Source: a phage. Taken from it: a stretch of 64,000 nt of DNA. The position numbers were made by a program, and so were the translations under genes. Below are positions 1-64,000 of the stretch, in pieces. The notes beneath the pieces were generated by a model. That model was not told where the DNA came from. It did not search any database and saw only the letters and a list, made by a program, of their open reading frames with translations. The DNA lies in the sequence record PZ534534.1; one strand, given 5' to 3'. Within the stretch, counting starts at the first letter, position 1, and each line of letters opens with the position of its first letter.

Positions 1-198
1 CCTATGCCTAGCAGAGGGGTTGATGATGTAAGGATAGCAAACCGTTTTAAAACCACCTACAGAGAGTCAAGAGTCTACCCTGGACATGTGATGTGCTCTG
101 GTAACTACGCTTATAAACACCCTTATCAAGGTGATTACTGGACAGGTGCTATCCAAAAACTTGTAAATGGTCAATGGATCACTATATCTTATGCTTAA
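1..198 (+). CDS. hypothetical protein, C-terminal fragment (5' end lies upstream of window)
   Basis: Open frame runs from position 1 with no upstream stop; ends at TAA 196-198. No motif recognised. Confidence 0.3.
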   Translation, partial: PMPSRGVDDVRIANRFKTTYRESRVYPGHVMCSGNYAYKHPYQGDYWTGAIQKLVNGQWITISYA

Positions 199-209
199 AA
201 AGAGGGTAA

Positions 210-476
210 ATGAAACTAACTCAGTTTTTATGGGGACTGGTTGCGGCATCTGATGACCCTACGAAAGTGTCCCAATCTAAGCTATGGTCGAACATAGGCA
301 TGGCGGTGATGACTGGGGGGTTTATTCATATGGGGGATAATGATACGCTTCCTGAATGGTATGCGTGGATATACGCGCCTTCAGTAGCTTGCCCCCAGCT
401 TATTAGCAAATTCATCTCGCTCCGGTGGGGTTGCCAGCACCCTGACCACGTTAAAAACGAAGAGCAAAAAGCTTAA
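210..476 (+). CDS. hypothetical protein (88 aa)
   Basis: ORF with AGAGGG Shine-Dalgarno-like sequence upstream of ATG; same strand as fibre genes. No motif recognised. Confidence 0.45.
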   Translation: MKLTQFLWGLVAASDDPTKVSQSKLWSNIGMAVMTGGFIHMGDNDTLPEWYAWIYAPSVACPQLISKFISLRWGCQHPDHVKNEEQKA

Positions 477-485
477 GGAGAAATC

Positions 486-2231
486 ATGGCGCAAGACATG
501 ACAAGCTTTGAGCAGGCGGTAGATCAAGTAATTGTTGATTCTGAACGTTTGCACCTGATTGTCAACGGTAACGCTGTGGATGAAGTTGTCGTAGAGGATG
601 GGACCACCATCCCTACGGTACGAAAAGCCATGCTTGACACCCTTTATTTTAAAACGCCACCGATCCCTTGGGCGTATGGTGCATCCACAACAGTTTTTAA
701 CCAGCTGTACGAGTTTAAAGGGGACACAGGCCCTCAGTGGTGGTACGCTCCCGCAGCATCAAAATCTAACCCGGTTAGAATGCCAGCAGATCCTTCACAA
801 TCTCCAAACTGGAGATTATATACCGATTCTGCAGTAATGGCAAAATACTACGCAAAACTTAACAGTCCGAGGTTCGAAGGTGACCCGCGAGTACCTACGC
901 CTCCAATGGACGACAAATCCGAGTCTATAGCAAACACAGAGTTTGTTGTTGACTATGTGGATAGCATATTTGAAGCCATGGAGGGAATGAAAGTTACTGT
1001 AGGATCTTTGGTGGTAAAAGGTCTTACAGAACTTGCTAACACTATAGTTGGTGGCACACTCACCTTACATGGGCCTGTTAATGGAGCAGATTCTACTGCA
1101 CGCTTCAGGAACCTAATCCTCACGGCAAATACTTCTACACTTACTTTTGCGTGGAGTGATCCTAAGCATGCAGACTGGAGAAGCACAGAGCTGCAACCTC
1201 ATGAAGTGTCCACCCACAGGGTTATAGCTGACACTATAACTTCTGGGAAACCAGTGGCTAATAATAACGATGTGCATTTTGATGGTCTAGGTAATAACTT
1301 TTTTGACTACGTGTACATTCGTGGTAATGCCATGAAGGCAGCAACCGAACCGACATTGCAGGTAGATGGAACCACCAGGGTTAAGAACCTTGAGGTGACA
1401 GGCACTGTTACAGGGATAACCTACTCTGTCGATGGCACCATGATTTACCCTAGCTATATTGAAAGCACGGGGGACGCATTAATAAATGGTGATTTAGAAG
1501 TTGGCGGATCTGTAGTTATTCGAGGTACAGCCTCTATCCAAAACATAGCTCTGAATACCCTAAGAGTCAATGAGCGTGCAACTTTTGAAGGGGAAGGGCT
1601 TACAGCCAACAAAGGTGTAATTACCGAGCTGACAACCACTACTTTAACTGCAACAACTGCAAACTCTGAAAACTGCAACGTTACCAGAAACTTGCAGGTA
1701 AATGGAGATGTTAGTTTAAACGCAGCAGGGACGGGCACCACCTACCTTCACAACCTTGAAATATCCGGCACAGTGACTGGGTGGCTGCCAGACTTCTCTA
1801 ATGTCAACTTTGTTTGTAATGGCATTAACTCCAGTGGCAAGATAACCACCTCTCAAGAAATTGAGGCGGGTAAAACCATTACTGCCCCTACTTTCCACGC
1901 AGGAAAGGTAGATTTTGATTTAGAGGAGGTTGACGCGTCCAGTGGGACATGGACACCTAACGGGCAGGCCAGTATGTATGTTGTCCACGCGAAAGGGGAT
2001 TTTACAATAGGACAATGGCCTGGTACATCAGCGGAAGATAAACCTTATCCATTCACTGCGGTTATCTATGTCATTCAGGATGCTGTAGGTCACAACGTGA
2101 CTTTGCACGATAAGTATGCTATCCTGTCGGCAACGCCTGTTATTAATAACAAGGCTAATAGTGTTACCTTGCTGCAATTAACATATTGTGGTGTTGGTGA
2201 TATCGTAGACGTAGTAATTGCACAACGTTAA
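486..2231 (+). CDS. putative tail fibre / structural protein (581 aa)
   Basis: AAGGAG RBS 6 nt upstream of ATG. Thr/Gly/Asn-rich beta-strand repeats (TGTVTGITYSVDG, TTTTLTATTAN) typical of fibre/adhesin proteins; lies directly upstream of giant fibre gene. Product is inference. Confidence 0.55.
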   Translation: MAQDMTSFEQAVDQVIVDSERLHLIVNGNAVDEVVVEDGTTIPTVRKAMLDTLYFKTPPIPWAYGASTTVFNQLYEFKGDTGPQWWYAPAASKSNPVRMPADPSQSPNWRLYTDSAVMAKYYAKLNSPRFEGDPRVPTPPMDDKSESIANTEFVVDYVDSIFEAMEGMKVTVGSLVVKGLTELANTIVGGTLTLHGPVNGADSTARFRNLILTANTSTLTFAWSDPKHADWRSTELQPHEVSTHRVIADTITSGKPVANNNDVHFDGLGNNFFDYVYIRGNAMKAATEPTLQVDGTTRVKNLEVTGTVTGITYSVDGTMIYPSYIESTGDALINGDLEVGGSVVIRGTASIQNIALNTLRVNERATFEGEGLTANKGVITELTTTTLTATTANSENCNVTRNLQVNGDVSLNAAGTGTTYLHNLEISGTVTGWLPDFSNVNFVCNGINSSGKITTSQEIEAGKTITAPTFHAGKVDFDLEEVDASSGTWTPNGQASMYVVHAKGDFTIGQWPGTSAEDKPYPFTAVIYVIQDAVGHNVTLHDKYAILSATPVINNKANSVTLLQLTYCGVGDIVDVVIAQR

Positions 2232-2243
2232 TATATATCTAAC

Positions 2244-2267
2244 CGCTCCTGACGGGGCGGTTTTCTT
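2244..2267 (+). terminator. rho-independent terminator
   Basis: Hairpin CCGCTCC-TGAC-GGGGCGG followed by TTTTCTT, immediately after stop of 486..2231. Confidence 0.6.
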
Positions 2268-2281
2268 ATCTGGAGAACACA

Positions 2282-5200
2282 ATGCTTCCAATCCCTTTGC
2301 TAAAACTTGGTCGTCATTTCCTCGATAAGAGGGGTGGAATTAAGGAACTTGCTGTTCTGTCATACCCAATAGACAACAGTGATGGTACAAGCAACACAGT
2401 ATCCTATGTAAATAGCTTAGCTATACTTTTTGATGATGGTCAGCTTAATATTACTGGCTATAATAGGTTCGGAGAGTGTCGGACTGGAGATCTTGATACA
2501 ATAAACTATCCTAATGAGGCAGCTTGGAACGTAGACCATGTTTGGAGAGCTGACCGTGCATTTGTAATCCGCACATTCGATAATAAATTTTTCTATATTG
2601 GTTGCACAGCTGGTCTTATCGGATCGGAGGCAGCAGGTGGAAACGATGTTTGTGTCAGAGAGTGGACACCTTTGCCGGAACAGATCGTAACAGGGTTGCA
2701 TTTGGACACCCATCCTGAGAGACTTGTTGAAGTAATGGGTGGCGTAAACAATACCGTGTGGGTAATTGCTGCACCAGAGGCTGATGGTATGCTTCACCTG
2801 TACGGCTCTGGCAATAATACTTACGGCTCTCTTCATGTTGACAAAAGTCAACACGCTACTCCAGTTAAGATCGGTGAAACATCTGAAAGTCCAGAGACAG
2901 GTCCTTGGAAAAATCCAAGAATTAATTGTGAAGTTCATGACAACTCGGTTATTTTTGGTGGTCCTAACGGATTCTGGATTGCAGGTTACGACTTTCTGAG
3001 AAATAACAGTAGAAACGACCTTGTTTGGCCTCCTGTGCAGATTACTCGTAACGATTTGAGGGGCATTCCTGCAGATGAGGAGTGGAAAGGGTTTATGTGT
3101 GGTCCTAACGGGGCAGTAATTGCTACACAGAGGATGCATAGACCCGATGACCAGCAGCTTGTTAACGTATTTTATGGTCAAAACATTTGGGGAGATGATA
3201 CATGGCGGGAACTGAATATCACCTACACCCATGAGGTAATGATGGCTCGTGGGTACGGCACAAGTGGCATTTTCTTCAATAATGGCACTAAGCAGTATCG
3301 TGGGTTCTCTCGCAACTTATGTAATGATATTGGTGCACAATCTGCAAACAATAGTCCTAGGGCCGATTTTATCCACTATCAAGCTCTTGCTACAGCTAAA
3401 TATGTTGAGCAACGCCTGCCAGTCAGCTGGACAGAGAGTGTTTATTTCCAAGGCATCCACAGAGAAGGTTTCTTAGGTACCTTTACTGTTGTTAATGGTA
3501 AACTTTGGTGGTCAGGTATCCCAAGGGGAAGTTTTACAGGATCTAATAACCTCTTTGGCGGCAGACTTAACAGCCAAGGGTTCACAGAGATTCCGGAGAA
3601 TTGGTATAAAAATGTCCCGGTAGACAGTTGGGGTGTTGAGGATATTTTCGACGTTAACGGTGTTAGCAGCGTTAGCAATATTTACATTGGTGACACGGTC
3701 AAGATGAAATTGAAGCCTCAGCCAGAGGGGGCTACGTTCATTATTGACAAGATTGAACTGGTAAATGCTGCAGGCACGGTTGTTACAGATGCAAATTACC
3801 AATTCTCCACCAACTGGAACCACGGAGGGGCCAATGAAGTTGTTGTCACCCAGTATAACAGAAATGTTAACAGACGTGGCCTGTACTCTGTAAAAATAAC
3901 CTATCATGACAAGCATGGCACAGGCAGAACCCATACGACAAGGACTTTGAACTGGAACACCATAGTTCCTGCGTACCCGTCTGATGGTAAATGGCATACT
4001 GTCGGTAGAAACAAACAGTTCCATGTTAATGATACTGTATACTTTGGGCTGAATGGGACCCAGCCTGCAGTAGAAGGGGATACATCGTATATGGTCAGAC
4101 TCCACAGAATGGATGCTGGATCAGTCACTTATGATGTGACCCAAGAGATCTACGATCAAAGACGCGCCACGTATGACAATATTGTGAAAACACAAGCCTT
4201 GTGGGAGTTCAATCCTAATGGCAAGGGTGGTAAAATGTTGCAGGTTAATGAGCAGAACGGAACGTCGTTGACTGTTCACGAACACCCAGACCCTTGGCCT
4301 GATCCTGGAAAACCTCACCCAGGAGCTCGTACACTGAAAATTGTCAGCCATGATGCAGGGTATTTCGGAATACGCTGGGAAGCTACAGTAAGATATGTCG
4401 ACGGGACAACAAACAACATAGGGATTACACTTGGCGGCACTAGTGAAGATAACTCGCTGAAAATTGCCTACACGCCCAGAGGTATCTCTATTGATAATAT
4501 GGATGTTGTTCGCAATGGTTACGGCGATGTGAATGTCAAAGTTACTCTTGGCGAACATCTTGGTGGGGAAAGGATCATCATGTATGCCTTTGATCATGAT
4601 CCACGCACCAATGGAACTTATGCAAATCAGGCATGGAGTTACCTGATAAATGCACCTGAGCCGAATACTAAAGAGTTCTACTATGGTATGAAGCGAGATG
4701 TGTGCAAGAAAACAGGAACACATGACTGGATTGCTATCTGCGTTAAAGATGAGCGCACAGCTTGGGATGAGCCTGTTAACAGATGGTTCATAGGTATTCC
4801 TACCAGAAGTGATAAGTATGTCGCAGAATATATTGTATGCATGGGCGGTACCAACCTAAACATGTGTTGGAACGAAGATGTAAACAAATACTCTGATTAT
4901 GACTATATGAGGGATTACTCTTGTAATTTGTGGTTTAACCAAACTACAGGTTACCCTCCAAGACAGGCGAGAGTAAACCCTGCAATCTTCACAGACACGC
5001 AGGTTTTCTTGACAAAACAGGCCAACGAGGTCCAGACCTTCAAGAACAAATACGACCCTAATAAGTGGTTCTATAACTGCTATGGGGCATTTTTCTGGGG
5101 ACCTGGAGAATTACCTGGTGGTGGCTCTTGTTTTGAGGCTGCAACTTACGCCAGTGACAGATTTATGGGCCAGGTCAAGAAATACAAGATAATTCCAGGG

Positions 5201-7909
5201 CCTGAAACTTTAGGCAACGCTGTCGACCCCTATATCATCATGAGTGATCTAAGATCGAACATGGATGGAACATCCATATCTATGCAAGTTCCGGTAACAA
5301 ACGGATACAAGCGTGTTGTGATGATCATTAAGTGCGATCTGATAGGTAAGCAAGTTCTTGCAGAGAACGGAACTTCCACCCACCTATTTGAGACTGCTCT
5401 GCACTATCAGTTTGCTGATTCACCTTTTGCAGGGGATAAGAGAATATCTGACACAGACGCTGTGCGATGCAAGAAATTTATGCTAGGTGGTGGGTGGTGG
5501 TGGTATGAATTTGACTTAACAGACAAATTCACCGACACGTCTAAAGTAGTGACGGGGCTTCGTCTAGACCTTGGCGAAAACATGCACAAAAGTGTTTGTG
5601 ATGGCACCTACGGTGACCCAACAATCTACTTAAAGTATGTCTCTTTTGAGCACCCAGAGGATGTTGTTTATGGTCCAAAACTGAGACTGTTTGGCAATTG
5701 GATTGCTAAAGACAGGGTAGGTATGGGCAAGAAGGTAAGAGGCTTCTTAATAGATGCCGGTACAGAGGACATGCTAGTCAATGCAGTGTGGCCTGAATTA
5801 CCTGGGACTCAGTGGAACAACTCAGCCAAATCTATAAACTGGTTCAATATCCACAGGGCTATGTGGACAACCAACTGTTACCTGTGGAAAGAGCTGAATG
5901 ACGGCGCTTTCGGGTTCACAGGCGGCAGAAGAATGGCAATCATTTGCTGGACAACGTTGCAAAGATGTTATGACCATGACTACGAGATTGGAGGTAGGGC
6001 ATGGAAAAATATTAGGGATAGAATCATAACCAACTTTGCAGATCCTAACGGTGGTGGAGCGTATGGCTTCGACTGCAGCAGGCTCATCCATTTGAACGGA
6101 TCCTCTGCCTACAAGAAAGAAGGTTACTCTGGGTCTATGATAGAATGGGGCCTGGTGAAAGATGCTCGCGTGCTGATGGGTCAACAACTTGCTGCTGCAA
6201 TAGGTCCTAATGCAGTGCAATCTGTTAAACCTGCGTGGTTTGATATCCCATTGTGGTCATCCGGTACACCAGGAACTGCTGCAATCAACCCTACCACGGG
6301 GGATCTGGAAATCTCTTGGGAGGACTTGAAGCAGGTTGGAGGCTGGGATAAAACAGGGTATCAGGTCCAGTGGTGGAGGGCTGATGGATCTTTAGCCGCT
6401 GATGAGTTTGTTAAGGACAATTTCTACACCATGTCCTCTGCAAAAGCACAGGAATTGTTCGGTCAGGCAACTCCGTCAACGATCACCATGTCTATGTGCT
6501 GTAAAGACAACAGGACTGGAGCTTTGGGGCCAAGGGTTGCTAAAGTTTTCTCAGGTATTAAATGGAATCTACCTGTCCAAAGTATTTCATGGAAGCAAAT
6601 AGGTGATAACAAGCTGCTGGTTACCCCTGCCTGTCAGTTCAACGCAACTCTTAACGTTGATCCTGCTGTTGCGGCAAACTCAGCTAAAGCTTCTGACTTC
6701 TCTGTGTCTAACACTGCTATGGCAGATGTGAGGAAGATTGACACGCTGAACGCCAGAATTACCTGTAAAAACACTTATGGCACATTCCAAATCATCAACA
6801 ACTTCACAGATGCTGATTCTAAGGTAGTGAGGACAGCAAGCCAGACTCTGAGTTTAGGAACTCTGGCCTATGCGGCACTGATCACCGAACAGTCGGCAAC
6901 ACTCCAAGGAGGCGGTGTAGGCAAGTCCATTGCAACACCTGTGTGGAAGCCAAATGAGTGGGTTGTGTTTGATTTGACTGTGGACTTCTCCAGCGATAAT
7001 AACTGGACATGGGTAAGGAATTGTTTGTCACAGTTGATGGGCGGTCCAAGCTCCGTTAGTGATAGTCACGACTCTACTGACCCGAGTGTGTTCCAGGTAG
7101 GTAAAACTCACCCAGAGACTGGAGAAACGTTGCCTGACAGGAAGTATGCGTTGGTTTGCATCTCTTACGGGAAGGCAGATGTCACATTCTCAGGGACACA
7201 CACTTATAACGGAACTTACAACTTCTCAAGGAAGTATAGTCTCAAAGCAGGGAACATTATAGACGAGGTCGGTGTGCTGTATAATCCGGGCAACGGCATA
7301 GGGATTGTGGGCGGTAAACTGCAGATGCAGGAACCTTCTATCACCCCTTCCAACGTATCCGGGATTAGAAAGACTTGGGAAAGTAGTAATACCAACATTG
7401 CAACAGTGGATGCCACCACAGGGCTGGTAACATTTAAAGCTACTGGGAATGTCACCATAAAGTTTGTAGTTAGAGATGATGCAGGCCGCAAAACGTCTTC
7501 AACATCGTTTACTGTCAGACAGATGGCACCTCAGTGGTTTATTTGGGAAGGAAATCCTCTTGACGGGGCTTACCCTAGACCTGCAGGAACGTCCAATATG
7601 AGGGTCTTTACCGGTCCGGTCATGAACAATCCGACCACAACCACCAACCCTACATTTTTTGGTGCTTACATACCTGAAATTATTGGCCTACCAAGGAACC
7701 AGATACAACTGCTTTTCGGAGCAGGTGTTGATGGTCTAGCCACTTTTGGGTACAGTGACAACATTGATGCAGCCAGAAGCTCGGGTTGGATTGGATTTAA
7801 GTTTCAGTGGAACCCTGGTGGTAGAACATTAGGTGTTGCAAGCATAGGTGTTATGCTACCTGGTAACCAGCAATACCATCTCGAAGCTTATACAAACTTC
7901 CCTAGTTAA
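2282..7909 (+). CDS. giant tail fibre / host-recognition protein (1875 aa) with C-terminal bacterial Ig-like (BIG2-type) domain
   Basis: Single uninterrupted 5.6-kb ORF, GGAG RBS. C-terminal segment ...NVSGIRKTWESSNTNIATVDATTGLVTFKATGNVTIKFVVRDDAGRKTSSTSFTV matches the BIG2 Ig-like pattern (established family knowledge). N-terminal Gly/Asn repeats (LYGSGNNTYGSLHV) resemble RCC1-like propeller blades (weak). Tail-fibre role is inference. Confidence 0.6.
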   Translation: MLPIPLLKLGRHFLDKRGGIKELAVLSYPIDNSDGTSNTVSYVNSLAILFDDGQLNITGYNRFGECRTGDLDTINYPNEAAWNVDHVWRADRAFVIRTFDNKFFYIGCTAGLIGSEAAGGNDVCVREWTPLPEQIVTGLHLDTHPERLVEVMGGVNNTVWVIAAPEADGMLHLYGSGNNTYGSLHVDKSQHATPVKIGETSESPETGPWKNPRINCEVHDNSVIFGGPNGFWIAGYDFLRNNSRNDLVWPPVQITRNDLRGIPADEEWKGFMCGPNGAVIATQRMHRPDDQQLVNVFYGQNIWGDDTWRELNITYTHEVMMARGYGTSGIFFNNGTKQYRGFSRNLCNDIGAQSANNSPRADFIHYQALATAKYVEQRLPVSWTESVYFQGIHREGFLGTFTVVNGKLWWSGIPRGSFTGSNNLFGGRLNSQGFTEIPENWYKNVPVDSWGVEDIFDVNGVSSVSNIYIGDTVKMKLKPQPEGATFIIDKIELVNAAGTVVTDANYQFSTNWNHGGANEVVVTQYNRNVNRRGLYSVKITYHDKHGTGRTHTTRTLNWNTIVPAYPSDGKWHTVGRNKQFHVNDTVYFGLNGTQPAVEGDTSYMVRLHRMDAGSVTYDVTQEIYDQRRATYDNIVKTQALWEFNPNGKGGKMLQVNEQNGTSLTVHEHPDPWPDPGKPHPGARTLKIVSHDAGYFGIRWEATVRYVDGTTNNIGITLGGTSEDNSLKIAYTPRGISIDNMDVVRNGYGDVNVKVTLGEHLGGERIIMYAFDHDPRTNGTYANQAWSYLINAPEPNTKEFYYGMKRDVCKKTGTHDWIAICVKDERTAWDEPVNRWFIGIPTRSDKYVAEYIVCMGGTNLNMCWNEDVNKYSDYDYMRDYSCNLWFNQTTGYPPRQARVNPAIFTDTQVFLTKQANEVQTFKNKYDPNKWFYNCYGAFFWGPGELPGGGSCFEAATYASDRFMGQVKKYKIIPGPETLGNAVDPYIIMSDLRSNMDGTSISMQVPVTNGYKRVVMIIKCDLIGKQVLAENGTSTHLFETALHYQFADSPFAGDKRISDTDAVRCKKFMLGGGWWWYEFDLTDKFTDTSKVVTGLRLDLGENMHKSVCDGTYGDPTIYLKYVSFEHPEDVVYGPKLRLFGNWIAKDRVGMGKKVRGFLIDAGTEDMLVNAVWPELPGTQWNNSAKSINWFNIHRAMWTTNCYLWKELNDGAFGFTGGRRMAIICWTTLQRCYDHDYEIGGRAWKNIRDRIITNFADPNGGGAYGFDCSRLIHLNGSSAYKKEGYSGSMIEWGLVKDARVLMGQQLAAAIGPNAVQSVKPAWFDIPLWSSGTPGTAAINPTTGDLEISWEDLKQVGGWDKTGYQVQWWRADGSLAADEFVKDNFYTMSSAKAQELFGQATPSTITMSMCCKDNRTGALGPRVAKVFSGIKWNLPVQSISWKQIGDNKLLVTPACQFNATLNVDPAVAANSAKASDFSVSNTAMADVRKIDTLNARITCKNTYGTFQIINNFTDADSKVVRTASQTLSLGTLAYAALITEQSATLQGGGVGKSIATPVWKPNEWVVFDLTVDFSSDNNWTWVRNCLSQLMGGPSSVSDSHDSTDPSVFQVGKTHPETGETLPDRKYALVCISYGKADVTFSGTHTYNGTYNFSRKYSLKAGNIIDEVGVLYNPGNGIGIVGGKLQMQEPSITPSNVSGIRKTWESSNTNIATVDATTGLVTFKATGNVTIKFVVRDDAGRKTSSTSFTVRQMAPQWFIWEGNPLDGAYPRPAGTSNMRVFTGPVMNNPTTTTNPTFFGAYIPEIIGLPRNQIQLLFGAGVDGLATFGYSDNIDAARSSGWIGFKFQWNPGGRTLGVASIGVMLPGNQQYHLEAYTNFPS

Positions 7910-7924
7910 CAGGAGGCAAATAAA

Positions 7925-7952
7925 AAGGGGCCAGACGGCCCCTTTCTTTTTA
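7925..7952. terminator. bidirectional rho-independent terminator between convergent genes
   Basis: GGGGCC-AGAC-GGCCCC hairpin flanked by A-tract upstream and TTTCTTTTT downstream; lies between + gene ending 7909 and - gene ending 7956. Confidence 0.7.
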
Positions 7953-7955
7953 TAA

Positions 7956-8156
7956 TTAGTAATATTCCCAACACGACCCATCTTCAGACGGCTGGACACG
8001 CTTACCTTCATGATCGACATAGGTGTAACCACAGCCTTCACAGATAACAGGGGCCGCATAACCTTCCTTCCACTGGTCCTCTGTGATCAGTCCTTTCAGA
8101 TCTCCGCAGTCACGACCAAACAACTCTTCAGAACAATCTTTGCAAAAATCAGCCAT
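7956..8156 (-). CDS. small Cys-rich hypothetical protein (66 aa)
   Basis: ORF with CxxC...CxxC spacing (CKDCSEE...CEGCGY), possible zinc ribbon; first gene of minus-strand block. Confidence 0.45.
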   Translation of the reverse strand: MADFCKDCSEELFGRDCGDLKGLITEDQWKEGYAAPVICEGCGYTYVDHEGKRVQPSEDGSCWEYY

Positions 8157-8159
8157 TTC

Positions 8160-8606
8160 TCAGTCCTCGCATTTAACAAATTTTTCTACAGATCCACCAA
8201 GCACAGCTTGTTGTTTAATGGCACTTTCTTCATCATAGTGGATAGATTTATGTTCCGTACCTCCAAACTTACCTGTGTGGAAGGTGTGCACCCAAATCTC
8301 TTTAGGAAGGGATTTATTCTCTTCCTCCACCAACTCCCACATACCCCACAAGTGATCTGCGATATCTCTGATGAAATATCCCTCACCGAGGTTTGTATTC
8401 ACACTATAAGCTGATTCGTGATCTCCGCAAATATAACGGAAGGCAGTGTACTCTTTACCTGGTGTGAAGTGAGTGTCCATTAGTATAGCTGTTAAAGAAT
8501 AAGGGTCTCGAAAGCCTAAGAACTTTAGTTTAACAATTTCGACATTTACATCCGCAAGATTATCCATGACGATCTCCTCTGTTCGGTTGGTGAGATAATC
8601 ATACAT
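8160..8606 (-). CDS. hypothetical protein (148 aa)
   Basis: ORF tightly packed with neighbours on minus strand; no motif recognised. Confidence 0.5.
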   Translation of the reverse strand: MYDYLTNRTEEIVMDNLADVNVEIVKLKFLGFRDPYSLTAILMDTHFTPGKEYTAFRYICGDHESAYSVNTNLGEGYFIRDIADHLWGMWELVEEENKSLPKEIWVHTFHTGKFGGTEHKSIHYDEESAIKQQAVLGGSVEKFVKCED

Positions 8607-8731
8607 AGATCTGGTGTTGGTGTCAAGTTTAATTTTAAGCGATTCTGGGGGGGTATTTTGTTCAGGAGGGTAATCACACAGGGTAGGGCAATTTATGAAG
8701 GCACAGGCCTCGTTTGAGGCCTTAAAATAGG

Positions 8732-9112
8732 TTATGACGCTTTGACGTAGCGCTCTGACAAAGCTGGGAAGCCAAAAGCAGTACCTATACTACCGTATGC
8801 TACCCACCATTGAAGTTCATCGTGACACCATTTTCCGATCAGGAAGGTGCTGGGGTAGCGGGTCAGTATTTTGGCATAAGCTTTAGGGTCTGCATCCTCT
8901 GGGATAATGATACTTGGAACATCTTTGTTATGACCACAGCAGCAGTTTAGAGTTTTCAATCCTGCCGCCCATAGACTCATGATAGGCTTAGCCATGCACT
9001 TATCAAGGCACACACGTTTTTTGCCGTCACGGAGCTTTTTAGGCACATCAACGATAACATTTTGATGCTTGGCACCTTTCACTTTCCAATTATAGGATTT
9101 ACACTTGCACAT
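8732..9112 (-). CDS. hypothetical Cys-rich protein (126 aa)
   Basis: ORF; N-terminal CKCKSYNWKVKG and CCCGHNKD cysteine cluster; function unknown. Confidence 0.45.
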   Translation of the reverse strand: MCKCKSYNWKVKGAKHQNVIVDVPKKLRDGKKRVCLDKCMAKPIMSLWAAGLKTLNCCCGHNKDVPSIIIPEDADPKAYAKILTRYPSTFLIGKWCHDELQWWVAYGSIGTAFGFPALSERYVKAS

Positions 9113-9139
9113 TTAATCAGTCTCCATCTAGAAAGCAAT

Positions 9140-9313
9140 ACTTTACTTAAAATCTTTGTCACCTATTACGATTGCACGAATCCACTCATTGTGATGTTCA
9201 ATGGCGGTAAGGTGTAACATAATGCAGTGATTGTCATTACCAAACACGGTGCGGTAAGCTTTAGCAGCACCATGATATAACTTCCACATCAGGTAATGAT
9301 ATCTTCGCCTCAT
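9140..9313 (-). CDS. small hypothetical protein (57 aa), absent from ORF track
   Basis: ATG overlaps stop of upstream gene in ATGA arrangement (translational coupling); translated MRRRYHYLMWKLYHG... by hand. Confidence 0.3.
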
Positions 9314-9789
9314 GGCTCTTTCTCCGGTTCAGGATCTGGGTAATCTTCAATAATAAAGGGCCATCCGTTCCGCTTAGCCTCAGACTTGTACTCAATCTCC
9401 TTCATTGCAAACTCTAACTGATTCTTAGCCGGAATACATGCCGGAGAATCATCAATCCAGATATCTGGGTAGATATCAAACTGCGCCAAGTAGGCTGCCT
9501 TCTGCACACCGCCTGTGTAGAACACACCAACATCGAGCTCCTTGCGCCAATACTCAATGTCTACATTGTCTTGAGTAATGAATCGGAAAGTCACAAGGTA
9601 GACTGTCCACCCCTCCTTCTTCAGATCCCTGATCAGGCGGGAGAAGATGAAAGGGCTCGCATTAAACGTTCCATCAAAGTCGATGGCAATGATGTGTGTG
9701 CCGTGGCGAGTCTCGTATGGATTGCTTGTGGTAAGATTACTGTAGTTAAAAGGAACTTCTTCCCCGCAGTAGCTGTAGTCCATATTCAC
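9310..9789 (-). CDS. HAD-superfamily phosphatase (possible nucleotidase)
   Basis: HAD motif I IAIDFDGT (DxDxT), motif II VYLVTFR, motif III Lys (GGVQKAAY), motif IV DIWIDDS read in translation. Substrate is inference. Confidence 0.6.
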   Translation of the reverse strand: MNMDYSYCGEEVPFNYSNLTTSNPYETRHGTHIIAIDFDGTFNASPFIFSRLIRDLKKEGWTVYLVTFRFITQDNVDIEYWRKELDVGVFYTGGVQKAAYLAQFDIYPDIWIDDSPACIPAKNQLEFAMKEIEYKSEAKRNGWPFIIEDYPDPEPEKEP

Positions 9790-10061
9790 ACCTTCTCGTT
9801 GATAAATTTACGGGCGGTTTGGTGGGTTGTTTCTGCTGTCTTCAGAATGATATTAATTTTATTGTCAAGATCATTCATCTCTGCAGTTAGTTCAGGAATC
9901 TCTCCGGCATGCATAGTGAAATCATACATAGACATGCCCAGAATCTCATTGATGCGACGGTTGCATTCTGCAGCACGCTGGTTCATTTTCCAAGCTAACA
10001 CCAAAGCCTCCTGCGTAGCCTCTAGTGCAAAATCTAATACGTCGGCCTCTTCTTTCGTCAT
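9786..10061 (-). CDS. hypothetical protein (91 aa)
   Basis: ORF with 4-nt overlap to downstream gene; no motif recognised. Confidence 0.5.
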   Translation of the reverse strand: MTKEEADVLDFALEATQEALVLAWKMNQRAAECNRRINEILGMSMYDFTMHAGEIPELTAEMNDLDNKINIILKTAETTHQTARKFINEKV

Positions 10062-10120
10062 CTCAGTCTCTCCTGTTGTATTGTTGTTGGTAGGTGCATG
10101 AATACCTTATAACTCACCTT

Positions 10121-10651
10121 TTATTCAAACTGTAATAGCAAGTCCACTACCGCGCTAGGTCTGTCAACAAATTCCCCAGGTCCACATGCCCACAGAGGGT
10201 ATCCGTCTACATACCGCCAAATCCAACCTGCGGTGTGGAGTTCGAGCAGGGCAGTGCCGTCCTTACTGTCAACCACTCTTTCCCACAGTGTCGGGCAGCG
10301 AAGCTTGAGGACCGGATCACCTCCCTTATACCCGTCCATGTAGATACCCATTGCAAAGTTCAGCATCATCTTTTTGTGCACTGATCTCTTACTGAGGGTG
10401 CTCATCACTTCCTCTTTGTGAATGTTTGTAAGCTTCTCTTTGGCTACCCGCAGATCGTTGCAACCATTGTTCAGCAGATCTTCCAGACACTTGATCCGAA
10501 GGTCGTGAATGTCTTTGTCGTGTACCGTTGGCACAGGGTCGTAGCGGTATAGCACTGTTGATACAAGGTTGCTCGGGTGTGGGTCTGACAGCAACCCATA
10601 CCCAATGTCTCTGTCAAGCTTTCCTGTGTTGTAAGCCACATTGACCGCCAT
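10121..10651 (-). CDS. hypothetical protein (176 aa)
   Basis: ORF in minus-strand array; no motif recognised. Confidence 0.5.
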   Translation of the reverse strand: MAVNVAYNTGKLDRDIGYGLLSDPHPSNLVSTVLYRYDPVPTVHDKDIHDLRIKCLEDLLNNGCNDLRVAKEKLTNIHKEEVMSTLSKRSVHKKMMLNFAMGIYMDGYKGGDPVLKLRCPTLWERVVDSKDGTALLELHTAGWIWRYVDGYPLWACGPGEFVDRPSAVVDLLLQFE

Positions 10652-10653
10652 GA

Positions 10654-10899
10654 CTATAGCTCCACTAGCAAAGTGCTTTCAAAGTGCCGTTCATGCAGAC
10701 CGTTGTAAGGGACCACTTCCACAACACCATCACGGACATACGGGGCCATCATAGTGGTATAATCTCCAAACGGGTTGGTATTGTCACTAACCACAACCAC
10801 CTTCTGCCCTTCCTTGGCAGAGTGCCAAATAGATCTGCACTTCATCAGGTGTTCTAGAGCTCCAGGTAAAATTTTGTTACGTTCTTTACGGGTCTTCAT
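10654..10899 (-). CDS. hypothetical protein (81 aa)
   Basis: ORF, 2-nt spacing to next gene. Confidence 0.45.
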   Translation of the reverse strand: MKTRKERNKILPGALEHLMKCRSIWHSAKEGQKVVVVSDNTNPFGDYTTMMAPYVRDGVVEVVPYNGLHERHFESTLLVEL

Positions 10900-11345
10900 A
10901 ACAGGTATAGCTCCTTATGAAAGTGGTCTTTTAATTTCTCACTGAGAAACTTCTTGATACCTTCCTCTAAAGTGTTTTCGATGTAGTCCAGCTTAACTGC
11001 TTCGATGGACATATCATAGATTGCCAGCTCTAAGCTGTCAAGTCCCATCATAGCATGAACCATAAGATTTTCATCTTCAGATACATTCAGGGGACTTCCT
11101 ATAACATCTGTAGGTAGGATAGTTTCCCAATTATTCTGAGCGGTAGTTCTCCCGCCATCTACTTTACGGCGCAGTTCGAATGTGTTCTTAGTGTAGAACA
11201 CTTCATAAGAAACGATACGACTGTCACTCTCATAATAGACGAAGTTCAGGTAGGATCCTAGCCGCAGTCGGCAAACTTCCACCCCAAACCATTGTTTCTT
11301 ATAAGAATTCAGGCTAATGCTGTCGCATTCACGTTTGCTCAACAC
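10896..11345 (-). CDS. hypothetical protein (149 aa)
   Basis: ORF overlapping downstream gene by 4 nt. Confidence 0.5.
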   Translation of the reverse strand: MLSKRECDSISLNSYKKQWFGVEVCRLRLGSYLNFVYYESDSRIVSYEVFYTKNTFELRRKVDGGRTTAQNNWETILPTDVIGSPLNVSEDENLMVHAMMGLDSLELAIYDMSIEAVKLDYIENTLEEGIKKFLSEKLKDHFHKELYLL

Positions 11346-11361
11346 GGTTATCTCCTTTTTG

Positions 11362-11595
11362 TTAATCTTCGTAAATCAGGATTTCTGCTTTAGGTTTTCG
11401 TGCTTTCAGGTCCAGCTCTATCCAGTGCACCATAGCTGTTTCAAGAAAAACAGCCTGTATGCATCCGTCTTCAGCGTGCCCTACCAGCATAACAAGATCT
11501 TCACCTTCATCATCTGCATCACGAACATACAAAATCTCTCCAGATTCAAAGTCTTTCACAACCTGATTGCTGGATAATTTACGAATTTTTGCCAT
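11362..11595 (-). CDS. hypothetical protein (77 aa)
   Basis: ORF in array. Confidence 0.45.
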   Translation of the reverse strand: MAKIRKLSSNQVVKDFESGEILYVRDADDEGEDLVMLVGHAEDGCIQAVFLETAMVHWIELDLKARKPKAEILIYED

Positions 11596-11596
11596 A

Positions 11597-11860
11597 TCAG
11601 AAACCCTCTAAAAAGCTCTTGTAGAAAATAATCTCAGTATCCACACCAGTCACAATCTTGTCGTTCCTGATTTCATCTGTAAGATAGGTGTCAAAACGCA
11701 GCACCTGTGTGGTATTGTCACACATCCACTCGGCTGTGACCATGGCAAAAATCTTAGCATCTTCATTATCCGGTGTGAATGTTACCACCTCACCGCATTT
11801 AAACTTTTCGATAGGTTGCGTGTTAGCTTTTGGTTCTGCAATAGTGATTTTTGTAGTCAT
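11597..11860 (-). CDS. hypothetical protein (87 aa)
   Basis: ORF in array. Confidence 0.45.
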   Translation of the reverse strand: MTTKITIAEPKANTQPIEKFKCGEVVTFTPDNEDAKIFAMVTAEWMCDNTTQVLRFDTYLTDEIRNDKIVTGVDTEIIFYKSFLEGF

Positions 11861-12126
11861 TACTCTTCCTTCATAGTTTCACCAAATACTTCGATACGAG
11901 CGTCAAGCTCTGTTGCTTTCAGCTCCCCAACAAAATCTTTCAGTTCTTTCTCGTCAAGATCGTATGCCCACACACAAGATGAGCATGCAGATTTCACGAT
12001 TAGCAGTGTAGATACACGGCCTGACTCTGTAATCATGCTCACAATGGTTCCTACAGGGAACGTGTTGATAGCTTTTTTAACTGGGCGTTCAGCTTTAATT
12101 ACTACCTCTGTTGCCATAAATACCAT
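11860..12126 (-). CDS. hypothetical protein (88 aa)
   Basis: ORF in array. Confidence 0.45.
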   Translation of the reverse strand: MVFMATEVVIKAERPVKKAINTFPVGTIVSMITESGRVSTLLIVKSACSSCVWAYDLDEKELKDFVGELKATELDARIEVFGETMKEE

Positions 12127-12132
12127 CCTCTC

Positions 12133-13614
12133 TTACTTAGCGTACTCGATTAATTCCACAGTTTTCCCAAAGCTCGGGATATAATTTTTATTATACCCTT
12201 CGGTGAGAACCCATAAAGTATCGTACTTTTTCCACTTGTTGTCAACAGCCTTTTGTTCAAAGTTATGCTCAAAGTAGAGGTCGGTAAGGACGATGACATC
12301 TTTTGCATTCGGTATGTTAGCATCCAGATACTCGAACACGCAGGCGGCTGTTGTGCCCCATGTTGAGTGGACCTCATAGTTAATCATCTCATCGATGTTA
12401 CCGCGAGTGTATACTTTAACCTCTCCAACCTCCGTTGACCAACAGAACATAGTAACCTTAAACTCTTTATACAAATTGCACAACCCGGTGATCTCATTGA
12501 ACATTTTCTTTAAAGTTCTTTGTGAGATCGACCCAGAAACGTCTAAAGCCACTACAATATCTATAGTGTTTTCCGGATTACGACCAGGAACAATAACGTG
12601 TTGATTCTTGTTTATAGCTCCAACTTTTCGCATTGTGGTGGTCAAAGACCCAGATCGGCGACCAGGTTTTCTGTAGGTTAACTCAGCCTTTCTTTTAGAT
12701 AACATACGTTGCTTAATAATATCTATATAATTGATTACAGGCTTGCCTCTGTTTTTGACAAACTCGCGCACCGCCTCGGGGCAACGACCTCCTGAAGCTT
12801 GCATTGCTGCTTCCAACATGTCACCAGAGTCCTGCATGGCCTGATCTTTGTCAGATTGACTGATTACTGGTTGCGGCTGATCATACCCCATAGCCTTTCC
12901 AAGATCATCACTAGTGCCACCGTTCCCGCTCATGTGATCATCGGTTTGTCGTTTATCTCCTTGGGAGTTCTCACCTTTACCGTTCTTACTTTTACCGCCA
13001 TTCTGATCTCTTTGTTTATCAAGAACTGCATAGACGTTCTCAGCAATCCATCCATGAAACCTCATGTCGCAGTAGCAATTAGCTAAGAAGCCAAAAGGCT
13101 TACCTTTTACGAACTCAGTGCTTTTCCCCTTCGGGAAGAAAACACAAGGAGGCTTGCTAAAGTCAACCACAAGACCTGTGTTGATAACGTGATCACAAGC
13201 AATATTGAACAGTTCCGGCTCAAAGCTTTTACCACGGACCAGATGATCACAGATAATATGCCCCACCTCATGTGACAGAAGAAAGGCCACCTCTTTCACA
13301 GATTTTGGGGAATAGAAAACCTCAGCCATCTCAAACTGCTTGTCAGTCAGAGATGCTTTAAGAATGGTTTTACGCTCATCCGCCAACCCCATAATGAACT
13401 CAGGGCTGTAGTAGATGCGTTTATGGTCGGTTGCCATGGTGGAGCACCATGTGTGGTTTTCTACGAACTGCAACCCTGACAGTAGTGTGCCATAAAACGG
13501 CAGCTTTTCAAGGAGATACATACGTGCAGCCTGCAACATTCTCAGGGCATCATCTTTCTGCGAGGCAATGATTTCTGAACTTCTGCTATCCATTAAAACT
13601 CCAGAAGGGGCCAT
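12133..13614 (-). CDS. vWA-domain protein with N-terminal HExxH metallopeptidase-like domain
   Basis: HExxH motif LLSHEVGHIICDH in N-terminal half; vWA MIDAS motif VALDVSGSIS (DxSxS) in C-terminal half. Architecture resembles metallopeptidase-vWA partners of MoxR ATPases (established family knowledge). Confidence 0.65.
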   Translation of the reverse strand: MAPSGVLMDSRSSEIIASQKDDALRMLQAARMYLLEKLPFYGTLLSGLQFVENHTWCSTMATDHKRIYYSPEFIMGLADERKTILKASLTDKQFEMAEVFYSPKSVKEVAFLLSHEVGHIICDHLVRGKSFEPELFNIACDHVINTGLVVDFSKPPCVFFPKGKSTEFVKGKPFGFLANCYCDMRFHGWIAENVYAVLDKQRDQNGGKSKNGKGENSQGDKRQTDDHMSGNGGTSDDLGKAMGYDQPQPVISQSDKDQAMQDSGDMLEAAMQASGGRCPEAVREFVKNRGKPVINYIDIIKQRMLSKRKAELTYRKPGRRSGSLTTTMRKVGAINKNQHVIVPGRNPENTIDIVVALDVSGSISQRTLKKMFNEITGLCNLYKEFKVTMFCWSTEVGEVKVYTRGNIDEMINYEVHSTWGTTAACVFEYLDANIPNAKDVIVLTDLYFEHNFEQKAVDNKWKKYDTLWVLTEGYNKNYIPSFGKTVELIEYAK

Positions 13615-13626
13615 TGGCCCCTGTCA

Positions 13627-14670
13627 TTATTTAACGTGTTTGAAAATACCTGCCAACTCGGTCATTGTCATGCGGGTGGTCTTCATAAGATCTGTCATAG
13701 CTTTCTCCATAATTGGAGATACTACCATAAAGTTTCCTTTAGTGAAACCTTTATTCCAGTCGGTCACCAACAGGGGTTTAAGTCCAGCTCCAAGACGTTC
13801 ACCAGTTAAAGCACAGCATTTGCGAATATACGAACTCTTAAATTGGCTGAATGACAGATCAACTTTCATACCTACATCGTAGAACGTTTGACAATAGAAA
13901 GTGTAAGCTTTGGCAATCTCAACATCATCAGGTAGTGCAGGAACCTCTTCTGTAAGCTCCTCTTCGACCTCCTGAGTCTCTTTTTCCTCTTCATGCACCT
14001 GTTGCGTCATTTCTTCAATCTCTTCTGTGATAGGCTCGTTTACAATGTCGGAAATGTGCTTCTTGGGTGCACGATAAGTAACTTTAGACATCGGTAGCAT
14101 ATCTTCCTCCTCTTCTTCGTCAAAGAGTGCTAGTTTATCCTCTTCCGTTCCATATTGCAAGATGAAATCTTCAAAAGTATAATCACCTTTCAATTTCTCC
14201 ATACGCTCTTCGCTCAGGTGGAGCATCATCTGCTGGACAATTTTTCGATCAGTTTCGTCTTTAATCAAGACTGCAGTCTTTTTATCTACCAGACAGTCCT
14301 TTAGAGAGTTGCATCTCAATCCCACCACACAACAGTTATCAGCCGCATAAGGACCTTCATCATCTATCCGCTCCAGAGATGGGTAGAAAGGATTCCCCAG
14401 CCCGTTTTCATCTGTGTGCATGTCAAAAGGTATAAGGGTATAGTCGCATACTCCATCTCCTAAAAGTTTTTTACCAAATAGGAGGTATTCTTCCCATGAC
14501 AGGTCGAACTCTATATCTCGTTTCCGTGCGTTATTCTGTTTGCGTCTATATTTTTTGAGCAAGCGCTCTAACTCTTCTGGTGTATAATATTTTTCAAGAT
14601 TCATGAGTCGTCTCTCGTGCTCTGTAAGTGAAGAAATCGTATCAATTGTCTCAACAGATGTCAACATCAA
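13627..14670 (-). CDS. putative His-Me finger (HNH-like) endonuclease-domain protein with acidic C-terminal extension
   Basis: N-terminal region ...GDGVCDYTLIPF...SLERIDDEGPYAADNCCVVGLRCNSLKD resembles the DRID-type HNH pattern; Glu-rich middle; internal ATG preceded by GAGGAGG lies in a 29-bp inverted repeat shared with gene 15935..16291. Confidence 0.4.
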   Translation of the reverse strand: MMLTSVETIDTISSLTEHERRLMNLEKYYTPEELERLLKKYRRKQNNARKRDIEFDLSWEEYLLFGKKLLGDGVCDYTLIPFDMHTDENGLGNPFYPSLERIDDEGPYAADNCCVVGLRCNSLKDCLVDKKTAVLIKDETDRKIVQQMMLHLSEERMEKLKGDYTFEDFILQYGTEEDKLALFDEEEEEDMLPMSKVTYRAPKKHISDIVNEPITEEIEEMTQQVHEEEKETQEVEEELTEEVPALPDDVEIAKAYTFYCQTFYDVGMKVDLSFSQFKSSYIRKCCALTGERLGAGLKPLLVTDWNKGFTKGNFMVVSPIMEKAMTDLMKTTRMTMTELAGIFKHVK

Positions 14671-14677
14671 AAACGTG

Positions 14678-14706
14678 TTGACTTTACTCTAACTCCACAA
14701 TATAGT
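14678..14706 (+). promoter_or_regulatory. sigma70-type promoter (TTGACT-17-TATAGT)
   Basis: Read directly in divergent intergenic region upstream of 14747 gene. Confidence 0.55.
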
Positions 14707-14746
14707 GCACCCATTCGAAAGAAAACTAACATAGGAGCACTTACTT

Positions 14747-15646
14747 ATGGCAAATCTTAACAGTTTTAGTACGCGGTGGAAACAGGACATAACAACCAAT
14801 CTTTCAGCTGGGGACATCCTTTCTGCAATTTACGAGGCTTTAGATGATAAAGCTACTTCAAAAGCGGTTTGTACCAACCCATTAATTCCTATAGTGATGA
14901 AGGTTATTGAGCGTAGATTGGTATCTGGGTCTGATAAGTGGACATATTTAGATAATGAAGGACACACCTATTCCAATGGGTATGTCGATATAAAAGTAGA
15001 ATACGCGGTATCATACCGCCGGAGCGGTTCTGTAACTTTCAACTTCTCTGGAGGTTTTCGATCTCTGGCTACCTCACCTTTTGTTTCCTCAGAGGAGAAG
15101 TATGAGCTGCCATTTCTTTGGATGATGGCTAACGCGACAGGAAAAACCCCCGTTAGCATCCGAGTAAAATACAACTACAACGGATCTAGTAAGATCTATG
15201 CCGAAAGTGTCTCAGCAAGTTTTTATTTTGTGATGGGGGATGGAATCCTCAAACATATAAAGATGTGCGATATGCATGATGTTATAAATGAAGTGACTGA
15301 TAAGAATGTTCTAGTGAAAGACCTCAACAATTTTTATACACCTGGAGACTATTACGTCAGCCGTCCGCTGTGCATCTTTAATGCCGCACACCCTCTAGGT
15401 GAGTATTTGATCGCCAATAGCGATATTGCCAATAACCGCTTCGAGGTAGCAAGAGTTCAGAATGAGGTATTGACATCTTGCAAGAGCGGTGATAAGTTTA
15501 CCGAAGAAGAGATGGGTGTTTTAGAAATGATGGGATATAAGTGTAGCCTTTGGGTAGATGAGGTGTTTAATGATTGCATCTATGGACAGGATATTTACCC
15601 ATTAAAGAAGTATACTGATACAAGTTTAATTTATGCGAGGGTTTGA
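14747..15646 (+). CDS. hypothetical protein (299 aa)
   Basis: ORF with GGAG RBS; first gene of long plus-strand block. Confidence 0.6.
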   Translation: MANLNSFSTRWKQDITTNLSAGDILSAIYEALDDKATSKAVCTNPLIPIVMKVIERRLVSGSDKWTYLDNEGHTYSNGYVDIKVEYAVSYRRSGSVTFNFSGGFRSLATSPFVSSEEKYELPFLWMMANATGKTPVSIRVKYNYNGSSKIYAESVSASFYFVMGDGILKHIKMCDMHDVINEVTDKNVLVKDLNNFYTPGDYYVSRPLCIFNAAHPLGEYLIANSDIANNRFEVARVQNEVLTSCKSGDKFTEEEMGVLEMMGYKCSLWVDEVFNDCIYGQDIYPLKKYTDTSLIYARV

Positions 15647-15921
15647 CTATGATGAAGGCATGTGGTAATGTATATTACGTCGGTGAACATGTTCAGGCAG
15701 ACAGTGTGTGGAAATCTATTAAGTCCACCACTGACGATGCCTTTCTGAGTGGACTATGTTTCCCCAATCCGGGAGACATCCTCCCTCATCCTGGAGATTT
15801 TGTTGTCAACAAGATGGACGGTTATACCGTGTGCCTGATGGTTGAAAAAATCTTTTTAGACACTAGACACAATCACCGTCTTGTGTTAAAATTTCAAGAA
15901 TGTAAAATGACAATTGCCTAA
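15643..15921 (+). CDS. hypothetical protein (92 aa)
   Basis: ORF overlapping upstream stop by 4 nt. Confidence 0.5.
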   Translation: MTMMKACGNVYYVGEHVQADSVWKSIKSTTDDAFLSGLCFPNPGDILPHPGDFVVNKMDGYTVCLMVEKIFLDTRHNHRLVLKFQECKMTIA

Positions 15922-15934
15922 GGAGACCTTACCG

Positions 15935-16291
15935 ATGTCTAAAGTTACTTATCGTGCAGCTATTTACTGCAATGAACACCCAATCAATAATGATGGTCAC
16001 TGCCTTTTTAAAGAAAATCAATTGGGCTGTATTGTCCTCCCTGATGAAGGGGAAGGTTATCTGATTGCATTGACAGGGTTTGAACCTAAGGCTCTGGAAG
16101 CCAATCTGGACTACCTGGTAGAAGAGGGTGCTGCAGACCTGGTTGCCAATGGCCTCTCCATAAGCCTTGACGAAGTAGAGCGCTTCATGGGCAATTACCG
16201 TGTAGTGCGTGAGTTTACTATCGAGGTGGAAACTCCCGAGTGGGGTAGCCATGAAACTAATGCCGAAGAAAAAGAAGAGGAGGTAGAATAA
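15935..16291 (+). CDS. hypothetical acidic protein (118 aa)
   Basis: ATG with AGGAGA RBS 8 nt upstream (track start 15914 is TTG in same frame); N-terminus MSKVTYRA lies in 29-bp inverted repeat. Confidence 0.5.
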   Translation: MSKVTYRAAIYCNEHPINNDGHCLFKENQLGCIVLPDEGEGYLIALTGFEPKALEANLDYLVEEGAADLVANGLSISLDEVERFMGNYRVVREFTIEVETPEWGSHETNAEEKEEEVE

Positions 16292-16548
16292 TGAAAGTGC
16301 AGATCTTGACTAATGCCGAGAAGATGTTTATTGAAGATACACCTTTTGAAGCTGGTGAGCTACAGTTCGTTTATTTTGTTGACTTAGATAAGGTGTTTCC
16401 TGCACTGAATCTAGGTTTGGATGAAGTTCCTCATAAGGTTTTGTGCCAAGTTGTTCGTGCCTTAGCGGCAGAGGGGGAGTTCCACACCCTTCAAGATGTC
16501 CAGACCTACGGGTATCTTGAACTACAACGAGAAGAAGAGGTGGACTGA
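16291..16548 (+). CDS. hypothetical protein (85 aa)
   Basis: ORF; ATGA overlap with upstream gene. Confidence 0.5.
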   Translation: MKVQILTNAEKMFIEDTPFEAGELQFVYFVDLDKVFPALNLGLDEVPHKVLCQVVRALAAEGEFHTLQDVQTYGYLELQREEEVD

Positions 16549-16550
16549 TA

Positions 16551-16931
16551 ATGGCTCAGTGGAAGACAACAGTTGACCTTCATGATCAGTGGTTAGGACG
16601 CATCACTGAAGACGGGAAGCTAGTGGAGTGGGACAATAAGCATGTTAGCGAGTTGGCAAGTATTGTGGCTGGCAAGTTACGCTCCAAGTTCCCTGAACAA
16701 CTGGATCCTGATAGTTCAAAGTTCGATCCTGAGTTAGAGGATGTTGTATACTACTTCGACACCGTTGATGACTACGACGCGTGGTTTGCAGCACGGGAGC
16801 TTTACCCACAAGGCTCTGCTATGCGCCAGATGGAAGAAGATTATCCTCCGTGTGAGCAATTCAATAGTGCAATGACTTGCCTCTATGATTGGGCAGATAA
16901 GAACCTTGTCTGGATTCGGACTGCATTTTAG
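16551..16931 (+). CDS. hypothetical protein (126 aa)
   Basis: ORF in array. Confidence 0.5.
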   Translation: MAQWKTTVDLHDQWLGRITEDGKLVEWDNKHVSELASIVAGKLRSKFPEQLDPDSSKFDPELEDVVYYFDTVDDYDAWFAARELYPQGSAMRQMEEDYPPCEQFNSAMTCLYDWADKNLVWIRTAF

Positions 16932-16975
16932 TGGGCAGGAATGGCGGCAAGGATGCTGCTTAAGGAGTAGTAGAG

Positions 16976-17245
16976 ATGTTATACCAGCAATATGAACTTC
17001 GTGCAGAAAAAGAGTTAAATTTTGACAAAGATATTCACAGATATTATTATGGGAAAGTTAGAGGGCAAGCAAGAAAGTGTACTCCAACACTCTTTTATGC
17101 CAGCAGACGACTAGCGCCAGAAGAGGCAACAGCAGAAAGGGTTGCGTACAACTGGAGAGTCACGTATGATATTGACAGATTCGATGTGATATCTGTTTTG
17201 GAAAACTTTGAAAACACTTACACACAAGTAGAGGACTTTTACTAA
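16976..17245 (+). CDS. hypothetical protein (89 aa)
   Basis: ORF; stop overlaps start of next gene. Confidence 0.5.
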   Translation: MLYQQYELRAEKELNFDKDIHRYYYGKVRGQARKCTPTLFYASRRLAPEEATAERVAYNWRVTYDIDRFDVISVLENFENTYTQVEDFY

Positions 17246-18429
17246 TGTCAAGAAACGTATTCGAAAGTGGTCAAATCACTGTCCGTGAGTTGCCAGCTAT
17301 TATTCAGTTTGCCCAACGTCATAGCCGATCTGTCCTAATTTTGGGACCAATGGGTGTGGGTAAAAGCCAGGTGATGAAGCAGATCGCTGATAATATGTTC
17401 GGTGAGCGAGATGACAACCTTGTTGACGTGCGACTGTCAGATAAAGATCCTGCCGACTTATCTGGGCTACCTATCCCTGTAGAAGCGGATGGAACTACAC
17501 GTACAGTGTTTGCAATTCCAGAATTTTGGCCTGCGGATCCTGACTGGAGCGGAATTATCTTTCTGGATGAGCTCACTCATGCAGATAACTACCTGCAAAA
17601 GGTTGCAATGCAAATTATGCTTGACCACAAGTGCGGCACCTATGCATTCCCTAAAGGTTCTGTTTTTGTGGCTGCGGGTAACCGTTCTACAGATGGTGCG
17701 GTTCTTTCGGCGCTCGAAGCCCCTCTGGCTAACCGTTTTATCATTGTAGAGGTTACAAGCAATGCAGAGGTGTTTATTGAGGACTACGCATTCCTCAACG
17801 GGGTTCACTCCTCTGTAATTGGGTATCTGAAAAGAGTTCCATCAGCTATTGATAATTATGAGGCTATGGCTGAGATTAATTGTCCATCTTTTGCCACACC
17901 ACGATCTTGGGTTGCTGCATCTGACATCTTGCACGATTTTGACAGCGGTATTATTTCTGACGCTATGGCCCGTGTTCTTCTACAAGGTGCTATTGGTCAC
18001 ACTGCAGCGGTAGAGATCTGGACTTACCACACCAAGAAACGTAATTTACCGGAAATCGGTCGGATTATGGCAGGTGGCTGCAAAGAATACGTAGGTCCTA
18101 AGCAGCCAGACATTTTGTGGATTCTTGGATCTGAAGGTTGTATCGCTATTCGCAATATGATGGAAAATGCAAGTATCTCAGACGAAGATCTTGTCAGCTG
18201 CGTGGCAAACTTCCTCGATTTCCTTTGGGAAAACTTCAAGGACGAGAACCGAGATTTTGTATTCTCAGTCTTTATGGCGATGATGAAACCTAATGCCTTA
18301 GGAAATGCCTTGCTTATCGGTAAAGGGCGTGACAAGATTGTTGCTCAGCTGATCAAAGCATACCCAAACCTGATGAAGATTGTAAAAGAGTTTGGTGAAG
18401 AGTTTAGCGCCATTTTGGCTAAAGCTTAA
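17245..18429 (+). CDS. MoxR-like AAA+ ATPase (AAA_5 type)
   Basis: Walker A LILGPMGVGKSQ and Walker B IIFLDELTHAD, then FVAAGNRSTDG arrangement typical of MoxR/CbbQ-type ATPases. Functional partner of vWA protein is inference. Confidence 0.65.
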   Translation: MSRNVFESGQITVRELPAIIQFAQRHSRSVLILGPMGVGKSQVMKQIADNMFGERDDNLVDVRLSDKDPADLSGLPIPVEADGTTRTVFAIPEFWPADPDWSGIIFLDELTHADNYLQKVAMQIMLDHKCGTYAFPKGSVFVAAGNRSTDGAVLSALEAPLANRFIIVEVTSNAEVFIEDYAFLNGVHSSVIGYLKRVPSAIDNYEAMAEINCPSFATPRSWVAASDILHDFDSGIISDAMARVLLQGAIGHTAAVEIWTYHTKKRNLPEIGRIMAGGCKEYVGPKQPDILWILGSEGCIAIRNMMENASISDEDLVSCVANFLDFLWENFKDENRDFVFSVFMAMMKPNALGNALLIGKGRDKIVAQLIKAYPNLMKIVKEFGEEFSAILAKA

Positions 18430-18439
18430 GGGGGGTTGT

Positions 18440-18820
18440 ATGGCTAAAGTAGGTAAGCGGGGAAACTACCTGGTGGTATTGACCGAGGAGCCGGAGAAGG
18501 AGTACGAATGCAGCTCCACTTGCGTGATCGATATCCGAGAAAAAGATGTAGATGAAGTCTGGTTTAAAATATTGGACGCTTGCGATAGCAGTGATTATTT
18601 CTTCATTTATGTCAACGATAAGGCTGGATTCTTCCATGACGACGGAGAGTTGCCGTATGAAATCTATGAACTTGTAGAGGCTTGCCATCGTGGAGATGCG
18701 GAGTTGTTTGGCCTACGGCTGAAAAGCGGTAAATTCTTCTATCAAGATGAGTGCATGAATCTTCATAACTTTGTAGAGGGAACTTGCAACGATGGAGAGA
18801 TTTTGGCACACTACGATTAA
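18440..18820 (+). CDS. hypothetical protein (126 aa)
   Basis: ATG with GGGGGG RBS (track start 18392 overlaps previous gene). Confidence 0.5.
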   Translation: MAKVGKRGNYLVVLTEEPEKEYECSSTCVIDIREKDVDEVWFKILDACDSSDYFFIYVNDKAGFFHDDGELPYEIYELVEACHRGDAELFGLRLKSGKFFYQDECMNLHNFVEGTCNDGEILAHYD

Positions 18821-18828
18821 TTTCTAAG

Positions 18829-18860
18829 ACCTCCCCCGCTTCGGCGGGGATTTTCTATTT
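18829..18860 (+). terminator. rho-independent terminator (UUCG tetraloop)
   Basis: CCCCGC-TTCG-GCGGGG hairpin followed by ATTTTCTATTT. Confidence 0.7.
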
Positions 18861-18869
18861 GGAGTCATT

Positions 18870-19370
18870 GTGAAAATTAAGATCTTTGCTATTATTTTGA
18901 GCGCACTTTTATCGCTGCCTGTTGTTGCAGCACCAAAACAAAAAGTATATCATACTTGCAAGCCATCAGATACTAAGGAAAACATTCTGGCATGCAATAT
19001 CTACAGGGAAGCTAGAGGAGATGGCACGATGGGTATGCTGGCATCTGGGTTTGCCACACTAAACAGGAAATCCCACCCTAAATACCCAGACACTATAAGA
19101 AAGATTGTCTACCAACCTAACCAGTTTTCGTGGACAAACCACGGCAAAACTTTTAAGGTGACAGAAAAAGATTCATGGGATCACGCTAAAAGTCTTGCAA
19201 AGATGCTTCTAAAGGTCTATAATAACAACCATGTTGCATACATGGCTATGGACATAACAGGTGGAGCAACACACTACCATACAACCAAAGTACGACCGAA
19301 ATGGGCAAAAAAGATGCAGAGGACAGCTCAATTCGGGAGCCATATCTACTACAAGGAGCGCAATAAATGA
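18870..19370 (+). CDS. secreted SleB-type cell-wall hydrolase (Hydrolase_2 family), candidate lysis enzyme
   Basis: GTG start after GGAG RBS; N-terminal signal peptide MKIKIFAIILSALLSLPVVAAP; EARGDG...LNRK...YPDTI...VYQPNQFSW matches conserved core of SleB-type hydrolases. Confidence 0.65.
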   Translation: MKIKIFAIILSALLSLPVVAAPKQKVYHTCKPSDTKENILACNIYREARGDGTMGMLASGFATLNRKSHPKYPDTIRKIVYQPNQFSWTNHGKTFKVTEKDSWDHAKSLAKMLLKVYNNNHVAYMAMDITGGATHYHTTKVRPKWAKKMQRTAQFGSHIYYKERNK

Positions 19371-21349
19371 TTGTAAACAGTAATGAAACTAAAGCGGTAC
19401 TAACCGGGAATATGGAGGTCACCAGGGGCTCAATTTCTCTGAACAAAGAGACTTTTGGGCTAATCATTAAAGGGATTTACGAAGATAAGGTGCTGGCAAG
19501 CTGCCGTGAACCAATCTTCAATGCCGTGGACTCCCATGTTGAGTCTGGACGGGGTGATGTACCGATCATTATTCACTCTCCTACAGACCTTGAACCATAC
19601 TTCTTTGTGCAGGACGTTGGATTGGGCATGTCAGAAGAGATGGTCCGCAACACTTTCATGAATCTCGGGGAGTCAACCAAGCGCAACAGCAACGCTCTGG
19701 TAGGTAATAAAGGTGTTGGTTCAAAGGCTCCGTTCAGTATGGTGGACACTTTCGATGTTATCAGTGTGCACAATGGTGTTGAAAGCACATATCTATTGTT
19801 CTTGGATCAGGGTATCCCAAACGTTACCAAGATCCGTGAGCGGAAGACTGAAGAGCACAACGGGGTAAAAGTTCAGTTCCATGTTAAGAAAGAGCATGTC
19901 CTGAAATATCGCACTGCTATTGCGTCATGCCTACGCTATGCAAAGTTTCCGTTTACCGTTACCGACCCTATGACCAGTAAGATGCTGGAAGGTGATAAGG
20001 TTGAGGCGCAGTATCACTACGAGAAGGATGGTTGGAAAATGACCATCCTGAAAGGTTATACCAGCTCTGATGAGAGCCGTGTGGTGATGGGACACCAACC
20101 TTACCGCTCTAAGTTTCTGGAAACATTGACAGACTACCCTGCAATCTGTGTAGAGATCCCTATCGGGGATTGCAATATTAACCCTGGGCGCGAATGGACC
20201 ATAGAGGGGCACGACGATGGTGGATTCCAAGAGCGTCTGGAGGCTTTTGTCAAAGAGGGTATCCGTCTTCGTGGGGCAGAAGTTGTTGCGGAATTGGAGA
20301 CAGCAAAAACATCCTCAGAAGCACGTGAGATGATGAAGAACAGTGGAGTGTTCGGGCACATCTTCGGTAAGAATTTTATGTGGGACAGATGGGAAGAAAC
20401 AGGGCTTGGCGACTTAGGCGATTGTGAAATTTTCGCTGGAGGCTTAAATAAAGGCCGCATAGGCTATGCTCGTTACGGAAAGTCGGAGTTCTTACGAGGT
20501 GTATACCTTGTATTTAACGACGGAGATGGCAAATATAACCGAAATAAGTGTAACTATTTAAGCGAAATCACCGGACGCAACGTTTTCTATTGCCGGAATA
20601 CGGATCTAGTGAAAGAGTTTAAAGAGGCGGCACACCATCCGTTCTTTGCAGATACTGTCAAATTGTTATCAGAGCTCCCTCGCCGACCTGCGAAGAAAGG
20701 TGAAACAAAAACTCATTACGAGCCAGGTTATTGGGTTAAAAAGCTTGAGAAGGATGGTTACTTCCGTCGTGAACGTATTACTAAGGCAGAGTTCAAGAAG
20801 ATTAAGCACTGCATTCCTTATGAAGGTGATATCCAACGTGGAAGTTGTTGGCTGGGACAGCTGAGTAACATCTACCAGCAAAATTATGACCGTGTGCGTG
20901 CGGCACTCCAGATTCCTGAAGGGGAAGACCTGTACCTGGTATCAGAATCCCGTCTGCTTTGGACTGATCCTGATTGCCAGTATGTTACAGAGAAAAATGT
21001 GGAACATTTGTTGAAAGAGGATGCTTGGAAATTCTTACTGACTCGCGCAGCAAATGAAACTTCATATGACAGCCTGTATAGACAATTAGGGAAAATTATT
21101 CCCATGCAAGATTTTGGAAATTATCGGCCACATTTCCACAAGTGGGAAGGTAACACCGCGTGGAAGCACAGTGAGCTAAATCATCGTGCCAAAATCTTAA
21201 TCGCCAACCGAGTTAAATGCGGGAAGGCCTATATTGCAAGATTGGAAAAGAAATACCCACTTTTGAAGCATGTAGGCTTGAAATATTGGGACACTCCTGC
21301 TATGATTGAATACCGTGAACTGATCGATACAAAGAATAACATCAAATAA
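19367..21349 (+). CDS. rIIA: rIIA-like protein with GHKL (Bergerat-fold) ATPase domain
   Basis: N-terminal VQDVGLGMSEEMVRNTFMNLGESTK...GNKGVGSKAPFSM fits GHKL G1/G2 boxes; size (660 aa) and position next to a second large gene fit phage rIIA/rIIB pairs. rIIA identity is inference. Confidence 0.45.
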   Translation: MIVNSNETKAVLTGNMEVTRGSISLNKETFGLIIKGIYEDKVLASCREPIFNAVDSHVESGRGDVPIIIHSPTDLEPYFFVQDVGLGMSEEMVRNTFMNLGESTKRNSNALVGNKGVGSKAPFSMVDTFDVISVHNGVESTYLLFLDQGIPNVTKIRERKTEEHNGVKVQFHVKKEHVLKYRTAIASCLRYAKFPFTVTDPMTSKMLEGDKVEAQYHYEKDGWKMTILKGYTSSDESRVVMGHQPYRSKFLETLTDYPAICVEIPIGDCNINPGREWTIEGHDDGGFQERLEAFVKEGIRLRGAEVVAELETAKTSSEAREMMKNSGVFGHIFGKNFMWDRWEETGLGDLGDCEIFAGGLNKGRIGYARYGKSEFLRGVYLVFNDGDGKYNRNKCNYLSEITGRNVFYCRNTDLVKEFKEAAHHPFFADTVKLLSELPRRPAKKGETKTHYEPGYWVKKLEKDGYFRRERITKAEFKKIKHCIPYEGDIQRGSCWLGQLSNIYQQNYDRVRAALQIPEGEDLYLVSESRLLWTDPDCQYVTEKNVEHLLKEDAWKFLLTRAANETSYDSLYRQLGKIIPMQDFGNYRPHFHKWEGNTAWKHSELNHRAKILIANRVKCGKAYIARLEKKYPLLKHVGLKYWDTPAMIEYRELIDTKNNIK

Positions 21350-21359
21350 GGAGACCAAG

Positions 21360-22565
21360 ATGATTTTCATCTACGAACATTTCAAAACCCGTAAAGAAGC
21401 ACGAGACCGCCGTGCAGAACTTGAGAAGAAGGGTTTCACATGTGCCATTGAGAAAGGCGACACAACCTGGACACTGGCAGTTGGTGCCCCAGAGTTGTTC
21501 GATCCTGACCGTGACAGCGTCTGCTACACCCGTGAGGATTTTGAAACCCGCGAAGAGGCCCGTTTATTTCGATACGGTCTGGAAGATAACGGTAAGTACG
21601 CCATGATCTTAGATTTAGGCGAAGGGTCCGTTAAACGTTGGGGCGTGGTATACCCACTGTGTGTTGTTCATGGTGTGGGGTTCACTGGGGTAGCAATCAA
21701 GTCAGAAGAACCTTTAGTAGAAGTCAAAGATCCGGTGCTGGAGGTGGTGAGCAGCGTATCTCAGCAACAGACTCGAAGTATTGAGCCTTTGGTAGTTATT
21801 TGTGGGGAACTCCTCCAGATCACCTGCAACGAAGGCATTTTTGAAATTCGCCGCAGCGAAAGTGAGGAAGTTTACCAGAAAGTCTTCGACCATATCTCTG
21901 TTCAGGAATATGATGAGGCAATTGGTGAAATCCTTGTCTGGCTGGAACGCAAGAATGAGTTCACCACACTTGCAGACAACCTGGTCATGAAAGATGGTAA
22001 GCTCTACTACTACGGTGTAGAGATGCGATCCACCATTGCAAAGAAAATTGAGAAAGATTATGCAGACGGAACACTGGATGACCGCTATGTGAAATTCCTC
22101 GTTCGCCTGCTGCGCAATCCTTCTGCAAAATCTGTAAACATGCTCTACGATTTTATGCAGGCCAACGATATCCAGATTGCAGAAGATGGTCGAATCATTT
22201 GCTACAAAGGGGTTCAGTTTAACGGCAGCAAGTGGGTGGATTGGCACAGTGGTAAAGTTCCACAATACCAGGGGGCTTTTGTATCCATGCCTCGTAACTT
22301 TGTAGAGGATGATCCGGAAGCTGCGTGCTCTTATGGCTTACACTGCGCCAGCAAAGAGTATGCAAAGAGCTACGGCACTGTAATGACTGTTATGGTTGAC
22401 CCTGCAGATGTGGTTAGTGTGCCATACCAACACAATAGCGCTAAGTGCCGTGCATGCCGCTATGAGATTGTGGTAGCTCCGGAAGCACGCAAAGATGGAG
22501 ACCCTATTGAATATGTAGTTGATCGTGACGGTAACACTATCGACATTCTTTACGAGGAGGCGTAA
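21360..22565 (+). CDS. hypothetical protein (401 aa), possibly rIIB-like by position
   Basis: Large ORF directly downstream of rIIA-like gene; no diagnostic motif recognised. Confidence 0.5.
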   Translation: MIFIYEHFKTRKEARDRRAELEKKGFTCAIEKGDTTWTLAVGAPELFDPDRDSVCYTREDFETREEARLFRYGLEDNGKYAMILDLGEGSVKRWGVVYPLCVVHGVGFTGVAIKSEEPLVEVKDPVLEVVSSVSQQQTRSIEPLVVICGELLQITCNEGIFEIRRSESEEVYQKVFDHISVQEYDEAIGEILVWLERKNEFTTLADNLVMKDGKLYYYGVEMRSTIAKKIEKDYADGTLDDRYVKFLVRLLRNPSAKSVNMLYDFMQANDIQIAEDGRIICYKGVQFNGSKWVDWHSGKVPQYQGAFVSMPRNFVEDDPEAACSYGLHCASKEYAKSYGTVMTVMVDPADVVSVPYQHNSAKCRACRYEIVVAPEARKDGDPIEYVVDRDGNTIDILYEEA

Positions 22566-23935
22566 TGGAAAAAGGGCAGTATGATGTAGGCACAGATGCT
22601 GCCCTCGTTGCAATCATGAGTGGTGAGAATGTCTTCGTTTCAGGACCTGCAGGTTGTGGGAAGACGTATCTCATCAACATGATCCAGTCAATGTATGGAG
22701 ACTCTTGCATAACGGTTGCCCCGACAGGGGTAGCCGCTTTAAACGTTAATGGAGCAACAGCACACCGAACCTTCGATCTTGCAGCAGGTGTGAGCATGGA
22801 GTCAGACTGGACCGCAATAAGGGCAAAAACAGCAAAGCCTTTGAAAAGCAAGGCATTTACCATCCTGATTATCGATGAAATCTCTATGATCCGTGCTGAT
22901 AAGTTTATAGAGATGGATAGGAAACTCCGCTTCCTTCGAAAAAATGACAAACCTTTCGGAGGCATACAGGTCATATTGTTTGGCGATTTTTACCAGGCAC
23001 CTCCTGTTGTCTCTTCTATGGAGAAGGAAGCCTACTTCAACTTCTACCATACGGACCTGTGTTGCTATACCGAATCTTGGAAAGAGCTTGACCTCCACAA
23101 CATAGCCTTAGTAGATCAGTTCCGACAGGAGTCTATTCGATTTGCCACAATGCTCAACTGTGTTCGTGAGGGTCGTCGCATAAAAGAGGTTGTAGCAGAA
23201 CTTAATGCTCGCTGTTACAAAGGCGGTGTACCAACAGACGCTCTCACAATTTGCGCCACCAACAAACAAGCAGAGGAAGTGAACAGAAGGTTCTATGATG
23301 CCATCAACGCCCCAGAGAAGGTATACACTGGTGAAATGAAGGGTAAGTTTCCCTCCACCCTGCCAGTTGAGCAGGAGATGAAGTTGAAAATTGGCATGAA
23401 AGTTATGATAACCGCCAACGATGTTGACCCGACGCACAAGGTACCTTATTATGTTAACGGAACACGTGCCACAATTGTTAAATTTAAGAACAAGGCGGTG
23501 GTGGTAGAGCTTGAAGATGGAACACAGGTTGACATAGAGCAGAGGTTGTGGGAGAATAACGAGTATAAGCCCTCTCAGAGATACAACATTGCAGAAAGGA
23601 AGATGGAGAAGTTTATAGAGAGGGTAGTGATTGGGTCATACAAGCAACTTCCTCTGAAATCTGGGTACGCCGTAACATCTCATAAAAGTCAAGGACTTAC
23701 GCTAGATTGTTACAACCTGGACCTTGGAAAGAACGGAGCTTTCTCTCCTGGGATGACGTATGTTGCTTTGAGTCGGGTTAAGACAATACAAGGAATAAAC
23801 TTGTTGCGTCCACTAAGAGAAGTTGACATTATTGTTGACCCGCGAGTCGTAGAGTTTTACAATACAACATTCCCTGACTTAGACAAAATTGTCAGGAAAG
23901 ATTTTGAAACCAGAGCAGAAGAGGGGGACGTATGA
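22565..23935 (+). CDS. dda: Dda/RecD/PIF1-like SF1B DNA helicase
   Basis: Walker A VSGPAGCGKTYL, motif II ILIIDEISMI, and C-terminal VTSHKSQGLTLD...YVALSRV motifs characteristic of RecD/Dda family. Confidence 0.7.
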   Translation: MEKGQYDVGTDAALVAIMSGENVFVSGPAGCGKTYLINMIQSMYGDSCITVAPTGVAALNVNGATAHRTFDLAAGVSMESDWTAIRAKTAKPLKSKAFTILIIDEISMIRADKFIEMDRKLRFLRKNDKPFGGIQVILFGDFYQAPPVVSSMEKEAYFNFYHTDLCCYTESWKELDLHNIALVDQFRQESIRFATMLNCVREGRRIKEVVAELNARCYKGGVPTDALTICATNKQAEEVNRRFYDAINAPEKVYTGEMKGKFPSTLPVEQEMKLKIGMKVMITANDVDPTHKVPYYVNGTRATIVKFKNKAVVVELEDGTQVDIEQRLWENNEYKPSQRYNIAERKMEKFIERVVIGSYKQLPLKSGYAVTSHKSQGLTLDCYNLDLGKNGAFSPGMTYVALSRVKTIQGINLLRPLREVDIIVDPRVVEFYNTTFPDLDKIVRKDFETRAEEGDV

Positions 23936-24273
23936 GTTTGTGGAGAAATATCGTTAACTACGTGTGTGGCAATCCGACTCCTGAAGAGAAGAATGTTGTG
24001 ATTCACGATTTTACTAAAAGATCTCGTGAAAAAGATCTACTGCTAACAAAGGTGACTGATAAAGATCCTGCAGTAGGAGACTGGGCAGGTTTTGCGTTTA
24101 CATCGGACAAATACACCTTTAACAAAGGTGACTACCTTGTTGTAGATTTTAACGAAGACATTGAGGGTGCTGGACCTTACTATCAAACCCTTATTGTTGC
24201 AGGGTGTGTTAATCTCTCTGCAGGCATGCACAGTTTGATTCTTTTTGAGCTTGACTCTGAAGACCTTGAGTAG
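23932..24273 (+). CDS. hypothetical protein (113 aa)
   Basis: ORF overlapping upstream stop. Confidence 0.5.
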   Translation: MSLWRNIVNYVCGNPTPEEKNVVIHDFTKRSREKDLLLTKVTDKDPAVGDWAGFAFTSDKYTFNKGDYLVVDFNEDIEGAGPYYQTLIVAGCVNLSAGMHSLILFELDSEDLE

Positions 24274-24334
24274 TAAGGTGTGAGTATAAAGGGGAGGCAC
24301 TCCTCCCCACAAAAACTAAGGAGAGCACCAAACG

Positions 24335-25660
24335 ATGAGTAAAACCAAATTAGAACTTACCTGGATAGGTAAAAACGAGCGCAAAAAGTTAGAGCCGCAC
24401 ATTTTGTTAGAAGATTCTAGCAAATCTTACCACAGCCAGAAGGTGACCGAAAACGATATTTTTGATAATAAACTGATTTTTGGAGATAACTTATTAGCAT
24501 TGAAGGCGCTAGAGCAAGAGTATGCATGCAAAGTGAAGTGTGTTTACATAGACCCACCATTCAATACCGGGAGGGCTTTTGAGCACTACGATGATAGCCT
24601 GGAGCATTCCATTTGGCTGGGCTTAATGAGGGATAGGTTAGAAATAATTCGTAATCTTCTGAGTGATGATGGGGTAATATTCGTTCACTTAGATGGTTGC
24701 GAAATGGCGTATTTAAAAGTTTTGATGGACGAGATTTTTGGTCGTGCAAATCAGTTAAATACCATCTCGATGACCACAAATTCCCCTTCAGGATTTAAGG
24801 CAACAGGAGCCACAGTTTTCTCCACAGCAAACTTTTTGCTTGTATATGCAAAAGATCGCAACCAGAAACCGCTTAACAAAATCTATATACCTAAAGGGTA
24901 TGATACAGGATATAACAAATACCTATTAAACCCGGATGACCATTATAAAAATTGGACGTGGTGTGGTATTGCCGATGCGTTTGCAAAGGCCAATGGCTAT
25001 AAAGATGCAAAAGAAGCCAAGAAAAAACTGCCTGACACATTCGATGATGAATTAGCACAATTCGCAATTGATAATGCAGAACGTGTATTTCAATCTGTTG
25101 CAATTGGTGGTGGTGCTAAAATAAAGAGAAAAGAAACTATCGAGAAGTCAAAGAAAGACAGGGATAAGGTTTATGTACATCCAAATGAGGATGTTGAAGG
25201 ATTTTATATCGCAAATGGTAGGCAAATGGTCTTTTACTCCAACAGGCTTTTGGAAATTGACGGTGAGATGCAGCCTGCGGAACTAATAACTGATGTTTGG
25301 ACAGATATTAGTTGGAATGGAATAGCAAATGAAGGTGGCGTTAGTTTCAAAAATGGTAAAAAACCAGAAGCGCTTTTGAAGCGGATTTTCGAGATGTGTA
25401 CGCGAGAAGGCGATTTGGTATTGGATTCATTCGGTGGTTCGGGAACTACTGCTGCTGTAGCTCACAAAATGAAAAGACGTTGGATCTTGATCGAACTGGG
25501 TGATCATTGTCATACCCATATTATTCCGCGCTTGGAAAAAGTGATCGATGGCGAAGATCAAGGTGGTATTTCTAAGTCTGTAAACTGGCAAGGTGGTGGT
25601 GGCTTCCGTTATTACAAACTTACCCCGGCCTTAATTGCGAAAGATATGTCTGATCAATAA
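24335..25660 (+). CDS. DNA methyltransferase, N6-adenine/N4-cytosine class (beta-type motif order)
   Basis: Catalytic motif IV VYIDPPFNTG precedes AdoMet motif I VLDSFGGSGTT (beta-class order). Target base and site unknown. Confidence 0.7.
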   Translation: MSKTKLELTWIGKNERKKLEPHILLEDSSKSYHSQKVTENDIFDNKLIFGDNLLALKALEQEYACKVKCVYIDPPFNTGRAFEHYDDSLEHSIWLGLMRDRLEIIRNLLSDDGVIFVHLDGCEMAYLKVLMDEIFGRANQLNTISMTTNSPSGFKATGATVFSTANFLLVYAKDRNQKPLNKIYIPKGYDTGYNKYLLNPDDHYKNWTWCGIADAFAKANGYKDAKEAKKKLPDTFDDELAQFAIDNAERVFQSVAIGGGAKIKRKETIEKSKKDRDKVYVHPNEDVEGFYIANGRQMVFYSNRLLEIDGEMQPAELITDVWTDISWNGIANEGGVSFKNGKKPEALLKRIFEMCTREGDLVLDSFGGSGTTAAVAHKMKRRWILIELGDHCHTHIIPRLEKVIDGEDQGGISKSVNWQGGGGFRYYKLTPALIAKDMSDQ

Positions 25661-25673
25661 AGAGTACAATCAA

Positions 25674-25979
25674 ATGATGAAACGTTATAAACCATACACT
25701 TTTGAAATCGATTTCGAACTTGACGATATGTTTACTGTAGAAGCTCAGGCAGTTGTCCAGTTGCCAGACCCGGAGTGCCGTGATTCTGATGTTGACTATT
25801 ACGGATTTAGACAAATTACCGATGTGCATGTTTACCACAACGGTGAAGAGGTGGACTTCCACCAACTGCCAAACGATTTGCGACACTCAATTTACAAACG
25901 TGCAGCCCGTGAACTAGAGTCCTATCTGGATGCAGCGACGACAGCAGCTGCATTTGCTGAAGAAGTGGGAGGTTTCTGA
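25674..25979 (+). CDS. hypothetical protein (101 aa)
   Basis: ATG chosen downstream of MTase stop; track start 25635 is TTG in same frame. Confidence 0.45.
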   Translation: MMKRYKPYTFEIDFELDDMFTVEAQAVVQLPDPECRDSDVDYYGFRQITDVHVYHNGEEVDFHQLPNDLRHSIYKRAARELESYLDAATTAAAFAEEVGGF

Positions 25980-26377
25980 TGATTACAGGTGTGAAGATTA
26001 TCCAATACCACTTAACTAAATTGGAAGATGCTGAAAAAGAGCTTGCAGAAGTTCTGAATAGTGGATATACTTTGCTATCATGCGCCTGCTCAGATACCTA
26101 CGCTGTGTGGACACTTATCCGGAAGGAAGAGCCTGCGGGGATCTTGGTGCCAAACCCTAAGATCATTAGTGAGGTGGATGACTATGCTCAGGACGGCCTG
26201 CCAGAAGGCTGGGAAGTATGGGAAGGTGGTGAAAACCCTGCACCAGGTAAGTGGGTAAAATACAAACTACGTAGCGGTGCACAGTACGCTGACTACTCTG
26301 ATGACCTGGATTGGAGTCATTCTTCACCAGGATCATCTGCAAGTTCATATGATATCATAGCTTTTCAGGAAGAATAA
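25979..26377 (+). CDS. hypothetical protein (132 aa)
   Basis: ORF in array. Confidence 0.5.
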   Translation: MITGVKIIQYHLTKLEDAEKELAEVLNSGYTLLSCACSDTYAVWTLIRKEEPAGILVPNPKIISEVDDYAQDGLPEGWEVWEGGENPAPGKWVKYKLRSGAQYADYSDDLDWSHSSPGSSASSYDIIAFQEE

Positions 26378-26389
26378 GGAGATAGTGTT

Positions 26390-26872
26390 ATGTCAGATTT
26401 TATGTGGAAAGTAGGTTACGCAGCTCCTGAAATGTGTGAGGCTTGCTTTGTGAAAATAGGCCGCGAGGATATCGACAAAGTGATCCTTAAGTTTCGTGAT
26501 GTGGCTGTGATCGGCAACCGAGTGCTTAAGCACTTAAAGAATCTGAAGCTCACTAAAAAGAAGTTCTTCGGACTTTTCGAAGAGAAAGTTGATGCTTGGA
26601 CCCATTGCATCCAGGAAGCTAAATCTCACTACAGTGCTATCGTTACTCCAGAACGGGTAGCCAAGATGGAAGGATTCATCAACAGCACAGAATTTGAGTG
26701 TCTGAAAGCTGCACTCGATAGTTATCCGAAATGCCTCAAGCACTTGGACAAGTATGTAGAAAAGGATGGGGAAATGTATCTCACCCTGGACGCATACTAT
26801 GAGATGCAAGAAATTTTAAATTTAGATTTGACATTGGTATCCACCGAGTATACAATAGGTATCCGGGTTTAA
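26390..26872 (+). CDS. hypothetical protein (160 aa)
   Basis: ORF with GGAG RBS. Confidence 0.55.
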   Translation: MSDFMWKVGYAAPEMCEACFVKIGREDIDKVILKFRDVAVIGNRVLKHLKNLKLTKKKFFGLFEEKVDAWTHCIQEAKSHYSAIVTPERVAKMEGFINSTEFECLKAALDSYPKCLKHLDKYVEKDGEMYLTLDAYYEMQEILNLDLTLVSTEYTIGIRV

Positions 26873-26877
26873 CACTA

Positions 26878-26906
26878 GGCCCTGCCCGAAAGGGTGGGGC
26901 TTTTTG
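26878..26906 (+). terminator. rho-independent terminator (GNRA loop)
   Basis: GCCCTGCCC-GAAA-GGGTGGGGC hairpin followed by TTTTTG; near-identical copy at 39174. Confidence 0.6.
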
Positions 26907-26923
26907 CATTAGGAGACAGCAAA

Positions 26924-27688
26924 TTGAAATTCATCTACAAAGAACACTACCACAAAGGTGTTGTGTGGAGTCTATTTGACGGGTCTGGTGGTGCAGTTAT
27001 TGACTGGGCAAAAGCTGGGTACCTGTGCCTGTGCTTTAATGCAGAAGGTGCTGACCACGGCAGTTATGCAGAGGTGATAACCGATCATCCTAACATTCAC
27101 TATGTGGATTATTGGATTGACCCATGGTTCCCTCAAGAAACTTTTTGCATGTATCCAGCTCCAGACTTTATTCTTGCATTTCCTCCGTGCACGCATTTAG
27201 CGGTATCAGGAGCTGCACACTTTAAGAAAAAGCTGGCTAAGGACCCACTGATCCAAATTAATGCTGTAAAGGATGCTCGGGTTGCGGAAGAGTTGGGAGA
27301 GATTTACGATTGCCCGTGGCATGTAGAGAATCCTGTAGGTGTTATGTCCACACTGTGGCGCAAACCTGATTACCGTTTTCACCCTTCGGATTATGGCGGG
27401 TATTTACCGGAAGATGATGTAAATCCATGGTTTCCTGAATTTATAGCTCCACGTGATGCCTATCCAAAAATAACTTGCGGCTGGATAGGTAATGGATTTA
27501 TAATCCCAGCCACAAAACCTGTCCCGCAAATAGTTGACGTGGTTAGCGGGTATTCCATGCAACACGCCAAGCTGGGTGGAAAGAGTGCAAGAACGAAGAT
27601 GATTCGAAGCCTCACACCACGTGGCTGGGCAAAAGCCGTATTCTTAGCAAACGAGCCTGTAGTAAGGAGCAGAATTAATGGGAAGTAA
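26924..27688 (+). CDS. DNA cytosine-5 methyltransferase
   Basis: Motif I SLFDGSGG (FxGxGG), motif IV FPPCTHLAVSG (PC dipeptide), motif VI HVENPVG (ENV) read in order. Start set to TTG 26924 after AGGAGA RBS because track start 26894 (GTG) lies in terminator hairpin. Confidence 0.6.
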   Translation: MKFIYKEHYHKGVVWSLFDGSGGAVIDWAKAGYLCLCFNAEGADHGSYAEVITDHPNIHYVDYWIDPWFPQETFCMYPAPDFILAFPPCTHLAVSGAAHFKKKLAKDPLIQINAVKDARVAEELGEIYDCPWHVENPVGVMSTLWRKPDYRFHPSDYGGYLPEDDVNPWFPEFIAPRDAYPKITCGWIGNGFIIPATKPVPQIVDVVSGYSMQHAKLGGKSARTKMIRSLTPRGWAKAVFLANEPVVRSRINGK

Positions 27689-29756
27689 ATTTATGGCATC
27701 TGCATACAACCGTTTCGGTGAGCCAAACCCGGTTGCAACAAGATACAAAAGTGGGGGTAGTATGAAACGAGACTATCGTGATGAAAAAGAGGTTGAAACT
27801 GTAGAGACTGTTTTAGAAAATACTAAAATTGTCCCTGTCCCACAACAAAATATCGGTCTGATGGCTGCACAATATTTTGGTGTGCGATCAGCATTGTCCC
27901 AAGAAGATGGTGTGACAGTCACTGCAACATATTTCCCATATTACGACCGCTACGGAAATCTGTCCGGTTTCAAAAAGCGTGACTGGACTAAGCCGAAAGA
28001 GCAGAAAGGGCACTGGTCTGTAGTAGGCATAGTGAAGGCTAACTCCCAGATGTTTGGTCAAAAGCTGTGTGCATCTTCCAACAACCGTAAGCAGATTAAC
28101 GTTTGTGAGGGAGAAGGTGATGTTATTGCAGCATGGCAGGCTGCATATCAGATACAAGTAAAAGGGATTCTCACCAACGCTAAAGCCCCGGCAAAAGTGA
28201 AGCAGTGGGCTAAAGAGGTCCAGGACGGGATCGACGCAGTTATCAACGGTGGTGATCTGGCAGGAAAACCCTGCCTACCTTTTGTTGGAATTAACTGTGG
28301 ATGTGCAAACGCAGTAGATACTTTTGCAAACAATGAGAAATTTATCCGTAGCTACGGAACAGTGGTCCTTGCAATGGACAACGATGCAGCTAACGAGATA
28401 GAGAAGCAAAAACACGTTATCAAAGGTGTTGAAGCCACACATAATATCGCAGCATTTTTGATGGCTGATAACGTTTACCACGTGGAATATCCTGGCGAGG
28501 TAAACGACCCTGATGGTGTAAAAGATATCCGTGACATGCTGAAGGCTAAAAAGCTGGAAGATATTGTAAACATGTTCCGGCATCCTGTTAAGTATGTGCC
28601 GGATGCTGTGTCGGATTTAGAAGACTTCTCTATCGAATCTTTGCGGAAAAAGACTTCCAACGGGGTAGATATCAGCGCAGAGTTCCCAAAACTGCAAAAA
28701 ATGCTGAAAGGCTTGCACAAAGGGACACTTGTAATGCTTACAGGTCCATCAGGAGGCGGTAAAACAACTGTAGCTAAAAAACTGGAACACTGTATTGCAA
28801 GATACCTAATGGACCCGACATGTCCAAAGGCTGATGATTACGAAGAGGATGATCGTCTATGCATGATTCATCTTGAGGAGGACCCAGAGGAAGCAATTAA
28901 CTCCTTGTATGCAAACCAGTTAGGGTTTGATGTTAAAGAGTTTGTTGAAGATCCTAGCCAGTTTTTAACTGATCAAGAACACGCAGAGATTCACCAATCA
29001 TGGGCAAAAGCTGGAAAAATCAAAGTGTTCAAACATTTCGGATCTATTCCGGTGGACGAGTTGATTACCAAGCTTAAGCAAATGGTTTGCCTGTACCATT
29101 GCCGTTATATTGTGCTGGATCACCTGTCCATGGTAATTTCAGGGCTTAATGTTAAGGATGAGCGAAAAGAGCTGGACATGGCTATGACCCAACTGGCTGC
29201 GTTTTGTAAGCAGTTTAACGTGTTTATCCTAGTGATCGCTCACCTCAAACGTACAGAGATTGTGCCTCCTAAGGACAAGGATGGTAACCCGTTACCTTTC
29301 TGGTATCCTGTGCGAAAAGAGAATTTGCGAGGATCGGCTGGGCTTGAACAGTTGAGTTGGGTAGTCATAGGTGTTGAGGCTGAAGAAATGGTAGATCGTT
29401 CTCGTGGTCGTGTCCGTTTAGTAGGTCTTAAAAACCGTCCAGCAAAAACATTGGGTATTGCGGATACTTTGGTTATGGACCCACATACAGGTAAGTTCCA
29501 TGATGCCAGTAATTGGTACTGGGACAAAGAAATGCAGATGTTTACAGACGGAGAAGGTGGGGAGGTTGTTTGGAGACCTCAGGCCATGTTTGAGGACCAA
29601 GAGCATGCAGTTGTAGAAACACCTATGGGCAAGGTTGTAGCTGATAAGGTTGTAACTCCTACTATTAAGCCTGTTGACACGCAGGAAGACCTCCAGTACG
29701 ATGATCCATCTTCTGATCCGGTCCCCGGTTTTGAAGATGATGAAACACCTTTTTAA
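27678..29756 (+). CDS. primase-helicase (TOPRIM primase plus DnaB-like helicase, T7 gp4-like)
   Basis: TOPRIM motifs NVCEGEGDVIAAW and VVLAMDNDAANE in middle; helicase Walker A MLTGPSGGGKTT and Walker B YIVLDHLSM in C-terminal half. No N-terminal zinc ribbon seen. Confidence 0.65.
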   Translation: MGSKFMASAYNRFGEPNPVATRYKSGGSMKRDYRDEKEVETVETVLENTKIVPVPQQNIGLMAAQYFGVRSALSQEDGVTVTATYFPYYDRYGNLSGFKKRDWTKPKEQKGHWSVVGIVKANSQMFGQKLCASSNNRKQINVCEGEGDVIAAWQAAYQIQVKGILTNAKAPAKVKQWAKEVQDGIDAVINGGDLAGKPCLPFVGINCGCANAVDTFANNEKFIRSYGTVVLAMDNDAANEIEKQKHVIKGVEATHNIAAFLMADNVYHVEYPGEVNDPDGVKDIRDMLKAKKLEDIVNMFRHPVKYVPDAVSDLEDFSIESLRKKTSNGVDISAEFPKLQKMLKGLHKGTLVMLTGPSGGGKTTVAKKLEHCIARYLMDPTCPKADDYEEDDRLCMIHLEEDPEEAINSLYANQLGFDVKEFVEDPSQFLTDQEHAEIHQSWAKAGKIKVFKHFGSIPVDELITKLKQMVCLYHCRYIVLDHLSMVISGLNVKDERKELDMAMTQLAAFCKQFNVFILVIAHLKRTEIVPPKDKDGNPLPFWYPVRKENLRGSAGLEQLSWVVIGVEAEEMVDRSRGRVRLVGLKNRPAKTLGIADTLVMDPHTGKFHDASNWYWDKEMQMFTDGEGGEVVWRPQAMFEDQEHAVVETPMGKVVADKVVTPTIKPVDTQEDLQYDDPSSDPVPGFEDDETPF

Positions 29757-29814
29757 TGTTTAACAAAGAGTGGGAGGGGTAGTACAACCGCCTCCCCTTT
29801 AAGGAGAACACTTT

Positions 29815-30549
29815 ATGAACGAGTTCAGAGACCACTGTGTAGCCAACCACCTGTGGTCAGAGATACTGGAGTATGACGGTCAAAATCTTTTTTGGAAGAT
29901 AGACATTCTGGCAGGTAGCGGTGTAGGATATGTTAAAACTTCAGCAGGCTCCAGAGCTGACAAGGGGCAAGATGCTGATGGCAGGCCTGTAGTTAGTCTA
30001 GGAAAGCATTGCACTAAAGGTGCCCACGTCATAATCTGGGAAATGTTTAACGGCCCTGTACCGGAAGGGTATGAGGTTGACCACATCAAGGAGATAAGGG
30101 AAACAGGTGGTGTGGCTGATAACAGTATTCAAAATTTGCAACTACTCGAGCCCACAGATAACAAAAAGAAAAGTTGCAAGATACCTCGTAGCAACAACAA
30201 ATCTGGCAGGGTCGGGGTGCACTATTCTGAAGAAAGAGATGCATGGATAGCTCAAGGCACAGACTCTGTAGGGGAAAGGGTCTGGCTAGGCCAGTACAGA
30301 ACTTTTGAAGAGGCAGAGTGGGCAAGAAAGTTCTTCGAAGATAATGGTTTTTCGCACAAGAGTGGAAGAGCCGTGCAGTATAATAATACCAGCGGTTGCT
30401 CAGGGGTGAATTGGGATAAAACCCATGAAAGATGGGTAGCCAGAATTTATGTAGATGGTAAAAGGAAATGCCTTGGGTATTTCAAGAATAGGGACGATGC
30501 AATAGCTGCAAGAAAGAATGCTGAGAAGAAACAGGAGGGGACAGTATGA
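29815..30549 (+). CDS. HNH homing endonuclease with AP2 DNA-binding domains
   Basis: HNH core GYEVDHIKEIRETGGVADNSIQNLQLL; two AP2-like segments (GVHYSEERDAWIAQ..., GVNWDKTHERWVARIYVDGKRKCLGYFKNRDDAIAARKNAE). Free-standing between primase-helicase and DNA polymerase. Confidence 0.65.
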   Translation: MNEFRDHCVANHLWSEILEYDGQNLFWKIDILAGSGVGYVKTSAGSRADKGQDADGRPVVSLGKHCTKGAHVIIWEMFNGPVPEGYEVDHIKEIRETGGVADNSIQNLQLLEPTDNKKKSCKIPRSNNKSGRVGVHYSEERDAWIAQGTDSVGERVWLGQYRTFEEAEWARKFFEDNGFSHKSGRAVQYNNTSGCSGVNWDKTHERWVARIYVDGKRKCLGYFKNRDDAIAARKNAEKKQEGTV

Positions 30550-32969
30550 GTAATTGGTGCTTCGATCTGGAGGCCTCTGGGCTTTTGGAAGACCCAGATC
30601 TTTATTATCACTGCGGTCTGTTTAAAGAGCTGAATAAGAACCGTTTTATGCTGTTCCTTCCTCTAAATGACCGCACACACTACTCCGAGGAGGATATAGA
30701 AAAGGCCAAGAACTTCATTCTGGCAAAGAAAACTCTTTATAAAGATTTTGAAGTTCGCATAGCAGATTTTTCGGAGTTGGAAGGTTGGCTTACAGGCAAT
30801 TCCGACTGGTCACCAACAGCTTTGAACTGCCATAACTGCTACAGTTATGACTTTATGCTGATGGAAAGATTATCCGGTATTCATTTTGATATGTTCCGTG
30901 ATCCTAAATGCATGGGGACTATCAACGACCACCAGGTTAACCTGTTTGATACGTTGGCGATGAGTCGAATTTTGTGGCCTGATCGCCCTTTACCAAAAGG
31001 TTGTCCGGACTCTGTATTCAACCCGGTTACTAAGAAAATGCAGCCTGTTGGTCCTCACGGCCTTATGGCATGGGGCTACGCCCTTGGTAACCAGAAAGTT
31101 CAAATTGATGACTGGCGCGATCTTCCGTTGTGGAAGTATGTGGATCGTGTATTCGAGGACGTTATCATCCAGGAGCTGCTCTGGAAAGAGCTGGTAGCGG
31201 AATCAAAAGGTGTATTCTACGGCAAATCTGACATGCAGAACTTTATGTACGATCCTGCCAAAGAGAAGCCGAAAGGGTTCAAGAAGATCACCTGGAAGAA
31301 CGCATTACGCCGAGGCATGCTGCAGCACTTCCTGATGGAGCTGCAGGCCCGTCAGGGTGTGTATTTCGACATAGACGGGGCTATTGCTTTACGTGACCGC
31401 TGTGATGCGTGGATGAAAGAGATCGCTGATCGTGTTGAACCTCAACTTCCTTTAAAAGAGTTATCAATATCTCAGCGGCCTAAATTCCCTGAAAAGCCGT
31501 TCAACCAAGATGGGACAATTTCCAATAATGGCTGGAAATGGTTAAAAGATAAGCTTGGCTACCCTGTAGACATGAGCGCTTTAGAGTTCAAAGCCCCACC
31601 TAAGCGAGCATTTACCTCTACAGGAGATGTCAGTAAGATAGGGATAAAATGGTGTGAAGAGATGGGCTGCAAAGACCCCGATAAGATGGCTGATTTCTTG
31701 AGAGGCTATATTAAGGGCACCTCCACACCACAACCTTTACCTAAAGAGCTAATGGATCAGGCAATAAGTGATCTACAGCAGAAGCGAATGCCGGACTGCA
31801 AGATACCTATGAAAATCAGCAACCAGGACGACATTAAGCGATACCTGATCAGTGCTGGTTGGCTTCCGACAATGTGGAGAACTAAGGATGTAACTAAAGA
31901 CAGCAAGAAGAAAGCTCTACCTGATGCAGATGTTGATGCACGAGTATATGCATATATGGACGAGCTTTTAGAGTCAGAGTATTGTGACCTGATTATCAAC
32001 TTCTGGAACAAAACTGATGCTAAGTTCCAGACAACCGTGCACAAGTTCCGAAGCTTTCCTAACTCCGAAAGGATTAAAAAGGAAGTATTCGGGAAAATAC
32101 GTAGAAAAGCTAGGGCACTTATTACTTCTCCGCAACTGAAAGATACGTTTGGACACCTATGCCCGAATCTTGAAAAATTGAACGGAGAGATGGCTAAAGA
32201 TATCGTCTTGTGGTTATCATTGCGAAACCGCAGATCGGTCCTTGATCCAATCAAGGAGGATAAGGTTGATACTGGTCTTCTTAATCACCCACGTTTGAAG
32301 ATTGACCATAAGCTTCCTGCTAAAAGTTCTGGGTTAACAAACACTTCACGACAGAAACACAGTATTTGTGCAAACATGCCTAAACCATCTCCTAAAGTGG
32401 TTATGGGTAAAGAGATGCGTAGTCTGTGGGGTGTTCCTCCTGGATACTTTCAGATCGGTATTGACGGGTCCAACTTAGAGCAGCTTATCGGGGCTTGGGG
32501 TGCCTTTGAGTTCGACAACGGCTTGTATTATGATGTTGTAAGTAACGGGGACGCACACCAAAACAATGCTGAGGCATATACAAAAGTAGCAGGCAGAGAG
32601 GTGTCTCGTAACGACGGTAAACCTATCACGTATGGGGTTATGTACGGGGCACAAAAAGATAAAGTTGCAGATATGCTGGACATCTCTCCAGAGTTGGGAC
32701 AAAGGGTAATCGATGCACTTTGGGATGCCAACCCTGGTCTTAAGGGGCGTAAAGAGGATCTGGAGAAATTCTGGGAAGCAACGGGTAAGAAGTTTATCTA
32801 CTCTTTTGATGGTCATGCTATCTGGACCCGATCTAAACACTCTTTACTTAATGCATACCAACAGAATGGTGGTGCATCGCTGTGTGACTTAGTTGGGATA
32901 CTCATGCACCACCAAATGGTGAAGCGTGGGTGGTACGATGAAGGTGTCCGTCGTATTATCTATTACCAT
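30546..32969 (+). CDS. DNA polymerase, family A (T7 gp5-like), exon 1
   Basis: Exo I motif FDLEASGL at N-terminus; motif B RNDGKPITYGVMYG; FDGHAIWTRSKHSLLNAYQQNGGASLCDL parallels T7 gp5 segment before motif C; frame ends ...IIYYH then stop, inside motif C. Confidence 0.75.
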
Positions 32970-33812
32970 AAATAACATTGTGGCTTCATAGAGTGATCTA
33001 TGTCGAATAACCTCTTTAATTGACGGGAAAGCTAAGTTGACTTTTACACCTGAGTATGGTAAAAGCTCAATATGCTAATCCGCAGCGAAGACTAAAGGGG
33101 TGTAGTTAAAATGGCTAGAACAGCTGATTATCACGGGTATACCGTGTTTGATGATGGAACAATACCTTTATCGAAACGTGATCATACAACAATGTTTTGT
33201 TTTGATAATGGTAGAGGTTACCTTTGCGTAACCATGCTAATCGAGGGGAAGCAGTGCACAAAAGGTGTCCACCACCTGGTTGCTGAATGCTTTGTATCAA
33301 ACCCGGATCCTGAAAGGCTCACATGGGTGAACCATAAGGATGGGAATAAGTACAACAATGCATACTGGAACCTGGAATGGACCACCCCTGGTGGAAATAT
33401 CAAGCACGCCTATGATAATGACCTCAGAGTAAGGCCAGTTGGTGAGTATAATGCCAACGCTGTGCTGACAGAAGATGAGGTAATAGAGATTTGCGAACTG
33501 TTGCAGAGTGGTCTACGACAATGCGAGATTAGGGATCTTGGATATCCTTATGAGACCGTCAGGGCTATAAAGCAAAGAAGACAGTGGAAACATATCTCTA
33601 AAAACTACACCTGGTAGTAACGTTCAGAGACTATCGAAAGCATAGCTCCAACACAGGTTGGTGTGAAGAAGCGAGTAGAGTAGGCCAGCAAGTGCGGTCG
33701 AAATGGGAGGTGCCTTGTTACCAAGGCAGTGAGGTAGTCCGATCCATACAGGAAACTGTATGGCTATGCACGTAATGGTGCGGGGTAGCTTAACGACCTA
33801 CCTGAACAGATG
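32970..33812 (+). mobile_element. group I intron interrupting DNA polymerase motif C
   Basis: Exon 1 ends in T (cat), intron ends in G (...cagatg). Joined exons read YYH|DEYQLQV, restoring YHDE motif C. P7-like CAGAGACTA and TAGTCCGA segments lie downstream of internal ORF. Boundaries +/- a few nt. Confidence 0.6.
33111..33617 (+). CDS. intron-encoded HNH homing endonuclease
   Basis: VHHLVAECFVSNPDPERLTWVNHKDGNKYNNAYWNLEW is a typical HNH_3 signature; ORF lies inside the intron. Confidence 0.65.
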   Translation: MARTADYHGYTVFDDGTIPLSKRDHTTMFCFDNGRGYLCVTMLIEGKQCTKGVHHLVAECFVSNPDPERLTWVNHKDGNKYNNAYWNLEWTTPGGNIKHAYDNDLRVRPVGEYNANAVLTEDEVIEICELLQSGLRQCEIRDLGYPYETVRAIKQRRQWKHISKNYTW

Positions 33813-34166
33813 GATGAGTACCAACTTCAGGTCCCTGACACGCCTAAGTATAAGACTGTGTACACCTTCGACACAATTGAAGAATTGGAAGCATTTAAGG
33901 CAGAGCAGGAAGCCAAACTTCATGTGTTCGACGGTCATAAGTACAAAAAGGCACGCAAGGATGAGGACGGAAACGAAGTGGTTGACAGAGACGGAAACAC
34001 GGTGTACGATCCTATCCTGAACGATGACGGAAAGCTTGAACTTATCTGGAGCCCTGTGGGTGAAATGGTGGTGCATTGCTTCTGGCAAGCTTCTAAAATG
34101 ATGGGAGTCCCGTTCCAGATCACAGGTGAATACTTGTGTGGTCGTAATTGGGGTGATTGTCACTAA
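33813..34166 (+). CDS. DNA polymerase, family A, exon 2 (C-terminal motif C region)
   Basis: Begins DEYQLQV and ends ...GEYLCGRNWGDCH, parallel to T7 gp5 C-terminus ...GKMGPNWAICH; same frame as exon 1. Confidence 0.65.
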   Translation, partial: DEYQLQVPDTPKYKTVYTFDTIEELEAFKAEQEAKLHVFDGHKYKKARKDEDGNEVVDRDGNTVYDPILNDDGKLELIWSPVGEMVVHCFWQASKMMGVPFQITGEYLCGRNWGDCH

Positions 34167-34215
34167 TGTAAACTATCAACACATGGAAGTGTTGTTGAGC
34201 AAAGAGGAGACTTTT

Positions 34216-34500
34216 ATGGTAGTAGAACCAACAAAAACATTTACATCCATGACTATTCCTGTTATTATGCAGGTGGAGTGTGTTCAGGTATCTCAAGTGT
34301 GGCCTGGCACCAAAATCCCAACAGGGCCTGATTTCTTTCAGGTTGGGAAAGTGTACAATGTCTGGAAGGCACCAGATTGTTACCCTTTCATTAAAGATGA
34401 CCGTGGAATGTTGTGGTATCTTGGAAATGATTTGACACTGCACCTTGGGAATGCTATTATTGCAGTATTCAGACTTAACAAGAAGGAGACCGATCAATGA
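34216..34500 (+). CDS. hypothetical small protein, paralog family 1
   Basis: ATG after AAGAGGAG RBS (track start 34126 would overlap polymerase exon 2). C-terminus FFQVGKVYNVWKAP...GMLWYLG shared with next two genes. Confidence 0.5.
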   Translation: MVVEPTKTFTSMTIPVIMQVECVQVSQVWPGTKIPTGPDFFQVGKVYNVWKAPDCYPFIKDDRGMLWYLGNDLTLHLGNAIIAVFRLNKKETDQ

Positions 34501-34724
34501 CAACTTTGGTTAAAGCTACTTTTGTAGAAGAAAAGATGACAGACCTGTCCTTCTTTAAAGAAGGAAAGACCTACGAGGTTTATTACGATAAAGATCGTGC
34601 AAACAAGATGATTAAAGACGAGGAAGGGATTGCCTGGTTTATCTCCCATCTGGCAAACGGTGAGTATCATATCTACGGAACCACCCTGCTTGCCAAGTTT
34701 GTAGCTGTTGAAGAGGACCTATGA
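34497..34724 (+). CDS. hypothetical small protein, paralog family 1
   Basis: FFKEGKTYEVYYD...EEGIAWFISH...YHIYGTTLLAKF pattern shared with neighbours. Confidence 0.5.
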   Translation: MTTLVKATFVEEKMTDLSFFKEGKTYEVYYDKDRANKMIKDEEGIAWFISHLANGEYHIYGTTLLAKFVAVEEDL

Positions 34725-34915
34725 AAGTAAAGTATCTGGCTGAGGGTATGAGTAGGTATTTCACCCTTGGTGAAGAATATTGGCCCTTTACAAGCAACGG
34801 CGATGTCTACGTGAAAGATAATTTCGGCACTCCGTGGTTTCTGCACTCTAATGGGCTGGGATACTCCATTTACTGTGGTGCAGTGAACAACACAACCCTT
34901 GCAGAGTTCGTTTAG
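34721..34915 (+). CDS. hypothetical small protein, paralog family 1
   Basis: YFTLGEEYWPF...FGTPWFLHSNG...YSIYCGAV pattern shared with neighbours. Confidence 0.5.
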   Translation: MKVKYLAEGMSRYFTLGEEYWPFTSNGDVYVKDNFGTPWFLHSNGLGYSIYCGAVNNTTLAEFV

Positions 34916-34925
34916 AGGAGGTAGA

Positions 34926-35297
34926 ATGTTAGTAAAAGGTACCCACACAGTCAAACAACGTATCGAAGTTGAGATCGATGACTGTGAGCTGAAGCATATT
35001 TTACGATCATGCTCCAACGTTTTGCTCCTCAGTATTCTCCAGGAGCGAGTGGAGAACGAGTTCTTAAATGCACTGGCAGGCCGCCCTGGTGACTTCTGTG
35101 TGCGTAAGCGTGGTGACAACAAGTCATGGCTGTGGGAGATAGACGCAGAATGGGATTACCACAAAAATGAGGGTATAGATGAGCCTATTCGTGAATTGAC
35201 AGACAAAGAGGTTCAGACGTACAATGAAGTTTGTCATTGGGCAACACGCCAACAAATTTACCTCGACCCTGTGTGGCTGATTGAAAATAGTCATTGA
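34926..35297 (+). CDS. hypothetical protein (123 aa)
   Basis: ATG after GAGGAGG RBS (track start 34899 upstream in same frame). Confidence 0.5.
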   Translation: MLVKGTHTVKQRIEVEIDDCELKHILRSCSNVLLLSILQERVENEFLNALAGRPGDFCVRKRGDNKSWLWEIDAEWDYHKNEGIDEPIRELTDKEVQTYNEVCHWATRQQIYLDPVWLIENSH

Positions 35298-35322
35298 CAA
35301 GAAGTAAGATTAGATATAAGAT
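35294..35322 (+). promoter_or_regulatory. sigma70-type promoter (TTGACA-17-TAAGAT)
   Basis: Read directly upstream of 35374 gene. Confidence 0.5.
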
Positions 35323-35373
35323 GCTTCACACAAACAGAGAGTTGATTTTTAAATAATTGAGGAGACTGCTAAA

Positions 35374-35628
35374 ATGAAAATCATGTTGAAACCAGCATGC
35401 GTTGCAAATGACCGAGCTTTTAAAGATTGCACGCTTGGTGCTATTTATGAAGCAGAGTTTTGTGAGAACCCTTTAGTAAAAGCCCTTTTGGAAGAAGGGG
35501 CTCCTTTATCACAAGAAGAGATTGATGAGCTGGAAAACTCAGCCCAGTGCCTTACCTTTAAAGATGATGAAGGAGATTCTGTCTGGTGCACCGTTAACGA
35601 AGTGGTTTTTGTAAAACCTGAACATTAA
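35374..35628 (+). CDS. hypothetical small protein, paralog family 2
   Basis: KP..AFKDCT...DDEGDSVWCT pattern shared with 35692 gene. Confidence 0.55.
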   Translation: MKIMLKPACVANDRAFKDCTLGAIYEAEFCENPLVKALLEEGAPLSQEEIDELENSAQCLTFKDDEGDSVWCTVNEVVFVKPEH

Positions 35629-35631
35629 TAC

Positions 35632-35660
35632 TTGACAAGAAAGATGGGGCCAGATATAAT
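35632..35660 (+). promoter_or_regulatory. consensus sigma70 promoter (TTGACA-17-TATAAT) with -10 embedded in GATGGGGCC/GGCCCCATC palindrome
   Basis: Perfect -35 and -10 hexamers with 17-bp spacer read directly; inverted repeat brackets the -10. Confidence 0.65.
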
Positions 35661-35691
35661 GGCCCCATCTAAGAAAAAGGAGACCATAGCA

Positions 35692-35952
35692 ATGACCAAA
35701 CAATATCAACGAATTAAAGCCAAGGTTAAGCCAGACTATCTGGAGAAGGACTCCGCTTTTCGGGACTGCACAGCTGACAAAGTTTACACAGGGGCCGTCC
35801 TGTTGAACGATAAACTTGAAGTAGATGTGCTGGGTAAAGAGGCCGTTATCGAGGATGACAACGGTGACTGTGTTTTCTGCACCACACGGGAGCTAGAAGT
35901 CTTAGAATACTTCGGTGAAATCTTCAACTCCTTAGACGACGAGGAAGCGTGA
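35692..35952 (+). CDS. hypothetical small protein, paralog family 2
   Basis: ATG after AAGGAG RBS; KPDYLEKDSAFRDCT...DDNGDCVFCT pattern. Confidence 0.55.
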   Translation: MTKQYQRIKAKVKPDYLEKDSAFRDCTADKVYTGAVLLNDKLEVDVLGKEAVIEDDNGDCVFCTTRELEVLEYFGEIFNSLDDEEA

Positions 35953-36341
35953 TGAAAAATATTTGGGATATTGATATCTTTGAAGCCTCTAAGCTTGACG
36001 GTGCTGATGGAGTTATTATGGTGTCTGATGGCAAGGCAACACTAACTTCCGGAGATATCATCTATGACTTGGACGAGCTGGCGCTTCTGAAATCTACCGG
36101 TAACACTTTAGAGGAGCGTCTTCAAGGCTTCGCCTTCAAAGAAGGCACAAATACCGCCATGATGTGCACCACACGGACAGTTCAGGTTGGTAACGGTGTC
36201 TATATGATCATTGCTGTGTGTCCTAAATTCAGCAACGTCAATAAAGATGATGCTGACGCTGTCAACGATGTGGTTGTTCTCTTCGTGGGTGACGCTATGG
36301 CAGATCTGATGAATGCAGGAGAAGCAGCAAATGAAGACTGA
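35949..36341 (+). CDS. hypothetical protein (130 aa)
   Basis: ORF overlapping upstream stop. Confidence 0.5.
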   Translation: MMKNIWDIDIFEASKLDGADGVIMVSDGKATLTSGDIIYDLDELALLKSTGNTLEERLQGFAFKEGTNTAMMCTTRTVQVGNGVYMIIAVCPKFSNVNKDDADAVNDVVVLFVGDAMADLMNAGEAANED

Positions 36342-36633
36342 AAACATCACCCCAGCAGGGTTTTTAAAAGTATACCGTGAACTGCTATATACTACAGAGG
36401 ACAGTGTTCTAGAGTATCCAGAATATCTTTTGCTGTATAAGTATCTGCAGGAGGCTGGTGAAAATCTGCCAGTTAGTGCAGAAGGTGGTCCAAACTGGAT
36501 ATACAGCGCATGGAGAAAGGTTGACATTCTCCCAGACCCAGGTAAAGATATGGTAGTTTGGCAGCTTATCAACAACATCGGGATTCCAATCTTTGATGAA
36601 GCTGTTAAAATCTATTTTGAACTTGACGATTAA
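36331..36633 (+). CDS. hypothetical protein (100 aa)
   Basis: ATG after AGGAGA RBS; 11-nt overlap with upstream gene. Confidence 0.45.
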   Translation: MKTENITPAGFLKVYRELLYTTEDSVLEYPEYLLLYKYLQEAGENLPVSAEGGPNWIYSAWRKVDILPDPGKDMVVWQLINNIGIPIFDEAVKIYFELDD

Positions 36634-36650
36634 TATCAGGAGACCTTAAG

Positions 36651-36896
36651 ATGGCTGAAGCAGTTGCTCGCGCAGGACAGAAAGTACGTTGTGTGGAAGT
36701 AGGTTTTGGTGGCAAAGGGTGTCAAAACTTGACTCAAGGTAAGGAATACGCTGTTATTTCTGGTGGTGGCGACGAGAGTATTGTGTTCGAGGACCACATC
36801 CTGGATGCTGAAAACTTTGAAATCTTTGACGACGATGGGGATCCGATCACCTGCCTGCTAGACGGGAATTGGGGAACTTTTGAAGTGATTGGCTAA
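36651..36896 (+). CDS. hypothetical small protein (81 aa)
   Basis: GGAG RBS; DDDGDPITC motif loosely related to family 2. Confidence 0.5.
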   Translation: MAEAVARAGQKVRCVEVGFGGKGCQNLTQGKEYAVISGGGDESIVFEDHILDAENFEIFDDDGDPITCLLDGNWGTFEVIG

Positions 36897-36979
36897 CAAA
36901 TACCTATTGTAATTTGCAGAAGGGGATGCTAAAATAGTGTCTCCTTCTATGTTGTTCAAATAAAATCGGAGATTCCATA

Positions 36980-37345
36980 ATGGAACAAATGAACGATCAA
37001 ACGTCGGTTGCAATGAACGAGCAAGAACAACCTCAAGAATTTTTCTTAGGGTTAAGTAAAGATCAAGTGTCTCTTTTGCTAGTGCTTTCTTCTTTCATGG
37101 GAAGACTTCAGGAGCTCACACAACAACCGGAGGCTGAACAATTATTTCAGGCTCTGCGTGAAGAAGAAAAATATCGTCGTTTGGACTATGCCTTAGGTTG
37201 GGTAGCTCAACAACGAGATATGCTAATGGCCCTCTCTGGGACTACAAGTTTTGCAATGGGGCTGTTGGCTCAAGTTCAGGACAAATTAATTCAAGCAGGG
37301 TTTGCACATACGGCAAACACTAACGAAGAACAAGGAGACAAATAA
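36980..37345 (+). CDS. hypothetical protein (121 aa)
   Basis: GGAG RBS; Gln-rich. Confidence 0.5.
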   Translation: MEQMNDQTSVAMNEQEQPQEFFLGLSKDQVSLLLVLSSFMGRLQELTQQPEAEQLFQALREEEKYRRLDYALGWVAQQRDMLMALSGTTSFAMGLLAQVQDKLIQAGFAHTANTNEEQGDK

Positions 37346-38571
37346 TGAGCGTTATTCAACAATTCGCTAACCCGATGAATCCGCGTGAAACTGTTTTACT
37401 GGCTCACGGCATGATTAAACGTGTCAGCATCAAGCCTATCAAAGGTGCTGATCCTACAACAGGTATTAAAACCACTGTGTGGCAAGGTAAGAAAATTGAA
37501 TCCAGCCACACCATCTCTTTACTGATTTCTGAACTGGATTCCTCTGATAACCTGCTTCAAGGTGGTGAAGAAGTTTGGATCAGCATGGGTGATAAGCTGC
37601 TTAAACCTGGTCATCAAGACTCTGTCTCTGTTAAAATTGATGACAAGTGGGAAACCGTAACGCCGGGATGGATCGTAAATATCCCTTTGAAGGCAAACGA
37701 GCATAACGGTAAGACCTATTACAAAGGCTCACTGGCTAAGATGGTCAAGCTGGGTGCAGGAGAGGCTCCAGCAGCGACTCAGCAGCAAAAACAGCAACAA
37801 GGTGCACAATCACAAGGCCAGAAGCAGAAACCTCAGCAGAATGCCAATCAGGACGTTTTACGCATCTATGGCGATGTGACTCAGATTGTTGGCAACGTGG
37901 TTACTGTTAATGACCACAAGATTGGCGAAGGTGCTATGGTTGTAACTGATGAGCAGCTTAAAGACCTGGTGGTAGGTGGTCGTGTTGCAGCCATTGTTGA
38001 CAAAGACACCGGAAACATTATCAGTGGTTTCAAAGCCTATCCCCCTAAGGCAGAGAACGGCACTCAAGGCTCTGGTGGCAAGCGTAAATCCTCTTACGAC
38101 CCTATTGGTGTGGAGACGGGACATAGCATCAACGCGTTGCAAATCATCCTGGATCGCGGGTTTAAGGTAGACGACCCACTAGGTGTGGCTAAAACACTGC
38201 ACGTAGTCACCATTGAGCTTAAGAAAGAGTATGCTCAAGCCACCAACCGAACCGAAGATGAAGTAGGTGCCAGTGTCGGTAATGCGGTGTTGAACGCTTG
38301 TCGCCGTATTGACAAGAAAACGAAAGTTGAGGATTTTGCAGCGGCAATTACTGCAGAAGCAAAAGATGTCTTGACTAATCTGGCTGAGCCGTTGTACGAT
38401 TGGATCAAGAACGGTGCTGGGTCCACTGACCATCAAGAACCTCAAGCTGCCAAGCAGGAAGCTGCTCCACAGCAAAACACTATAGACGCTCCTCCTGTAA
38501 ATGATGAGGAAGATGACCCGATGGATCAGAATCCGGCGCAGTATGAGTTCGATGACTCGATCCCTTTCTAA
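37345..38571 (+). CDS. putative ssDNA-binding protein with SSB-type acidic C-terminal tail
   Basis: Ends ...YEFDDSIPF, mimicking bacterial SSB C-terminal tip DDDIPF; Gln/Gly-rich linker QQQKQQQGAQSQGQKQKPQQ; location in replication module. OB fold not verified. Confidence 0.45.
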   Translation: MSVIQQFANPMNPRETVLLAHGMIKRVSIKPIKGADPTTGIKTTVWQGKKIESSHTISLLISELDSSDNLLQGGEEVWISMGDKLLKPGHQDSVSVKIDDKWETVTPGWIVNIPLKANEHNGKTYYKGSLAKMVKLGAGEAPAATQQQKQQQGAQSQGQKQKPQQNANQDVLRIYGDVTQIVGNVVTVNDHKIGEGAMVVTDEQLKDLVVGGRVAAIVDKDTGNIISGFKAYPPKAENGTQGSGGKRKSSYDPIGVETGHSINALQIILDRGFKVDDPLGVAKTLHVVTIELKKEYAQATNRTEDEVGASVGNAVLNACRRIDKKTKVEDFAAAITAEAKDVLTNLAEPLYDWIKNGAGSTDHQEPQAAKQEAAPQQNTIDAPPVNDEEDDPMDQNPAQYEFDDSIPF

Positions 38572-38579
38572 GGTCAGTT

Positions 38580-39158
38580 ATGAAATGCAAACGTTGTGGG
38601 GAGGACAAGGAGGCCTCCGACTTCTATACCAGCAACAAATCAACGTGCAAAGAGTGCTGTAAGAAGGCCAGCAGGGAGGCTGACCAATTTGCTAAAGACT
38701 CTTCAGAAAAAGGTGTAATACGTGTGTTGTACAAGACTCAAAAGTGCAACAGCAAGCAAAGAGGTCACCCTCCTCCGACTTACACCAAAAAAGAGTTTAA
38801 GGAGTGGCTATACCTGAACGGTTACAAAGAGTTGTATGATCAGTGGGTAGCCAGCGGATACGACAAAAGGAAAAAGCCTTCTTGTGACAGGATAGATGAT
38901 TTCAAAGGGTACTCTTTTGATAATATCCGTTTAACGACCTGGGGAGAAAATAAAGACAAGCAGACAGAGGATATTTTGTTACATAGAAGCACCAGCGGTA
39001 GACGGTGCAAAAATGTAAGGAGGTTGGACATGAATGGCAACGTTCTTAAAGAGTGGGTATCCCACAACTCTTGCAGCAGAGAAACCGGAATATATGTTGG
39101 TTACTACATTCATGAAAAAATTCCAGCTCCCGATGGATACCTCTATGAATACTTCTAA
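38580..39158 (+). CDS. putative endonuclease-like protein with N-terminal zinc ribbon
   Basis: N-terminal CxxC...CxxC (CKRCGED...CKECCKK); CDRIDDFKGYSFDNIRL resembles DRID-type His-Me finger motif. Weak. Confidence 0.35.
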   Translation: MKCKRCGEDKEASDFYTSNKSTCKECCKKASREADQFAKDSSEKGVIRVLYKTQKCNSKQRGHPPPTYTKKEFKEWLYLNGYKELYDQWVASGYDKRKKPSCDRIDDFKGYSFDNIRLTTWGENKDKQTEDILLHRSTSGRRCKNVRRLDMNGNVLKEWVSHNSCSRETGIYVGYYIHEKIPAPDGYLYEYF

Positions 39159-39173
39159 CATCTAGTTAACATA

Positions 39174-39203
39174 GCCCTGCCCGAAATGGTGGGGCATTTT
39201 TGT
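39174..39203 (+). terminator. rho-independent terminator (near-identical to 26878 copy)
   Basis: GCCCTGCCCGAAATGGTGGGGC hairpin followed by ATTTTTG. Confidence 0.55.
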
Positions 39204-39220
39204 ATAAGGAGATCTGAAAA

Positions 39221-39637
39221 ATGACATTAGAAGATATCATTGTTAAACCTGAGAACTATGACCAATACAACCTGTCAACTCAATCTGTAGACCTTGGATG
39301 CGCCACAGTCAGTGCATGGCTGGTTAACGGAAAAGAGCTGGATAAATGCTTAGAAGCTCACATGTCTATTAACAAGTTTCTGGATGAAAATACTCACTGG
39401 CTTGAAGGTGCAGGCGTATATGCTTCATGGTTGGAGAGTATGGGATTCGACTACCAATCTGAAGAGGGGTGGTGGAGCTATTTAGCTATCTGCCCAGAGA
39501 CGCTGCAATGCTTCATGAAATATTCTGAAGATTTGGAGTACCGGGCGGTGGTTGATAGTGCTATTGCCCGTTATAGCCGTAAACCTTTTTCCCACGACAT
39601 TAAAACTGTGGAAGAATTTGTTGAAGTTTTCTGTTGA
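39221..39637 (+). CDS. hypothetical protein (138 aa)
   Basis: ORF with AAGGAG RBS. Confidence 0.55.
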   Translation: MTLEDIIVKPENYDQYNLSTQSVDLGCATVSAWLVNGKELDKCLEAHMSINKFLDENTHWLEGAGVYASWLESMGFDYQSEEGWWSYLAICPETLQCFMKYSEDLEYRAVVDSAIARYSRKPFSHDIKTVEEFVEVFC

Positions 39638-39733
39638 CACAAGTTGAAAGGTGTGTAATTATAACTTCATAGAACGGGAGGACGTGATGAACGAAGAAAA
39701 CTGGGATGTATAACTAACAGGAGGCCACTGCCC

Positions 39734-39931
39734 ATGATTTATCGAATCCGTGTAAGAGAAGATGCACCAGGCTGTTACTTTGACTGGCGTGGGTGGTGGT
39801 TTCTCCACCCGATGGATGGACTCACAGATAGAATGCTGGATGCTGCCCTTTATACAGATACCGACATAGAATATAATCTCTATCTGAAGGACGGTATAGA
39901 TAACGGTCTATTTGAAGCAATTCCTGTGTAA
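39734..39931 (+). CDS. hypothetical protein (65 aa)
   Basis: ORF with AGGAGG RBS. Confidence 0.5.
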   Translation: MIYRIRVREDAPGCYFDWRGWWFLHPMDGLTDRMLDAALYTDTDIEYNLYLKDGIDNGLFEAIPV

Positions 39932-39999
39932 GAGACTGTGATAGCCATGTTTTATGATCTTCCTGTAGCACCACCACCTGTTGAACCCGGAGAACTAAG

Positions 40000-40425
40000 A
40001 TGATCTATGAAATGCCAAAACTGATTCGTGACGATGCCCAAAACGCTCACACCATTATTATGGGCAAACGCATGGATATTATTTGTCATAAAGATTTCTG
40101 GGAAGGAAGTTACTTCACAGAGTATTTTGGTAAACTGGACAATGGTCTGCTGATCCAGTTCTACACCGATGCGGAAAACAACATTCCCTGGGAGTTCGAA
40201 ACTGAAGATGTCCATAAACTTTTCACCTTCCTCGGTATTAAGGTTAAGGCCAAGTTTGAAGAAGGTGAGTGCGACGATTGTGGATTTTATGAGGTAACAG
40301 ATTTCTACCTTCCTAGCGGTAAGAACCTTTACTATGAAAGCCACTTCGGTAACTCCAATATGCCACAGTGCTGGACTGAGTTTTTTGAAATTGCGGAAGA
40401 GGAGCTGGCTTACCGTGATTATTGA
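40000..40425 (+). CDS. hypothetical protein (141 aa)
   Basis: ORF in array. Confidence 0.5.
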   Translation: MIYEMPKLIRDDAQNAHTIIMGKRMDIICHKDFWEGSYFTEYFGKLDNGLLIQFYTDAENNIPWEFETEDVHKLFTFLGIKVKAKFEEGECDDCGFYEVTDFYLPSGKNLYYESHFGNSNMPQCWTEFFEIAEEELAYRDY

Positions 40426-40873
40426 TACTGTAGAGGGAGATTTAATCTCCCTTTTTAAGAGTGGTGCTGGTCACCTGATCCACGGTTGTAACTGCTTCCA
40501 CACAATGGGCAAGGGTATAGCAAAACAGATTGCCCGTGAGTTTCCTCAAGCACTGTCAGCCGACAAAGAGACTAGATACGGTTGCCTAAGTAAACTGGGT
40601 GCGTTCTCCCGATGGGAGCACTTATCTCCGATAGGTATTGTCTACGGAATCAATCTATATACCCAGTTCTACCCAGGACCTAATGCTGAGTATTTCTCAA
40701 TCCTGAAAGGCTTTGAGCTAGTCAATGAAGTATTCAGCGGATCGACTTTACCATTCTACATCCCTAAGATCGGGTGCGGCATAGGCGGTTTGAAGTTGGA
40801 ACACGTAGAGGACGTTATTAACCTTGCCACTTTCGACATAGATATTGTCGTGGTGGAGTACAAAAAGTGTTGA
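40415..40873 (+). CDS. macro-domain-like protein (putative ADP-ribose binding/processing)
   Basis: GTG start after GAGGAG; N-terminal VEGDLISLFKSGAGHLIHGCNCFHTMGKGIAKQIAREFP resembles macro-domain core. Not HMM-verified. Confidence 0.45.
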   Translation: MIIDTVEGDLISLFKSGAGHLIHGCNCFHTMGKGIAKQIAREFPQALSADKETRYGCLSKLGAFSRWEHLSPIGIVYGINLYTQFYPGPNAEYFSILKGFELVNEVFSGSTLPFYIPKIGCGIGGLKLEHVEDVINLATFDIDIVVVEYKKC

Positions 40874-40927
40874 CGACCATCTTCTGAGGTGATATAGTTT
40901 CCACGACAACTAAGAGAGGAGAGCACT

Positions 40928-41098
40928 GTGGAGACTAAAATCTTAATTCTTGCTGTGGTAGATACAACCGAAGGAGCTATATTCGAATCTGCAGGAGGGT
41001 ATTTCTACCTACCATACGGAAAAAGAACTTCCGAGCCAAGTAAAGATTCAATCCTCAAAGTGTTCCCGTGTGCTTTCTGGCTGGAGATTTTGGTATAA
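40928..41098 (+). CDS. small hypothetical protein (56 aa), absent from ORF track
   Basis: GTG start after GAGGAG RBS; translated by hand. Confidence 0.25.
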   Translation: METKILILAVVDTTEGAIFESAGGYFYLPYGKRTSEPSKDSILKVFPCAFWLEILV

Positions 41099-41124
41099 GA
41101 TTGCAGAGGATTTGGGAGAGAATT

Positions 41125-41319
41125 ATGAGAAACAAGAAAGAACTTTACTCCGGTGAGTGGATCAACGATCAACAGGTGGGAGAGGTAACCTGCTTCCGAT
41201 GTTTTACCAGGTACAATCTTAAAACTGCACCAAAAAGTGTTCCAAAGACTGACGGTTACTACATAAAAGAACCTCATTGCCCAAAATGTAAATGCCGATT
41301 GTACTGGAGCAATCTGTAA
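41125..41319 (+). CDS. small zinc-ribbon protein (64 aa)
   Basis: ATG after GGGAGAG; CFRCF...CPKCKC four-Cys pattern. Confidence 0.5.
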   Translation: MRNKKELYSGEWINDQQVGEVTCFRCFTRYNLKTAPKSVPKTDGYYIKEPHCPKCKCRLYWSNL

Positions 41320-41323
41320 GAGG

Positions 41324-41352
41324 TTGACATCTGAAAACTGCAGTGTATAATA
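41324..41352 (+). promoter_or_regulatory. consensus sigma70 promoter (TTGACA-17-TATAAT)
   Basis: Perfect hexamers read directly upstream of 41383 gene. Confidence 0.65.
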
Positions 41353-41382
41353 TACGCATAAACTAACAGAGGGTGATGTATT

Positions 41383-41574
41383 ATGGTAATTTTTAACCGG
41401 GATGGTATCATAGTTAGACAGCACCCGTTCCTTGAATACTATCAAATTGAGCAATGGTGCTACGGGGATTGCAGTCACTCCTATGGGCAAAGTTGGGGAT
41501 ATCGTGCAGTTTTTGAATCCACAGACCTTGACAAAGTAAGACAGAAAGTTTTAGAACTTATTAACAACAAGTGA
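41383..41574 (+). CDS. hypothetical protein (63 aa)
   Basis: ORF downstream of consensus promoter, GAGGG RBS. Confidence 0.5.
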   Translation: MVIFNRDGIIVRQHPFLEYYQIEQWCYGDCSHSYGQSWGYRAVFESTDLDKVRQKVLELINNK

Positions 41575-41584
41575 GTATCGTGCC

Positions 41585-41917
41585 ATGGTAACATTGGAAA
41601 GACGTAAAGCTATCGCCGCCACACTGGCAGACATCTTTTGGGATTGCAACTTAAAAGATACCCGAAATTGTGGCGCATCTGTAGATGTATTATTCCCACG
41701 GCCTACTATTGTTGCAATGGGCAACCTGCTCGATGTGGTATATGGAGCATGGGACAAGGAAGGTGGATTCTATATCTGGCAACCTGACTACGGGACTTGG
41801 AAAGAGGTTAGTGGTTCTTCGGACTTCACTCCTGCAGTGGCTAAAATGGATGGCTGGAAAATCTATGTCGGTAACGACATGGAACTGAAAGGCGAAATTG
41901 TTTACTGGTTACCTTAA
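41585..41917 (+). CDS. hypothetical protein (110 aa)
   Basis: ORF in array. Confidence 0.5.
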   Translation: MVTLERRKAIAATLADIFWDCNLKDTRNCGASVDVLFPRPTIVAMGNLLDVVYGAWDKEGGFYIWQPDYGTWKEVSGSSDFTPAVAKMDGWKIYVGNDMELKGEIVYWLP

Positions 41918-41938
41918 GAAAGTCCAGGAGATAAAGTT

Positions 41939-42184
41939 ATGAACAAAGGGTGGACATTTGTAGACGGCGTTAAAAACATGCCTCTAGGAAAGTATATTGT
42001 AGCCATGGCAGATGAGAATGGCAAGGTTGATTTCGGAGTTTGCGAGGTTGTTCTTGCAGGATCTGGTGACTATGCTCACAAAACTGGGATAATTAACGGT
42101 CATTTCTACTTTGATTACAACCCTGTTGTGGCGTATATGGCTATGCCAGAGTTCGAGCTCCCAAAGGAAGGTGCAGATGTTTAA
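41939..42184 (+). CDS. hypothetical protein (81 aa)
   Basis: AGGAGA RBS. Confidence 0.5.
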   Translation: MNKGWTFVDGVKNMPLGKYIVAMADENGKVDFGVCEVVLAGSGDYAHKTGIINGHFYFDYNPVVAYMAMPEFELPKEGADV

Positions 42185-42374
42185 GCTTAAATCTGCATGG
42201 AACATCGCTGTGGGGGACGAGATCCGTATCCCAGGTGGAAAGACCATTATGAAAATATCTCGTATCGAGTACGAAGGTGATCGTGTATTTCATATCTTTG
42301 CAGAAGATGGTCGAGAAATTTATATACAGGCAGGCTCTCACATCTATATTCGTAAGAAAGGGGAGGACAAATGA
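42177..42374 (+). CDS. hypothetical protein (65 aa)
   Basis: ATG after AAGGAAGG overlapping upstream stop (track start 42111 in same frame). Confidence 0.45.
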   Translation: MFKLKSAWNIAVGDEIRIPGGKTIMKISRIEYEGDRVFHIFAEDGREIYIQAGSHIYIRKKGEDK

Positions 42375-42700
42375 CAGAGATCATCATTTCAACTGCAGGG
42401 TATGTATTCCTGACAATCATTGCGCTGGCTATTCTGGTGGCGGTGTATGGATTTGTTATCCTTCCTATTCTTGAGACATTTAGTTTGTGTCGGTGTTGGA
42501 GAAAAGCTTACGGTCCACAACCATGGAAGGACTGGCCCCACCTGGTGCGCTTAGCGTTCTCTTATGCTTACGATCACTCCAGTAGTGCATGCATAACCGG
42601 ATACCACGCCCACAACTGGAGCTGGGAAGGGTTGAGGAAATGGAATGTTACAAAGACCATACCTCTGCGCATGTACAAACCTAAAAACAAAGACAACTGA
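42371..42700 (+). CDS. membrane protein (109 aa)
   Basis: N-terminal hydrophobic segment IIISTAGYVFLTIIALAILVAVYGFVILPIL; GGGGAGG RBS. Confidence 0.5.
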   Translation: MTEIIISTAGYVFLTIIALAILVAVYGFVILPILETFSLCRCWRKAYGPQPWKDWPHLVRLAFSYAYDHSSSACITGYHAHNWSWEGLRKWNVTKTIPLRMYKPKNKDN

Positions 42701-42724
42701 TACTTGAAAATTCCTGGCATATCA

Positions 42725-43200
42725 AGTATAAGGGGGATTTCTAAAATGGATTTCCTCCTTTTGATATTTCACCGGGCTGGATATTTTAAAATTCTTAGAA
42801 AATCAGAAAATGGATCGAAAACTAAAATGGATTTTTCAGAGTAGGCGCGACAAGCTGAATAGCTCATCCTATCGTTTGCACCATATTCCAGACCACCATT
42901 ATAGATTTCCCACACATGCTAACCTCCCTCTACTAGAACTTCCTCCACTTACCCTTGACCTTCTATGGTAACAATCTAACCACTATCTTGAAGTTGCGGT
43001 GCAGCTTTCCAGGTACTCGATCTACTTTTCATTCCAGGGCTTGGATTTTCTGAAAATTTTTCTCGATAAATTTCTCAGTACTCGATCTGTTTTTCGTTTT
43101 CTGAATCGGATTTTCTGGAAATCGTTCCGGATCTCGACCTGAAATTTTTGGGGACGAAATCTATTTTTCGTTTTCAGAAATGGATTTTTAAAATTTCTAT
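42725..43200. repeat. iteron-like direct-repeat region (GGATTTTC[T/G]GAAA and TACTCGATCT...TTTTCGTTTTC units)
   Basis: At least six GGATTT(T/C)-containing units plus duplicated TACTCGATCT and TTTTCGTTTTC blocks in AT-rich gene-free DNA, read directly. Confidence 0.5.
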
Positions 43201-43665
43201 ATGGGAATATTTTATGGGGCACTGTTTTATAGGAAATTGTTACGGAGGGTAATTAGCATGCTAATTAAATTTATTAAATGCGAGGGATTCTTATTTAGAA
43301 TTTTGAATGATAATTATTCTCGTTTGCAGAATAACGGGCAGGCCCGGTGATTGTCTCCCGGCCCCTGCTGCCCCGGCTTGTTATTATAGTATCACACAGG
43401 ACAAAGAAGGCAAGGATTTTTTGCATAAATTTTTAAATGATAATGATAACCGTTCTCATTTTATGAAGCGCCCATCCCCGGTGGTTGTCTCCCCCGTCAC
43501 CGGTGCCTGCCGTCCTTTCGATAGGTATATTATGCCGCCTGGCGGGGCCGCTGTCAACACTTTTCAAAAAATTTTTCTAACCTGATGCGCTAACCGTTGC
43601 AACCTGGCGGGGCCAGCCTGGCAGGTCCGCACTATAAAGTAAACAGCTACAGAAGAGGTACAAAA

Positions 43666-43842
43666 ATGAAAGGTAATGCTACTCGCCTGGGAAATGTAGT
43701 GATTAATGATACGGAAGCTATCGCCCTGGTTGAAAAGGTTATGGCGGGAGCGTTGGAACATAAAGAAGAGTACGAAAAAAAATGGTGGTTAACCTGGCGG
43801 GGGGCGGCAGGTGGATTCTATCATAAAAATAATTTAAAATAG
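43666..43842 (+). CDS. small early protein (58 aa)
   Basis: ATG after AGAAGAGG RBS (track start 43597 lies in GC-rich repeat). Confidence 0.45.
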   Translation: MKGNATRLGNVVINDTEAIALVEKVMAGALEHKEEYEKKWWLTWRGAAGGFYHKNNLK

Positions 43843-43844
43843 TC

Positions 43845-43874
43845 GTTGACAACAAGGTTAATCATGGTATTATT
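43845..43874 (+). promoter_or_regulatory. sigma70-type promoter (TTGACA-18-TATTAT)
   Basis: Read directly; track ORF start 43846 falls inside this promoter. Confidence 0.5.
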
Positions 43875-43923
43875 ACCCTACAAGGTGAACAACACCGCAC
43901 TAACCAGTAAAGAGGATAAATTT

Positions 43924-44121
43924 ATGAACGCATACGGGATCAAAGTACGTCGCAACACTCGCCAGGTGGTCACCAATCAAGTGATTTGCCGGGTGGATGT
44001 AACCATTAACAACGGGCAAGGCCTTTATAAATTTCGTCGCGGTCATAGCTATACCCTGCAACAGCTTGATCGTTGCGCCCTGACAAAAGGACAGATCAAC
44101 CACTGGTTTAATAAAAAATAA
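43924..44121 (+). CDS. small early protein (65 aa)
   Basis: ATG after AAGAGGA RBS downstream of promoter. Confidence 0.5.
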   Translation: MNAYGIKVRRNTRQVVTNQVICRVDVTINNGQGLYKFRRGHSYTLQQLDRCALTKGQINHWFNKK

Positions 44122-44124
44122 GTA

Positions 44125-44153
44125 TTGACATATAGTCCGACACCAAATACACT
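44125..44153 (+). promoter_or_regulatory. sigma70-type promoter (TTGACA-17-TACACT)
   Basis: Read directly upstream of 44186 gene. Confidence 0.5.
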
Positions 44154-44185
44154 AAAAGCACAAAAGACACTAAGAGGATAAAATC

Positions 44186-44584
44186 ATGAAAACCACTACC
44201 TTTAATTTTGATAATGCGGACTTTTCTTTTTCTGATGTCAAGAACTGCCGCCGTGATCGTGGATTTTACAAGGCTTATAATCTGGTGGGCCTGGACGATG
44301 ACAATAATTTGCACGAAGTAGCTGAGATCCGGTATTATGCCGCCGCCAGCGGGAACACTCACTACTGCGTGTTTTGGATTCACGACAACAAGAACAATAA
44401 GTACGGTTATACTGGCGGCAAGGCGAGCGGTCACGGTTACGATAAAGCTAACGCAGCACTTGAGGGCGCATTAAATGCTATGGGGATCACTGCCGACGGC
44501 TGGATCTACGAAGAAGAGTTTTTGTCGGCACTTGCTGACCACCTGGGCTATAAAAAACACATTGTAACATGTGCCCACGAATAA
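44186..44584 (+). CDS. early protein (132 aa)
   Basis: AAGAGGA RBS. Confidence 0.55.
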   Translation: MKTTTFNFDNADFSFSDVKNCRRDRGFYKAYNLVGLDDDNNLHEVAEIRYYAAASGNTHYCVFWIHDNKNNKYGYTGGKASGHGYDKANAALEGALNAMGITADGWIYEEEFLSALADHLGYKKHIVTCAHE

Positions 44585-44668
44585 AAAATTATTGACACGC
44601 TGCAAAATTCAAGTAAACTATACACAAAAGGCGGGAATGTTTCCCGCCAACACAAAGGAAAAAAGATC

Positions 44669-45064
44669 ATGAATAAGAACGTACGCCGCATCATGAACGA
44701 ACTGGCAAACGATGAAAAAATTATTGATATGCATTTGGTCAACATTTGCCACCGTTGTGTAACATACAACAACCGCGCCGCGAAAGCGCGTGAGATGAAC
44801 GCAAAAGGCACCTTAAAGCCCTTTCAGGTGGTTGTAAAATCTATAACTAGCGCAGCAGGCCAGGCGCATGACCACAACAACGAGAGCGCTAATATTGATC
44901 CGTCTTACGTAATGAAACGGATCCGGACTTGCAAGAATAAAGAGCAGGTGTATAACGTCATAGATTGGCTGGACTCCCTGGGCGATGTGGTTTACAATAG
45001 GTTTTCTGCAGCTATTGAGATTCAGTTAGACAGGTTGGACGGGAAAGTACTGAAAACTTACTGA
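44669..45064 (+). CDS. early protein (131 aa)
   Basis: 5' leader hairpin GCGGGAA-TGT-TTCCCGC then ACACAAAGGA RBS. Confidence 0.55.
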   Translation: MNKNVRRIMNELANDEKIIDMHLVNICHRCVTYNNRAAKAREMNAKGTLKPFQVVVKSITSAAGQAHDHNNESANIDPSYVMKRIRTCKNKEQVYNVIDWLDSLGDVVYNRFSAAIEIQLDRLDGKVLKTY

Positions 45065-45065
45065 G

Positions 45066-45111
45066 TTTATTTTTAGATGGCCTTGACTCCAGGGCCATCA
45101 ATAAAGTAAAC
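45066..45111 (+). repeat. conserved about 46-bp regulatory element, copy 1 (UP-like A/T tract + GATGGCC-TTGACTCCA-GGCCATC palindrome + AATAAAGTAAAC)
   Basis: Near-identical copies at 45688 and 49405; palindrome contains TTGACT. Confidence 0.6.
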
Positions 45112-45144
45112 TAACCACAGTTGAGCGGAAAGGGGGGCTTAAAG

Positions 45145-45264
45145 ATGAGTACTACACGCCAGCACACAAAGGTAACTATTATCGTTTGCATCATTGGGTA
45201 CATCCTGGCGCAAATGTTGATGGGTAGCGCCAACGGTGTCGCAAAATTTTTCTTAAACTTTTAA
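45145..45264 (+). CDS. small hydrophobic peptide (39 aa), absent from ORF track
   Basis: ATG after AAAGGGGGG RBS; IIVCIIGYILAQMLMG hydrophobic core; translated by hand. Confidence 0.35.
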   Translation: MSTTRQHTKVTIIVCIIGYILAQMLMGSANGVAKFFLNF

Positions 45265-45292
45265 TTGACAAGCTAACTTAAATCGATATAAT
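45265..45292 (+). promoter_or_regulatory. sigma70-type promoter (TTGACA-16-TATAAT)
   Basis: Read directly; followed by AAACGGGAAAACTTCCC leader hairpin. Confidence 0.55.
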
Positions 45293-45343
45293 AAGCACAT
45301 AAACGGGAAAACTTCCCAGAATACACAAAAGGAGAAAAACACC

Positions 45344-45685
45344 ATGACTACTATGACCGCCGCAGAAAAAGCTATGCAGATCGCTGAACTGAAAAAACAG
45401 ATCGCAGACCTTGAGAATAAGATCGATAACTTTGAAATCGACGAGGACAAGTACGACGAAAACTATGATGAATGGTTAGACGAGATCTACGGCGAAATTA
45501 TGATCGGAAACATTTCTTTTCTTCCGTCGCGTATCCTCAAGGAGTTAGATCCTATCGCTTACCGCTGCGGATTTAGCGACTACATCGACAGCCTGGATAT
45601 TGAGGACGATGAAGAATACCAGGAATTGCAGACAGAGCTGGAAGAAATGAAAGAAGAGCTTTCAGAGCTGGAAGAAAACGAGTAA
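45344..45685 (+). CDS. acidic coiled-coil early protein (113 aa)
   Basis: AAAGGAGAAAAAC RBS; heptad-like Glu/Leu-rich sequence. Confidence 0.55.
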   Translation: MTTMTAAEKAMQIAELKKQIADLENKIDNFEIDEDKYDENYDEWLDEIYGEIMIGNISFLPSRILKELDPIAYRCGFSDYIDSLDIEDDEEYQELQTELEEMKEELSELEENE

Positions 45686-45687
45686 AA

Positions 45688-45733
45688 TTTATTTTTAGAT
45701 GGCCTTGACTCCAGGGCCATCAATAAAGTAAAC
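45688..45733 (+). repeat. conserved about 46-bp regulatory element, copy 2
   Basis: Identical core to copy 1. Confidence 0.6.
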
Positions 45734-45772
45734 TTTACACTGTTAACACTGAACTAATGAGGAGTTAAAACC

Positions 45773-46018
45773 ATGGCAGCACTAATCACAAAATATTATG
45801 CGCCCACCAACACCAAAAGCGCCCGTATCATGGTAAAAGGCTTCGGACGTAAAAAGGTTTACACCTGGGATTATGCCTTAGACACGGAAGACAACTACAC
45901 CAACGCGATGACCGATTTTATTAATGATCTGAACACGCGGATCTTGACAAATTATAAAATTACCGATATTGCCTATATAGGGGAAGGCGGGATCTGTTTT
46001 GTCGGTATCGTCAAATAA
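45773..46018 (+). CDS. early protein (81 aa)
   Basis: TIR GGAGTTAAAACCATGGC identical to that of 50019 gene. Confidence 0.55.
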   Translation: MAALITKYYAPTNTKSARIMVKGFGRKKVYTWDYALDTEDNYTNAMTDFINDLNTRILTNYKITDIAYIGEGGICFVGIVK

Positions 46019-46093
46019 GCTGTTTTTTCGGTGGTCCTGGTAGCAGGGCCATCTATAAAGACAGTTTATCAACACAATGAAAGGAGAAAGTAC

Positions 46094-46447
46094 ATGATCA
46101 GCGGGGCAAGTTTTATTATTGGCGCTATTGCTACGGCTTTAATTGTAAACAAGATCCAATCTAAAAACGAAAAAGAGAGCAACGCGCTCACAGAATACCC
46201 ATTTTGGGTATTCAACGACAATGAAGACTACATTATCAAGTACAAGAATGAGAAGGGCGACCAGGTAACACCGCGACCGATCCCGGCTTACAAAATGCAG
46301 GAAACACTATACCGCCTAAAGGCTGGGGGCGCAAAAATTGTAGACTTTTGGGGATACGATCACACAGATCAGGAAGTTATAAAGCGCCGTATCCGGGCTA
46401 TTCAGGCCAATATTGAAGTTAGCAAGGGGGGAATATATGAAAATTAA
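46094..46447 (+). CDS. membrane-anchored early protein (117 aa)
   Basis: ATG after AAGGAGAAAG; N-terminal TM helix ISGASFIIGAIATALIV (track start 46031 lies in upstream palindrome). Confidence 0.5.
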   Translation: MISGASFIIGAIATALIVNKIQSKNEKESNALTEYPFWVFNDNEDYIIKYKNEKGDQVTPRPIPAYKMQETLYRLKAGGAKIVDFWGYDHTDQEVIKRRIRAIQANIEVSKGGIYEN

Positions 46448-46634
46448 TTTCGAGAAAATTGTAAAGCGCCCTCATGATTCCGAAGAGCTGCCAGAACGCC
46501 GCCAGCGTAACAATAAACTGAATAAGCCAAAAAGGTTTGGGAAGATCTGGCGTAATCATTATGATCGTAAATTGCCCGGCCTACTTTTGGAACGTGAACG
46601 ACAGGCAGAACGATACCGCCATAAAGACAAATAA
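46437..46634 (+). CDS. small basic early protein (65 aa)
   Basis: ATG after AAGGGGGG; Arg/Lys-rich. Confidence 0.45.
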   Translation: MKINFEKIVKRPHDSEELPERRQRNNKLNKPKRFGKIWRNHYDRKLPGLLLERERQAERYRHKDK

Positions 46635-46641
46635 CAACCAA

Positions 46642-46672
46642 CGCCCCGCCATTGTGCGGGGCTTTTTATTTC
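46642..46672 (+). terminator. rho-independent terminator
   Basis: GCCCCGC-cattgt-GCGGGGC hairpin followed by TTTTTATTT. Confidence 0.7.
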
Positions 46673-46792
46673 TATCCTACGAATAGCGCCCCTGGTTGGC
46701 CCTGTAAGCGCCAAAAAGGCCCCCACCTATGCAATCGCCCCCTTTAACCTGAAAACATCGCCCAAGGCCGTTTTATGGCGTTAAAAATATCA

Positions 46793-46820
46793 TTGACATC
46801 GTCAACAGGTTAGCTATACT
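46793..46820 (+). promoter_or_regulatory. sigma70-type promoter (TTGACA-16-TATACT)
   Basis: Read directly. Confidence 0.55.
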
Positions 46821-46852
46821 AACCACATCAAAGAGAGAAAGGAGTAAACGCC

Positions 46853-47113
46853 ATGCGTAAATTAAAAAATTTTGATAAAGTTGATGTTGTCCTGAATAAT
46901 TTTTACTACTGCAACAACAAGGCTATTTGGTGGCGTGATAGTTCCACCGATAAAGTCAAGGCGCGCTTTCTCCAGGGGCACTGGCAAGGCCGCCCAGTGA
47001 TTAAAATCATGGGGCAATTGGTAGCGTTTAAAAATTGCCGCCGTGTTGATGACGTTGAGGAGATTTTAAACATTTTGCGCCACAATAATTTAAAAAATAG
47101 TGTTGACAAGTAA
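46853..47113 (+). CDS. early protein (86 aa)
   Basis: AAAGGAG RBS. Confidence 0.55.
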   Translation: MRKLKNFDKVDVVLNNFYYCNNKAIWWRDSSTDKVKARFLQGHWQGRPVIKIMGQLVAFKNCRRVDDVEEILNILRHNNLKNSVDK

Positions 47114-47129
47114 ATCTTGATAAGTATAC
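47102..47129 (+). promoter_or_regulatory. sigma70-type promoter (TTGACA-16-TATACT) overlapping end of upstream gene
   Basis: Read directly; followed by AAACGGGAAAACTTCCCG leader hairpin. Confidence 0.55.
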
Positions 47130-47187
47130 TTAAACACGTAAACGGGAAAACTTCCCGCCACTAACAAAGAAAACAGGAGAAAATATC

Positions 47188-47811
47188 ATGACCACCGTTA
47201 ACATTACCACAGGTTACAATTTATCTTTCGACGTGCTGACCGACGAACAAAAAGAAAAAGCCATTGAAATGGTACGCGAAAGAGAAGAACACAGCGGGGA
47301 TGACTTTTTTGCAGAAAGTGTAATTGAACACTACAAAGAATATATCTTTCCAGAGTACGGCCTTGAAGATACCGAAGTACATTGGTCCGGCTTTTGGTGC
47401 CAGGGTGACGGCGCTTCAATCAGTGCTGAAAACGTGGATTTAGAAAAATTTTTGCGTAAAGTAAAGGCCCTGACCAAGTTCCGATCAATTCGTCACTTGT
47501 TCGGCACAATGCACGATGGCGAGTTATCAGCCAGTGTTGAACGCGACAAGTACAGCCATTACAGCCATGAAAACACTGTAAGCGGATACATTGATACCAC
47601 CTGGCTAGATCTGACCGCCAAACAAGAAAACAAAGTGGAAGACCTGGAAGAGCTGATCACCGAGACGGTACGGGAGCTATCCCGCAAGGTTTACGTAGAC
47701 CTGGAGGGGGCCTATCTTGAACAATTCACTACCGAAAACCTGATCGGCCTTATCGAGGCCAATGATTGGCGGTTTGATGTGGATGAAGATGGCGAGATGA
47801 CTTTTTCATAA
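47188..47811 (+). CDS. early protein (207 aa)
   Basis: ACAGGAGAAAA RBS; acidic. Confidence 0.6.
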   Translation: MTTVNITTGYNLSFDVLTDEQKEKAIEMVREREEHSGDDFFAESVIEHYKEYIFPEYGLEDTEVHWSGFWCQGDGASISAENVDLEKFLRKVKALTKFRSIRHLFGTMHDGELSASVERDKYSHYSHENTVSGYIDTTWLDLTAKQENKVEDLEELITETVRELSRKVYVDLEGAYLEQFTTENLIGLIEANDWRFDVDEDGEMTFS

Positions 47812-47901
47812 ATAAAGTGTTGCAATAACCTAAAAACCTGCTATATTAAAACTCAAGGGGGCAAGACGTTTGCCCCCACACAAAACAAAGAGGAAAACAT
47901 C

Positions 47902-48282
47902 ATGAAAAACACTACTAAAGCTATTGACACCGTTATGTTTAACCTGGTTACCTTTCGCGAGGATATGAAAGATCTTCCGCGTGAAACAGTGTGCGACCAT
48001 ATCGAAAACTATCGCAAACTAATCAAAGAGTTGCCTTTAAAACGTGATCAGTATGCGGCTAACGCCATGCTTAATGCCATGATCAAAAAGATGATCCAGT
48101 GTGATTTAACTCTAGCCTATGATTATGCGGGTGGTCGTTTTGCAGTATACAATCAGCCCGTGCCCGGTATGAGCACCACCGAAGAATTGCACGCGCTCAA
48201 TCTAAAACAAGACGTGTGGGATAGTATGCCTCGCGTGGTGGTATGGGTAGAAAGCGGAAAGATTTACGGCGATAATTTTTAA
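47902..48282 (+). CDS. early protein (126 aa)
   Basis: Leader hairpin GGGGGCAAGACGTTTGCCCCC + ACACAAAACAAAGAGGAAAAC RBS. Confidence 0.55.
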   Translation: MKNTTKAIDTVMFNLVTFREDMKDLPRETVCDHIENYRKLIKELPLKRDQYAANAMLNAMIKKMIQCDLTLAYDYAGGRFAVYNQPVPGMSTTEELHALNLKQDVWDSMPRVVVWVESGKIYGDNF

Positions 48283-48291
48283 TCAGGTAAC

Positions 48292-48316
48292 AGGCGGCAT
48301 ATTTGCCGCCTTATTG
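48292..48316 (+). terminator. rho-independent terminator
   Basis: GGCGGCA-tat-TGCCGCC hairpin followed by TTATTGTT. Confidence 0.6.
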
Positions 48317-48346
48317 TTAATCAGAACTGTAAAAGAGGTACATAGA

Positions 48347-48718
48347 ATGGAATTTATTATTTTGGCTGTATTGGTTGCCTTGTTTAACGCCTGGATCGCT
48401 GGCAAGATGGGAAGATCCGCCTTTTTATGGTTTATTATATCTATTTTCCTGGGGGTGGTTGCAACTATTGTATTGGTTATCCTTGCAATTGTTGACAAGG
48501 GGAATAATAGAAAGGGTAAAGTATTTTCAGACCTGTACGACGCTCAAACGTTTGTCAACGCCTATTATAGTGATCTTCCAGTCTCCCTACGTTGCAGCCT
48601 TGCACAACAGGTTTTCGATGAAGCTAAAACCAGAGATCACGCCCATGAGATTTGTTTAACTGAGGCGGATCGCTTATTTGAGAGGAATAGAAAATATGTG
48701 GGCCAGCCGTTTAAATAA
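48347..48718 (+). CDS. membrane protein (123 aa, two predicted TM segments)
   Basis: ATG after AAAAGAGG; MEFIILAVLVALFNAWIAG and FLWFIISIFLGVVATIVLVILAIV hydrophobic segments. Confidence 0.5.
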   Translation: MEFIILAVLVALFNAWIAGKMGRSAFLWFIISIFLGVVATIVLVILAIVDKGNNRKGKVFSDLYDAQTFVNAYYSDLPVSLRCSLAQQVFDEAKTRDHAHEICLTEADRLFERNRKYVGQPFK

Positions 48719-48937
48719 TACCACGTTAATTAATCCATTTAGTGAAGATTTGAGGCCAGCCGCCTGGCGGGATGGATTCAATAATGAAAGCTTTATTTTC
48801 AGGCCTGATCTTAAGGAATTTTATAACAATGGATCGAACAACGACAGAGATAATTTTTCTTGTAATGTGCGTGGTGATAATACTCCTGGGGGCCATTGCA
48901 AACCACGTCACTACTAACAGGAGGAAAGGGGGAGACG

Positions 48938-49057
48938 ATGACACCCAAGGATAAGCCCCGCACCGATAAGGCGCGCCGTGTTATGGTATGGCTGGAGATC
49001 ATCGCCCTTGAAATATTGTTAGGCGTAGGGATGTATTTTATCGCTGTACGCACCTGA
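48938..49057 (+). CDS. small membrane peptide (39 aa), absent from ORF track
   Basis: ATG after AGGAGGAAAGGGGGAG RBS; C-terminal TM WLEIIALEILLGVGMYFIAV; followed by terminator. Confidence 0.4.
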   Translation: MTPKDKPRTDKARRVMVWLEIIALEILLGVGMYFIAVRT

Positions 49058-49061
49058 TAAC

Positions 49062-49090
49062 GGCCCCCGATCCCTGGGGGCCTAACTTTT
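49062..49090 (+). terminator. rho-independent terminator
   Basis: GGCCCCC-gatccct-GGGGGCC hairpin followed by TAACTTTTC. Confidence 0.55.
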
Positions 49091-49113
49091 CAAAAAATTT
49101 TTCTTCCGGGGTG

Positions 49114-49141
49114 TTGCAATCCGGTCCAGAATATGGATAAT
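49114..49141 (+). promoter_or_regulatory. sigma70-type promoter with extended -10 (TTGCAA-16-TGGATAAT)
   Basis: Read directly; same AATATGGATAATA block recurs at 49951. Confidence 0.5.
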
Positions 49142-49201
49142 AACAATCAACGGGGAGACACTCCCCCACCACATAGACAAAGTTCCAAAAGGAGAAACAA
49201 A

Positions 49202-49402
49202 ATGAGCAACAATATCCGCGTTATTAACTTCAAAAAAGAAGAAAAAATTGCTGTGCTGGTTGATGGTCAAGAAATATTCAAGGGGTATTATGAAGATCAT
49301 CAGGTGGCGATCAGTATTACCCGCGTGATTGGTTATCATAATTTCTACCCCCAAGGCGCTGAGGCAGCAGTTAAACGAATCAAAGAGATTGTAGGCCTGT
49401 AA
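49202..49402 (+). CDS. small early protein (66 aa)
   Basis: ATG after AAAGGAGAAAC (track start 49133 upstream in same frame). Confidence 0.5.
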   Translation: MSNNIRVINFKKEEKIAVLVDGQEIFKGYYEDHQVAISITRVIGYHNFYPQGAEAAVKRIKEIVGL

Positions 49403-49404
49403 AA

Positions 49405-49450
49405 TTTATTTTTAGATGGTCTTGACTCCAGGACCATCAATAAAGTAAAT
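49405..49450 (+). repeat. conserved about 46-bp regulatory element, copy 3 (compensatory variant GATGGTC...GACCATC)
   Basis: Same element as copies 1 and 2, with paired substitutions that preserve the inverted repeat. Confidence 0.6.
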
Positions 49451-49493
49451 TTAAACCCTGTTAAAATAATCAGTGCAAAAAGGAGCAATGATC

Positions 49494-49793
49494 ATGTTTA
49501 TACCCGCCAATAATCTTTATTTCTTTGATGGTCAGATCGTAGACGGCGTGGAAGTTGAGATCACTGGATGTCAAGGCGGCCAGGTAATGATCTTCCGCAA
49601 TAGTGCATTTAACGATCAATTCATTACAATGACCATGGAAGTCAAAAAGCTGGACGATAAGAAGACACTCATTGACTATTCCGTGAAAGATCATCCAGAC
49701 TACCACATGATCTATGGTGATTTGTGCATTGTTGACCGTGACAAGGTGGGCGGCATTGTGATCGCTATTGTGAACGATGTTTTCTCTGAATAA
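49494..49793 (+). CDS. early protein (99 aa)
   Basis: ATG after AAAAGGAG. Confidence 0.5.
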   Translation: MFIPANNLYFFDGQIVDGVEVEITGCQGGQVMIFRNSAFNDQFITMTMEVKKLDDKKTLIDYSVKDHPDYHMIYGDLCIVDRDKVGGIVIAIVNDVFSE

Positions 49794-49933
49794 TTCCAGC
49801 AAATGATGCAAAATAAGGCCCATGGCAGGGCCTGCAGCGATATAATCACATAAAGGCTATGCGGTTGCATGGCCTTTATTATTTTGGCGCTACAGCGGCC
49901 CCCAAGGCGCTTAAAAAATTTTTAAAGAAGTAC

Positions 49934-49961
49934 TTGCATCAAGCCCTACAATATGGATAAT
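49934..49961 (+). promoter_or_regulatory. sigma70-type promoter with extended -10 (TTGCAT-16-TGGATAAT)
   Basis: Read directly upstream of 50019 gene. Confidence 0.5.
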
Positions 49962-50018
49962 AGGACGTGTCAGGGGGGCGGCCCCCAATCATTAACCGGA
50001 TAGATAGGAGTTAAAACC

Positions 50019-50303
50019 ATGGCTATTGTTACCGTTGGCGATGTAGTAGAAATGGAAGCAAAATACTTAAAAGCGGGTATGCATATCCTACGCAACGATC
50101 TTGAACTAGTCCTGACAATGGTTGACTATAATCCCGGTCAGGATTATCCAAGCATCGACTACTTTTTTGAGTATGTCGATGAAGAGCTAAAAGAGGATGA
50201 GGCCTATTGCGGTGAGTTCTGCAACTTCTTTTGTCCTGATGAGGTTGTAAAAGTTATCTATCAACCTGGCGTACCTTTCCCGCTGCATGCTATCAACAAA
50301 TAA
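50019..50303 (+). CDS. early protein (94 aa)
   Basis: AGGAGTTAAAACCATGGC TIR. Confidence 0.55.
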   Translation: MAIVTVGDVVEMEAKYLKAGMHILRNDLELVLTMVDYNPGQDYPSIDYFFEYVDEELKEDEAYCGEFCNFFCPDEVVKVIYQPGVPFPLHAINK

Positions 50304-50358
50304 ACCTGGCGGGGCCGAAAAGGCCCCCAATTATGAAAATAAAGAGAGGCAAATCATC

Positions 50359-50478
50359 ATGATGGAACAAATTAAACGCACCGAGGCTATTAATGGCAAC
50401 GTGATCTATTTTGTCAGCAATAACGAAAAAGGCGTACCCTATGCGGCGGTAATAGTACAACCTGACGGCGATTATTAG
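50359..50478 (+). CDS. small early peptide (39 aa)
   Basis: ATG after AGAGAGG downstream of GGGGCC-GAAAA-GGCCCC hairpin (track start 50287 upstream in same frame). Confidence 0.35.
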   Translation: MMEQIKRTEAINGNVIYFVSNNEKGVPYAAVIVQPDGDY

Positions 50479-50663
50479 TTTACTGTGTACGGCGCTTATT
50501 CTTTTGGGCGTCCGGTGCATGATAGAATTTTGAAAGTAGCGAACCCTACCGGGAAAAATATCACAGCAGAAAAATTTTTTGAAAATAGTTGACATGACCA
50601 TATAAGACTGTAGTATATAAATCAAAGGGGCAAGCCCCACCAACCACAAAGAGGATAAAAATC

Positions 50664-50843
50664 ATGGCTATTATTGCAAAGACTGAGATCGTAGGCTTGG
50701 ATTCTATTCTCCTCGCATATGAGGAAGCTATAGAAATGTATGTGGTTTCCTATGGTGAGTATATCCGTGAATATAAATCTATTGATCTGGCTTTTGAATG
50801 TTATATTCGCCAGGTTAATAAAGCGTACGATGATTATCGTTAA
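50664..50843 (+). CDS. small early protein (59 aa), absent from ORF track
   Basis: Leader hairpin GGGGCAAGCCCC + ACCACAAAGAGGATAAAAATC RBS + ATG; TTGACA promoter at 50589. Confidence 0.5.
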   Translation: MAIIAKTEIVGLDSILLAYEEAIEMYVVSYGEYIREYKSIDLAFECYIRQVNKAYDDYR

Positions 50844-50933
50844 AATAGTTTGAAAACAAACAACCATCTTACAAAGCATAATACATAAGGCGGTGGAATG
50901 GTCCGCCACCTGGAACAAGAAGAGGAAAACAAG

Positions 50934-51038
50934 ATGAAACAGAAATTAATTGATGCGGTGATCCTAGCTATTGCCCTGGGTATTGGCCTGATTGCAACCA
51001 TGTCTAATATGATCTTGTCTTCCAACGGTATCGGGTGA
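50934..51038 (+). CDS. small membrane peptide (34 aa), absent from ORF track
   Basis: AAGAAGAGGAAAAC RBS; hydrophobic AVILAIALGIGLIA. Confidence 0.35.
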   Translation: MKQKLIDAVILAIALGIGLIATMSNMILSSNGIG

Positions 51039-51047
51039 GGTTGGCAA

Positions 51048-51263
51048 ATGATCACTAACAAAACAGGCAAAACAGAATTTTTACGCAACTTACAGATCGG
51101 CAAGCCTGAGATCTGGTATTGCACTAAAACACCACGTGACGAAATGAAAGACTTCACCGCCACGCTGCAACGGGTAAAGATATCCATCACGCAGAAAAAG
51201 GCCTTATTAGTGGTGGAAGGTGAGATCCCCCAAACCGTTGTTATAGTTGAGCGTACAGCATAG
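51048..51263 (+). CDS. small early protein (71 aa)
   Basis: GAGGT RBS. Confidence 0.5.
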   Translation: MITNKTGKTEFLRNLQIGKPEIWYCTKTPRDEMKDFTATLQRVKISITQKKALLVVEGEIPQTVVIVERTA

Positions 51264-51354
51264 TTTAATTTATACCGATACCCGAAAATTAACCAACAAA
51301 GCATAAACAGGCGGTTACCGCCGCCTTAAACGTAGCAGAAAGAGGATAGACACA

Positions 51355-51639
51355 ATGAAAAAGATGATCGCAGTGGTTGCCCTAGTTGTTGGACTTAATG
51401 CGCCTGTAATGGCCAAAGAGCTGGCAAAAGAGGTTAATCTAACGGATATTCATGCCGTCAATCGAATCGGGGTTACTTATCGCTTATGCCTTGCCACTAA
51501 AACTTTTAAGGACGGCACAACAGAGTACTACGGATTCGAGGGTGTCCGGTGCGGTGAGCTTGCTCGCGACCTTAAGGAAGATCCAGACCTGGAAGATCTG
51601 CCCATCACCGTAAACGGTAAAGCTTACGTAAACCGTTAA
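51355..51639 (+). CDS. secreted small protein with signal peptide (94 aa)
   Basis: AAAGAGGA RBS; N-terminal MKKMIAVVALVVGLNAPVMA signal-peptide-like segment. Confidence 0.55.
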   Translation: MKKMIAVVALVVGLNAPVMAKELAKEVNLTDIHAVNRIGVTYRLCLATKTFKDGTTEYYGFEGVRCGELARDLKEDPDLEDLPITVNGKAYVNR

Positions 51640-51641
51640 CC

Positions 51642-51776
51642 ATGAGAAAGATAATCATCACCTTGGGGATTGTGGTGGCAATATTGGCGCTCTTTCCCCT
51701 TATGGTTAGGTATGTGCTGATCGGTATTGTCCTGGTAGTCAGTGATCTATTGGAAACGGTTGGCACCTTGTTTTAA
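51642..51776 (+). CDS. small membrane peptide (44 aa), absent from ORF track
   Basis: ATG 2 nt after upstream stop (coupled); two hydrophobic stretches. Confidence 0.3.
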   Translation: MRKIIITLGIVVAILALFPLMVRYVLIGIVLVVSDLLETVGTLF

Positions 51777-51788
51777 AGAGCGGTAAAA

Positions 51789-51980
51789 ATGAATATCGAA
51801 CAAGTTAGAAAGGTATTGGCGGTACTGCGTTATCATAATCATAGAAAGGTTATAGACGATCCTGATTATGTTGATTCAAGTCTGGAAGGGGATACACTGC
51901 AAGCCATAAGCAACATGCAAGAATTGCTAAAGCGCATGACAGAGAAAAACCGACCGGACTACATAGGCGAAAAAATATAA
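51789..51980 (+). CDS. small early protein (63 aa)
   Basis: ORF from track; weak terminator-like hairpin follows. Confidence 0.45.
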   Translation: MNIEQVRKVLAVLRYHNHRKVIDDPDYVDSSLEGDTLQAISNMQELLKRMTEKNRPDYIGEKI

Positions 51981-52192
51981 TATTTATAAACTACAAAACA
52001 GGGCTTGCAATGGTCCTGTTTTTTGTTATACTTGTTTCACGGCAGGCACCTGGCGACAGGGGGAGACAATCACCGGGTGTGCCTGCTATATAAAAACTAT
52101 AAAAACCGTTGACATCTGCCAGGTGGTGGGGTAGCATTTATCTCGAAGGGGGCAAAAGCGCCCACACAACAACCGGAAGAGAGGAAAACGCC

Positions 52193-52465
52193 ATGTTAAG
52201 CTGGATTAACCAAGAAGTTGAATCACGTTTTAATGCTATTTGGGATCTCATCGAAAAAGAGGACGGAACATCAAGCCCTTATCTCAATAATCTTGAATTC
52301 CATTTCGTGGAAGCGATGAACGCAGAACATGATCACGAAGGTGGTGCGGATGAATTCGCTAAAGGATATGGCTTCAACAATGCCAACGAAATGATCGAGG
52401 CGGTTGTACTCCAGGCTGAGGAAGATTATCAATTAAAAACGCTTGAATTCTGCCGCCGTAAGTAA
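52193..52465 (+). CDS. early protein (90 aa)
   Basis: ATG after GGAAGAGAGGAAAAC preceded by leader hairpin (track start 52109 lies in promoter). Confidence 0.5.
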   Translation: MLSWINQEVESRFNAIWDLIEKEDGTSSPYLNNLEFHFVEAMNAEHDHEGGADEFAKGYGFNNANEMIEAVVLQAEEDYQLKTLEFCRRK

Positions 52466-52525
52466 TAAGATAATGACACGGGCCAAAAGGCCCACTAATC
52501 AGAACCACACAAAGGGAGAAAGAAA

Positions 52526-52744
52526 ATGACAACCCGTAAAATTAAAGTTGTTTGCATTGAATCGACTGGGGGCGCTTTTGTAGTTGGTCAGGAATATAAT
52601 GCGGTTTTAATGGGTACGGATTGGAAGGTTAAAGGCCTTAATGGTTACGAGTACGGCACTACTTGCGGCTTGCGTGGTCGAATCGGATACGTGAGTTTAG
52701 ACAATAAAGAAAAATTTGTTTTCGACACCCTTGTGAGTAAATAG
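52526..52744 (+). CDS. small early protein (72 aa)
   Basis: Leader hairpin GGGCCAAAAGGCCC + CACACAAAGGGAGAAAG RBS. Confidence 0.55.
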   Translation: MTTRKIKVVCIESTGGAFVVGQEYNAVLMGTDWKVKGLNGYEYGTTCGLRGRIGYVSLDNKEKFVFDTLVSK

Positions 52745-52822
52745 CATGAATTGCTAAAAACTGATCTGCGAACTGCTGTATTATCAACTAATCAAAACGA
52801 ACCACATAAAGAGGAAAACATC

Positions 52823-53086
52823 ATGAAACGTCTGGATCAGCTTAAATTAGTTCAGTACATGGCCTACAGAATTCTTGAAGTCCAAAAAGGTAGCAAAAAA
52901 GAGGTTTGCGAGAAAGCTTATAAGATCTTTACTCGCAAAAAAGATGACTGGATGCTACGCCAGACCAAAAAATCCGATATCCTGGGGTACCTGGAAGAAG
53001 AGATCCGGCTTGAAGAGCAAGAAGAGATCCGCCGTAGTGAGGCAGATTATCAGGCAGCTTGGGAAAACTGGATGAGCAACAAATAA
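52823..53086 (+). CDS. early protein (87 aa)
   Basis: ATG after CATAAAGAGGAAAACATC (track start 52751 upstream in same frame). Confidence 0.5.
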   Translation: MKRLDQLKLVQYMAYRILEVQKGSKKEVCEKAYKIFTRKKDDWMLRQTKKSDILGYLEEEIRLEEQEEIRRSEADYQAAWENWMSNK

Positions 53087-53152
53087 TACAACAAGTTACA
53101 TGGTCAGGGGCAATAAAGCCCCTTGATCACATAAAAATTATGCTATCCTTGG

Positions 53153-53181
53153 TTGACAGGGATCGGCAGTTTTGCTATATT
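53153..53181 (+). promoter_or_regulatory. sigma70-type promoter (TTGACA-17-TATATT)
   Basis: Read directly upstream of 53232 gene. Confidence 0.55.
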
Positions 53182-53231
53182 CTTTTTTGAAGGGAAGTTG
53201 TAAGAAAATTAACTGAGAGGTAAAAAACACC

Positions 53232-53651
53232 ATGAACATTAAATCTGATAATCCGGCATATAGCTTTGATAACGCTTTTTGTCACGGTCCGGCGGCGAAA
53301 GGATTCGAAATCGATGGTAAACTAATTATTGTCAATGTTGACGGGGAAGAGGTTGCAGTATATCCGGTGGCGGACGTTAAAAGCCGTCTACAATGCCGCA
53401 TGGATGTTACCGCCTATCAGCTTGATCCGGTCCGCATAGTTGCCCTGGTCCTGGAAGAAGAAATTAAAGCCATGCACCATAGCAACAGATTTATTGGTGA
53501 CGCGCAGGATAATATGAAAGTATGCCGCCATAAAGTTAATGAAGTGCTTAAAGAGTACGGTTATAAAGATCTTATGATCAAACGTGAGGAAAAATTCCGC
53601 TACCGTAACGACCTGGCAAATCGGATTTTTGAAATATACGAATCATTATAA
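53232..53651 (+). CDS. early protein (139 aa)
   Basis: GAGAGG RBS; last gene of plus-strand early block. Confidence 0.55.
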   Translation: MNIKSDNPAYSFDNAFCHGPAAKGFEIDGKLIIVNVDGEEVAVYPVADVKSRLQCRMDVTAYQLDPVRIVALVLEEEIKAMHHSNRFIGDAQDNMKVCRHKVNEVLKEYGYKDLMIKREEKFRYRNDLANRIFEIYESL

Positions 53652-53670
53652 TTTTTTAACTGAATTATCA

Positions 53671-53699
53671 AGGGGCTTAGGCCCCTTTCTTTTTGTCTG
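53671..53699 (+). terminator. rho-independent terminator
   Basis: AGGGGC-tta-GCCCCT hairpin followed by TTCTTTTTG. Confidence 0.7.
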
Positions 53700-56098
53700 C
53701 TCTTCTCCTACCATAAACGGCCCTACCTGGCAAGTGGAATAATTGACTAGCTATTAATCCCACACACTGTACAAATATACATGGAAAATAACTATTGCAT
53801 AATTTTTCATTGTGTGGTAGCAAGGCCATTTTTGCCCGTTTTCTCTCCCAAAATTGCACGTAATGCCGCTATTGCATAAATTTTAACCTGATGCATATCT
53901 TCAATATCTTGTCAACAAATAAAAATTCTTATAAGTCATACACTTACACAACATCGAAAGCGTGTCCTATGCGAAAAATCGAGTATAACTATAGCCGCCA
54001 GATTTCAGAATTTACGTACGCTCACCATTCTATAGCTTGCTAAGTATTTATTCCAACCATAGAATAACGGAATAGTCAATACCTGCATAAAATAATTATT
54101 CGTTTAAATTGCATAACATAAATCAGCTCAGGTGTCAACATTTTTCGTAAACAGTCCGAAATTGTCACGGCAAGTTATCATAAGCAGAGAAATCTTTAGT
54201 CGTCTAATGTTTACTGTACGTTACTATACTAACTGGAATCATTAGATGACTAACAGAAAGATAAGAAATAATTAATAATGTAATTGTTTTACCTGTAACA
54301 ATAAGGCAACTATGCAAACGAATGGCATGGCGCGACGGAGTCGCGACATAATATAAAAGCAGTAACCATCACCCCCGTGATAGTTTGTCTGCAAACTATT
54401 AATCAGATCATAGTTGCCTTGTATTTAGTTAATCATGACATAACAAGCAAGGCAACTATAGATCTGCTAATAGTTGCCCTGCTTTTATATTATGTCATAT
54501 ATTATTAACTTGTTAATTGTTAACTTGCTAATTGTTTTCATGCAAACGAATGTCATGGCTTATCATATCTGTGTAAACTGTCAAGGTGTAAACAGTCTAT
54601 GCGGGAACAATCTATACGTGAACAGTGAAACATGAAATAATAACAGTCGTTATTGTGCCATATTGTGTCCGGTGTGTCAGACAAGTTTTTCTCCTCTTTG
54701 TCAAGTGCTGCATGAAAAATTTACAAACTGGTATGGTAGCATTTTTGCGGCCCTGTTTACATTCAGCGATGTATGTATAATCCTTGTTGTGTGGGCGTTT
54801 AGACGTCTAGACGGTTGGAAGTCTGCAGGTCAATATCTAATCTATTGGCTGCTAACTATATCCCACACAAATAGTAAGAAATATGATTGTTATATGCGTA
54901 AACTGTAACTCATGTTATCAATCCCTGTATGTATCGCCAGTGGTGCGCATAATGGGTATTATGTTAAATTGCCCGTAATGATAACTATTCTCACAATGAT
55001 AGGTATTCTCATTCACCCCCACAAGATAGGTTGCAAATGTTGTGCCACTGTGTGAACGGCCTCACCTATTAATTTGCCTCACTGCCTCGATATTTGAGAA
55101 TTATTATAAGAATGAGAAGTATTCCCATTTCGTCCGCCTGGCAGCACTCCAGTCGCTACCGCTCATGACAGGGCAGAACTAGACCCTCTTCAGATATTTC
55201 TGGCTGACTCTTCAGGTCTGTGTGGGAAAAGCCAACCTCTCCGGCGGGGAAGGGGAGGTCAATTAAAAAATTTACGTGGTGTATGAAGCGCTCTTCAGGT
55301 AAGGCATGTGTTATGGGATGAAACCCTCTTCAGGCAATGATATTTGTGGGTGTGATATTTGCTGGAAAGCCAGATATGACGGGACTCCCGGCGGGGCAGG
55401 GGTAGTACAGACAAGGAAAATGTGGGGATGTGGTGGGAGTAAATTGATCAGACAGGTAGAGTATGGAATATGTTACAGGTATGTTAAATAGGGAGGCTGA
55501 ATATCTGTAAGATTTGTGTGTAAAATCAAAGACTTAAGTGGTGTTGTGGTATTTTCTATAAATAATTCAAGTTTAATAGGTAATATTTGTCTCTATCCGC
55601 CTTGTGTGGTAAACAGATTCAGATGAGATTGGTTTACAAGTGTATACATAATATACAAATTAAAGATACAAGAAACCCCCCTCCCCCTTCGGCTACCATT
55701 CACCTTTTCCTCTGACTGGTACTTAAACACTTATTCAGACTCTTCAGGTTATCACCCATATATCATATGGCAGTGACTGGTGTCCTCCGGCCACTCTTTC
55801 GTCACCCGTCCGCTTCGCCATGCTAATGCCATAGCCAATGGTTCGGTTGTTCACCCTGTTCACTCAGGTGTATCTCCATACCCCTTCAAACCGAAGAGAA
55901 CAGAAAACCCGAATTACTCGGTAAAAGAAAAGAGAAGAACTTAATTTTATCAGGATAGGCAAGAATGTCAAGGCATGACTGCTCACTAAACAAGCAAACA
56001 GTCATGTGTGGGAGGTAAGTGATTGTGGTGGTAGGAAATTTAGTTGAAAGATGTGTTATAGGTGCTTCCAGCACTTTAGCCGGGCAGCTAATTGTGTG
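53700..56098. other. 2.4-kb gene-free strand-switch region with nested palindromes and iterated motifs (candidate replication origin / regulatory hub)
   Basis: No convincing ORF on either strand; inverted repeats, direct repeats and six CTCTTCAGG copies read directly. Confidence 0.5.
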
Positions 56099-56395
56099 TC
56101 AGTCCAGCGGTTCATCCTCTACTTCACTGAAATCAATATTCATGGTCTCTTCCCAACCATCGATCTCAGCACAAGAGTGGAGTTCTTTAGGGTTTACTCC
56201 CAAAGCCTCAGCAACAGAGTCTATATTTAACACCTCTGGCAGGTATGATTCATCGAATTCAAGGTAAATCAGGCCACGAGTGTTGTCAGCCCCACCAAAT
56301 ATTTCTATCTTCATAAAATCTCCTCTGGGAATGAGAGTGTGAACAGGGTTTTATACGTTCCAATGCACAAGAATTATACACGTTTGCCTCTTCAG
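55186..56395 (+). repeat. six dispersed copies of CTCTTCAGG-type motif, all in same orientation
   Basis: Copies at about 55186, 55208, 55291, 55326, 55740, 56387, read directly. Confidence 0.5.
56099..56314 (-). CDS. small acidic protein (71 aa)
   Basis: GAGGAG RBS 6 nt upstream on minus strand. Confidence 0.5.
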   Translation of the reverse strand: MKIEIFGGADNTRGLIYLEFDESYLPEVLNIDSVAEALGVNPKELHSCAEIDGWEETMNIDFSEVEDEPLD

Positions 56396-56435
56396 GCCAT
56401 GCTTTAGCATGAGGAACCTGTGTGGGCTCGGTGCT

Positions 56436-56648
56436 TCATAGTCTACCACCTCTGAACTCTTCGTGCTCAGGCATAATAGAGAACCAGATATCTACGATGT
56501 CCTCCCACGTCAGGTCATCAGCCTCAGGATCTGTCTGGGACGAAGATGAAGAGTCCTCAGAATCTAAGTTTTCCTCTTTAACTGGCTCATCCAAGGGACA
56601 TATGGTCACTCCTTCGGATGTCTCTTCAGATGCATGTGTGTTGATCAT
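56436..56648 (-). CDS. small acidic Ser/Glu/Asp-rich protein (70 aa)
   Basis: ORF with GGGTGGA RBS. Confidence 0.45.
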   Translation of the reverse strand: MINTHASEETSEGVTICPLDEPVKEENLDSEDSSSSSQTDPEADDLTWEDIVDIWFSIMPEHEEFRGGRL

Positions 56649-57008
56649 GTTCCACCCGTGAGTATTCCGGCAACAGCCGCTATGGACGTAATGATCATCA
56701 GGATCACCACTAAAACTTCGGACAATGTTCTCATTGTGTACTCCATATTCTACAAACTATGTGTGGATACTATCACTGGATCGGTAATGTGTCAACAGAA
56801 ACGCCGCGAGGGTTTGGTTAAAATCCGAGCGTATGGTGATTTGGGTCAAAACGGACGTGCGTTCTCGCTACGCTCGAAAGAGAGATTTGTTTGTAGGAAG
56901 CTCTTAAACGCTCTGTAACGAGATTATCTGTCCAAGGTATGCAATCGTGCACCAGATAAAGAAAAGGACGCCACAGAGCGTCCTAGGTGTCTTAAATTTG
57001 ATATTTTG

Positions 57009-57320
57009 CTATACCCATGAGGGCTTATCAAGGTTGGAGTAGCTGAAAGGTGTCAAAAGGTGACTGTCAAAATCTCTCAAACTATCCAAATCTTTTTCCT
57101 CGTCCTGACACCATCTGTGCCTACATTTATTGTTGTAGTGCATAGAATGCATAGCGTTCTGCAACTTAACAGGCACAAGTGATTCAGGAGTAGATAGTAT
57201 TGTTGGGTATGCCAGAACCACCTCAAACAGTGGAAACACATCGAAACTAAAGTCTACCTCTGCAGAGGTTGATGGCATGTAAGAGTATTTAGCCGCCTTT
57301 GTAGACATAATCCACCTCAC
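57009..57320 (-). CDS. hypothetical protein (103 aa)
   Basis: ORF overlapping upstream gene by 4 nt. Confidence 0.5.
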   Translation of the reverse strand: MRWIMSTKAAKYSYMPSTSAEVDFSFDVFPLFEVVLAYPTILSTPESLVPVKLQNAMHSMHYNNKCRHRWCQDEEKDLDSLRDFDSHLLTPFSYSNLDKPSWV

Positions 57321-57643
57321 ACAGGTTTGATAATACCTTTACCGAATAACTCTTCGTATCTAATCTTATCCGGATCCCACTCCTGGATAATTTCGAAGAC
57401 AATATCCAACCCTGGGATAATCACTTCTCCAGTGTCGAGCTTAGCAAGAACAAAACCGGAGGGTTGAATGGTTTCCCAGTTGCGCCGATTGGAATAGAAG
57501 ACCTCGAAAATATCGCCGACCTTTATCTGTTGATCAAGATGTTCAAGATTCTCTTTCATATAGACGCAGCGGATTTTTCGTGCAGGCCATAGACCACCTG
57601 CATCACGTTCATTCAATTCTTTTACAGTGATAGGTATACCCAT
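57317..57643 (-). CDS. hypothetical protein (108 aa)
   Basis: ORF in array. Confidence 0.5.
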   Translation of the reverse strand: MGIPITVKELNERDAGGLWPARKIRCVYMKENLEHLDQQIKVGDIFEVFYSNRRNWETIQPSGFVLAKLDTGEVIIPGLDIVFEIIQEWDPDKIRYEELFGKGIIKPV

Positions 57644-57670
57644 CTCAAATCTCCTTCATAGATAGTAAAA

Positions 57671-57696
57671 AGAGGGGTCCAAGCCCCTCTTTTTGT
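57671..57696. terminator. bidirectional rho-independent terminator
   Basis: AGAGGGG-tccaag-CCCCTCT hairpin flanked by A-tract and T-tract; lies just 3' of minus-strand gene 57699..58004. Confidence 0.65.
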
Positions 57697-57698
57697 CA

Positions 57699-58004
57699 TT
57701 ATTCTACAGAGCGTTTGAACAGAATGTCTGCCTCGGACATGTGCTCAACCTCTTCTTCGATTTTAGCTCGACGTTTTTCAGCCTCATAGCGAATATCGAA
57801 CTCGGTAGCCACCAGAGATTTGATGAATTTAGGAGAATACAGGTGATCCTGCTTCTCAACGAGAATGATATCCTTGATGGCATCTTTCAGATCTTTAATC
57901 TGAAGTTGGAGTTCCACCAGTTCTTCGATTGTTTTGCGAAGGCGATCACGCTCTGCAGTGTCAGAAGGAAGAGAGGTGAACAGTTCAACTTTAGATTTAG
58001 CCAT
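57699..58004 (-). CDS. coiled-coil protein (101 aa)
   Basis: Glu/Lys/Leu-rich heptad-like sequence. Confidence 0.5.
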   Translation of the reverse strand: MAKSKVELFTSLPSDTAERDRLRKTIEELVELQLQIKDLKDAIKDIILVEKQDHLYSPKFIKSLVATEFDIRYEAEKRRAKIEEEVEHMSEADILFKRSVE

Positions 58005-58032
58005 AGTAAGAGTCTCCTTATGTTGTTTTAAA

Positions 58033-58284
58033 TTAACGTTCTACAAAAATACCGTTTAGTTCAATAACCAGGAATTTCTGGTCTTCACTGTCGTCTCGTG
58101 CCAGCACCTCACAGACGTATCGGTCATCTCCATCATCATCGCAGTCAAATACAAGACTGAGGACTTTATCATGATAAACCTTCGCCACTACCGCCTCGTA
58201 AGTATTGCCGATTGTGAATCCAAGATAATCTCCGATGCATTTGACAACAACATGGTCGCCAGCATTCAAGTCAATCTTCGTCAT
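58033..58284 (-). CDS. hypothetical protein (83 aa)
   Basis: ATG after AAGGAG RBS (track start 58350 upstream in same frame). Confidence 0.5.
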   Translation of the reverse strand: MTKIDLNAGDHVVVKCIGDYLGFTIGNTYEAVVAKVYHDKVLSLVFDCDDDGDDRYVCEVLARDDSEDQKFLVIELNGIFVER

Positions 58285-58439
58285 TACTGCGCTCCTTGGG
58301 TAATAATACTGTATGTAAAACTTTAACCAGAGATGTGAATAACGCCCCAAAACACACCGATAGCGCTAAAACAGACAAGGCCATCATTAAAGCTTCAGTA
58401 AAATCAGTCACTCCTCACCTCTTGTTAGTCACTATACTG

Positions 58440-58703
58440 TCATTTATCCTTGCCGTCAAGAACTTTTTTAAATCTTTCAGGGATATCGCCTGTTCTTAGA
58501 TAGCTCATGACCTCACAAGGTTCCCACTTGAATTTCTTACAAAGCAGGGCGGCTGAGATTGTTTCATTGCGAAAAGAAAGGATATTAATATCCCATTCTG
58601 AGAACCCCAACTTCCGAAGGGTAGCTACAGAAATCCTCACCGCAACCCAGCAGCAAAAACATGCAACAAACGCCACTGCTATAACCCACATCAGGATGTT
58701 CAT
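58440..58703 (-). CDS. membrane protein (87 aa)
   Basis: N-terminal TM MNILMWVIAVAFVACFCCWVAV. Confidence 0.5.
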   Translation of the reverse strand: MNILMWVIAVAFVACFCCWVAVRISVATLRKLGFSEWDINILSFRNETISAALLCKKFKWEPCEVMSYLRTGDIPERFKKVLDGKDK

Positions 58704-58792
58704 ACAAGCACCTCACTGAAATACAAGACACAGTGTTAAGGTTACTGACCAGCAAATAATTAGCAGGACCATTGCAACCTTGGCAAGATTTA

Positions 58793-59080
58793 TCATAGTG
58801 CCTCTAAGATTTCATATCCTTCAGGTCGAAATACAAGCCACTCCGTGGCTCCGTTTGGTCGATACGCTTTATACAGAACAACCTGATCTCGGCACATGCA
58901 CATGGCTACATAGTTTTCATCCACACCTGCAGCCTGCATTGCATCTTCTTCTCCGGCAACTGCTTTGCTTACAACTTCCTTGGTAGGCAGGTGTGCGATC
59001 AGCTCGTCACCATCATTAATTCCAAAATGACTGAGTTCTCCATTGGTATCTTTAATCTTAATCTTAACCAGATCTTTCAT
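58793..59080 (-). CDS. small acidic protein (95 aa)
   Basis: ORF in tandem array. Confidence 0.5.
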   Translation of the reverse strand: MKDLVKIKIKDTNGELSHFGINDGDELIAHLPTKEVVSKAVAGEEDAMQAAGVDENYVAMCMCRDQVVLYKAYRPNGATEWLVFRPEGYEILEAL

Positions 59081-59409
59081 TAGTCTTTCTCCAGGTTCAA
59101 AGGTCCTAAGATTTCATATGCTAGATTAGAAGTTACCAGAGGGTCTTCTGCATCTTTAGTATTGTACCACCCGTGAATAACCAGAGTCCCACTTTGTTTC
59201 ATATCCAACTGGAACTGTTCTGCAGTTTCCTCATCCATCTCTAAGATCTCCATGAGGTATTTGATGTTAGGAAGGTATGCAGCTGTTACAGTTCCCTCCA
59301 CCAAACCTTCGGGCCAACCTACATCCGGATGACAAGTAGGAACCAGATTAGTCAGCTTAATAGTGTACGCTTTTTCTGCACGAGCCTTCAGTAACGGGTC
59401 AATCTTCAT
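59080..59409 (-). CDS. small acidic protein (109 aa)
   Basis: ORF in tandem array; 1-nt overlaps. Confidence 0.5.
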   Translation of the reverse strand: MKIDPLLKARAEKAYTIKLTNLVPTCHPDVGWPEGLVEGTVTAAYLPNIKYLMEILEMDEETAEQFQLDMKQSGTLVIHGWYNTKDAEDPLVTSNLAYEILGPLNLEKD

Positions 59410-59759
59410 TATTCGTCCTCCTCTTCGGTGCCTGCTTCCAGTAATAAGTTAAGAATATCTTCTGCACAAGGTTCATAGAACTCTTGGCCTTCATTATCGA
59501 TGATTTTGTAGTCATCTCCACGAATAATCAGGGGATCACTCTCAAAATTATCGAGACCTTTAACAACGACAACACGATCGATTGCCATCATTGTAAGAAC
59601 TTTATCGACATCTTCCTCTGCTACACCATACTGCAGCAGAATGTCTTTGGTAGGAGGAACAGCATCCACCACAACGCCGTTACCAAAACCTTCTGGAAGT
59701 TTAGCTAAAATATCTTCCGGAACCACATTCACATCAAAACCGGTAATTTCTACTTTCAT
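59409..59759 (-). CDS. small acidic protein (116 aa), paralog family C
   Basis: MKVEITGFD... and acidic tail; resembles 59760 and 61184 genes. Confidence 0.5.
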   Translation of the reverse strand: MKVEITGFDVNVVPEDILAKLPEGFGNGVVVDAVPPTKDILLQYGVAEEDVDKVLTMMAIDRVVVVKGLDNFESDPLIIRGDDYKIIDNEGQEFYEPCAEDILNLLLEAGTEEEDE

Positions 59760-60020
59760 TTACAGCACCTCTTCGTCAACTACTTCATAAAAATGGCCTG
59801 GGATTGCAATAGCGTTCTCACCTTCACCTACAAACACAGTTCCGTCAAGAATCAACATCATAAGAATTTCTGTAATATCCTCTTCCGGAACGTTGCCAAA
59901 ACCTTTAATCAGCTCGTAGGTTGGAATATTTACCTCTAAGATGTCACCATCTTTAGAACGGAAATCAACACCGTCCTGAATCTCTGCCGTTTCAAGGTTT
60001 TTCAATTTAATCTTCATCAA
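59760..60020 (-). CDS. small acidic protein (86 aa), paralog family C
   Basis: MMKIKLKNL...GEGENAIAIPGHFYEVVDEEVL parallels 61184 gene ending ...GNGEELIVTPDVYEIVEE. Confidence 0.5.
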   Translation of the reverse strand: MMKIKLKNLETAEIQDGVDFRSKDGDILEVNIPTYELIKGFGNVPEEDITEILMMLILDGTVFVGEGENAIAIPGHFYEVVDEEVL

Positions 60021-60096
60021 TCGGTCTCCTGTCTTGTTAAGATGAAGGTATTATTTCACACAGGGTTGGCGTTGTCAACACCTGTGTGCAAGAAAA

Positions 60097-60492
60097 TTAC
60101 TGAAACAGTGCGGATAAATTACCTTCTGGTGGGAACTTATCTGCCAAAAACGGTGTTAGCACAGTAGCCTTCTGAAGATCTGGGGTCCACTCGTTGTTCA
60201 GAACATCCCAGTAGTACGCAATGTTGCTGTGTGGGTGCCGCATTACGAACTTTTTCCCTTCGTAGTCATCTGAAACCTCTACAGAAGAAATAACAACAGA
60301 ATCTTCAAGGGTTTCTTCATAGAAAGATCCGCCTTCAAATTTCCAACGAGATGCAAGAGCCCCTGCCTTGAACGCTGCAGATAACGGACTGTCGGCAAGA
60401 ACATACATTTCTTGCACTCTGTCGCTGCGATCTTTGCTTCTTACGTTGTATACAGTATCTGAGCTATACTCAACACGGTATAGGCTTACCAT
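60097..60492 (-). CDS. hypothetical protein (131 aa), paralog family B
   Basis: Shares ...HPHSNIAYYWDVLNNEWTPD... with 62304 gene (...HPDSRVKHYWNARTKTWTPF...). Confidence 0.55.
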   Translation of the reverse strand: MVSLYRVEYSSDTVYNVRSKDRSDRVQEMYVLADSPLSAAFKAGALASRWKFEGGSFYEETLEDSVVISSVEVSDDYEGKKFVMRHPHSNIAYYWDVLNNEWTPDLQKATVLTPFLADKFPPEGNLSALFQ

Positions 60493-60824
60493 TACCGCAC
60501 CTCCTCAATAACTTCCACATCTGAACCTACCACAAATGCAAAAGGACAGGTTTCATGAAAGACATCCGGATCGCCGCCAAGCTTGCTAACAATCTCTCCA
60601 CCACTAATAAACACAAGCTCACCGATATTCATCAGATTGCTGAAATAGTACCCATAATGATTAAAGAATGCAGCAGGGTCAGGTAGACTAGTAGCCTCAA
60701 GCACTACATCAGTTGAGGTTACTTTCTTATCATAACCTCTCGCCTTTTGAGATGCAAGATCTGCAGAATCCTCAGGCGACCGGAGATGCACAGGAATTGT
60801 TTCACCAATAAAGCGTACTTTCAT
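60492..60824 (-). CDS. hypothetical protein (110 aa), paralog family A
   Basis: ATG chosen (MKVRFIGE...) by analogy to paralogs; shares ...ISGGEIV...VVGSDVEVIEEV with 62704 and 62948 genes. Confidence 0.5.
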   Translation of the reverse strand: MKVRFIGETIPVHLRSPEDSADLASQKARGYDKKVTSTDVVLEATSLPDPAAFFNHYGYYFSNLMNIGELVFISGGEIVSKLGGDPDVFHETCPFAFVVGSDVEVIEEVR

Positions 60825-60828
60825 ATTA

Positions 60829-61092
60829 TCACCCAACAACCATAGCTTCAAAAGGGGTCATGAACGAATAAACGGCATCATCATCTGCTTCAGGGAATGC
60901 TCCCAAAGACTTCATGTCTGAGCCCTTGACAAATACAAGGTTTTGATCAAAAGCTTCTTGAGGATCAATCCGATACATATTCCGTAGAATATCGCCTACC
61001 TCCTCATCAAGAGGTGAGTATGCTGTGCACGTTTTTCCGATCAAGCTTTGAGAATCAGGGTATCCACCTGAAGTTTTAAAATAAACAATCAT
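60829..61092 (-). CDS. hypothetical protein (87 aa)
   Basis: ORF in tandem array. Confidence 0.5.
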   Translation of the reverse strand: MIVYFKTSGGYPDSQSLIGKTCTAYSPLDEEVGDILRNMYRIDPQEAFDQNLVFVKGSDMKSLGAFPEADDDAVYSFMTPFEAMVVG

Positions 61093-61183
61093 ATAGTATC
61101 ACCTCTGGTAAGAGATTGGGATTCCTTTCCCACAAATAATTACAAACCTTCCTTATCGAGGAAGTATGCTAATCCAAGCAGGA

Positions 61184-61453
61184 TTATTCCTCTACAATCT
61201 CATACACATCCGGAGTTACAATCAACTCTTCTCCGTTACCCGGTGCAACAAACACCACCAGACCTTCAGGTGTGTGCTTTTTAGCCATCTCGATGACATC
61301 TTCTCGCAGAGCTGGCTCCATCAGATCAAAACCTTCACCCAAGGCATCACGAACCACCTTCATGTAGTCCACTGGTTGTGCTTCAACAATCATGCCTTCA
61401 ACCAGTCCACAGTTTTTGTCTGCCAGCTCAGTTTTGAATAATTTAATTTTCAT
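61184..61453 (-). CDS. small acidic protein (89 aa), paralog family C
   Basis: MKIKLFKTEL...YEIVEE. Confidence 0.5.
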   Translation of the reverse strand: MKIKLFKTELADKNCGLVEGMIVEAQPVDYMKVVRDALGEGFDLMEPALREDVIEMAKKHTPEGLVVFVAPGNGEELIVTPDVYEIVEE

Positions 61454-61590
61454 TTAGAGGTCTCCTCAATTATTTGATATCAATAGCCGTAACCTAACAC
61501 ATTAACTACAACTGCGATTGCAAACATAATTTCAAAGCATGCAATCTCTACACTTGGGACTAATTTCTTAATCACGCCCATTGTAGCACC

Positions 61591-61908
61591 TCATTCTCCA
61601 AAGTCAATCTTTACTTTTCCTTTCCCTTTACCTTTCTTTCCACCACATTTAGCCAGCTGACGTGCTGCAACATCTACCATACGGTCAGTTGCCTCGTAAG
61701 CATCACTGCCTTTAGCTTTGGCAATAACTTCTTTTCCAGAAGTGTCAAAAATGAACGCCATAACTTCCTGGTGATCATTTTCAACTTTTACACTTACACG
61801 TGCATGATTTACAGAAGGATGTAGACGCTCCAGTTTTGACATTTTGTGGGAAATGAAAGACACCATACCTTCGGTGATTTCTACGTTGCCAGTGATCTCA
61901 ATTTGCAT
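61591..61908 (-). CDS. hpf: ribosome hibernation promoting factor / RaiA (YfiA) family homologue
   Basis: MQIEITGNVEITEGM...KLERL...VSVKVEN...AKAKGSDAYEATDRMVDVAARQLAK parallels E. coli HPF (MQLNITGNNVEITEAL...KLEQY...VVLKVEK...AEGQDMYAAIDGLIDKLARQLTK) along full length; Lys/Gly tail. Recalled alignment, not computed. Confidence 0.7.
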   Translation of the reverse strand: MQIEITGNVEITEGMVSFISHKMSKLERLHPSVNHARVSVKVENDHQEVMAFIFDTSGKEVIAKAKGSDAYEATDRMVDVAARQLAKCGGKKGKGKGKVKIDFGE

Positions 61909-61995
61909 AACGTGCTCCTCTCAAGGAAGGGAGAATAACAACCATCTCTCTTTGAAAACAATAATACTATAGCTGAAGCGTTGTGTCAACAGTTT

Positions 61996-62286
61996 TTACA
62001 GCTTGTTGTCGATAGTATCTAAAATATCTACAGCAAGATCTGCCATTTTTCGAACATACTCTGCAAACTCAACAGGATCCTTGATCAAAGAATTCACAGG
62101 GTCGTACCCTAGAGCGTTCAAAATGGCTGCAGCATCTACAACCTTTTCATCATTTGCAAAGATCTCTCCGTCAAACTTATAGGTCCATTTTGAGTCAATC
62201 TTGGCAGGGCATGGTTGGTACATGCTTGTTACACCATCGTCTTTAACCTCTCCTGCGTTATCAATATTCAGAACTAAATCCATCAT
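61996..62286 (-). CDS. hypothetical protein (96 aa)
   Basis: ORF in tandem array. Confidence 0.5.
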   Translation of the reverse strand: MMDLVLNIDNAGEVKDDGVTSMYQPCPAKIDSKWTYKFDGEIFANDEKVVDAAAILNALGYDPVNSLIKDPVEFAEYVRKMADLAVDILDTIDNKL

Positions 62287-62303
62287 AGTGGCACCTCACT
62301 GTT

Positions 62304-62702
62304 TCAGTTTAGCTTTTCTTCAACAACCCCATAGCTCGGGGCAGAGTCAAGAGCTTTTTGGTTTAAAAGTGGTGTAGCAGAATCTGCAAACGGTGTCCAA
62401 GTTTTTGTTCTGGCATTCCAGTAATGCTTCACTCTGGAATCTGGATGCACTATAACAAAAACTTTTTCACTTGTCAACACATTAATTTCTTCTGCACCTT
62501 TGCTGATAATTTCTCCGTCATAGCCACCAGTCTGGTACCCTTCGTACCATGTTCTTGCATAGGCATAGCCAGCCTGCCAGCATGCAGCCTCCTCCGAGGT
62601 GGAGACTACGTAGAAGTCTTTCTCAAATTCTGGAATACGTCCTTGCTTTACGCTCCAAGCTCCGCGAATTTTCATTGTTACTTTGAAAAGCTTGTTCTTC
62701 AT
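62304..62702 (-). CDS. hypothetical protein (132 aa), paralog family B
   Basis: See 60097 gene. Confidence 0.55.
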   Translation of the reverse strand: MKNKLFKVTMKIRGAWSVKQGRIPEFEKDFYVVSTSEEAACWQAGYAYARTWYEGYQTGGYDGEIISKGAEEINVLTSEKVFVIVHPDSRVKHYWNARTKTWTPFADSATPLLNQKALDSAPSYGVVEEKLN

Positions 62703-62703
62703 A

Positions 62704-62958
62704 CTACCGCTCTACAATCTCTACATCTGTTCCTACACCGAAGGCATAGTAATGTTCTTCCTCAAAGTAATACTTGGGGACACCAGCTTTGATCAGATCT
62801 GACCCGCGAATAAATACCACACAGTGTGATACAGTGGAATGCTTCTGACGCACAGGATCGTTGTCAGGCAACCATTCGAAGTATGCCGCAGGTACGACCT
62901 TTCCTTTCAGGAAGGATTGTCCCAAGTAGACGTTAGAGTCAAGAATTTTAACCTTCAT
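62704..62958 (-). CDS. hypothetical protein (84 aa), paralog family A
   Basis: MKVKILDSNVYLGQ...IRGSDLIKAG...GTDVEIVER. Confidence 0.55.
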   Translation of the reverse strand: MKVKILDSNVYLGQSFLKGKVVPAAYFEWLPDNDPVRQKHSTVSHCVVFIRGSDLIKAGVPKYYFEEEHYYAFGVGTDVEIVER

Positions 62959-63175
62959 GATCGTCCTCCACTATCTCCACATCCTCTCCTAGGGCAAAGT
63001 TGTAGGTCCACTGACTGTCAAAGCATTCCTGAGATGCGCCAGCGGCAATAAGAGCTGACCCTTTTATTTTTAAAAGGTCAGGGTAATCTTTATTAGGAAC
63101 AGCGGTAAACACTTTTCCAACCAAAGGCTCTTGACCAATATAGAAGCTTGAATCTAAAACTTTAACTTTCATCAA
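62948..63175 (-). CDS. hypothetical protein (75 aa), paralog family A
   Basis: MMKVKVLDSSFYIGQ...IKGSALIAAG...GEDVEIVEDD. Confidence 0.55.
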   Translation of the reverse strand: MMKVKVLDSSFYIGQEPLVGKVFTAVPNKDYPDLLKIKGSALIAAGASQECFDSQWTYNFALGEDVEIVEDDHEG

Positions 63176-63459
63176 CGGTCTCCATCAGGTGGTTGTGGGA
63201 CGTAAACACTGTTACGAATATCGTCCGCAGTATAGTAATAAGTGTCTCCAACCCTATCTCTGGCTGCAATGTACTCTGCTATACCAATAAGTGCCATTGA
63301 TTTGGTGGCGTATCTTCCCAACTCGTTAGCTCCCCAGTAGAATTTAGACCAATAGGGAATAAGACCGAACAAATATACCTTTTGACGAACTTCCCAGTAA
63401 GTGCCTTTCCCGACAAGTTTAAACTCAACTTCACCACTGTTAACCTTTTTCATTATCAA
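63172..63459 (-). CDS. hypothetical protein (95 aa)
   Basis: ORF in tandem array. Confidence 0.5.
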   Translation of the reverse strand: MIMKKVNSGEVEFKLVGKGTYWEVRQKVYLFGLIPYWSKFYWGANELGRYATKSMALIGIAEYIAARDRVGDTYYYTADDIRNSVYVPQPPDGDR

Positions 63460-63752
63460 TCTCCCTCCACCGTGGTTGGATTGTCAGTAAGAAATTGAGC
63501 ATTGGCTGGAGGAACGCCTGACATTTTCCACACAACCATAAGTTTGTAACCAGGCACTCTATTAAGTGCAGATCGAGTAGAGTTTGTGCACGTATACTTT
63601 CTCTTTCCAAACCCGTTCTCCATCATAATCCAGTACCCAGTATCTTTGTCACCAGGTATTGGTAGACCACATTCATCAACCCACTGAATGGACCACGGCA
63701 CGATGGCTACAGCTTTATATTTAAACTTTTTAAACCACTCAAAAAGTTTCAT
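63456..63752 (-). CDS. hypothetical protein (98 aa)
   Basis: ORF in tandem array. Confidence 0.5.
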   Translation of the reverse strand: MKLFEWFKKFKYKAVAIVPWSIQWVDECGLPIPGDKDTGYWIMMENGFGKRKYTCTNSTRSALNRVPGYKLMVVWKMSGVPPANAQFLTDNPTTVEGD

Positions 63753-63755
63753 AAT

Positions 63756-63845
63756 TCAGCCTCGCATAGACATAATCACTATAAACAGGCAAACAATGAA
63801 TCCGAATGCCACGCCACCCATAAACGTTAATATTGATGCAATCAT
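63756..63845 (-). CDS. small hydrophobic peptide (29 aa), absent from ORF track
   Basis: ATG overlaps stop of upstream partial gene (TGACTATGA); MIASILTFMGGVAFGFIVCLFIVIM hydrophobic; translated by hand. Confidence 0.3.
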   Translation of the reverse strand: MIASILTFMGGVAFGFIVCLFIVIMSMRG

Positions 63846-63847
63846 AG

Positions 63848-64000
63848 TCAATCAGCCTCGCTTGGCAACTCTTCTACCTTAACATGCCGAAAAGTGTTAC
63901 CGTAATGGTTGATCCATGACATCAGCTCGCTTTCTTGCTCTTCCTCTGGGATGAACTCTCGAATGCTGACAAGTTTTAAGAAAACCCAATCACAATCTGC
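63848..64000 (-). CDS. hypothetical protein, C-terminal fragment (5' end beyond window)
   Basis: Minus-strand frame open from window edge to TGA at 63848-63850. Confidence 0.35.
   Translation of the reverse strand, partial: ADCDWVFLKLVSIREFIPEEEQESELMSWINHYGNTFRHVKVEELPSEAD

Follow-up and report, generated by a model that had tools for sequence, protein, structure and literature searches.

Hairpin-leader cassettes resembling promoter-early stem-loops in the early region of an rV5-like phage

We suggest, with a probability of roughly one half, that the early region of this Vequintavirus is built from modular expression cassettes, a counterpart of the promoter-early stem-loops (PeSLs) of the T4-like phages RB49/phi1, T4/PST and KVP40/nt-1 (Arbiol et al., 2010, PMC2839356; Comeau et al., 2014, PMC4122927), in which the hairpin would stabilise transcript boundaries and the conserved parts, as comparison of relatives shows, mediate gene shuffling. 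The window (the whole 64,000-nt stretch of record PZ534534.1) comes from a coliphage, an rV5-like Vequintavirus with 93-95% identity to rV5 and Mangalyan. Its early ORFan region spans 43.6-53.7 kb on the + strand, and its rV5 counterpart is ORF195-164, hypothetical proteins throughout; Pfam gave no family above the curated cut-off for the eight early-region proteins scanned, and the four early proteins scanned against PHROGs fell into families of unknown function. At 56-64 kb lie minus-strand genes, transcribed towards the early region.

A GC hairpin (stem of at least 5 bp, at least 4 of them GC) occurs in 19 of the 23 + strand early intergenic regions of at least 45 nt, versus 2.6±1.5 (maximum 7) in 300 dinucleotide shuffles. 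The layout that a preliminary description had ascribed to many early genes is therefore real and non-random, but complete in only about 9 of about 29. The full layout comprises an UP-like AT tract (73% AT), a sigma70 promoter near consensus, 8-12 nt, a short GC hairpin with G-rich 5' arm and C-rich 3' arm (class A), a spacer with a CACAAAG-type motif, a GAGG/GGAG-type SD and the ATG. The hairpins quoted in that description all exist, 1-5 nt from the coordinates given (GCGGGAATGTTTCCCGC at 44631, AAACGGGAAAACTTCCC at 45301 and 47140, GGGGGCAAGACGTTTGCCCCC at 47857, GGGGCAAGCCCC at 50627 and GGGCCAAAAGGCCC at 52480), although the last example, with hairpin and leader present, has a weak promoter (8/12). 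The class A cassettes are:

44592-44671, + strand: cassette 1, TTGACA (44592)-16-TAAACT (44619), ATG 44669; hairpin GGCGGGAATGTTTCCCGCC at 44630-44648, then leader AACACAAAGGAAAAAAGATC
45265-45346, + strand: cassette 2, TTGACA-16-TATAAT (12/12; rV5 P192), ATG 45344; hairpin GGGAAAACTTCCC at 45305-45317, leader with ATACACAAAAGGAGAAAAACACC
47103-47190, + strand: cassette 3, TTGACA-16-TATACT, ATG 47188, repeat family D6; hairpin CGGGAAAACTTCCCG at 47143-47157, leader with CCACTAACAAAGAAAACAGGAG
47820-47904, + strand: cassette 4, TTGCAA-16-TATATT, ATG 47902; hairpin GGGGGCAAGACGTTTGCCCCC at 47857-47877, leader ACACAAAACAAAGAGGAAAACATC
49114-49204, + strand: cassette 5, TTGCAA-16-GATAAT, ATG 49202; hairpin GGGGAGACACTCCCC at 49152-49166, leader with CACATAGACAAAG and AAAAGGAGAAAC
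49934-50021, + strand: cassette 6, TTGCAT-16-GATAAT, ATG 50019; hairpin GGGGGGCGGCCCCC at 49973-49986, TIR GGAGTTAAAACCATGGC at 50007-50023, identical to 45761-45777
50589-50666, + strand: cassette 7, TTGACA-16-TAGTAT, ATG 50664; hairpin GGGGCAAGCCCC at 50627-50638, leader ACCAACCACAAAGAGGATAAAAATC
52109-52195, + strand: cassette 8, TTGACA-17-TAGCAT (rV5 P168), ATG 52193; hairpin GGGGGCAAAAGCGCCC at 52148-52163, leader ACACAACAACCGGAAGAGAGGAAAACGCC
52443-52528, + strand: cassette 9, weak promoter TTGAAT-17-TAAGAT (8/12), ATG 52526; hairpin GGGCCAAAAGGCCC at 52480-52493, leader with CCACACAAAGGGAGAAAGAAA

In each of the nine promoter-linked cases the hairpin lies 8-12 nt past the -10 hexamer, even though most of the sequences in between cannot be aligned; by our rough arithmetic this regularity has a probability of about 1e-7 under uniform placement. 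Within a lineage, the uniform spacing may stem from the copying of a single ancestral cassette instead of selection. Between hairpin and SD lies an unstructured, A-rich, U-poor spacer of 17-35 nt (A 55%; T 9% versus 24.6% regionally, p=4e-13). Folding from the predicted start sites leaves 2-6 unpaired 5' nucleotides before the hairpin, and the SD and AUG unpaired in most leaders; cassette 1 folds at -15.1 kcal/mol with 4 unpaired nucleotides after the predicted start at 44626, and cassette 4 has 2 at its predicted 5' end. The searchable literature holds no transcription-start or 3'-end data for these phages, so the 5'-terminal position of the hairpin is a prediction.

This anatomy, with the hairpin 2-6 nt past the predicted start, no U tract, an open SD and AUG and a U-poor spacer, is compatible with the earlier proposal that the hairpins protect mRNA from 5'-end-dependent decay. 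RNase E senses whether a 5' end is accessible or base-paired, 5' stem-loops stabilise ompA and papA mRNA (PMC3997798, refs 92-95), and the notion that such hairpins shield mRNA from 5'-end-dependent decay by RNase E/RppH comes from the same review. Protection of 5' ends cannot be the whole story, however, because the hairpin-plus-leader unit also occurs without a promoter, and because equivalent hairpins over or between the -35 and -10, in the window and in RB49, are absent from the promoter's own transcript. The tails of 5-6 nt predicted for cassettes 2 and 3, which also speak against it, exceed what classical 5'-hairpin protection tolerates. Four strong early promoters (43846, 44125, 46793 and 53153) have the leader and no hairpin, which counts against our own reading. 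The promoterless units and the hairpins around promoter elements are:

50311-50361, + strand: promoterless hairpin-plus-leader unit, GGGGCCGAAAAGGCCCC at 50311-50327, 7 nt past the upstream stop, ATG 50359
50888-50949, + strand: hairpin-plus-leader unit with no convincing promoter, hairpin 50888-50911, leader GGAACAAGAAGAGGAAAACAAG, ATG 50934
51309-51357, + strand: hairpin-plus-leader unit with no convincing promoter, AGGCGGTTACCGCCGCCT at 51309-51326, leader with GCAGAAAGAGGATAGACACA, ATG 51355
45066-45122, + strand: class C cassette, copy 1 of a 57-nt repeat (family D1), with a 10-bp hairpin GATGGCCTTGACTCCAGGGCCATC around the -35 TTGACT, then 18 nt, then TAAACT
45688-45744, + strand: class C cassette, repeat copy 2, 93% identity to copy 1
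49405-49461, + strand: class C cassette, repeat copy 3, 82% identity

The three repeats thus enclose the -35, and hairpins at 35642 and 36918 enclose a -10. A degenerate relative of the class C repeat lies at 46024-46060.

The same arrangements bear on a rather unlikely reading, in which the hairpin attenuates or terminates upstream transcription, as proposed for RB49/phi1, and keeps read-through from building up where strong promoters follow one another, its location after the -10 being incidental. The parts match those of PeSLs, whose stem-loop cut lacZ expression in the manner of a strong terminator (PMC2839356); hairpins take several positions relative to the promoter in the window and in RB49, as would suit elements that act in upstream transcripts; and in the promoterless units the hairpin lies 6-9 nt past a stop codon. 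However, the sequence behind class A hairpins is A/C-rich and its first 8 nt have 0-3 T, versus 5-7 behind the terminator-like hairpins that follow stop codons; lacking a U tract, class A hairpins are unlikely to be terminators. A hairpin downstream of its own promoter would also abort its own transcripts at about +25, and the same region has separate terminator-like hairpins with T tracts (class B):

46643-46662, + strand: class B terminator-like hairpin with T tract, shortly past a stop codon
48292-48311, 49062-49082, 49850-49879 and 51995-52022: other class B hairpins

It is very improbable that the hairpins are instead antisense terminators, which with a U-rich tail on the minus strand would stop antisense transcription entering the early region. 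Such a tail exists as the complement of the A-rich segment between -10 and hairpin, on the minus strand our scan marks terminator-like features at 44648, 45318, 47877, 49166 and 51326, and the genes at 56-64 kb point the right way; but the U-rich antisense tail is missing from the hairpins of Phapecoctavirus and RB49, a single boundary terminator would suffice, and the fixed relation to -10 and SD would be left unexplained.

Many genes share the leader motif. With up to 3 mismatches, CACAAAGAGGAAAA has 30 matches versus 10.3±3.4 expected, 15 of them on the + strand from 44168 to 52818. The 17-nt TIR that the preliminary description reported as shared by genes 45773 and 50019, GGAGTTAAAACCATGGC, is present in exactly two identical copies, at 45761 and 50007, running into the two ATGs. 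Another leader with a repeated stretch is:

52787-52825, + strand: leader CCACATAAAGAGGAAAACATCATG of gene 52823 (repeat family D4), whose 16-mer AGAGGAAAACATCATG is identical to 47889-47904

Direct-repeat families at 43.5-53.8 kb consist mainly of leaders, TIRs, promoter tracts and hairpin repeats. A motif common to many genes would suit a phage or host protein that binds the hairpin and/or the CACAAAG leader and controls all early genes together, be it a translational repressor, an RNA chaperone, a nut/boxB-type antiterminator or a DNA-binding repressor at +3 to +22. The Phapecoctavirus hairpins fall into only a few families by sequence, their loop being of the GGAAT(R)GT type, and some loops are GAAAA or GAAA (50311; the phita32 variant of 52480), resembling boxB or GNRA loops. 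In the window, however, the stems differ and so do all the loops (TGT, AAC, AGACG, ACA, CAAG, AAAA, GAAAA), hairpin sequences change freely among orthologues, no hairpin accompanies four of the early promoters, and no Pfam family stood above the curated cut-off among the eight early-region proteins scanned. A common regulator is therefore improbable, and the suggestion that the shared leader is its translational site finds no support.

No segment of the orthologous leaders varies as much among 10 Vequintavirus relatives as the hairpin, yet 63 of 64 hairpin variants fold (-4 to -20 kcal/mol): hairpin potential is maintained despite sequence turnover. The cassette 3 hairpin flank is CA(C/T)AGGCGGGAAAACTTCC(C/A)GCC in 10 of 10 relatives and of cassette-2 type in the window, where it has been converted by copying from leader 45344 to leader 47188. 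In relative L011 the cassette 4 hairpin interior is inverted, and in L009 this hairpin is copied into the 52193 leader. The G.U/A.C strand test gave 29:25 among Vequintavirus variants and 21:13 for unique hairpins, no demonstration that the hairpin acts in sense RNA; a further count of 41:12 is inflated by related copies.

Comparison among relatives shows the cassettes to be crossover points for gain and loss of small genes. Gene 52526-52744 is missing in six relatives (L006, L007, L009-L012), with crossover sites in the cassette 9 leader on the left and the gene 52823 leader on the right; the sequenced FFH2 and phita32 junctions place the crossover within CCACA(C/T)AAAG(A/G)GGA. An extra gene after 50843 in FFH2, A135 and EI-SP-GF is flanked by a 32-nt leader/TIR repeat (50918-50949), the L008 deletion 45112|45688 falls between copies 1 and 2 of the 57-nt promoter-hairpin repeat, and homology blocks common to the window and Phapecoctavirus start and stop at leaders or TIRs. 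Loss of gene 53232-53651 involved a crossover within two similar hairpins, leaving a chimeric hairpin in L008:

53106-53123, + strand: hairpin AGGGGCAATAAAGCCCCT, the left crossover site, with its partner at 53670-53687

Because indel junctions between relatives fall in the leader motif, hairpins and promoter repeats, the identical 17-mers and repeated hairpins are best read as traces left by recombination, or by gene conversion from one cassette to another. An unlikely rival reading is that the palindromes are kept at the DNA level because they move ORFan cassettes, as hot spots of recombination or template switching or as structure-specific sites, with effects on expression secondary or absent. 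The 53106/53670 crossover, the inversion and copying of hairpins in L011, L009 and the window, equal hairpin stability on both strands and the mapping of RB49 mini-circle crossovers to the stem-loop (PMC2839356) would all fit. The best-resolved junctions (52514|52787 and 50949|50918), however, lie in the leader/TIR, outside the hairpin; plain sequence homology explains the junctions with no need of structure-specific activity; and the -10-to-hairpin spacing is tight in non-alignable leaders.

In the PeSL-like reading that we favour, host RNA polymerase would start 2-6 nt ahead of the hairpin, placing it at the extreme 5' end of the gene's mRNA, where it would impede RppH and 5'-end-dependent RNase E; when transcription reads through from a promoter further upstream, the hairpin would form the 3' boundary of the preceding cistron and impede exonucleases. 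At either end it would be a decay barrier, not a terminator. The hairpin's selected role may not require its presence in the promoter's own transcript, since hairpins also enclose the -35 or -10 in the window and mostly fall between them in RB49. The open, U-poor spacer would keep the ribosome site accessible regardless of upstream sequence, so that each small ORFan would come with a complete set of expression signals, insulated from its context. Promoter, hairpin and leader/TIR blocks, being present in many copies, also provide the homology through which recombination adds, removes and exchanges gene cassettes, both within a phage lineage and from one lineage to another.

The design is widespread. 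Phapecoctavirus early regions each have about 15-20 such cassettes, the jumbo phage PBECO4 has them too, and one 92-nt non-coding cassette has blastn matches in 188 phage records, including Phapecoctavirus, Justusliebigvirus (phi92-like), Vequintavirus and Asteriusvirus. By analogy only, integron attC cassettes likewise comprise small ORFs, promoter-poor or linked to a promoter, that lie between imperfect palindromes conserved in structure and not in sequence, and circular cassette intermediates are reported for PeSLs; unlike in integrons, no integrase or structure-specific recombinase was identified, and ordinary homology in leader and promoter repeats explains the window junctions. Phage morons are also autonomous small genes with their own expression signals, whereas here the flanking regulatory sequences are conserved repeats and themselves crossover sites. 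Intercistronic REP-type stabilisers share cistron-boundary hairpins without U tracts, but the window hairpin is tied to promoter and TIR at fixed distances. The 5' stem-loops of ompA and papA, and the comparable stabilising leader hairpin of T7 phi10, resemble our cassettes in placing a stable hairpin a few nucleotides from the (here predicted) 5' end, with the ribosome-binding region open behind it; each of those is an individual case proven by experiment, in contrast to a repeated genome-wide architecture with predicted 5' ends, predicted tails up to 6 nt and some hairpins unable to be 5'-terminal.

The comparison with PeSLs goes furthest. The window cassettes belong to Vequintavirinae, with others in Stephanstirmvirinae and the jumbo Asteriusvirus; their hairpins lack a U tract and lie mostly 8-12 nt downstream of the -10, to be transcribed as the predicted mRNA 5' end, whereas the stem-loop lies mostly between -35 and -10 in RB49, where the downstream position is only a rare fifth subclass, and upstream of the promoter in T4/PST. 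Both have an AT-rich upstream tract, a strong sigma70-type promoter, a stable G-run/C-run stem-loop and an SD with start codon at the 3' end, in many copies among small ORFans of a plastic early region, and in both the indel and replacement junctions of close relatives fall within the elements. Examined by the identical procedure, RB49 PeSLs showed an UP tract, TTGACA, a G-run/C-run hairpin and an A/C-rich leader with the motif ACACAAAACAAAAGGAG, as in ACACAAAACAAAAGGAGAA beside ACACAAAACAAAGAGGAAAA of the window.

Positions 44000-53500 of the window are 93-95% identical to rV5, Mangalyan and about 60 other full-length Vequintavirus genomes. This stretch corresponds to rV5 ORF195 to ORF164, about 30 small hypothetical genes on a single strand, and belongs to the transcription unit of genes 10-1-238-164 (Kropinski et al.). 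Early gene content varies among the 10 relatives that we compared. Pfam scans of eight early-region proteins found no family above the curated cut-off, and PHROG scans of four found only families of unknown function. Sigma70 promoters are annotated at equivalent sites in the rV5 and Gotham records (5 annotated and 13 predicted in the region, respectively); the leader hairpins are unannotated in both. Rfam gave 0 matches at gathering score in the whole window and none that passed an E-value threshold, the single hit in 43-56.5 kb being at chance level (E=0.28). The early genes are separated from convergent minus-strand genes by ~2 kb (about 53700-56000) without convincing open reading frames, holding only short ones that lack a Shine-Dalgarno (SD) sequence; this is the "non-coding" box of the rV5 genome map.

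The early region carries a repeated, non-random cassette of promoter, hairpin, leader, SD and ATG. Hairpins (stem of 5 bp or longer, 4 or more G-C pairs) occur in 19 of 23 early plus-strand intergenic regions of at least 45 nt, against 2.6±1.5 (maximum 7) in 300 dinucleotide-preserving shuffles, using a rough gene map refined by eye. Non-coding sequence makes up 15% of the whole window and contains 39 of the 82 hairpins of this kind. The leader motif CACAAAGAGGAAAA, allowing up to 3 mismatches, has 30 matches where 10.3±3.4 are expected, half of them (15/30) on the plus strand between 44168 and 52818, and the direct-repeat families of 43.5-53.8 kb are mostly leaders, translation start blocks including the ATG (TIRs), promoter tracts and hairpin-containing repeats. 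Every hairpin quoted in the preliminary description is present, displaced by just 1-5 nt, and the 17-mer TIR reported there for two genes, GGAGTTAAAACCATGGC, has exactly two copies, whose ends fall in the ATGs at 45773 and 50019. We distinguish hairpins just downstream of a -10 box (class A), terminator-like hairpins (class B) and a repeat enclosing the -35 box (class C).

Hairpins and hairpin-less promoters of the early region
44630, 45305, 47143, 47857, 49152, 49973, 50627, 52148, 52480; plus strand; class A hairpins with a recognisable promoter (n=9)
50311, 50888, 51309; plus strand; hairpin, leader and SD without a convincing promoter (n=3)
43846, 44125, 46793, 53153; strong early promoters with an A-rich leader and no hairpin (n=4)
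46643, 48292, 49062, 49850, 51995; class B hairpins, with 5-7 T in the next 8 nt
45066-45122, 45688-45744, 49405-49461; class C 57-nt element
46024-46060; degenerate fourth copy of the class C element

Class A cassettes are uniform in layout. Their promoters match the consensus hexamers at 9-12 of 12 positions at 44592, 45265, 47103, 47820, 49114, 50589 and 52109, and at 8 of 12 at 49934 and in the promoter of the 52480 hairpin; A+T makes up 73% of the 25 nt that precede the -35, where AAAAAATTTTT-type tracts occur. The hairpin is G-rich in its 5' arm and C-rich in its 3' arm in all 12 cases. In the nine with a promoter it starts 8-12 nt past the -10 hexamer, a distance kept within this range though the intervening sequences are mostly not alignable. 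Under uniform placement between -10 and SD, the chance of such a gap is ~1e-7 by our own arithmetic, a figure that the shared ancestry of the cassettes weakens. With a start site predicted at the purine 7-8 nt past the -10, the unpaired 5' nucleotides before the hairpin would number 2, 2, 3, 3, 3, 4, 4, 5 and 6; protection by a 5' hairpin classically needs at most about 2-4. Our literature search found no experimental start-site data or transcript maps for rV5-like, phAPEC8-like or jumbo coliphages.

The TIR downstream is open and U-poor. Class A hairpins end 20-35 nt before the ATG, and GAGG or GGAG is found 17-35 nt past the hairpin and 5-9 nt ahead of the ATG. The spacer from hairpin to ATG is 55% A and 9% T, against 24.6% T regionally (p=4e-13). 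Full leader transcripts fold with minimum free energies of -6 to -18 kcal/mol (hairpin segments alone, -5.5 to -16), and most leaders leave SD and AUG unpaired in their minimum-energy fold.

Class A hairpins have no U tract, with only 0-3 T in the 8 nt that follow, and we rejected an intrinsic terminator on this ground. An attenuator of the type proposed for PeSLs, the promoter-early stem-loop cassettes of T4-like phages, is unlikely: it too lacks its U tract here, and the hairpin would terminate its own promoter's transcripts. We also rejected an RNase III site, as the stems are just 4-9 bp. Class B hairpins are ordinary terminator-like elements with the U tract of a Rho-independent terminator, 4-22 nt after a stop codon (56 nt for 49850). 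The class C copies are 82-93% identical, and their 10-bp hairpin encloses the -35 TTGACT.

Related elements occur nearby and elsewhere in the window. Hairpins surround the -10 box at 35642-35670 (AGATGGGGCCAGATATAATGGCCCCATCT) and 36918-36948 (AGAAGGGGATGCTAAAATAGTGTCTCCTTCT), corresponding to the "stem-loop over the -10" PeSL subclass. In the replication/late part, a hairpin at 24291-24308, GGGGAGGCACTCCTCCCC, directly follows GAGTATAAA, which resembles the T4-late-like motif noted for rV5, and is followed by ACAAAAACTAAGGAGAG and an ATG at 24335: a class-A-like leader behind a candidate promoter of non-sigma70 type. Between the gene at 51789-51980 and the 52109 promoter lies a ~100-nt non-coding segment (51992-52092; hairpin core about 52041-52087), about 80% conserved in two Phapecoctavirus genomes and also matching Cronobacter and Enterobacter phage records, where it is unannotated. 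It opens with a terminator-like hairpin whose loop contains a -35 (TTGCAA-16-TATACT), continues with a long stem-loop (-23.3 kcal/mol, z=-3.05) and has no Rfam match; it could be a small RNA or a structured leader.

Hairpin potential is maintained while hairpin sequence turns over. We aligned each class A leader across 10 Vequintavirus relatives (rV5, Gotham, Mangalyan, FFH2, phita32, an IMG/VR contig and four unannotated records), using GenBank relatives; an IMG/VR pattern scan for orthologous leaders gave one locus only. Promoter and TIR are conserved. The hairpin varies more than any other part of the leader, through slippage in runs of G or C, altered loops and wholesale replacement. Nevertheless, 63 of 64 distinct orthologous variants still fold, at -4 to -20 kcal/mol: pairing, rather than sequence, is conserved. 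RNAalifold found no consensus structure in an unanchored MAFFT alignment of 36 cassettes, because unequal stem lengths shift the register, and we claim no formal covariation statistic because a hairpin-anchored alignment would be circular.

This diversity bears on the proposal, made in the preliminary description, that the leaders carry a site for a common translational regulator. We rejected a single operator or RNA site (RegA-, boxB- or repressor-like), as stems and loops differ between leaders and orthologues and only the A-rich leader and SD are common; a common regulator site of any kind is highly improbable given such diverse hairpins. The interpretation given there is partly supported: what stands is the architecture with a hairpin at the predicted transcript start, not the shared recognition site. 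The hairpin it listed twice, AAACGGGAAAACTTCCC, recurs because in the window the flank of the 47143 hairpin now carries, through conversion, the sequence found in the 45305 leader, where every relative has GGCGGGAAAACTTCC(C/A)GCC.

Two changes among the relatives are telling. In A135 the interior of the 47857 hairpin (47857-47877) is exactly inverted, from GCAAGACGTTTGC to GCAAACGTCTTGC, and in C5 a 47857-type hairpin stands in place of the 52193 leader's own (window 52148-52163); both are signatures of palindrome-mediated template switching or gene conversion. There is no reliable strand asymmetry: plus- versus minus-strand RNA stability (G.U versus A.C) divides 29:25 among Vequintavirus variants and 21:13 among unique hairpins, and a 41:12 count that includes related copies owes its skew to a single GGGCGG...CCGCTC variant present many times. 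Reverse complementation leaves the G-arm-first polarity unchanged, so this polarity is uninformative on strand. Inversion, swapping and strand symmetry of stability all favor a purely DNA-level role of the hairpin in recombination, which we nonetheless consider decidedly unlikely. Termination of antisense transcripts, an explanation that does not generalize to relatives, is the least probable reading that we considered.

Indel junctions fall inside cassette parts. The window differs from the 10 relatives by about 9 distinct indel or replacement events, about 5 of them with a junction in a leader motif, hairpin or promoter repeat (52514/52787, 50949/50918, 50893, 53124/53671 and 45112/45688); cassette involvement is not obvious for the events at 49807, 51981 and 51650. 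Gene 52526-52744 is missing in six relatives, and in FFH2 and phita32, where we followed the loss at sequence level, it left a chimeric leader, in which the hairpin GGGCC(A/G)AAAGGCCC and ACTAATCA... from the left are joined to AAAGAGGAAAACA..ATGAAACG from the right. This places the crossover inside CCACA(C/T)AAAG(A/G)GGA. After 50843, FFH2, A135 and EI-SP-GF carry an extra gene flanked by a 32-nt leader/TIR repeat (50918-50949), Mangalyan has a larger insertion there, and phita32 and C14 carry different inserts starting in the hairpin at 50893. Gene 53232-53651 is missing in Gotham, C14 and the IMG/VR contig, the last of which has a chimeric hairpin made from 53106-53123 and 53670-53687. The same contig lacks 45113-45687, two genes, by deletion between class C copies 1 and 2.

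Homology blocks shared with the distant Phapecoctavirus Mt1B1_P17 likewise start and stop at leaders or TIRs. Window 52508-52826 is 89% identical to 8336-8649 of Mt1B1_P17, from the CACAAAG motif to the next gene's ATG, with different flanking genes; this unit looks like a cassette-level horizontal transfer between subfamilies. A second block, window 53231-53653, runs from ATG-1 to stop+2. The TIRs at 44169-44199 and 47885-47915 are 87% identical over 31 nt, reaching 12 nt into the coding sequence, and their genes share the start ATGAAAA(C/A)CACTAC (MKTT/MKNT) and are otherwise unrelated, which suggests that crossovers can fall just inside the open reading frame.

The cassette is spread across phage lineages. 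Phapecoctavirus genomes (Mt1B1_P17, phAPEC8, B15, DIJ07P2) each have about 15-20 in their early region, in the form TTGACA-16/17-TAnnnT, 8-15 nt (mode 10), GC hairpin, 17-27 nt A-rich spacer and ATG, with few hairpin families: GGCGGCAATGGTGCCGCC, GCGGGAAnnnTTCCCGC and GGGGCGnnAnCGCCCC. The same design recurs in the jumbo phage PBECO4 (Asteriusvirus), as TTGCAA-17-TATAAT, GTTTTACATCGAGA, GCGGGAAGTGTTCCCGC, AGAGAGA and ATG. A blastn search with a 92-nt non-coding Phapecoctavirus cassette matched 188 phage records, at up to 14 places per genome, including Phapecoctavirus, Justusliebigvirus (phi92-like), Vequintavirus and several 350-kb jumbo phages.

We suggest that the class A hairpin acts as a decay barrier at transcript boundaries within a PeSL-like cassette, a reading to which we give about even odds (roughly 0.5). 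In transcripts from the adjacent promoter the hairpin would form the 5' end; in read-through transcripts it would mark the 3' side of the upstream cistron, as it would in the promoterless units, where it lies 6-9 nt after stop codons. The A-rich, U-poor spacer would keep the ribosome site accessible and poor in RNase E-type sites. The T7 phi10 leader hairpin is a phage precedent for protection by a 5'-terminal stem-loop. In the ompA and papA mRNAs, such a stem-loop protects against 5'-end-dependent decay by RNase E/RppH (reviewed in PMC3997798). A boundary barrier accommodates hairpins over or between the promoter hexamers, as in class C and the T4-like phage RB49, where a strict 5'-cap reading fails.

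Two further ideas are long shots. The first is a mobile, integron-like cassette system of large coliphages, in which a phage or host activity could recognize the palindromes, as DNA hairpins or through replication template switching, and excise and insert ORFan units. This would explain the same non-coding cassette in at least four lineages (rV5-like, phAPEC8-like, phi92-like and 350-kb jumbo; RB49-like phages have a related design). In the second, the 5' hairpin would label early phage mRNAs as "self" and shield them as an Srd-like protein turns host RNase E on host mRNAs. T4 Srd reportedly stimulates RNase E, and phage mRNAs with a protected 5' end would then be at an advantage. The window encodes a 325-aa protein on the minus strand (13627-14604), adjoining divergent promoters at 14604 and 14747, that is probably the Srd-like protein rV5 gp11; it matches PHROGs annotated "Srd anti-sigma factor" (E=1.5e-10) and "decoy of host sigma70" (E=4e-13), and its best PHROG family is labelled HNH endonuclease.

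These cassettes extend the PeSL concept, in which regulatory cassettes serve both the expression and the shuffling of small accessory genes, beyond T4-like phages to several large E. coli myovirus groups, in a variant whose stem-loop is predicted to be transcribed as the mRNA 5' end. They provide a concrete and testable rule for the expression and exchange of early host-takeover ORFans that accounts for the positions of mosaic boundaries, and a set of compact natural promoter, 5'-hairpin and ribosome-binding-site parts for engineering therapeutic rV5-like phages. The mechanism is not new, stabilizing 5' hairpins and PeSL-mediated shuffling both being established ideas; what appears new is PeSL-like cassettes with a predicted transcribed 5' hairpin in non-T4 lineages. 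The searchable literature held no earlier description of such hairpins in rV5-like, phAPEC8-like or jumbo coliphages, which is not proof of novelty.

PeSLs cluster between ORFans in the hyperplastic regions of T4-like phages, and have been proposed to terminate or attenuate upstream transcription and to promote modular shuffling via recombination and mini-circles (PMC2839356; PMC4122927). Like them, the window cassettes have a sigma70-type promoter, an AT tract before the -35, a G-run/C-run stem-loop, an SD and start codon at the 3' end, and a concentration in a plastic region of small ORFans, with about 5 of 9 indel junctions inside the elements. By these features they therefore qualify as PeSLs at the level of sequence. 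Of the five PeSL subclasses defined by stem-loop position, the rare fifth lies downstream of the -10 (Arbiol et al., PMC2839356). The common positions, upstream of, between or over the hexamers, are seen only at 35642/36918, where the loop holds the -10, and in the three 57-nt repeats, where it holds the -35; most window cassettes have the hairpin 8-12 nt past the -10. In RB49 ORF185-211, most stem-loops (GGGGATCnnnGATCCCC) lie between -35 and -10, with two or three around the -10 and one downstream of it; RB49 leaders are A/C-rich and U-poor like those of the window (CCCAACACAAAACAAAAGGAGAA versus CCCCCACACAAAACAAAGAGGAAAA). The rV5 record notes an RB49 relative, which a tblastn search with the rV5 ORF167 homologue failed to find. 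PeSL stem-loops are proposed terminators or attenuators; in sequence, the class A hairpins have no U tract. The window cassettes differ from PeSLs in lineage and in the dominant position of the stem-loop, which is predicted to lie inside the promoter's own transcript.

Follow-up and report, generated by a model that had tools for sequence, protein, structure and literature searches.

What function does a palindrome serve that recurs between the small genes of a bacteriophage? The window analyzed here, a stretch of 64,000 nucleotides (record PZ534534.1), covers the region of small early ORFs in a Vequintavirus (rV5-like) E. coli phage, and the initial annotation had described such an element at three sites in it, proposing an operator or an RNA processing site.

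A family of four intercistronic hairpins

The repetition at three sites is readily reproduced. A 24-nt core, GATGGCCTTGACTCCAGGGCCATC, is found at 45076-45099 and 45698-45721 and, with exactly two changes (GATGGTC...GACCATC), at 49415-49438, while none of 100 shuffled sequences gave a match. An extended repeat of 48 nt begins at 45063, 45685 and 49402 and shows 0-2 mismatches. Only the ends of the repeat as first quoted need amendment, as copy 1 starts with GAGTTT and not with AAAATTT, and copy 3 ends with TAAAT and not with TAAAC. The sequence at 46031-46060, described before as a degenerate copy, is indeed present but is in fact a full fourth member of the family (Table 1). A further palindrome, reported at 35641 as related, does exist at 35643-35669 around the -10 of a promoter with 12/12 consensus matches, but it had to be rejected as a family member, the best model match beyond the four elements reaching 13.9 bits. 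Outside the family, the ends GATGG...CCATC occur twice against 1.24 expected matches, which is not above chance.

Each genome carries four members of about 49-57 nt, which lie between small early genes. In all four, the plus strand folds into a G+C-rich upper stem of 10 bp closed by a tetraloop, an asymmetric internal loop of 2x3 nt and an A/U lower stem of 8-13 bp; it is the pairing of the T-rich 5' flank with the A-rich 3' flank that yields this two-part hairpin of 49-57 nt. The lower stem starts within the stop codon of the upstream gene. The elements had been called promoter-proximal, which holds only loosely: weak promoter-like hexamers (9/12, 18-nt spacer) lie inside three of them, but they are intercistronic, directly following stop codons, and strong promoters do not adjoin them.

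Table 1. Positions in the window of the four elements and of neighboring features
Feature	Position	Strand	Family model (bits)	T7 model (bits)	Lower stem	Internal loop	Upper stem	Tetraloop	Stop codon and ORF	Predicted RNase III cut	Remarks
Element copy 1	45064-45112	+	80.9	19.4	45064-45073/45103-45112	45074-45075 and 45100-45102	45076-45085/45090-45099	45086-45089	starts inside TGA (45062-45064) of ORF 44669-45064	45102/45103	
Element copy 2	45682-45738	+	80.6	19.1	45682-45686 and 45688-45695 with 45725-45732 and 45734-45738		45698-45707/45712-45721	45708-45711	overlaps TAA (45683-45685) of ORF 45344-45685	45724/45725	
Element copy 3	49402-49452	+	80.8	18.3	49402-49412/49442-49452 (11 bp)		49415-49424/49429-49438	49425-49428	first base is last base of TAA (49400-49402) of ORF 49202-49402	49441/49442	
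Element copy 4	46015-46069	+	70.9 (E ~1e-12)	28.5 (E 3.6e-4)	46015-46027/46057-46069 (13 bp)	UC/UAU	46030-46039/46044-46053 (two G.U pairs)	GUAG	TAA (46016-46018) of ORF 45773-46018 lies inside	46056/46057	diverged paralogue; family-model match 46012-46072; no -35/-10 hexamers
Weak sigma-70-like hexamers in copy 1	45083-45112	+									TTGACT-18-TAAACT, 9/12 matches
Weak hexamers in copy 2	45705-45734	+									arranged as in copy 1
Weak hexamers in copy 3	49422-49451	+									arranged as in copy 1, -10 is TAAATT
Repeat unit, 622 bp	45066-45687	+									from copy 1 as far as the beginning of copy 2
Mobile module	45264-45732	+									strong promoter TTGACA-16-TATAAT (45265-45292), gene 45344-45685, element copy 2
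T7 gene 1.1 homologue (Pfam Phage_1_1)	46437-46634	+									44.2 bits, cut-off 21
Canonical intrinsic terminator, operon end	46643-46672	+									GCCCCGC...GCGGGGC, then TTTTTATTTC

The homologue of T7 gene 1.1 shares its operon with copies 2 and 4, and a note in the phage Murica record reads "T7 gp1.1-like". The gene between these two copies (45773-46018) has a homologue of 47% identity in Seuratvirus slur01, where two-part hairpins likewise occur on both sides. The 48-nt identity among copies 1-3 is greater than the structure needs; it may be due to a recent duplication, to gene conversion or to some additional constraint, e.g. a promoter.

Evidence for a sense-strand RNA structure

Judged from sequence comparison, the elements act as strand-specific, sense-strand RNA, with compensatory changes in both stems. 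The four plus-strand folds have free energies of -21 to -30 kcal/mol (z -4.3 to -7.0), as against -19.2 kcal/mol (z -2.7) for copy 1, the sole minus strand folded, and the family model scores the plus strand about 40 bits above the minus strand (71-81 versus 33-42 bits). Among 32 distinct sequences, taken from the window and 15 related loci, standard pairs fill 92.4% of the pair cells, compared with 36-56% when the partners are slid. Pairing of the upper stem is complete in this sample (100%), and the search for covariation in relatives, suggested by the initial annotation, yielded changes on both sides at seven pairs. In orthologues of copy 4, the lower stem GCUG/CAGU is replaced by GUUA/UAAU or AUUG/UAAU with pairing kept. 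The core pairs include 77 G.U cells versus 6 A.C cells. Divergence from 11 relatives amounts to 5.7% in the elements, 8.4% in other intergenic DNA and 12.4% at third codon positions.

It had also been pointed out that both arms of the third copy change together and retain the inverted repeat, as expected under selection for pairing, and both statements are borne out: the changes 49420 C>T and 49433 G>A affect stem partners and turn a C-G pair into U-A. A search of 50,697 phage records found no instance of the double variant or of the two possible single intermediates, so the double change counts as one private event. Single copies are evidently dispensable, since damaged ones exist in two relatives, namely copy 1 of Gotham, where 5 nt of the upper 3' arm are missing, and copy 3 of C9, where the lower 3' arm is missing. 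The lower stem consists almost purely of A/U pairs plus one G.U pair and may be unstable in vivo, especially under terminating ribosomes.

Comparison with T7 RNase III sites and competing readings

The T7 site coordinates used for comparison are what we take to be those of Dunn and Studier (1983), and the T7 record used carries no annotation of the sites. R1.1 is the one site that was cross-checked with PMC1540722, which gives a GCAA tetraloop and a U:G pair followed by a C:G pair. R0.3, R1 and R1.1 have a tetraloop, a 9-10-bp upper stem and a 2x3 internal loop, as do the elements, and R0.5, R4.7 and R18.5 differ slightly, with loops of 3-5 nt and internal loops of 0x3, 3x3 and 1x3; total pairing in the six sites is 18-22 bp. 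E. coli RNase III substrates comprise about two helical turns, and internal loops limit cutting to one strand, which leaves a protective 3' hairpin (PMC1540722; PMC6993053).

A covariance model built from only these six sites was run unfiltered on both strands of the window, and its best four matches were the four elements, each at full length and on the plus strand (28.5, 19.4, 19.1 and 18.3 bits; the fifth-best match reached 14.3 bits). The E-values of copies 1-3 are marginal (0.07-0.12), and as these copies are near-identical, the four matches amount to about two independent ones. A control of 90 kb of unrelated viral DNA gave one match of 21.3 bits. Conversely, the model of the elements found only four matches in 32 kb of T7, all of them sites used for the T7 model (R1, R0.3, R18.5 and R1.1), at scores of only 11-12 bits. 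It also detected a hairpin of 27.9 bits in a T7-like Klebsiella phage, situated directly before the RNA polymerase gene as R1 is in T7, and one of 29.4 bits in a Vectrevirus that overlaps a stop codon.

Both groups share the tetraloop (3-5 nt in T7), the G+C-rich upper stem of 9-10 bp, a lower stem, 18-23 bp of total pairing and an asymmetric internal loop that has its additional base in the 3' strand. In both, several paralogous copies of conserved sequence lie directly after stop codons or in polycistronic mRNA leaders. The elements differ in that they belong to a large myovirus (Vequintavirus) rather than a podovirus of the Autographiviridae, their lower stem is almost pure A/U, their 2x3 internal loop is smaller than the 4x5 loop of the T7 consensus fold, and their primary sequence is GAUGGCC...GGCCAUC AAU AAAG as compared with AAGGUC...GGCCUU UAU GAU in T7. 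The T7 sites are cut by RNase III, whereas cutting of the elements is inferred.

Of the two functions originally proposed, an RNA processing site is the better reading, given the strand-specific RNA and the T7 site geometry: the four paralogous hairpins are most likely, if only by a modest measure of confidence, T7-type processing signals for host RNase III. Transcription by host RNA polymerase would begin at the strong sigma-70 promoters in the early region and run through several small genes, and each element in the plus-sense transcript would form about two helical turns of double-stranded RNA interrupted by the 2x3-nt internal loop. By analogy with R1.1, R0.3 and R1, the enzyme would nick this loop on its 3' side only, between CAUC(A/U)AU and AAAG; the stable upper hairpin of 10 bp would stay on the upstream cistron and protect its 3' end, and the downstream cistron would be freed with a new 5' end. 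Our literature searches yielded no data on transcript ends or cleavage in any Vequintavirus.

The same structural evidence, a stable plus-strand hairpin directly 3' of stop codons with covariation, would also fit an uncleaved intercistronic stabilizer or attenuator that tunes the relative expression of neighboring cistrons without RNase III, either by blocking 3'-5' exonucleases or by making RNA polymerase or ribosomes pause or partly stop, and the stem-loops of T4-type PeSL (promoter-early stem-loop) cassettes strongly lowered expression of a downstream lacZ (PMC2839356). However, a conserved 2x3 internal loop, a 10-bp upper stem and a long lower stem are more than a simple barrier would require, and it is precisely this geometry that makes the elements the best matches of the T7 model; termination, in turn, would have to proceed without a U-tract after the hairpin. 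We regard this explanation as unlikely. Genuine Rho-independent termination, as suggested by the annotation of Murica, in which copies 3 and 4 are covered by 45-nt "terminator" features, and by the strength of the hairpin, is the least probable proposal. As stated initially, the elements are not canonical terminators, since the upper stem is followed by AAUAAAG and the whole hairpin by UAACCAC, ACUGUUAA, AAACCCUG or CAACACAA, none of them a U-tract. The annotators of EdH4 did not call them terminators, and a terminator scan passed over them although it found canonical ones nearby (e.g. 46643-46662). The canonical terminator at the operon end shows that the phage uses ordinary terminators where termination is needed.

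Two further proposals place the function in the DNA. According to one, which we consider improbable, the element is a PeSL-like composite promoter of the downstream gene, with the T-tract as UP element, TTGAC(T/A) as -35 and TAAACT/TAAATT as -10, and the hairpin merely insulates it from upstream transcription. Copies 1-3 do contain TTGACT-18-TAAACT hexamers, some relatives have a perfect TTGACA, phage Gotham has a PhagePromoter prediction at this place, the loop positions AC are invariant while the following two vary, the next start codon lies about 30-45 nt downstream, and the copies behave as recombination linkers, as PeSLs do. Yet the hexamers have only 9/12 matches and a suboptimal 18-nt spacer, compared with 10-12/12 in the true early promoters nearby, and the structure of copy 4 is kept by compensatory changes without a recognizable -35 or -10. 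Moreover, the -35 falls within the loop and the adjoining end of the upper stem, and the -10 is the 3' arm of the lower stem. All promoter parts but TTGAC are already accounted for as stem arms; at column pair 8/54, a change in the fifth base of the -10 is matched by one in the base it pairs with. A weak promoter may nonetheless exist alongside the RNA function, as weak host promoters adjoin some T7 sites (the minor E. coli promoters B and C at R0.5 and R1). According to the other proposal, the inverted repeat with its highly conserved arms is an operator for a dimeric phage protein or the target of a site-specific recombinase or nuclease, which would also agree with the copies being rearrangement junctions. 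This is very improbable: the imperfections of the dyad are strand-specific, G.T pairs being tolerated and A.C pairs not, as fits plus-strand G.U pairing; the covarying unit extends into the A/U flanks, the plus strand scores far above the minus strand, and a recombination-proficient lytic phage presumably requires no special enzyme for crossovers between 48-bp direct repeats.

Recombination at the copies

Comparative genomics demonstrates that the near-identical copies are crossover points: through them, phages lose or gain gene cassettes, and cassettes pass from one phage lineage to another. The 622-bp unit, which contains a 39-aa ORF (45145-45264), a promoter at 45265 and the gene 45344-45685, is absent from phage magaca and the metagenomic contig L062, each of which has a single hybrid element. 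The mobile module recurs with 96% identity in the phi92-like phage KKE7M, where homology starts at the -35 and ends with the end of the element.

In this respect, the elements resemble the PeSL cassettes of T4-type phages (Arbiol et al. 2010, PMC2839356; Comeau et al. 2014, PMC4122927). Both are intergenic in an ORFan-rich early region, have the upstream stop codon inside an A/T-rich tract and a stem-loop that overlaps the -35, followed by a Shine-Dalgarno sequence and start codon, and serve as crossover points for deletion, insertion and transfer of cassettes. Unlike PeSLs, which have a short GGGG/CCCC stem, the elements form a long two-part hairpin; their promoter hexamers are weak and missing from one copy, only four copies occur per genome, and the phage family is different. 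The unit shared with KKE7M is also comparable to the morons of lambdoid phages (promoter-gene-terminator units), as it consists of a promoter, a single gene and a 3' hairpin that have moved together, but its 3' element is not a terminator, and insertion or deletion proceeds via homologous repeats instead of illegitimate recombination.

Genomic setting of the elements

The 6-kb stretch around the elements has matches of 90-95% identity in 124 phage records, nearly all of them Vequintavirus (rV5-like) E. coli myoviruses, with several mislabelled 'Campylobacter phage' among them. Seventeen GenBank records of the series MG0656xx carry that name (UNVERIFIED, host C. jejuni); each is the genome of a Vequintavirus and shares 93-95% identity with E. 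coli phages. The 'Campylobacter phage' record of phage A12a starts in the middle of an element copy, which indicates an assembly break at the repeat.

The elements are set in a series of small plus-strand ORFs, with near-consensus sigma-70 promoters and some canonical terminators between them. The counterpart of this region in rV5 is the small-gene transcription unit 10-1-238-164 (PMC3606486), and we infer that the window region is the early region of the phage. In the rV5 study promoters were sought by sigma-70 consensus only and terminators by ARNold, and the element is absent from its promoter and terminator tables (PMC3606486). For the proteins flanking the elements, Pfam and PHROGs returned 'unknown function' only, with the exception of the T7 gene 1.1 homologue, which places a T7-type gene in a myovirus early operon that also holds T7-like hairpins. 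Each of the four lower stems has its 5' end within or at the stop codon of the preceding ORF, and the next start codon follows 30-45 nt 3' of each element. The genes are probably co-transcribed across the elements as polycistronic mRNA.

Coordinates of the elements and of other features in the window
Feature	Position	Strand	Remarks
Element copy 1	45064-45112	+	main type
Element copy 2	45682-45738	+	main type
Element copy 3	49402-49452	+	main type
Element copy 4	46015-46069	+	diverged
81-aa ORFan between copies 2 and 4	45773-46018	+	homologues across several phage groups
T7 gene 1.1 homologue	46437-46634	+	Pfam Phage_1_1 PF08200, 44.2 bits against a cut-off of 21; operon of copies 2 and 4
Second short segment common to the window and KKE7M	50652-50845		L108 10274-10467 in KKE7M; 194 bp, 92.8% identity, 180-bp CDS
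Promoter with hairpin	35632-35670	+	perfect sigma-70 promoter TTGACA-17-TATAAT
Short G+C hairpin	44630-44648	+	GGCGGGAATGTTTCCCGCC; downstream of the -10 of promoter 44592-44619, before the start of gene 44669
Repeat-rich region	54270-55130		non-coding in appearance

Folding and conservation of the elements

The repeated core reported in the initial annotation is real: of a 24-nt core there are two identical copies and a third that differs at two positions, none being found in shuffled sequence, and an extended 48-nt repeat is present at 45063, 45685 and 49402. The arms of copy 3 do change together, as had been claimed, the substitutions C>T at 49420 and G>A at 49433 being pairing partners. 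Neither this double variant nor either of the single intermediates was found in 50,697 phage records, and the exchange therefore represents one private, recent compensatory event. By our own estimate the chance that the second substitution hits the partner with the complementary base is ~0.6% (two substitutions in ~55 nt). The sequence near 46031, previously listed as a degenerate copy, turned out to be a true fourth member of the family.

Folding of ~70 nt around each copy revealed pairing between the flanks, T-rich on the 5' side and A-rich on the 3' side, a feature that could not be seen in the initial annotation. Each copy forms a two-part hairpin with a lower stem of 8-13 bp (A/U, one G.U) and a 10-bp upper stem that includes a U.G pair. 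In all four copies the stems are separated by an asymmetric internal loop (2 nt 5', 3 nt 3'), a tetraloop sits on top, and the total pairing amounts to 20-23 bp, about two helical turns. The free energies on the plus strand range from -21 to -30 kcal/mol (z-scores -4.3 to -7.0), whereas the minus strand of copy 1, the sole minus strand folded, is much weaker (-19.2 kcal/mol, z -2.7).

Conservation was followed in 39 main-type copies and the orthologues of copy 4 from 15 related loci, which gave 32 distinct sequences. In their gap-free alignment 92.4% of the pair cells are standard, compared with 36-56% after sliding of the 3' partners; pairing in the upper stem is complete throughout, and seven pairs are altered on both sides. 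The clearest covariation is found among the copy-4 orthologues, where the lower stem GCUG/CAGU is replaced by GUUA/UAAU or AUUG/UAAU, and other substitutions, on one side only, turn G-C into G.U or U.G into U-A. Counted over the 20 core pairs, G.U occurs in 77 cells and A.C in 6, an asymmetry that excludes a structure acting at the DNA level or on either strand. The family covariance model, built from the element copies, likewise scores the plus strand at 71-81 bits and the minus strand at 33-42 bits, a gap of ~40 bits.

The constraint on the elements is moderate, as their divergence from 11 relatives (5.7%) is close to that of coding DNA (5.9%), compared with 8.4% for other intergenic DNA and 12.4% for third codon positions. 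Damaged copies occur in two relatives: copy 1 of Gotham (L002 4382-4437) is 5 nt short in the 3' arm of the upper stem, and copy 3 of C9 (L113 10732-10797) has lost the lower 3' arm. Single copies are thus dispensable, unless this damage reflects assembly errors, which may be the case, C9 being an UNVERIFIED record. Overall, we think it very probable that the elements are a functional sense-strand RNA structure of some kind.

A search of the 64-kb window with the family model found no members beyond the four elements, and in 15 related loci and 24 kb of KKE7M it found orthologous sites only. BLAST located about three places per related genome, and the diverged fourth copy was recovered by the covariance model only. 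Among the stretches listed from an IMG/VR scan with the A/T flanks, a true element was present in three rV5-like loci only, and the remaining ones were rejected as chance A/T matches. A metagenome scan with CAGGGCCATCNATAAAG found true elements in the rV5-like contigs L150, L164 and L187 only and no new variants. A search of the whole window against Rfam gave nothing at gathering thresholds and, in E-value mode, sub-threshold, chance-level matches only.

Promoter, terminator and RNase III readings

Existing annotations of the elements are in conflict, with terminators in Murica, promoters in Gotham and no regulatory feature at this place in most other records examined. A promoter has some basis in copies 1-3, which carry TTGACT, an 18-nt spacer and TAAACT or TAAATT (a 9/12 match); TTGACA is present in some relatives, including EdH4, and PhagePromoter makes a prediction at the element in Gotham. 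The T-tract and the -10 are at the same time the two arms of the lower stem, and in the column pair 8/54 a base of the -10 and its pairing partner change together. Copy 4 keeps the structure without the hexamers, so what all copies share in function is the RNA structure. Alongside it there may be a weak internal promoter, for which the minor E. coli promoters B and C beside the T7 sites R0.5 and R1 offer a parallel. That the elements are not canonical terminators, as had been stated initially, is borne out: neither the upper stem nor the whole hairpin is followed by a T-run, and a terminator scan does not list the elements. The 'terminator' annotation of Murica is therefore unsupported, as there is no U-tract after the hairpin; canonical terminators do occur nearby.

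The closest likeness is to the RNase III sites of T7. The sites R0.3, R0.5, R1, R1.1, R4.7 and R18.5 were placed by the coordinates of Dunn and Studier 1983. R1.1, the one site cross-checked against PMC1540722, shows the GCAA tetraloop as well as the U:G and C:G pairs given there. When folded, the six sites have loops of 3-5 nt, upper stems of 9-10 bp and a total of 18-22 bp, and the MFE folds of R0.3, R1 and R1.1 reproduce the pattern of the elements, with a tetraloop, an upper stem and a 2x3 internal loop. The 2x3 loop of the elements is the one found in most T7 MFE folds, whereas the T7 consensus fold has a larger 4x5 loop.

A covariance model built from these six sites alone was searched unfiltered against both strands of the window. 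Its top four matches are the four elements, at full length and on the plus strand, with 28.5 bits for copy 4 (E 3.6e-4), 19.4 for copy 1, 19.1 for copy 2 and 18.3 for copy 3; the E-values of the four, 3.6e-4 to 0.12, are marginal, and the next match in the window is partial and reaches 14.3 bits. In 90 kb of unrelated viral DNA, used as control, one match scored 21.3 bits and the others at most 15.8 bits, which shows that the E-values are about right without being lenient. Searched in turn against 32 kb of T7, the element model gave four matches only, namely R1, R0.3, R18.5 and R1.1, all of which were inputs of the T7-site model.

In the alignment to the T7-site model, the T7 cut CCUU UAU↓GAU (arrow, cut position) corresponds to CAUC AAU↓AAAG in copies 1-3 and to CAUC UAU↓AAAG in copy 4. 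PMC1540722 describes E. coli RNase III substrates as typically two helical turns long and gives a minimum of ~11 bp from the cut to the tetraloop for good reactivity; it also states that internal loops restrict cleavage to one phosphodiester and that the remaining 3' hairpin shields from exonucleases. Work on transcript mapping, transcript ends or RNase III was not found in the literature on Vequintavirus. The best explanation of the elements, in our view, is that they are T7-type RNase III processing signals, a family of four in the early transcripts of an rV5-like phage, and we hold it with slightly more confidence than doubt. Cleavage by RNase III, its position and effects on mRNA stability would follow from this assignment as predictions, and a direct test is possible at the predicted cut sites.

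If the elements are RNase III sites, rV5-like phages rely on the host enzyme to shape early gene expression, a mechanism hitherto described, to our knowledge, chiefly in T7-like phages and lambda. The rV5-like E. coli phages are a group widely used for therapy and biocontrol. Reading the elements as processing signals also corrects their conflicting annotations.

Cassette exchange and hairpins elsewhere

The elements are crossover points for gene cassettes. Phage magaca and the metagenomic contig L062 each possess a single hybrid element, flanked like copy 1 on its upstream side and like copy 2 on its downstream side. Missing from both are the 622 bp between these copies, with the strong promoter at 45265, the gene 45344-45685 and a 39-aa ORF. 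KKE7M, a phi92-like phage (Stephanstirmvirinae), is the sole carrier outside the rV5-like phages among 121 element-bearing records. It holds window positions 45264-45732 at 96% identity, which is exactly promoter, gene and element, and the homology ends with the element. A second short segment in common with KKE7M (50652-50845) suggests that small early genes have been repeatedly exchanged between the Vequintavirus and phi92-like subfamilies. At single-base resolution, the cassette polymorphisms trace the loss and gain of early ORFan genes and their movement from one phage subfamily to another.

Cassette behaviour bounded by such elements has been described for the promoter-early stem-loop (PeSL) cassettes of T4-type phages (PMC2839356). 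As in PeSL cassettes, the elements mark the limits of insertions, deletions and replacements that distinguish relatives (magaca, L062, KKE7M), the stem-loop overlaps or adjoins a promoter, and an A/T-rich tract holds the upstream stop and is followed by the SD and ATG. Unlike PeSL cassettes, the elements do not contain a strong consensus sigma-70 promoter (9/12 with an 18-nt spacer in copies 1-3, none in copy 4), and they are not dispersed in many copies, four being confined to 4.4 kb of the window.

Comparable hairpins accompany homologues of the 81-aa ORFan, which share 44-47% identity in Seuratvirus siphoviruses and 31-42% in Vectrevirus, Klebsiella and Pseudomonas phages. In the Seuratvirus slur01 the homologue has two-part hairpins on both sides (21.1 and 16.0 bits with the element model). 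In a Vectrevirus a hairpin detected by the same model lies 5' of the homologue, and a second one (29.4 bits) overlaps the stop codon of a neighbouring ORF. The T7-like Klebsiella phage RCIP0133 carries a 27.9-bit hairpin in the gap directly upstream of its RNA polymerase gene, which is the position of R1 in T7. In the Klebsiella phage examined, the ORFan homologue itself is located a few genes upstream of the RNA polymerase gene. The ORFan has travelled widely.

A far-reaching reading, which we regard as rather unlikely, would make T7-style RNase III hairpins a standard 'punctuation' of small early-gene cassettes in unrelated coliphage groups, with a dual role. It would embrace Vequintavirus and phi92-like myoviruses, Seuratvirus siphoviruses, and T7-like and Vectrevirus podoviruses. 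The hairpins would process and stabilise the mRNA of each cistron, and they would also serve as homologous linkers for cassette exchange between phage families, in what would amount to an RNA-processing counterpart of the T4 PeSL system.

The window contains further hairpins and repeats. The palindrome at 35641 that had been linked to the elements is real (35643-35669) and wraps the -10 of a perfect promoter, but its kinship with the elements is no better than chance. That -10 is inside the loop of an 11-bp G+C-rich hairpin (arms AGATGGGGCCA/TGGCCCCATCT, -22 kcal/mol), which is terminator-like on the minus strand. The short G+C hairpin upstream of gene 44669 is a 'terminator' in the EdH4 annotation; its T-tail is on the minus strand only, and on the plus strand it would form the extreme 5' end of the transcript. 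The repeat-rich region contains four occurrences of AAGGCAACTAT/ATAGTTGCC in both orientations, a perfect inverted repeat of 18 nt (54345-54362/54479-54496) and three copies of AATGATAACTATTCTCA within 54977-55127, and it may be the 'non-coding' box of the rV5 map, perhaps an origin or regulatory region.

Follow-up and report, generated by a model that had tools for sequence, protein, structure and literature searches.

A gene-free region in a Vequintavirus genome as the likely site of the chromosome ends, with a conserved palindrome that probably helps to cut or copy them

Probable chromosome ends in a gene-free gap

The DNA analyzed here, a 64-kb stretch referred to as the window, belongs to a Vequintavirus (an rV5-like coliphage) and contains a gene-free gap of ~2.4 kb (53652-56098). 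Based on termini placed via relatives that are ~94-95% identical, this gap is very likely the concatemer junction, where the ends of the chromosome meet, and the phage one whose direct terminal repeats are short and fixed. A conserved palindrome beside the repeat probably helps to cut or copy these ends. The features of the region and its borders are as follows.

53232-53651, + strand: last + gene, a 139-aa ORF
53652-54679, unstranded: arm A, non-coding, between the + genes and the terminal repeat
53670-53697, + strand: intrinsic terminator of the last + gene, a 7-bp GC-rich stem (AAGGGGCTTAGGCCCCTT) followed by TCTTTTTGT
53698-54295, unstranded: distal arm A, moderately conserved (0.86-0.97), holding a 13-nt imperfect inverted repeat (54198-54252)
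54312-54331, + strand: left direct-repeat copy, ATGCAAACGAATGnCATGGC, 20 nt, one of a pair bracketing the fold-back
54329-54345, + strand: GGCGCGAC box and small GC palindrome CGCGAC-GGA-GTCGCG (palindrome at 54331-54345), adjoining the left arm
54345-54496, unstranded: fold-back module, an outer 18-bp perfect stem enclosing a small hairpin and a long inner hairpin
54501-54536, unstranded: AT-rich 15-nt tandem repeat, 2.4 copies (GC 0.19 over 54498-54540)
54540-54559, + strand: right direct-repeat copy of ATGCAAACGAATGnCATGGC, 19/20 identical to the left copy
54566-54679, + strand: hypervariable array of GTGTAAAC(A/T)GTC-type repeats of about 15-16 nt, numbering 2 to about 7 depending on the phage and extending to the putative cut site
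54675-54683, unstranded: inner boundary of the terminal repeat (54679/54680), at the center of the mini-palindrome TGTC-A-GACA
54680-55138, unstranded: direct terminal repeat, 459 bp, present as a single copy in a collapsed or permuted sequence and placed from the exact Gotham repeat
55139-56098, unstranded: arm B, between the terminal repeat and the - genes
55139-55190, unstranded: variable, indel-rich segment just beyond the outer boundary of the terminal repeat
55186-55403, + strand: arm B repeat units, CTCTTCAGG - TGTG(T)GGG - GAAAGCCA - CCGGCGGGGnAGGGG, two copies plus extra CTCTTCAG copies
55520-55580, unstranded: invariant block with an IHF consensus (55524-55536), the only one in the region
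55670-55975, - strand: near-invariant non-coding unit with a predicted promoter, a hairpin plus U tract, conserved blocks, and a G-rich end
56099-56314, - strand: first - strand gene, 71 aa, from a PHROG of unknown function and orthologous to bas54_0135

The placement of the ends follows from several relatives. The Gotham record carries an exact 459-bp repeat at both ends, which maps gaplessly to 54680-55138 of the window (438/460 aligned columns identical), and according to published work the terminal repeats of Gotham are 459 bp long and packaging begins at the same point in every virion (PMC7471380). Terminal redundancies of 458 bp were described for EdH4 and HdK5 (PMC6563267), and a 514-bp repeat with T7-type packaging was determined for KPP-1 from coverage and PhageTerm (PMC9862379). 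Contrary to these reports, a cocktail-derived vequintavirus was called "headful (PAC)" by PhageTerm (PMC13211470). The Gotham and ECP2303 records end exactly at the inner boundary (54679/54680), those of ECP2303 and YN3 open at 54680, and that of bov10K2 opens at 55138; the records of two other laboratories open exactly at repeat-boundary coordinates. The start of the KPP-1 terminal repeat is homologous to that in the window within 1-2 nt, and Mt1B1_P17 has an exact terminal repeat of 328 bp.

Across 16 aligned genomes, conservation leaps from 0.69 to 0.99 exactly at 54680, and the repeat forms a conserved island (0.91-0.99) with indel-rich, variable DNA on both sides. It begins GACAAG...TTGTCAAG...ATTTACAAA, contains an 18-nt tandem repeat (54977-55011), and sits in non-coding DNA flanked by short-repeat arrays. 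The position and length of the repeat are thus given by homology to mapped relatives together with conservation. The region had originally been predicted to be a replication origin or a packaging hub. The packaging, or genome-termini, half of this prediction was upheld, as the repeat of a relative maps mid-region and conservation marks the same boundaries, while the origin half was neither confirmed nor refuted.

Absence of genes

The transcription units on either side converge on the gap, with the + gene ending at 53651 and the stop codon of the - gene at 56099. Hence, the original framing of the gap as an oversized divergent promoter region was mistaken. The terminator of the last + gene is also annotated in the Murica and Gotham records. 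Depending on the annotator, between 0 and 14 ORFs have been annotated in the region. The claim that no credible ORF lies between the + and - genes was nevertheless borne out by alignments of relatives and a codon-position test of each gap ORF of at least 39 aa. No third-codon-position bias was detected in these ORFs, whereas it was evident in a real flanking gene (6, 5, and 18 variable columns), and most gap ORFs were disrupted in relatives. Because they lacked codon bias and were mostly broken in relatives, the "membrane protein" and other hypothetical CDSs of some records were rejected. ARAGORN found no tRNA or tmRNA. Pfam and PHROG searches with five flanking proteins returned only families of unknown function, and therefore no candidate DNA-binding partner among these proteins.

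The fold-back module and its surroundings in arm A

All of the originally listed repeats are present, with coordinates within 1 nt, and simulations showed that their clustering is non-random. The fold-back is delimited by an outer 18-nt perfect inverted repeat (GACATAATATAAAAGCAG / CTGCTTTTATATTATGTC, 54345-54362 / 54479-54496), inside which lie a small hairpin, C-rich in its loop (54366-54386), and an inner 12-nt perfect inverted repeat (ATAGTTGCCTTG / CAAGGCAACTAT, 54410-54421 / 54448-54459). The long inner hairpin is made of AGGCAACTAT sites (54410 on the - strand, 54450 on the + strand, and 54470 on the - strand), with a fourth copy outside the stem (54304, + strand), and the sites accordingly occur in both orientations. 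Folded as ssDNA, the module has a predicted energy of -41.7 kcal/mol (z -11.5). Perfect inverted repeats with arms of 12 nt or more (spacer up to 150) number only three in the whole window, and all of them lie within 54303-54496. In 60 simulated windows, the longest arm reached 16 nt, short of the 18 nt seen here, and local simulations (n = 2000) gave P(longest ≥18) = 0. The fold-back is single-copy in the window, lies 183 nt inboard of the terminal repeat, and is preceded by the GGCGCGAC box and followed by the variable GTGTAAAC-GTC repeats.

The imperfect stem in distal arm A (TAGTCGTCTAATG / CATTAGATGACTA, 54198-54210 / 54240-54252) has one G.T mismatch and a predicted ssDNA fold of -10.3 kcal/mol (z -4.0); its arms are invariant among relatives and its loop varies. 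On the other side of the fold-back, the AT-rich repeat is among the least conserved segments, differing between phages in copy number and adjacent insertions; most relatives have one copy fewer plus an 11-48-nt insertion after 54498. Units of the hypervariable array in the window are GTGTAAACTGTC at 54571, GTGTAAACAGTC at 54586, and CGTGAACAGTG at 54617, for which Tandem Repeats Finder gave a 15-nt period. KPP-1 and other genera have an identical GTGTAAACTGTCAAG in their equivalent spacer.

Conservation and compensatory change among relatives

The fold-back is invariant in 16 aligned vequintaviruses. A blastn search of the gap against distant genera yielded no alignable similarity beyond the rV5 group, and these genera were therefore compared through position and motifs. 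A fold-back occurs at the same relative position in Vequintavirus, the relative L011, Septuagintavirus, Mydovirus, and several IMG/VR lineages, while Phapecoctavirus has an equivalent of unrelated sequence 213 nt from its 328-bp repeat; the corresponding distance is 308 nt in KPP-1. The ssDNA z-scores of the fold-backs across relatives range from -5.7 to -11.5. The box motif GGCGCGA(C/G)-N-AG-N-GCGACAYWATAA is kept in Vequintavirus, L011, Septuagintavirus, and Mydovirus, and a DNA-motif search recovered it from 10 further IMG/VR contigs, proving more productive than a protein-anchored IMG/VR search (three loci only). L011 also has the bracketing direct repeat (GCAACGATAACATGGCGC at 7100 and about 7345).

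The outer stem is perfect and 16-21 bp long across lineages, with arms enclosing 63-188 nt. In a comparison of nine lineages, 11 of the 18 stem pairs had changed on both sides, 98.8% of stem cells were paired, and there were neither one-sided changes nor G.U-type (wobble) pairs in 162 cells. None of 500 shuffles reached the observed covariation values. The absence of wobble pairs indicates that the constraint acts on DNA rather than RNA. Judged by homology and conservation, the whole subfamily has a strongly constrained DNA fold-back, located ~180-310 nt inboard of the repeat.

A saturated transposon library of Bas54 (MaxBurger) had no insertions at the 224 TA sites of the orthologous gap, and its authors flagged the ~2-kb intergenic region without insertions as functionally important (2025 preprint). 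The result might be partly technical, as the preprint is silent on whether the selection marker had its own promoter. In the alignment of relatives, the gap accommodates natural indels, the largest of about 80 nt, at several sites.

Proposed function of the junction

As we read it, the window would run from the + genes through arm A, the 459-bp repeat, and arm B to the - genes, with the two chromosome ends joined through a single repeat copy. During packaging, the terminase would cut concatemers at 54679/54680 to produce one end and at 55138/55139 to produce the other, and the repeat would be duplicated, such that each virion has a copy at both ends. The GGCGCGAC box, outer stem, inner hairpins, and GTGTAAAC-GTC repeats would together form the cis-acting signal for chromosome-end formation. 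We infer that the fold-back most likely functions in terminase recognition or in hairpin priming of repeat duplication. Under the first option, the module would be the terminase recognition site. Under the second, a hairpin or cruciform would arise in replicating DNA and prime or guide duplication of the terminal repeat, as proposed for T7.

A more specific version, which we put forward tentatively, is that the fold-back is self-pairing DNA defined by its structure, and that a hairpin or cruciform in concatemers primes or templates repeat duplication, perhaps also serving as a terminase target. If so, copying of one arm from the other would, as a by-product, yield the homogenized perfect arms seen in every lineage, and the refractoriness of the whole gap to transposons in Bas54 would be accounted for. 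Outside T7, the hairpin duplication model would also gain its first phylogenetically supported case at the sequence level. Counter to any of these roles of the fold-back, perfect inverted arms could reflect paired protein-binding sites; a third arm-like copy is present in L011 and L033, and not every one of the four AGGCAACTAT sites is nested.

Alternative explanations

Lambda-type origins unite iterons, an AT-rich tract, and a palindrome, and T7 has a secondary origin near its right end. The palindrome module and adjoining AT-rich tandem repeat could likewise be a DNA replication origin, which we consider unlikely, and which could coexist with a terminal function. An initiator would bind the repeated sites (AGGCAACTAT x4 and the bracketing direct repeats), and the AT-rich 15-mers at 54498-54540 would unwind. 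The lowest G+C of the window is indeed found at 54001-55000 (0.354) and the 15-mers are poorer still, but an origin sits badly with the low conservation and variable copy number of this AT-rich repeat. Repeated sites in both orientations would suit an initiator; however, there is no DnaA-box cluster (one match in the gap, and three in the window versus 8.6 expected), and no initiator gene adjoining the region was identifiable from the Pfam and PHROG families of the flanking proteins. Similarly, the strong sequence constraint on the module and the intolerance of the region to transposon insertions in Bas54 are consistent with an origin, whereas the distance from the element to the repeat is fixed in lineages with unrelated sequences, for which an origin has no need. 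GC skew, originally suggested as an indicator of an origin, turns across the window only with the direction of transcription, in agreement with the rV5 paper.

Structured ncRNAs are an improbable explanation, whether as a small RNA over the palindrome (- strand, about 54482 to 54355) and/or as a ~270-nt RNA from the - strand promoter at 55971. Regarding the former, a promoter on the - strand (54516 to 54489) and a hairpin resembling a terminator (54385-54364) are predicted, but the promoter is destroyed in most relatives by the 11-48-nt insertion, which falls between its -35 and -10 elements. The small RNA was therefore rejected as a conserved feature. The lack of G.U-type pairs in the stems is also atypical of RNA helices. 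The latter RNA would come from the near-invariant unit of arm B, which has a strong predicted sigma-70 promoter (TTGACA-16-TGaTAAAAT, 55971 to 55944, - strand) and, downstream, the hairpin plus U tract (55921-55899, - strand). L011 keeps the extended -10 and the hairpin via compensatory changes, and the unit (55670-55975) has no conserved ORF across relatives. The RNA fold of arm B, however, has a z-score of only -1.67, and Rfam 15 covariance models, the means by which a structured ncRNA was originally to be sought, gave no match at E ≤1 across 52500-57500. A real arm B transcript is possible, yet it would leave the palindromes unaccounted for.

In arm B, L011 retains a same-strand CTCTTCAG cluster; the CTCTTCAG and CCCACACA motifs were considered as a promoter class and rejected, their contexts being inconsistent. 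An IHF scan of the region showed no enrichment.

A T5-like injection-stop signal, at which DNA entry would halt after the first chromosome segment, appears very unlikely. Repeats, inverted repeats, palindromes, and DnaA boxes are reported to abound in the T5 region, close to the terminal repeat, and vequintaviruses resemble T5 in their sensitivity to DNA intercalators (PMC13250531). However, no credible ORF lies between either repeat end and the palindrome or arm B, and first-step transfer would therefore deliver nothing to express; moreover, DnaA boxes do not cluster here, and the terminal repeat is 459 bp rather than about 10 kb. It is just as hard to see the long inverted repeat as a miniature mobile-element remnant, which its terminal inverted arms around 63-188 nt resemble, given its single copy, lack of a target-site duplication, and fixed position beside the conserved GGCGCGAC box in many genera, or as a bidirectional terminator or insulator between converging units, as the rV5 authors expected here, given the same fixed position, the + unit's own terminator about 650 nt upstream, and the retention of the element in Phapecoctaviruses, where downstream genes are co-directional.

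Significance

A role of the fold-back in chromosome-end formation remains our preferred reading. Already published are the 458-459-bp terminal repeats in the genus, the "non-coding" box of rV5, and the Bas54 gap without transposon insertions. New here is that the nested palindrome is a fold-back element inboard of the repeat, conserved by sequence comparison across Vequintavirinae with full compensatory change. Three unconnected observations on rV5-like phages, i.e., the "non-coding" box (2013), the terminal repeats (2019-2020), and the insertion-free ~2-kb region (2025 preprint), thereby come together in one place, for which we provide a base-level map of putative cut sites, repeat, variable arrays, and the fold-back with its compensatory changes. 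This would allow correct genome orientation and annotation of widely used therapeutic coliphages and supply a defined fragment as a candidate packaging signal for transduction or engineering. The still unsettled duplication of short terminal repeats during packaging could also be studied in a tractable system.

Comparison with known systems

Like the T5 injection-stop region, the gap is gene-free, close to a terminal repeat, and crowded with repeats and palindromes. Unlike in T5, no pre-early genes separate the end from the signal, DnaA boxes do not cluster, and the repeat is more than 20 times shorter. Like a lambda-type origin, it has two-orientation repeated sites adjoining an AT-rich tandem repeat and a palindrome; unlike one, it is neither in nor beside an initiator gene, shows little conservation in its AT-rich part, and keeps a position tied to the terminal repeat.

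Lambda cos consists of the cosN nicking site and cosB, which has repeated terminase-binding R sites and an IHF site. Similarly, the putative cut site here has a small dyad (TGTC-A-GACA) by an array of short repeats, possibly bound by the small terminase, and one IHF consensus, in an invariant block, parallels that of cosB. In contrast to the 12-nt cohesive ends of lambda, there are blunt-type direct repeats, with two putative cut positions 459 bp apart, and the number of short repeats is hypervariable.

As in T7, the terminal repeat is short, probably exact and fixed at its ends, and located in non-coding DNA. In both phages, short degenerate repeats form arrays immediately inboard (in T7, of the right terminal repeat), and one repeat copy has an inverted repeat on its inboard side. 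PhageTerm assigned KPP-1 to the T7 type, and rV5 has T7-like replication genes (Pol A and a gp4-type primase-helicase, according to the rV5 paper). However, the repeat is 459 bp versus 160 bp in T7, and genes on both sides are transcribed toward the junction. Moreover, this is a 137-kb myovirus without a phage RNA polymerase, to which the T7 polymerase pause-site mechanism therefore cannot apply. The right end of T7 was examined for a comparable palindrome, but only weak, imperfect 10-12-nt repeats were found there, making the analogy a loose one; the fold-back here, with its perfect stem of 16-21 bp and about -42 kcal/mol, greatly surpasses them in size and strength. The primary reference for the T7 hairpin intermediate, the 1990 work of Chung, Nardone and Hinkle, is cited in PMC4925675. 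Such a hairpin intermediate has been described in T7 concatemer processing (PMC4281155).

A gene-free gap between converging transcription units

The gap at 53652-56098 and its flanks are 93%–95% identical to many Vequintavirus (rV5-like) coliphages, such as AlexBoehm, naswa, rV5, and Murica. The lowest G+C content within the window is found at 54001-55000 (0.354). Approximately 20 GenBank records labelled 'Campylobacter phage' (MG0656xx; hosts listed as C. jejuni) are 88%–93% identical to the coliphage region over its full length, and look like mislabelled or co-isolated rV5-like coliphages. As the + strand gene ends at 53651 and the − strand gene has its stop codon at 56099, both transcription units converge on the gap, which rules out a divergent promoter region.

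Features of the gap and its flanks (coordinates; strand; feature)
53232-53651; +; last + strand gene (139 aa), closed by a clear intrinsic terminator
53670-53697; +; intrinsic terminator at the end of the 139-aa gene
55670-55975; −; near-invariant non-coding unit of ~300 nt (counterpart at 9600-9900 in the IMG/VR locus L011)
55971 to 55944; −; strong sigma-70 promoter, TTGACA-16-TGaTAAAAT, with extended −10
Stop codon at 56099; −; first − strand gene (71 aa)

The original prediction held that the gap contains no credible open reading frame (ORF), and this stands: gap ORFs showed no third-position bias, which the neighbouring real gene does show (6, 5, and 18 variable columns), and most are interrupted in relatives. 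ORF calls in the gap range from 0 to 14 depending on the annotator. Scans with Rfam (E ≤ 1), a proposed check for a structured non-coding RNA, and with ARAGORN yielded no match.

Chromosome ends within the gap

Several deposited genomes start or stop inside the gap. Gotham (MT682716.1) carries annotated repeat_region features at 1-459 and 136567-137025, which we verified to be an exact 459-bp repeat, and this repeat maps gaplessly to 54680-55138, also 459 bp (438 of 460 aligned columns identical). The bov10K2 record opens at precisely 55138, and those of ECP2303 and YN3 end exactly at 54680. Gotham virion DNA has been reported to have 459-bp terminal repeats and one specific packaging start common to all virions (PMC7471380), and Korf et al. 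described 458-bp terminal redundancies in two other vequintaviruses (PMC6563267). Klebsiella phage KPP-1 belongs to this subfamily too; its repeat of 514 bp was identified via twofold coverage and PhageTerm and assigned to the T7-type class (PMC9862379). A 'headful' call reported for one cocktail-derived genome (PMC13211470) is given lower weight here.

When the gap was aligned from 16 vequintaviruses, the terminal repeat formed a conserved island (0.91–0.99 identity), and the DNA directly outside it was variable and indel-rich (0.48–0.77 on the left, 0.65 on the right). At exactly 54680, the centre of a mini-palindrome (TGTC-A-GACA), identity rises from 0.69 to 0.99. Moreover, the independently mapped repeat start of KPP-1 (reverse complement AACACAATTCTCTCTCCTTGTCAAGC...ATTTACAAA) and that of the window (GACAAGTTTTTCTCCTCTTTGTCAAGTGC...ATTTACAAA) are homologous to within one or two bases. 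The mapping of a relative's repeat and the agreeing conservation boundaries show that chromosome ends are located here, in support of the genome termini or packaging site originally proposed, and the gap is thereby predicted to be a concatemer junction comprising arm A (53652-54679), a single repeat copy, and arm B (55139-56098).

In the I29 record (ON286975.1), positions 2533-3100 hold a tandem duplication of the 54922-55465 equivalent together with a short inverted piece. The duplicated segment crosses the outer edge of the terminal repeat, and either a real rearrangement or an assembly artefact at the chromosome ends may account for it. The ends of the ECO340P2 record (OP172792.1) overlap by exactly 55 nt, which looks like an assembler k-mer overlap, and the record breaks within ~25 nt of the phapecoctavirus repeat boundary, which suggests that assemblies are prone to break at these termini.

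A 2025 preprint recovered no transposon insertion in the orthologous gap of Bas54, confirmed to be MaxBurger. The genes bordering this insertion-free region are orthologues of the window's flanking genes, and the Bas54 gap (2,512 nt, 224 TA target sites) is 94% identical to the window. Part of the insertion-free signal could be technical, if the selection marker lacked its own promoter.

A constrained fold-back adjoining the ends

All repeats in the original prediction were recovered, displaced by at most 1 nt, and its 'iterons' make up an array of 15-nt period. The entire 64-kb window has three perfect inverted repeats that are 12 nt or longer (spacer up to 150 nt), and all of them fall within 54303-54496. 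The 18-nt arm is longer than the longest arm among 60 simulated windows (16 nt), and its length was reached in none of 2,000 simulations of local composition. Positions 54296-54498 constitute the most conserved block of arm A, with sharp edges (0.96–1.00 identity versus 0.82 in the adjacent protein-coding gene). As single-stranded DNA (ssDNA), 54340-54500 is predicted to fold at −41.7 kcal/mol (z = −11.5) into an 18-bp outer stem around two hairpins, a small one whose loop is C-rich and a long inner one; in rV5, a 33-nt insertion is tolerated in an inner loop. A long inverted repeat occupies the same relative position in every related lineage that could be examined.

Fold-back modules by lineage (lineage; arm; spacer; ssDNA z; distance to terminal repeat, where given)
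Window (Vequintavirus); 18 nt, perfect; 116 nt; −11.5; 183 nt to mapped repeat
L011 (IMG/VR); 17 nt, perfect; 82 nt; −10.4
Septuagintavirus A73, LTH01; 21 nt, 90%; 63–72 nt; −5.7
KPP-1 (Mydovirus); 21 nt, perfect; 164 nt; −11.1; 308 nt to mapped repeat
Phapecoctavirus (arm sequence unrelated); 15–24 nt; 97–98 nt; −6.9; 213 nt, measured to the exact 328-bp repeat of Mt1B1_P17

In the four vequintavirine genera, a GGCGCGAC box stands ahead of the arm, whose first bases are GCGACAYWATAA. Scanning IMG/VR with this motif returned ten further contigs (83–148 kb), nine of which carry a perfect partner arm (16–21 nt, 82–188 nt away); the tenth is truncated where the fetched stretch ends. Phapecoctaviruses (loci L014 and L015, 5421-6975) keep the order of flanking gene, palindrome, ~200 nt, and terminal repeat. 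Their genes beyond the gap are co-directional, hence the strand switch is not essential to the arrangement.

Across nine distinct lineages, the 18-pair stem is 98.8% paired (pairs 1–12 by construction, because partner arms were located by a 12-nt complementary seed), with both-sided changes in 11 of 18 pairs and no one-sided changes. Pairs 13–18, outside the imposed seed, covary too. Double-sided changes amount to 25 cells, compared to 6.2 ± 2.1 in shuffles (0/500 reach 25), and only 28%–57% of cells pair when stem partners are slid by 1–3 columns. Such repeats are expected by chance at ~4e-4 or fewer per 2 kb, and a partner is present in every lineage, which is improbable in itself. The complete absence of G.T pairs from the stems of all nine lineages argues that DNA, and not an RNA, is what is constrained. 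The DNA adjoining the chromosome ends holds a fold-back under strong constraint.

A 20-nt direct repeat brackets the module, with its second copy between module and terminal repeat, and the same bracketing by direct repeats occurs in L011. This interval also holds an AT-rich 15-nt tandem repeat (GC 0.19) of variable copy number and an array of GTGTAAAC(A/T)GTC-type units, present in 2 to ~7 copies among strains; KPP-1 and other genera have the identical 15-mer GTGTAAACTGTCAAG in their corresponding spacers. In 8 of 13 lineages, an TTGTCAAG and ATTTACAAA pair lies 200–420 nt past the module, beginning 18–20 nt inside mapped repeats. After 54498, most relatives have an 11–48-nt insertion, which the window and ECP2303 do not carry; its long form (AGAAACACCCGAAGGGGTGACC..GGTCACC) has a pair of GC-rich hairpins resembling a − strand terminator.

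Sequence elements of arm B

The − strand promoter at 55971 to 55944 is followed ~20 nt downstream by a hairpin and U tract. Promoter and promoter-proximal hairpin are kept in L011 via compensatory changes (hairpin, CCGAG..TTCGG versus CCAGAA..TTCTGG), and downstream of the hairpin are the conserved blocks CTGAGTGAACAGnGTGAACA, CCTGAAGAG, and GTTTAAGTACCAG, then a G-rich end. This unit (55670-55975), which has no conserved ORF and no Rfam match, could correspond to a small or attenuated transcript that runs towards the chromosome end.

Arm B also contains same-strand CTCTTCAG clusters associated with TGTGTGG and G-rich tracts. Seven of the 12 window copies of CTCTTCAG are at 55186-56629, each of them on the + strand, against an expectation of 2.1 for the whole window; a similar cluster is retained in L011. 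In the − strand reading (CTGAAGAG), the motif usually has CCCACACA 3–25 nt before it. Two copies are just upstream of − strand genes, one (56388) before a TGTATAAT promoter and the other (56622) 8 nt before a ribosome-binding site. TGTGTGG/CCACACA occurs 34 times in the whole window versus 9.7 expected (e.g., 47876, 52162, 52505, 56760). Coding-strand CCACACA often sits in 5' leaders, 8–25 nt ahead of ribosome-binding sites, or immediately follows a −10 element, and is a possible CA-rich leader or start-site motif. At 55517-55536, the gap's only IHF consensus (AATCAAAGACTTA) overlaps its only DnaA-box-like match, within a 100% conserved block of arm B.

Putative role in end formation and comparison with T7

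Every short-repeat phage must duplicate its terminal repeat. We infer that the fold-back has a role in end formation, with the module and adjacent repeat array most likely serving as cis-acting signals: the terminase would recognize them, and/or a hairpin would help duplicate the terminal repeat. A hairpin intermediate has been described for repeat duplication in T7 (PMC4281155). The primary reference, Chung, Nardone and Hinkle (1990), appears among the works cited by PMC4925675.

The main rival, a replication origin as also raised in the original prediction, need not be exclusive of end formation. It is disfavoured because DnaA boxes are lacking in the gap (no enrichment in the scan), the AT-rich part varies, no initiator gene lies alongside, and the geometry relative to the terminal repeat is fixed in lineages with unrelated sequences. 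Cumulative GC skew, suggested as an origin check, turns at the gap only as it does at every gene-orientation change; the rV5 authors, whose own skew-based search for an origin was unsuccessful, reached the same conclusion (PMC3606486). An RNA explanation for arm A is weak because the predicted arm A promoter is not conserved.

Published work has already described the gap as non-coding, reported the short terminal repeats, and noted the insertion-free region, each separately, and the region's identity is therefore not new. In the literature searched, there appears to be no description of how these three observations connect, or of the conserved fold-back module together with the box, the repeats that bracket it, and the variable array. 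We rate the region as belonging with T7-type chromosome ends. In T7, short-repeat arrays likewise lie directly inboard of the right terminal repeat, whereas the inverted repeats there are only weak.
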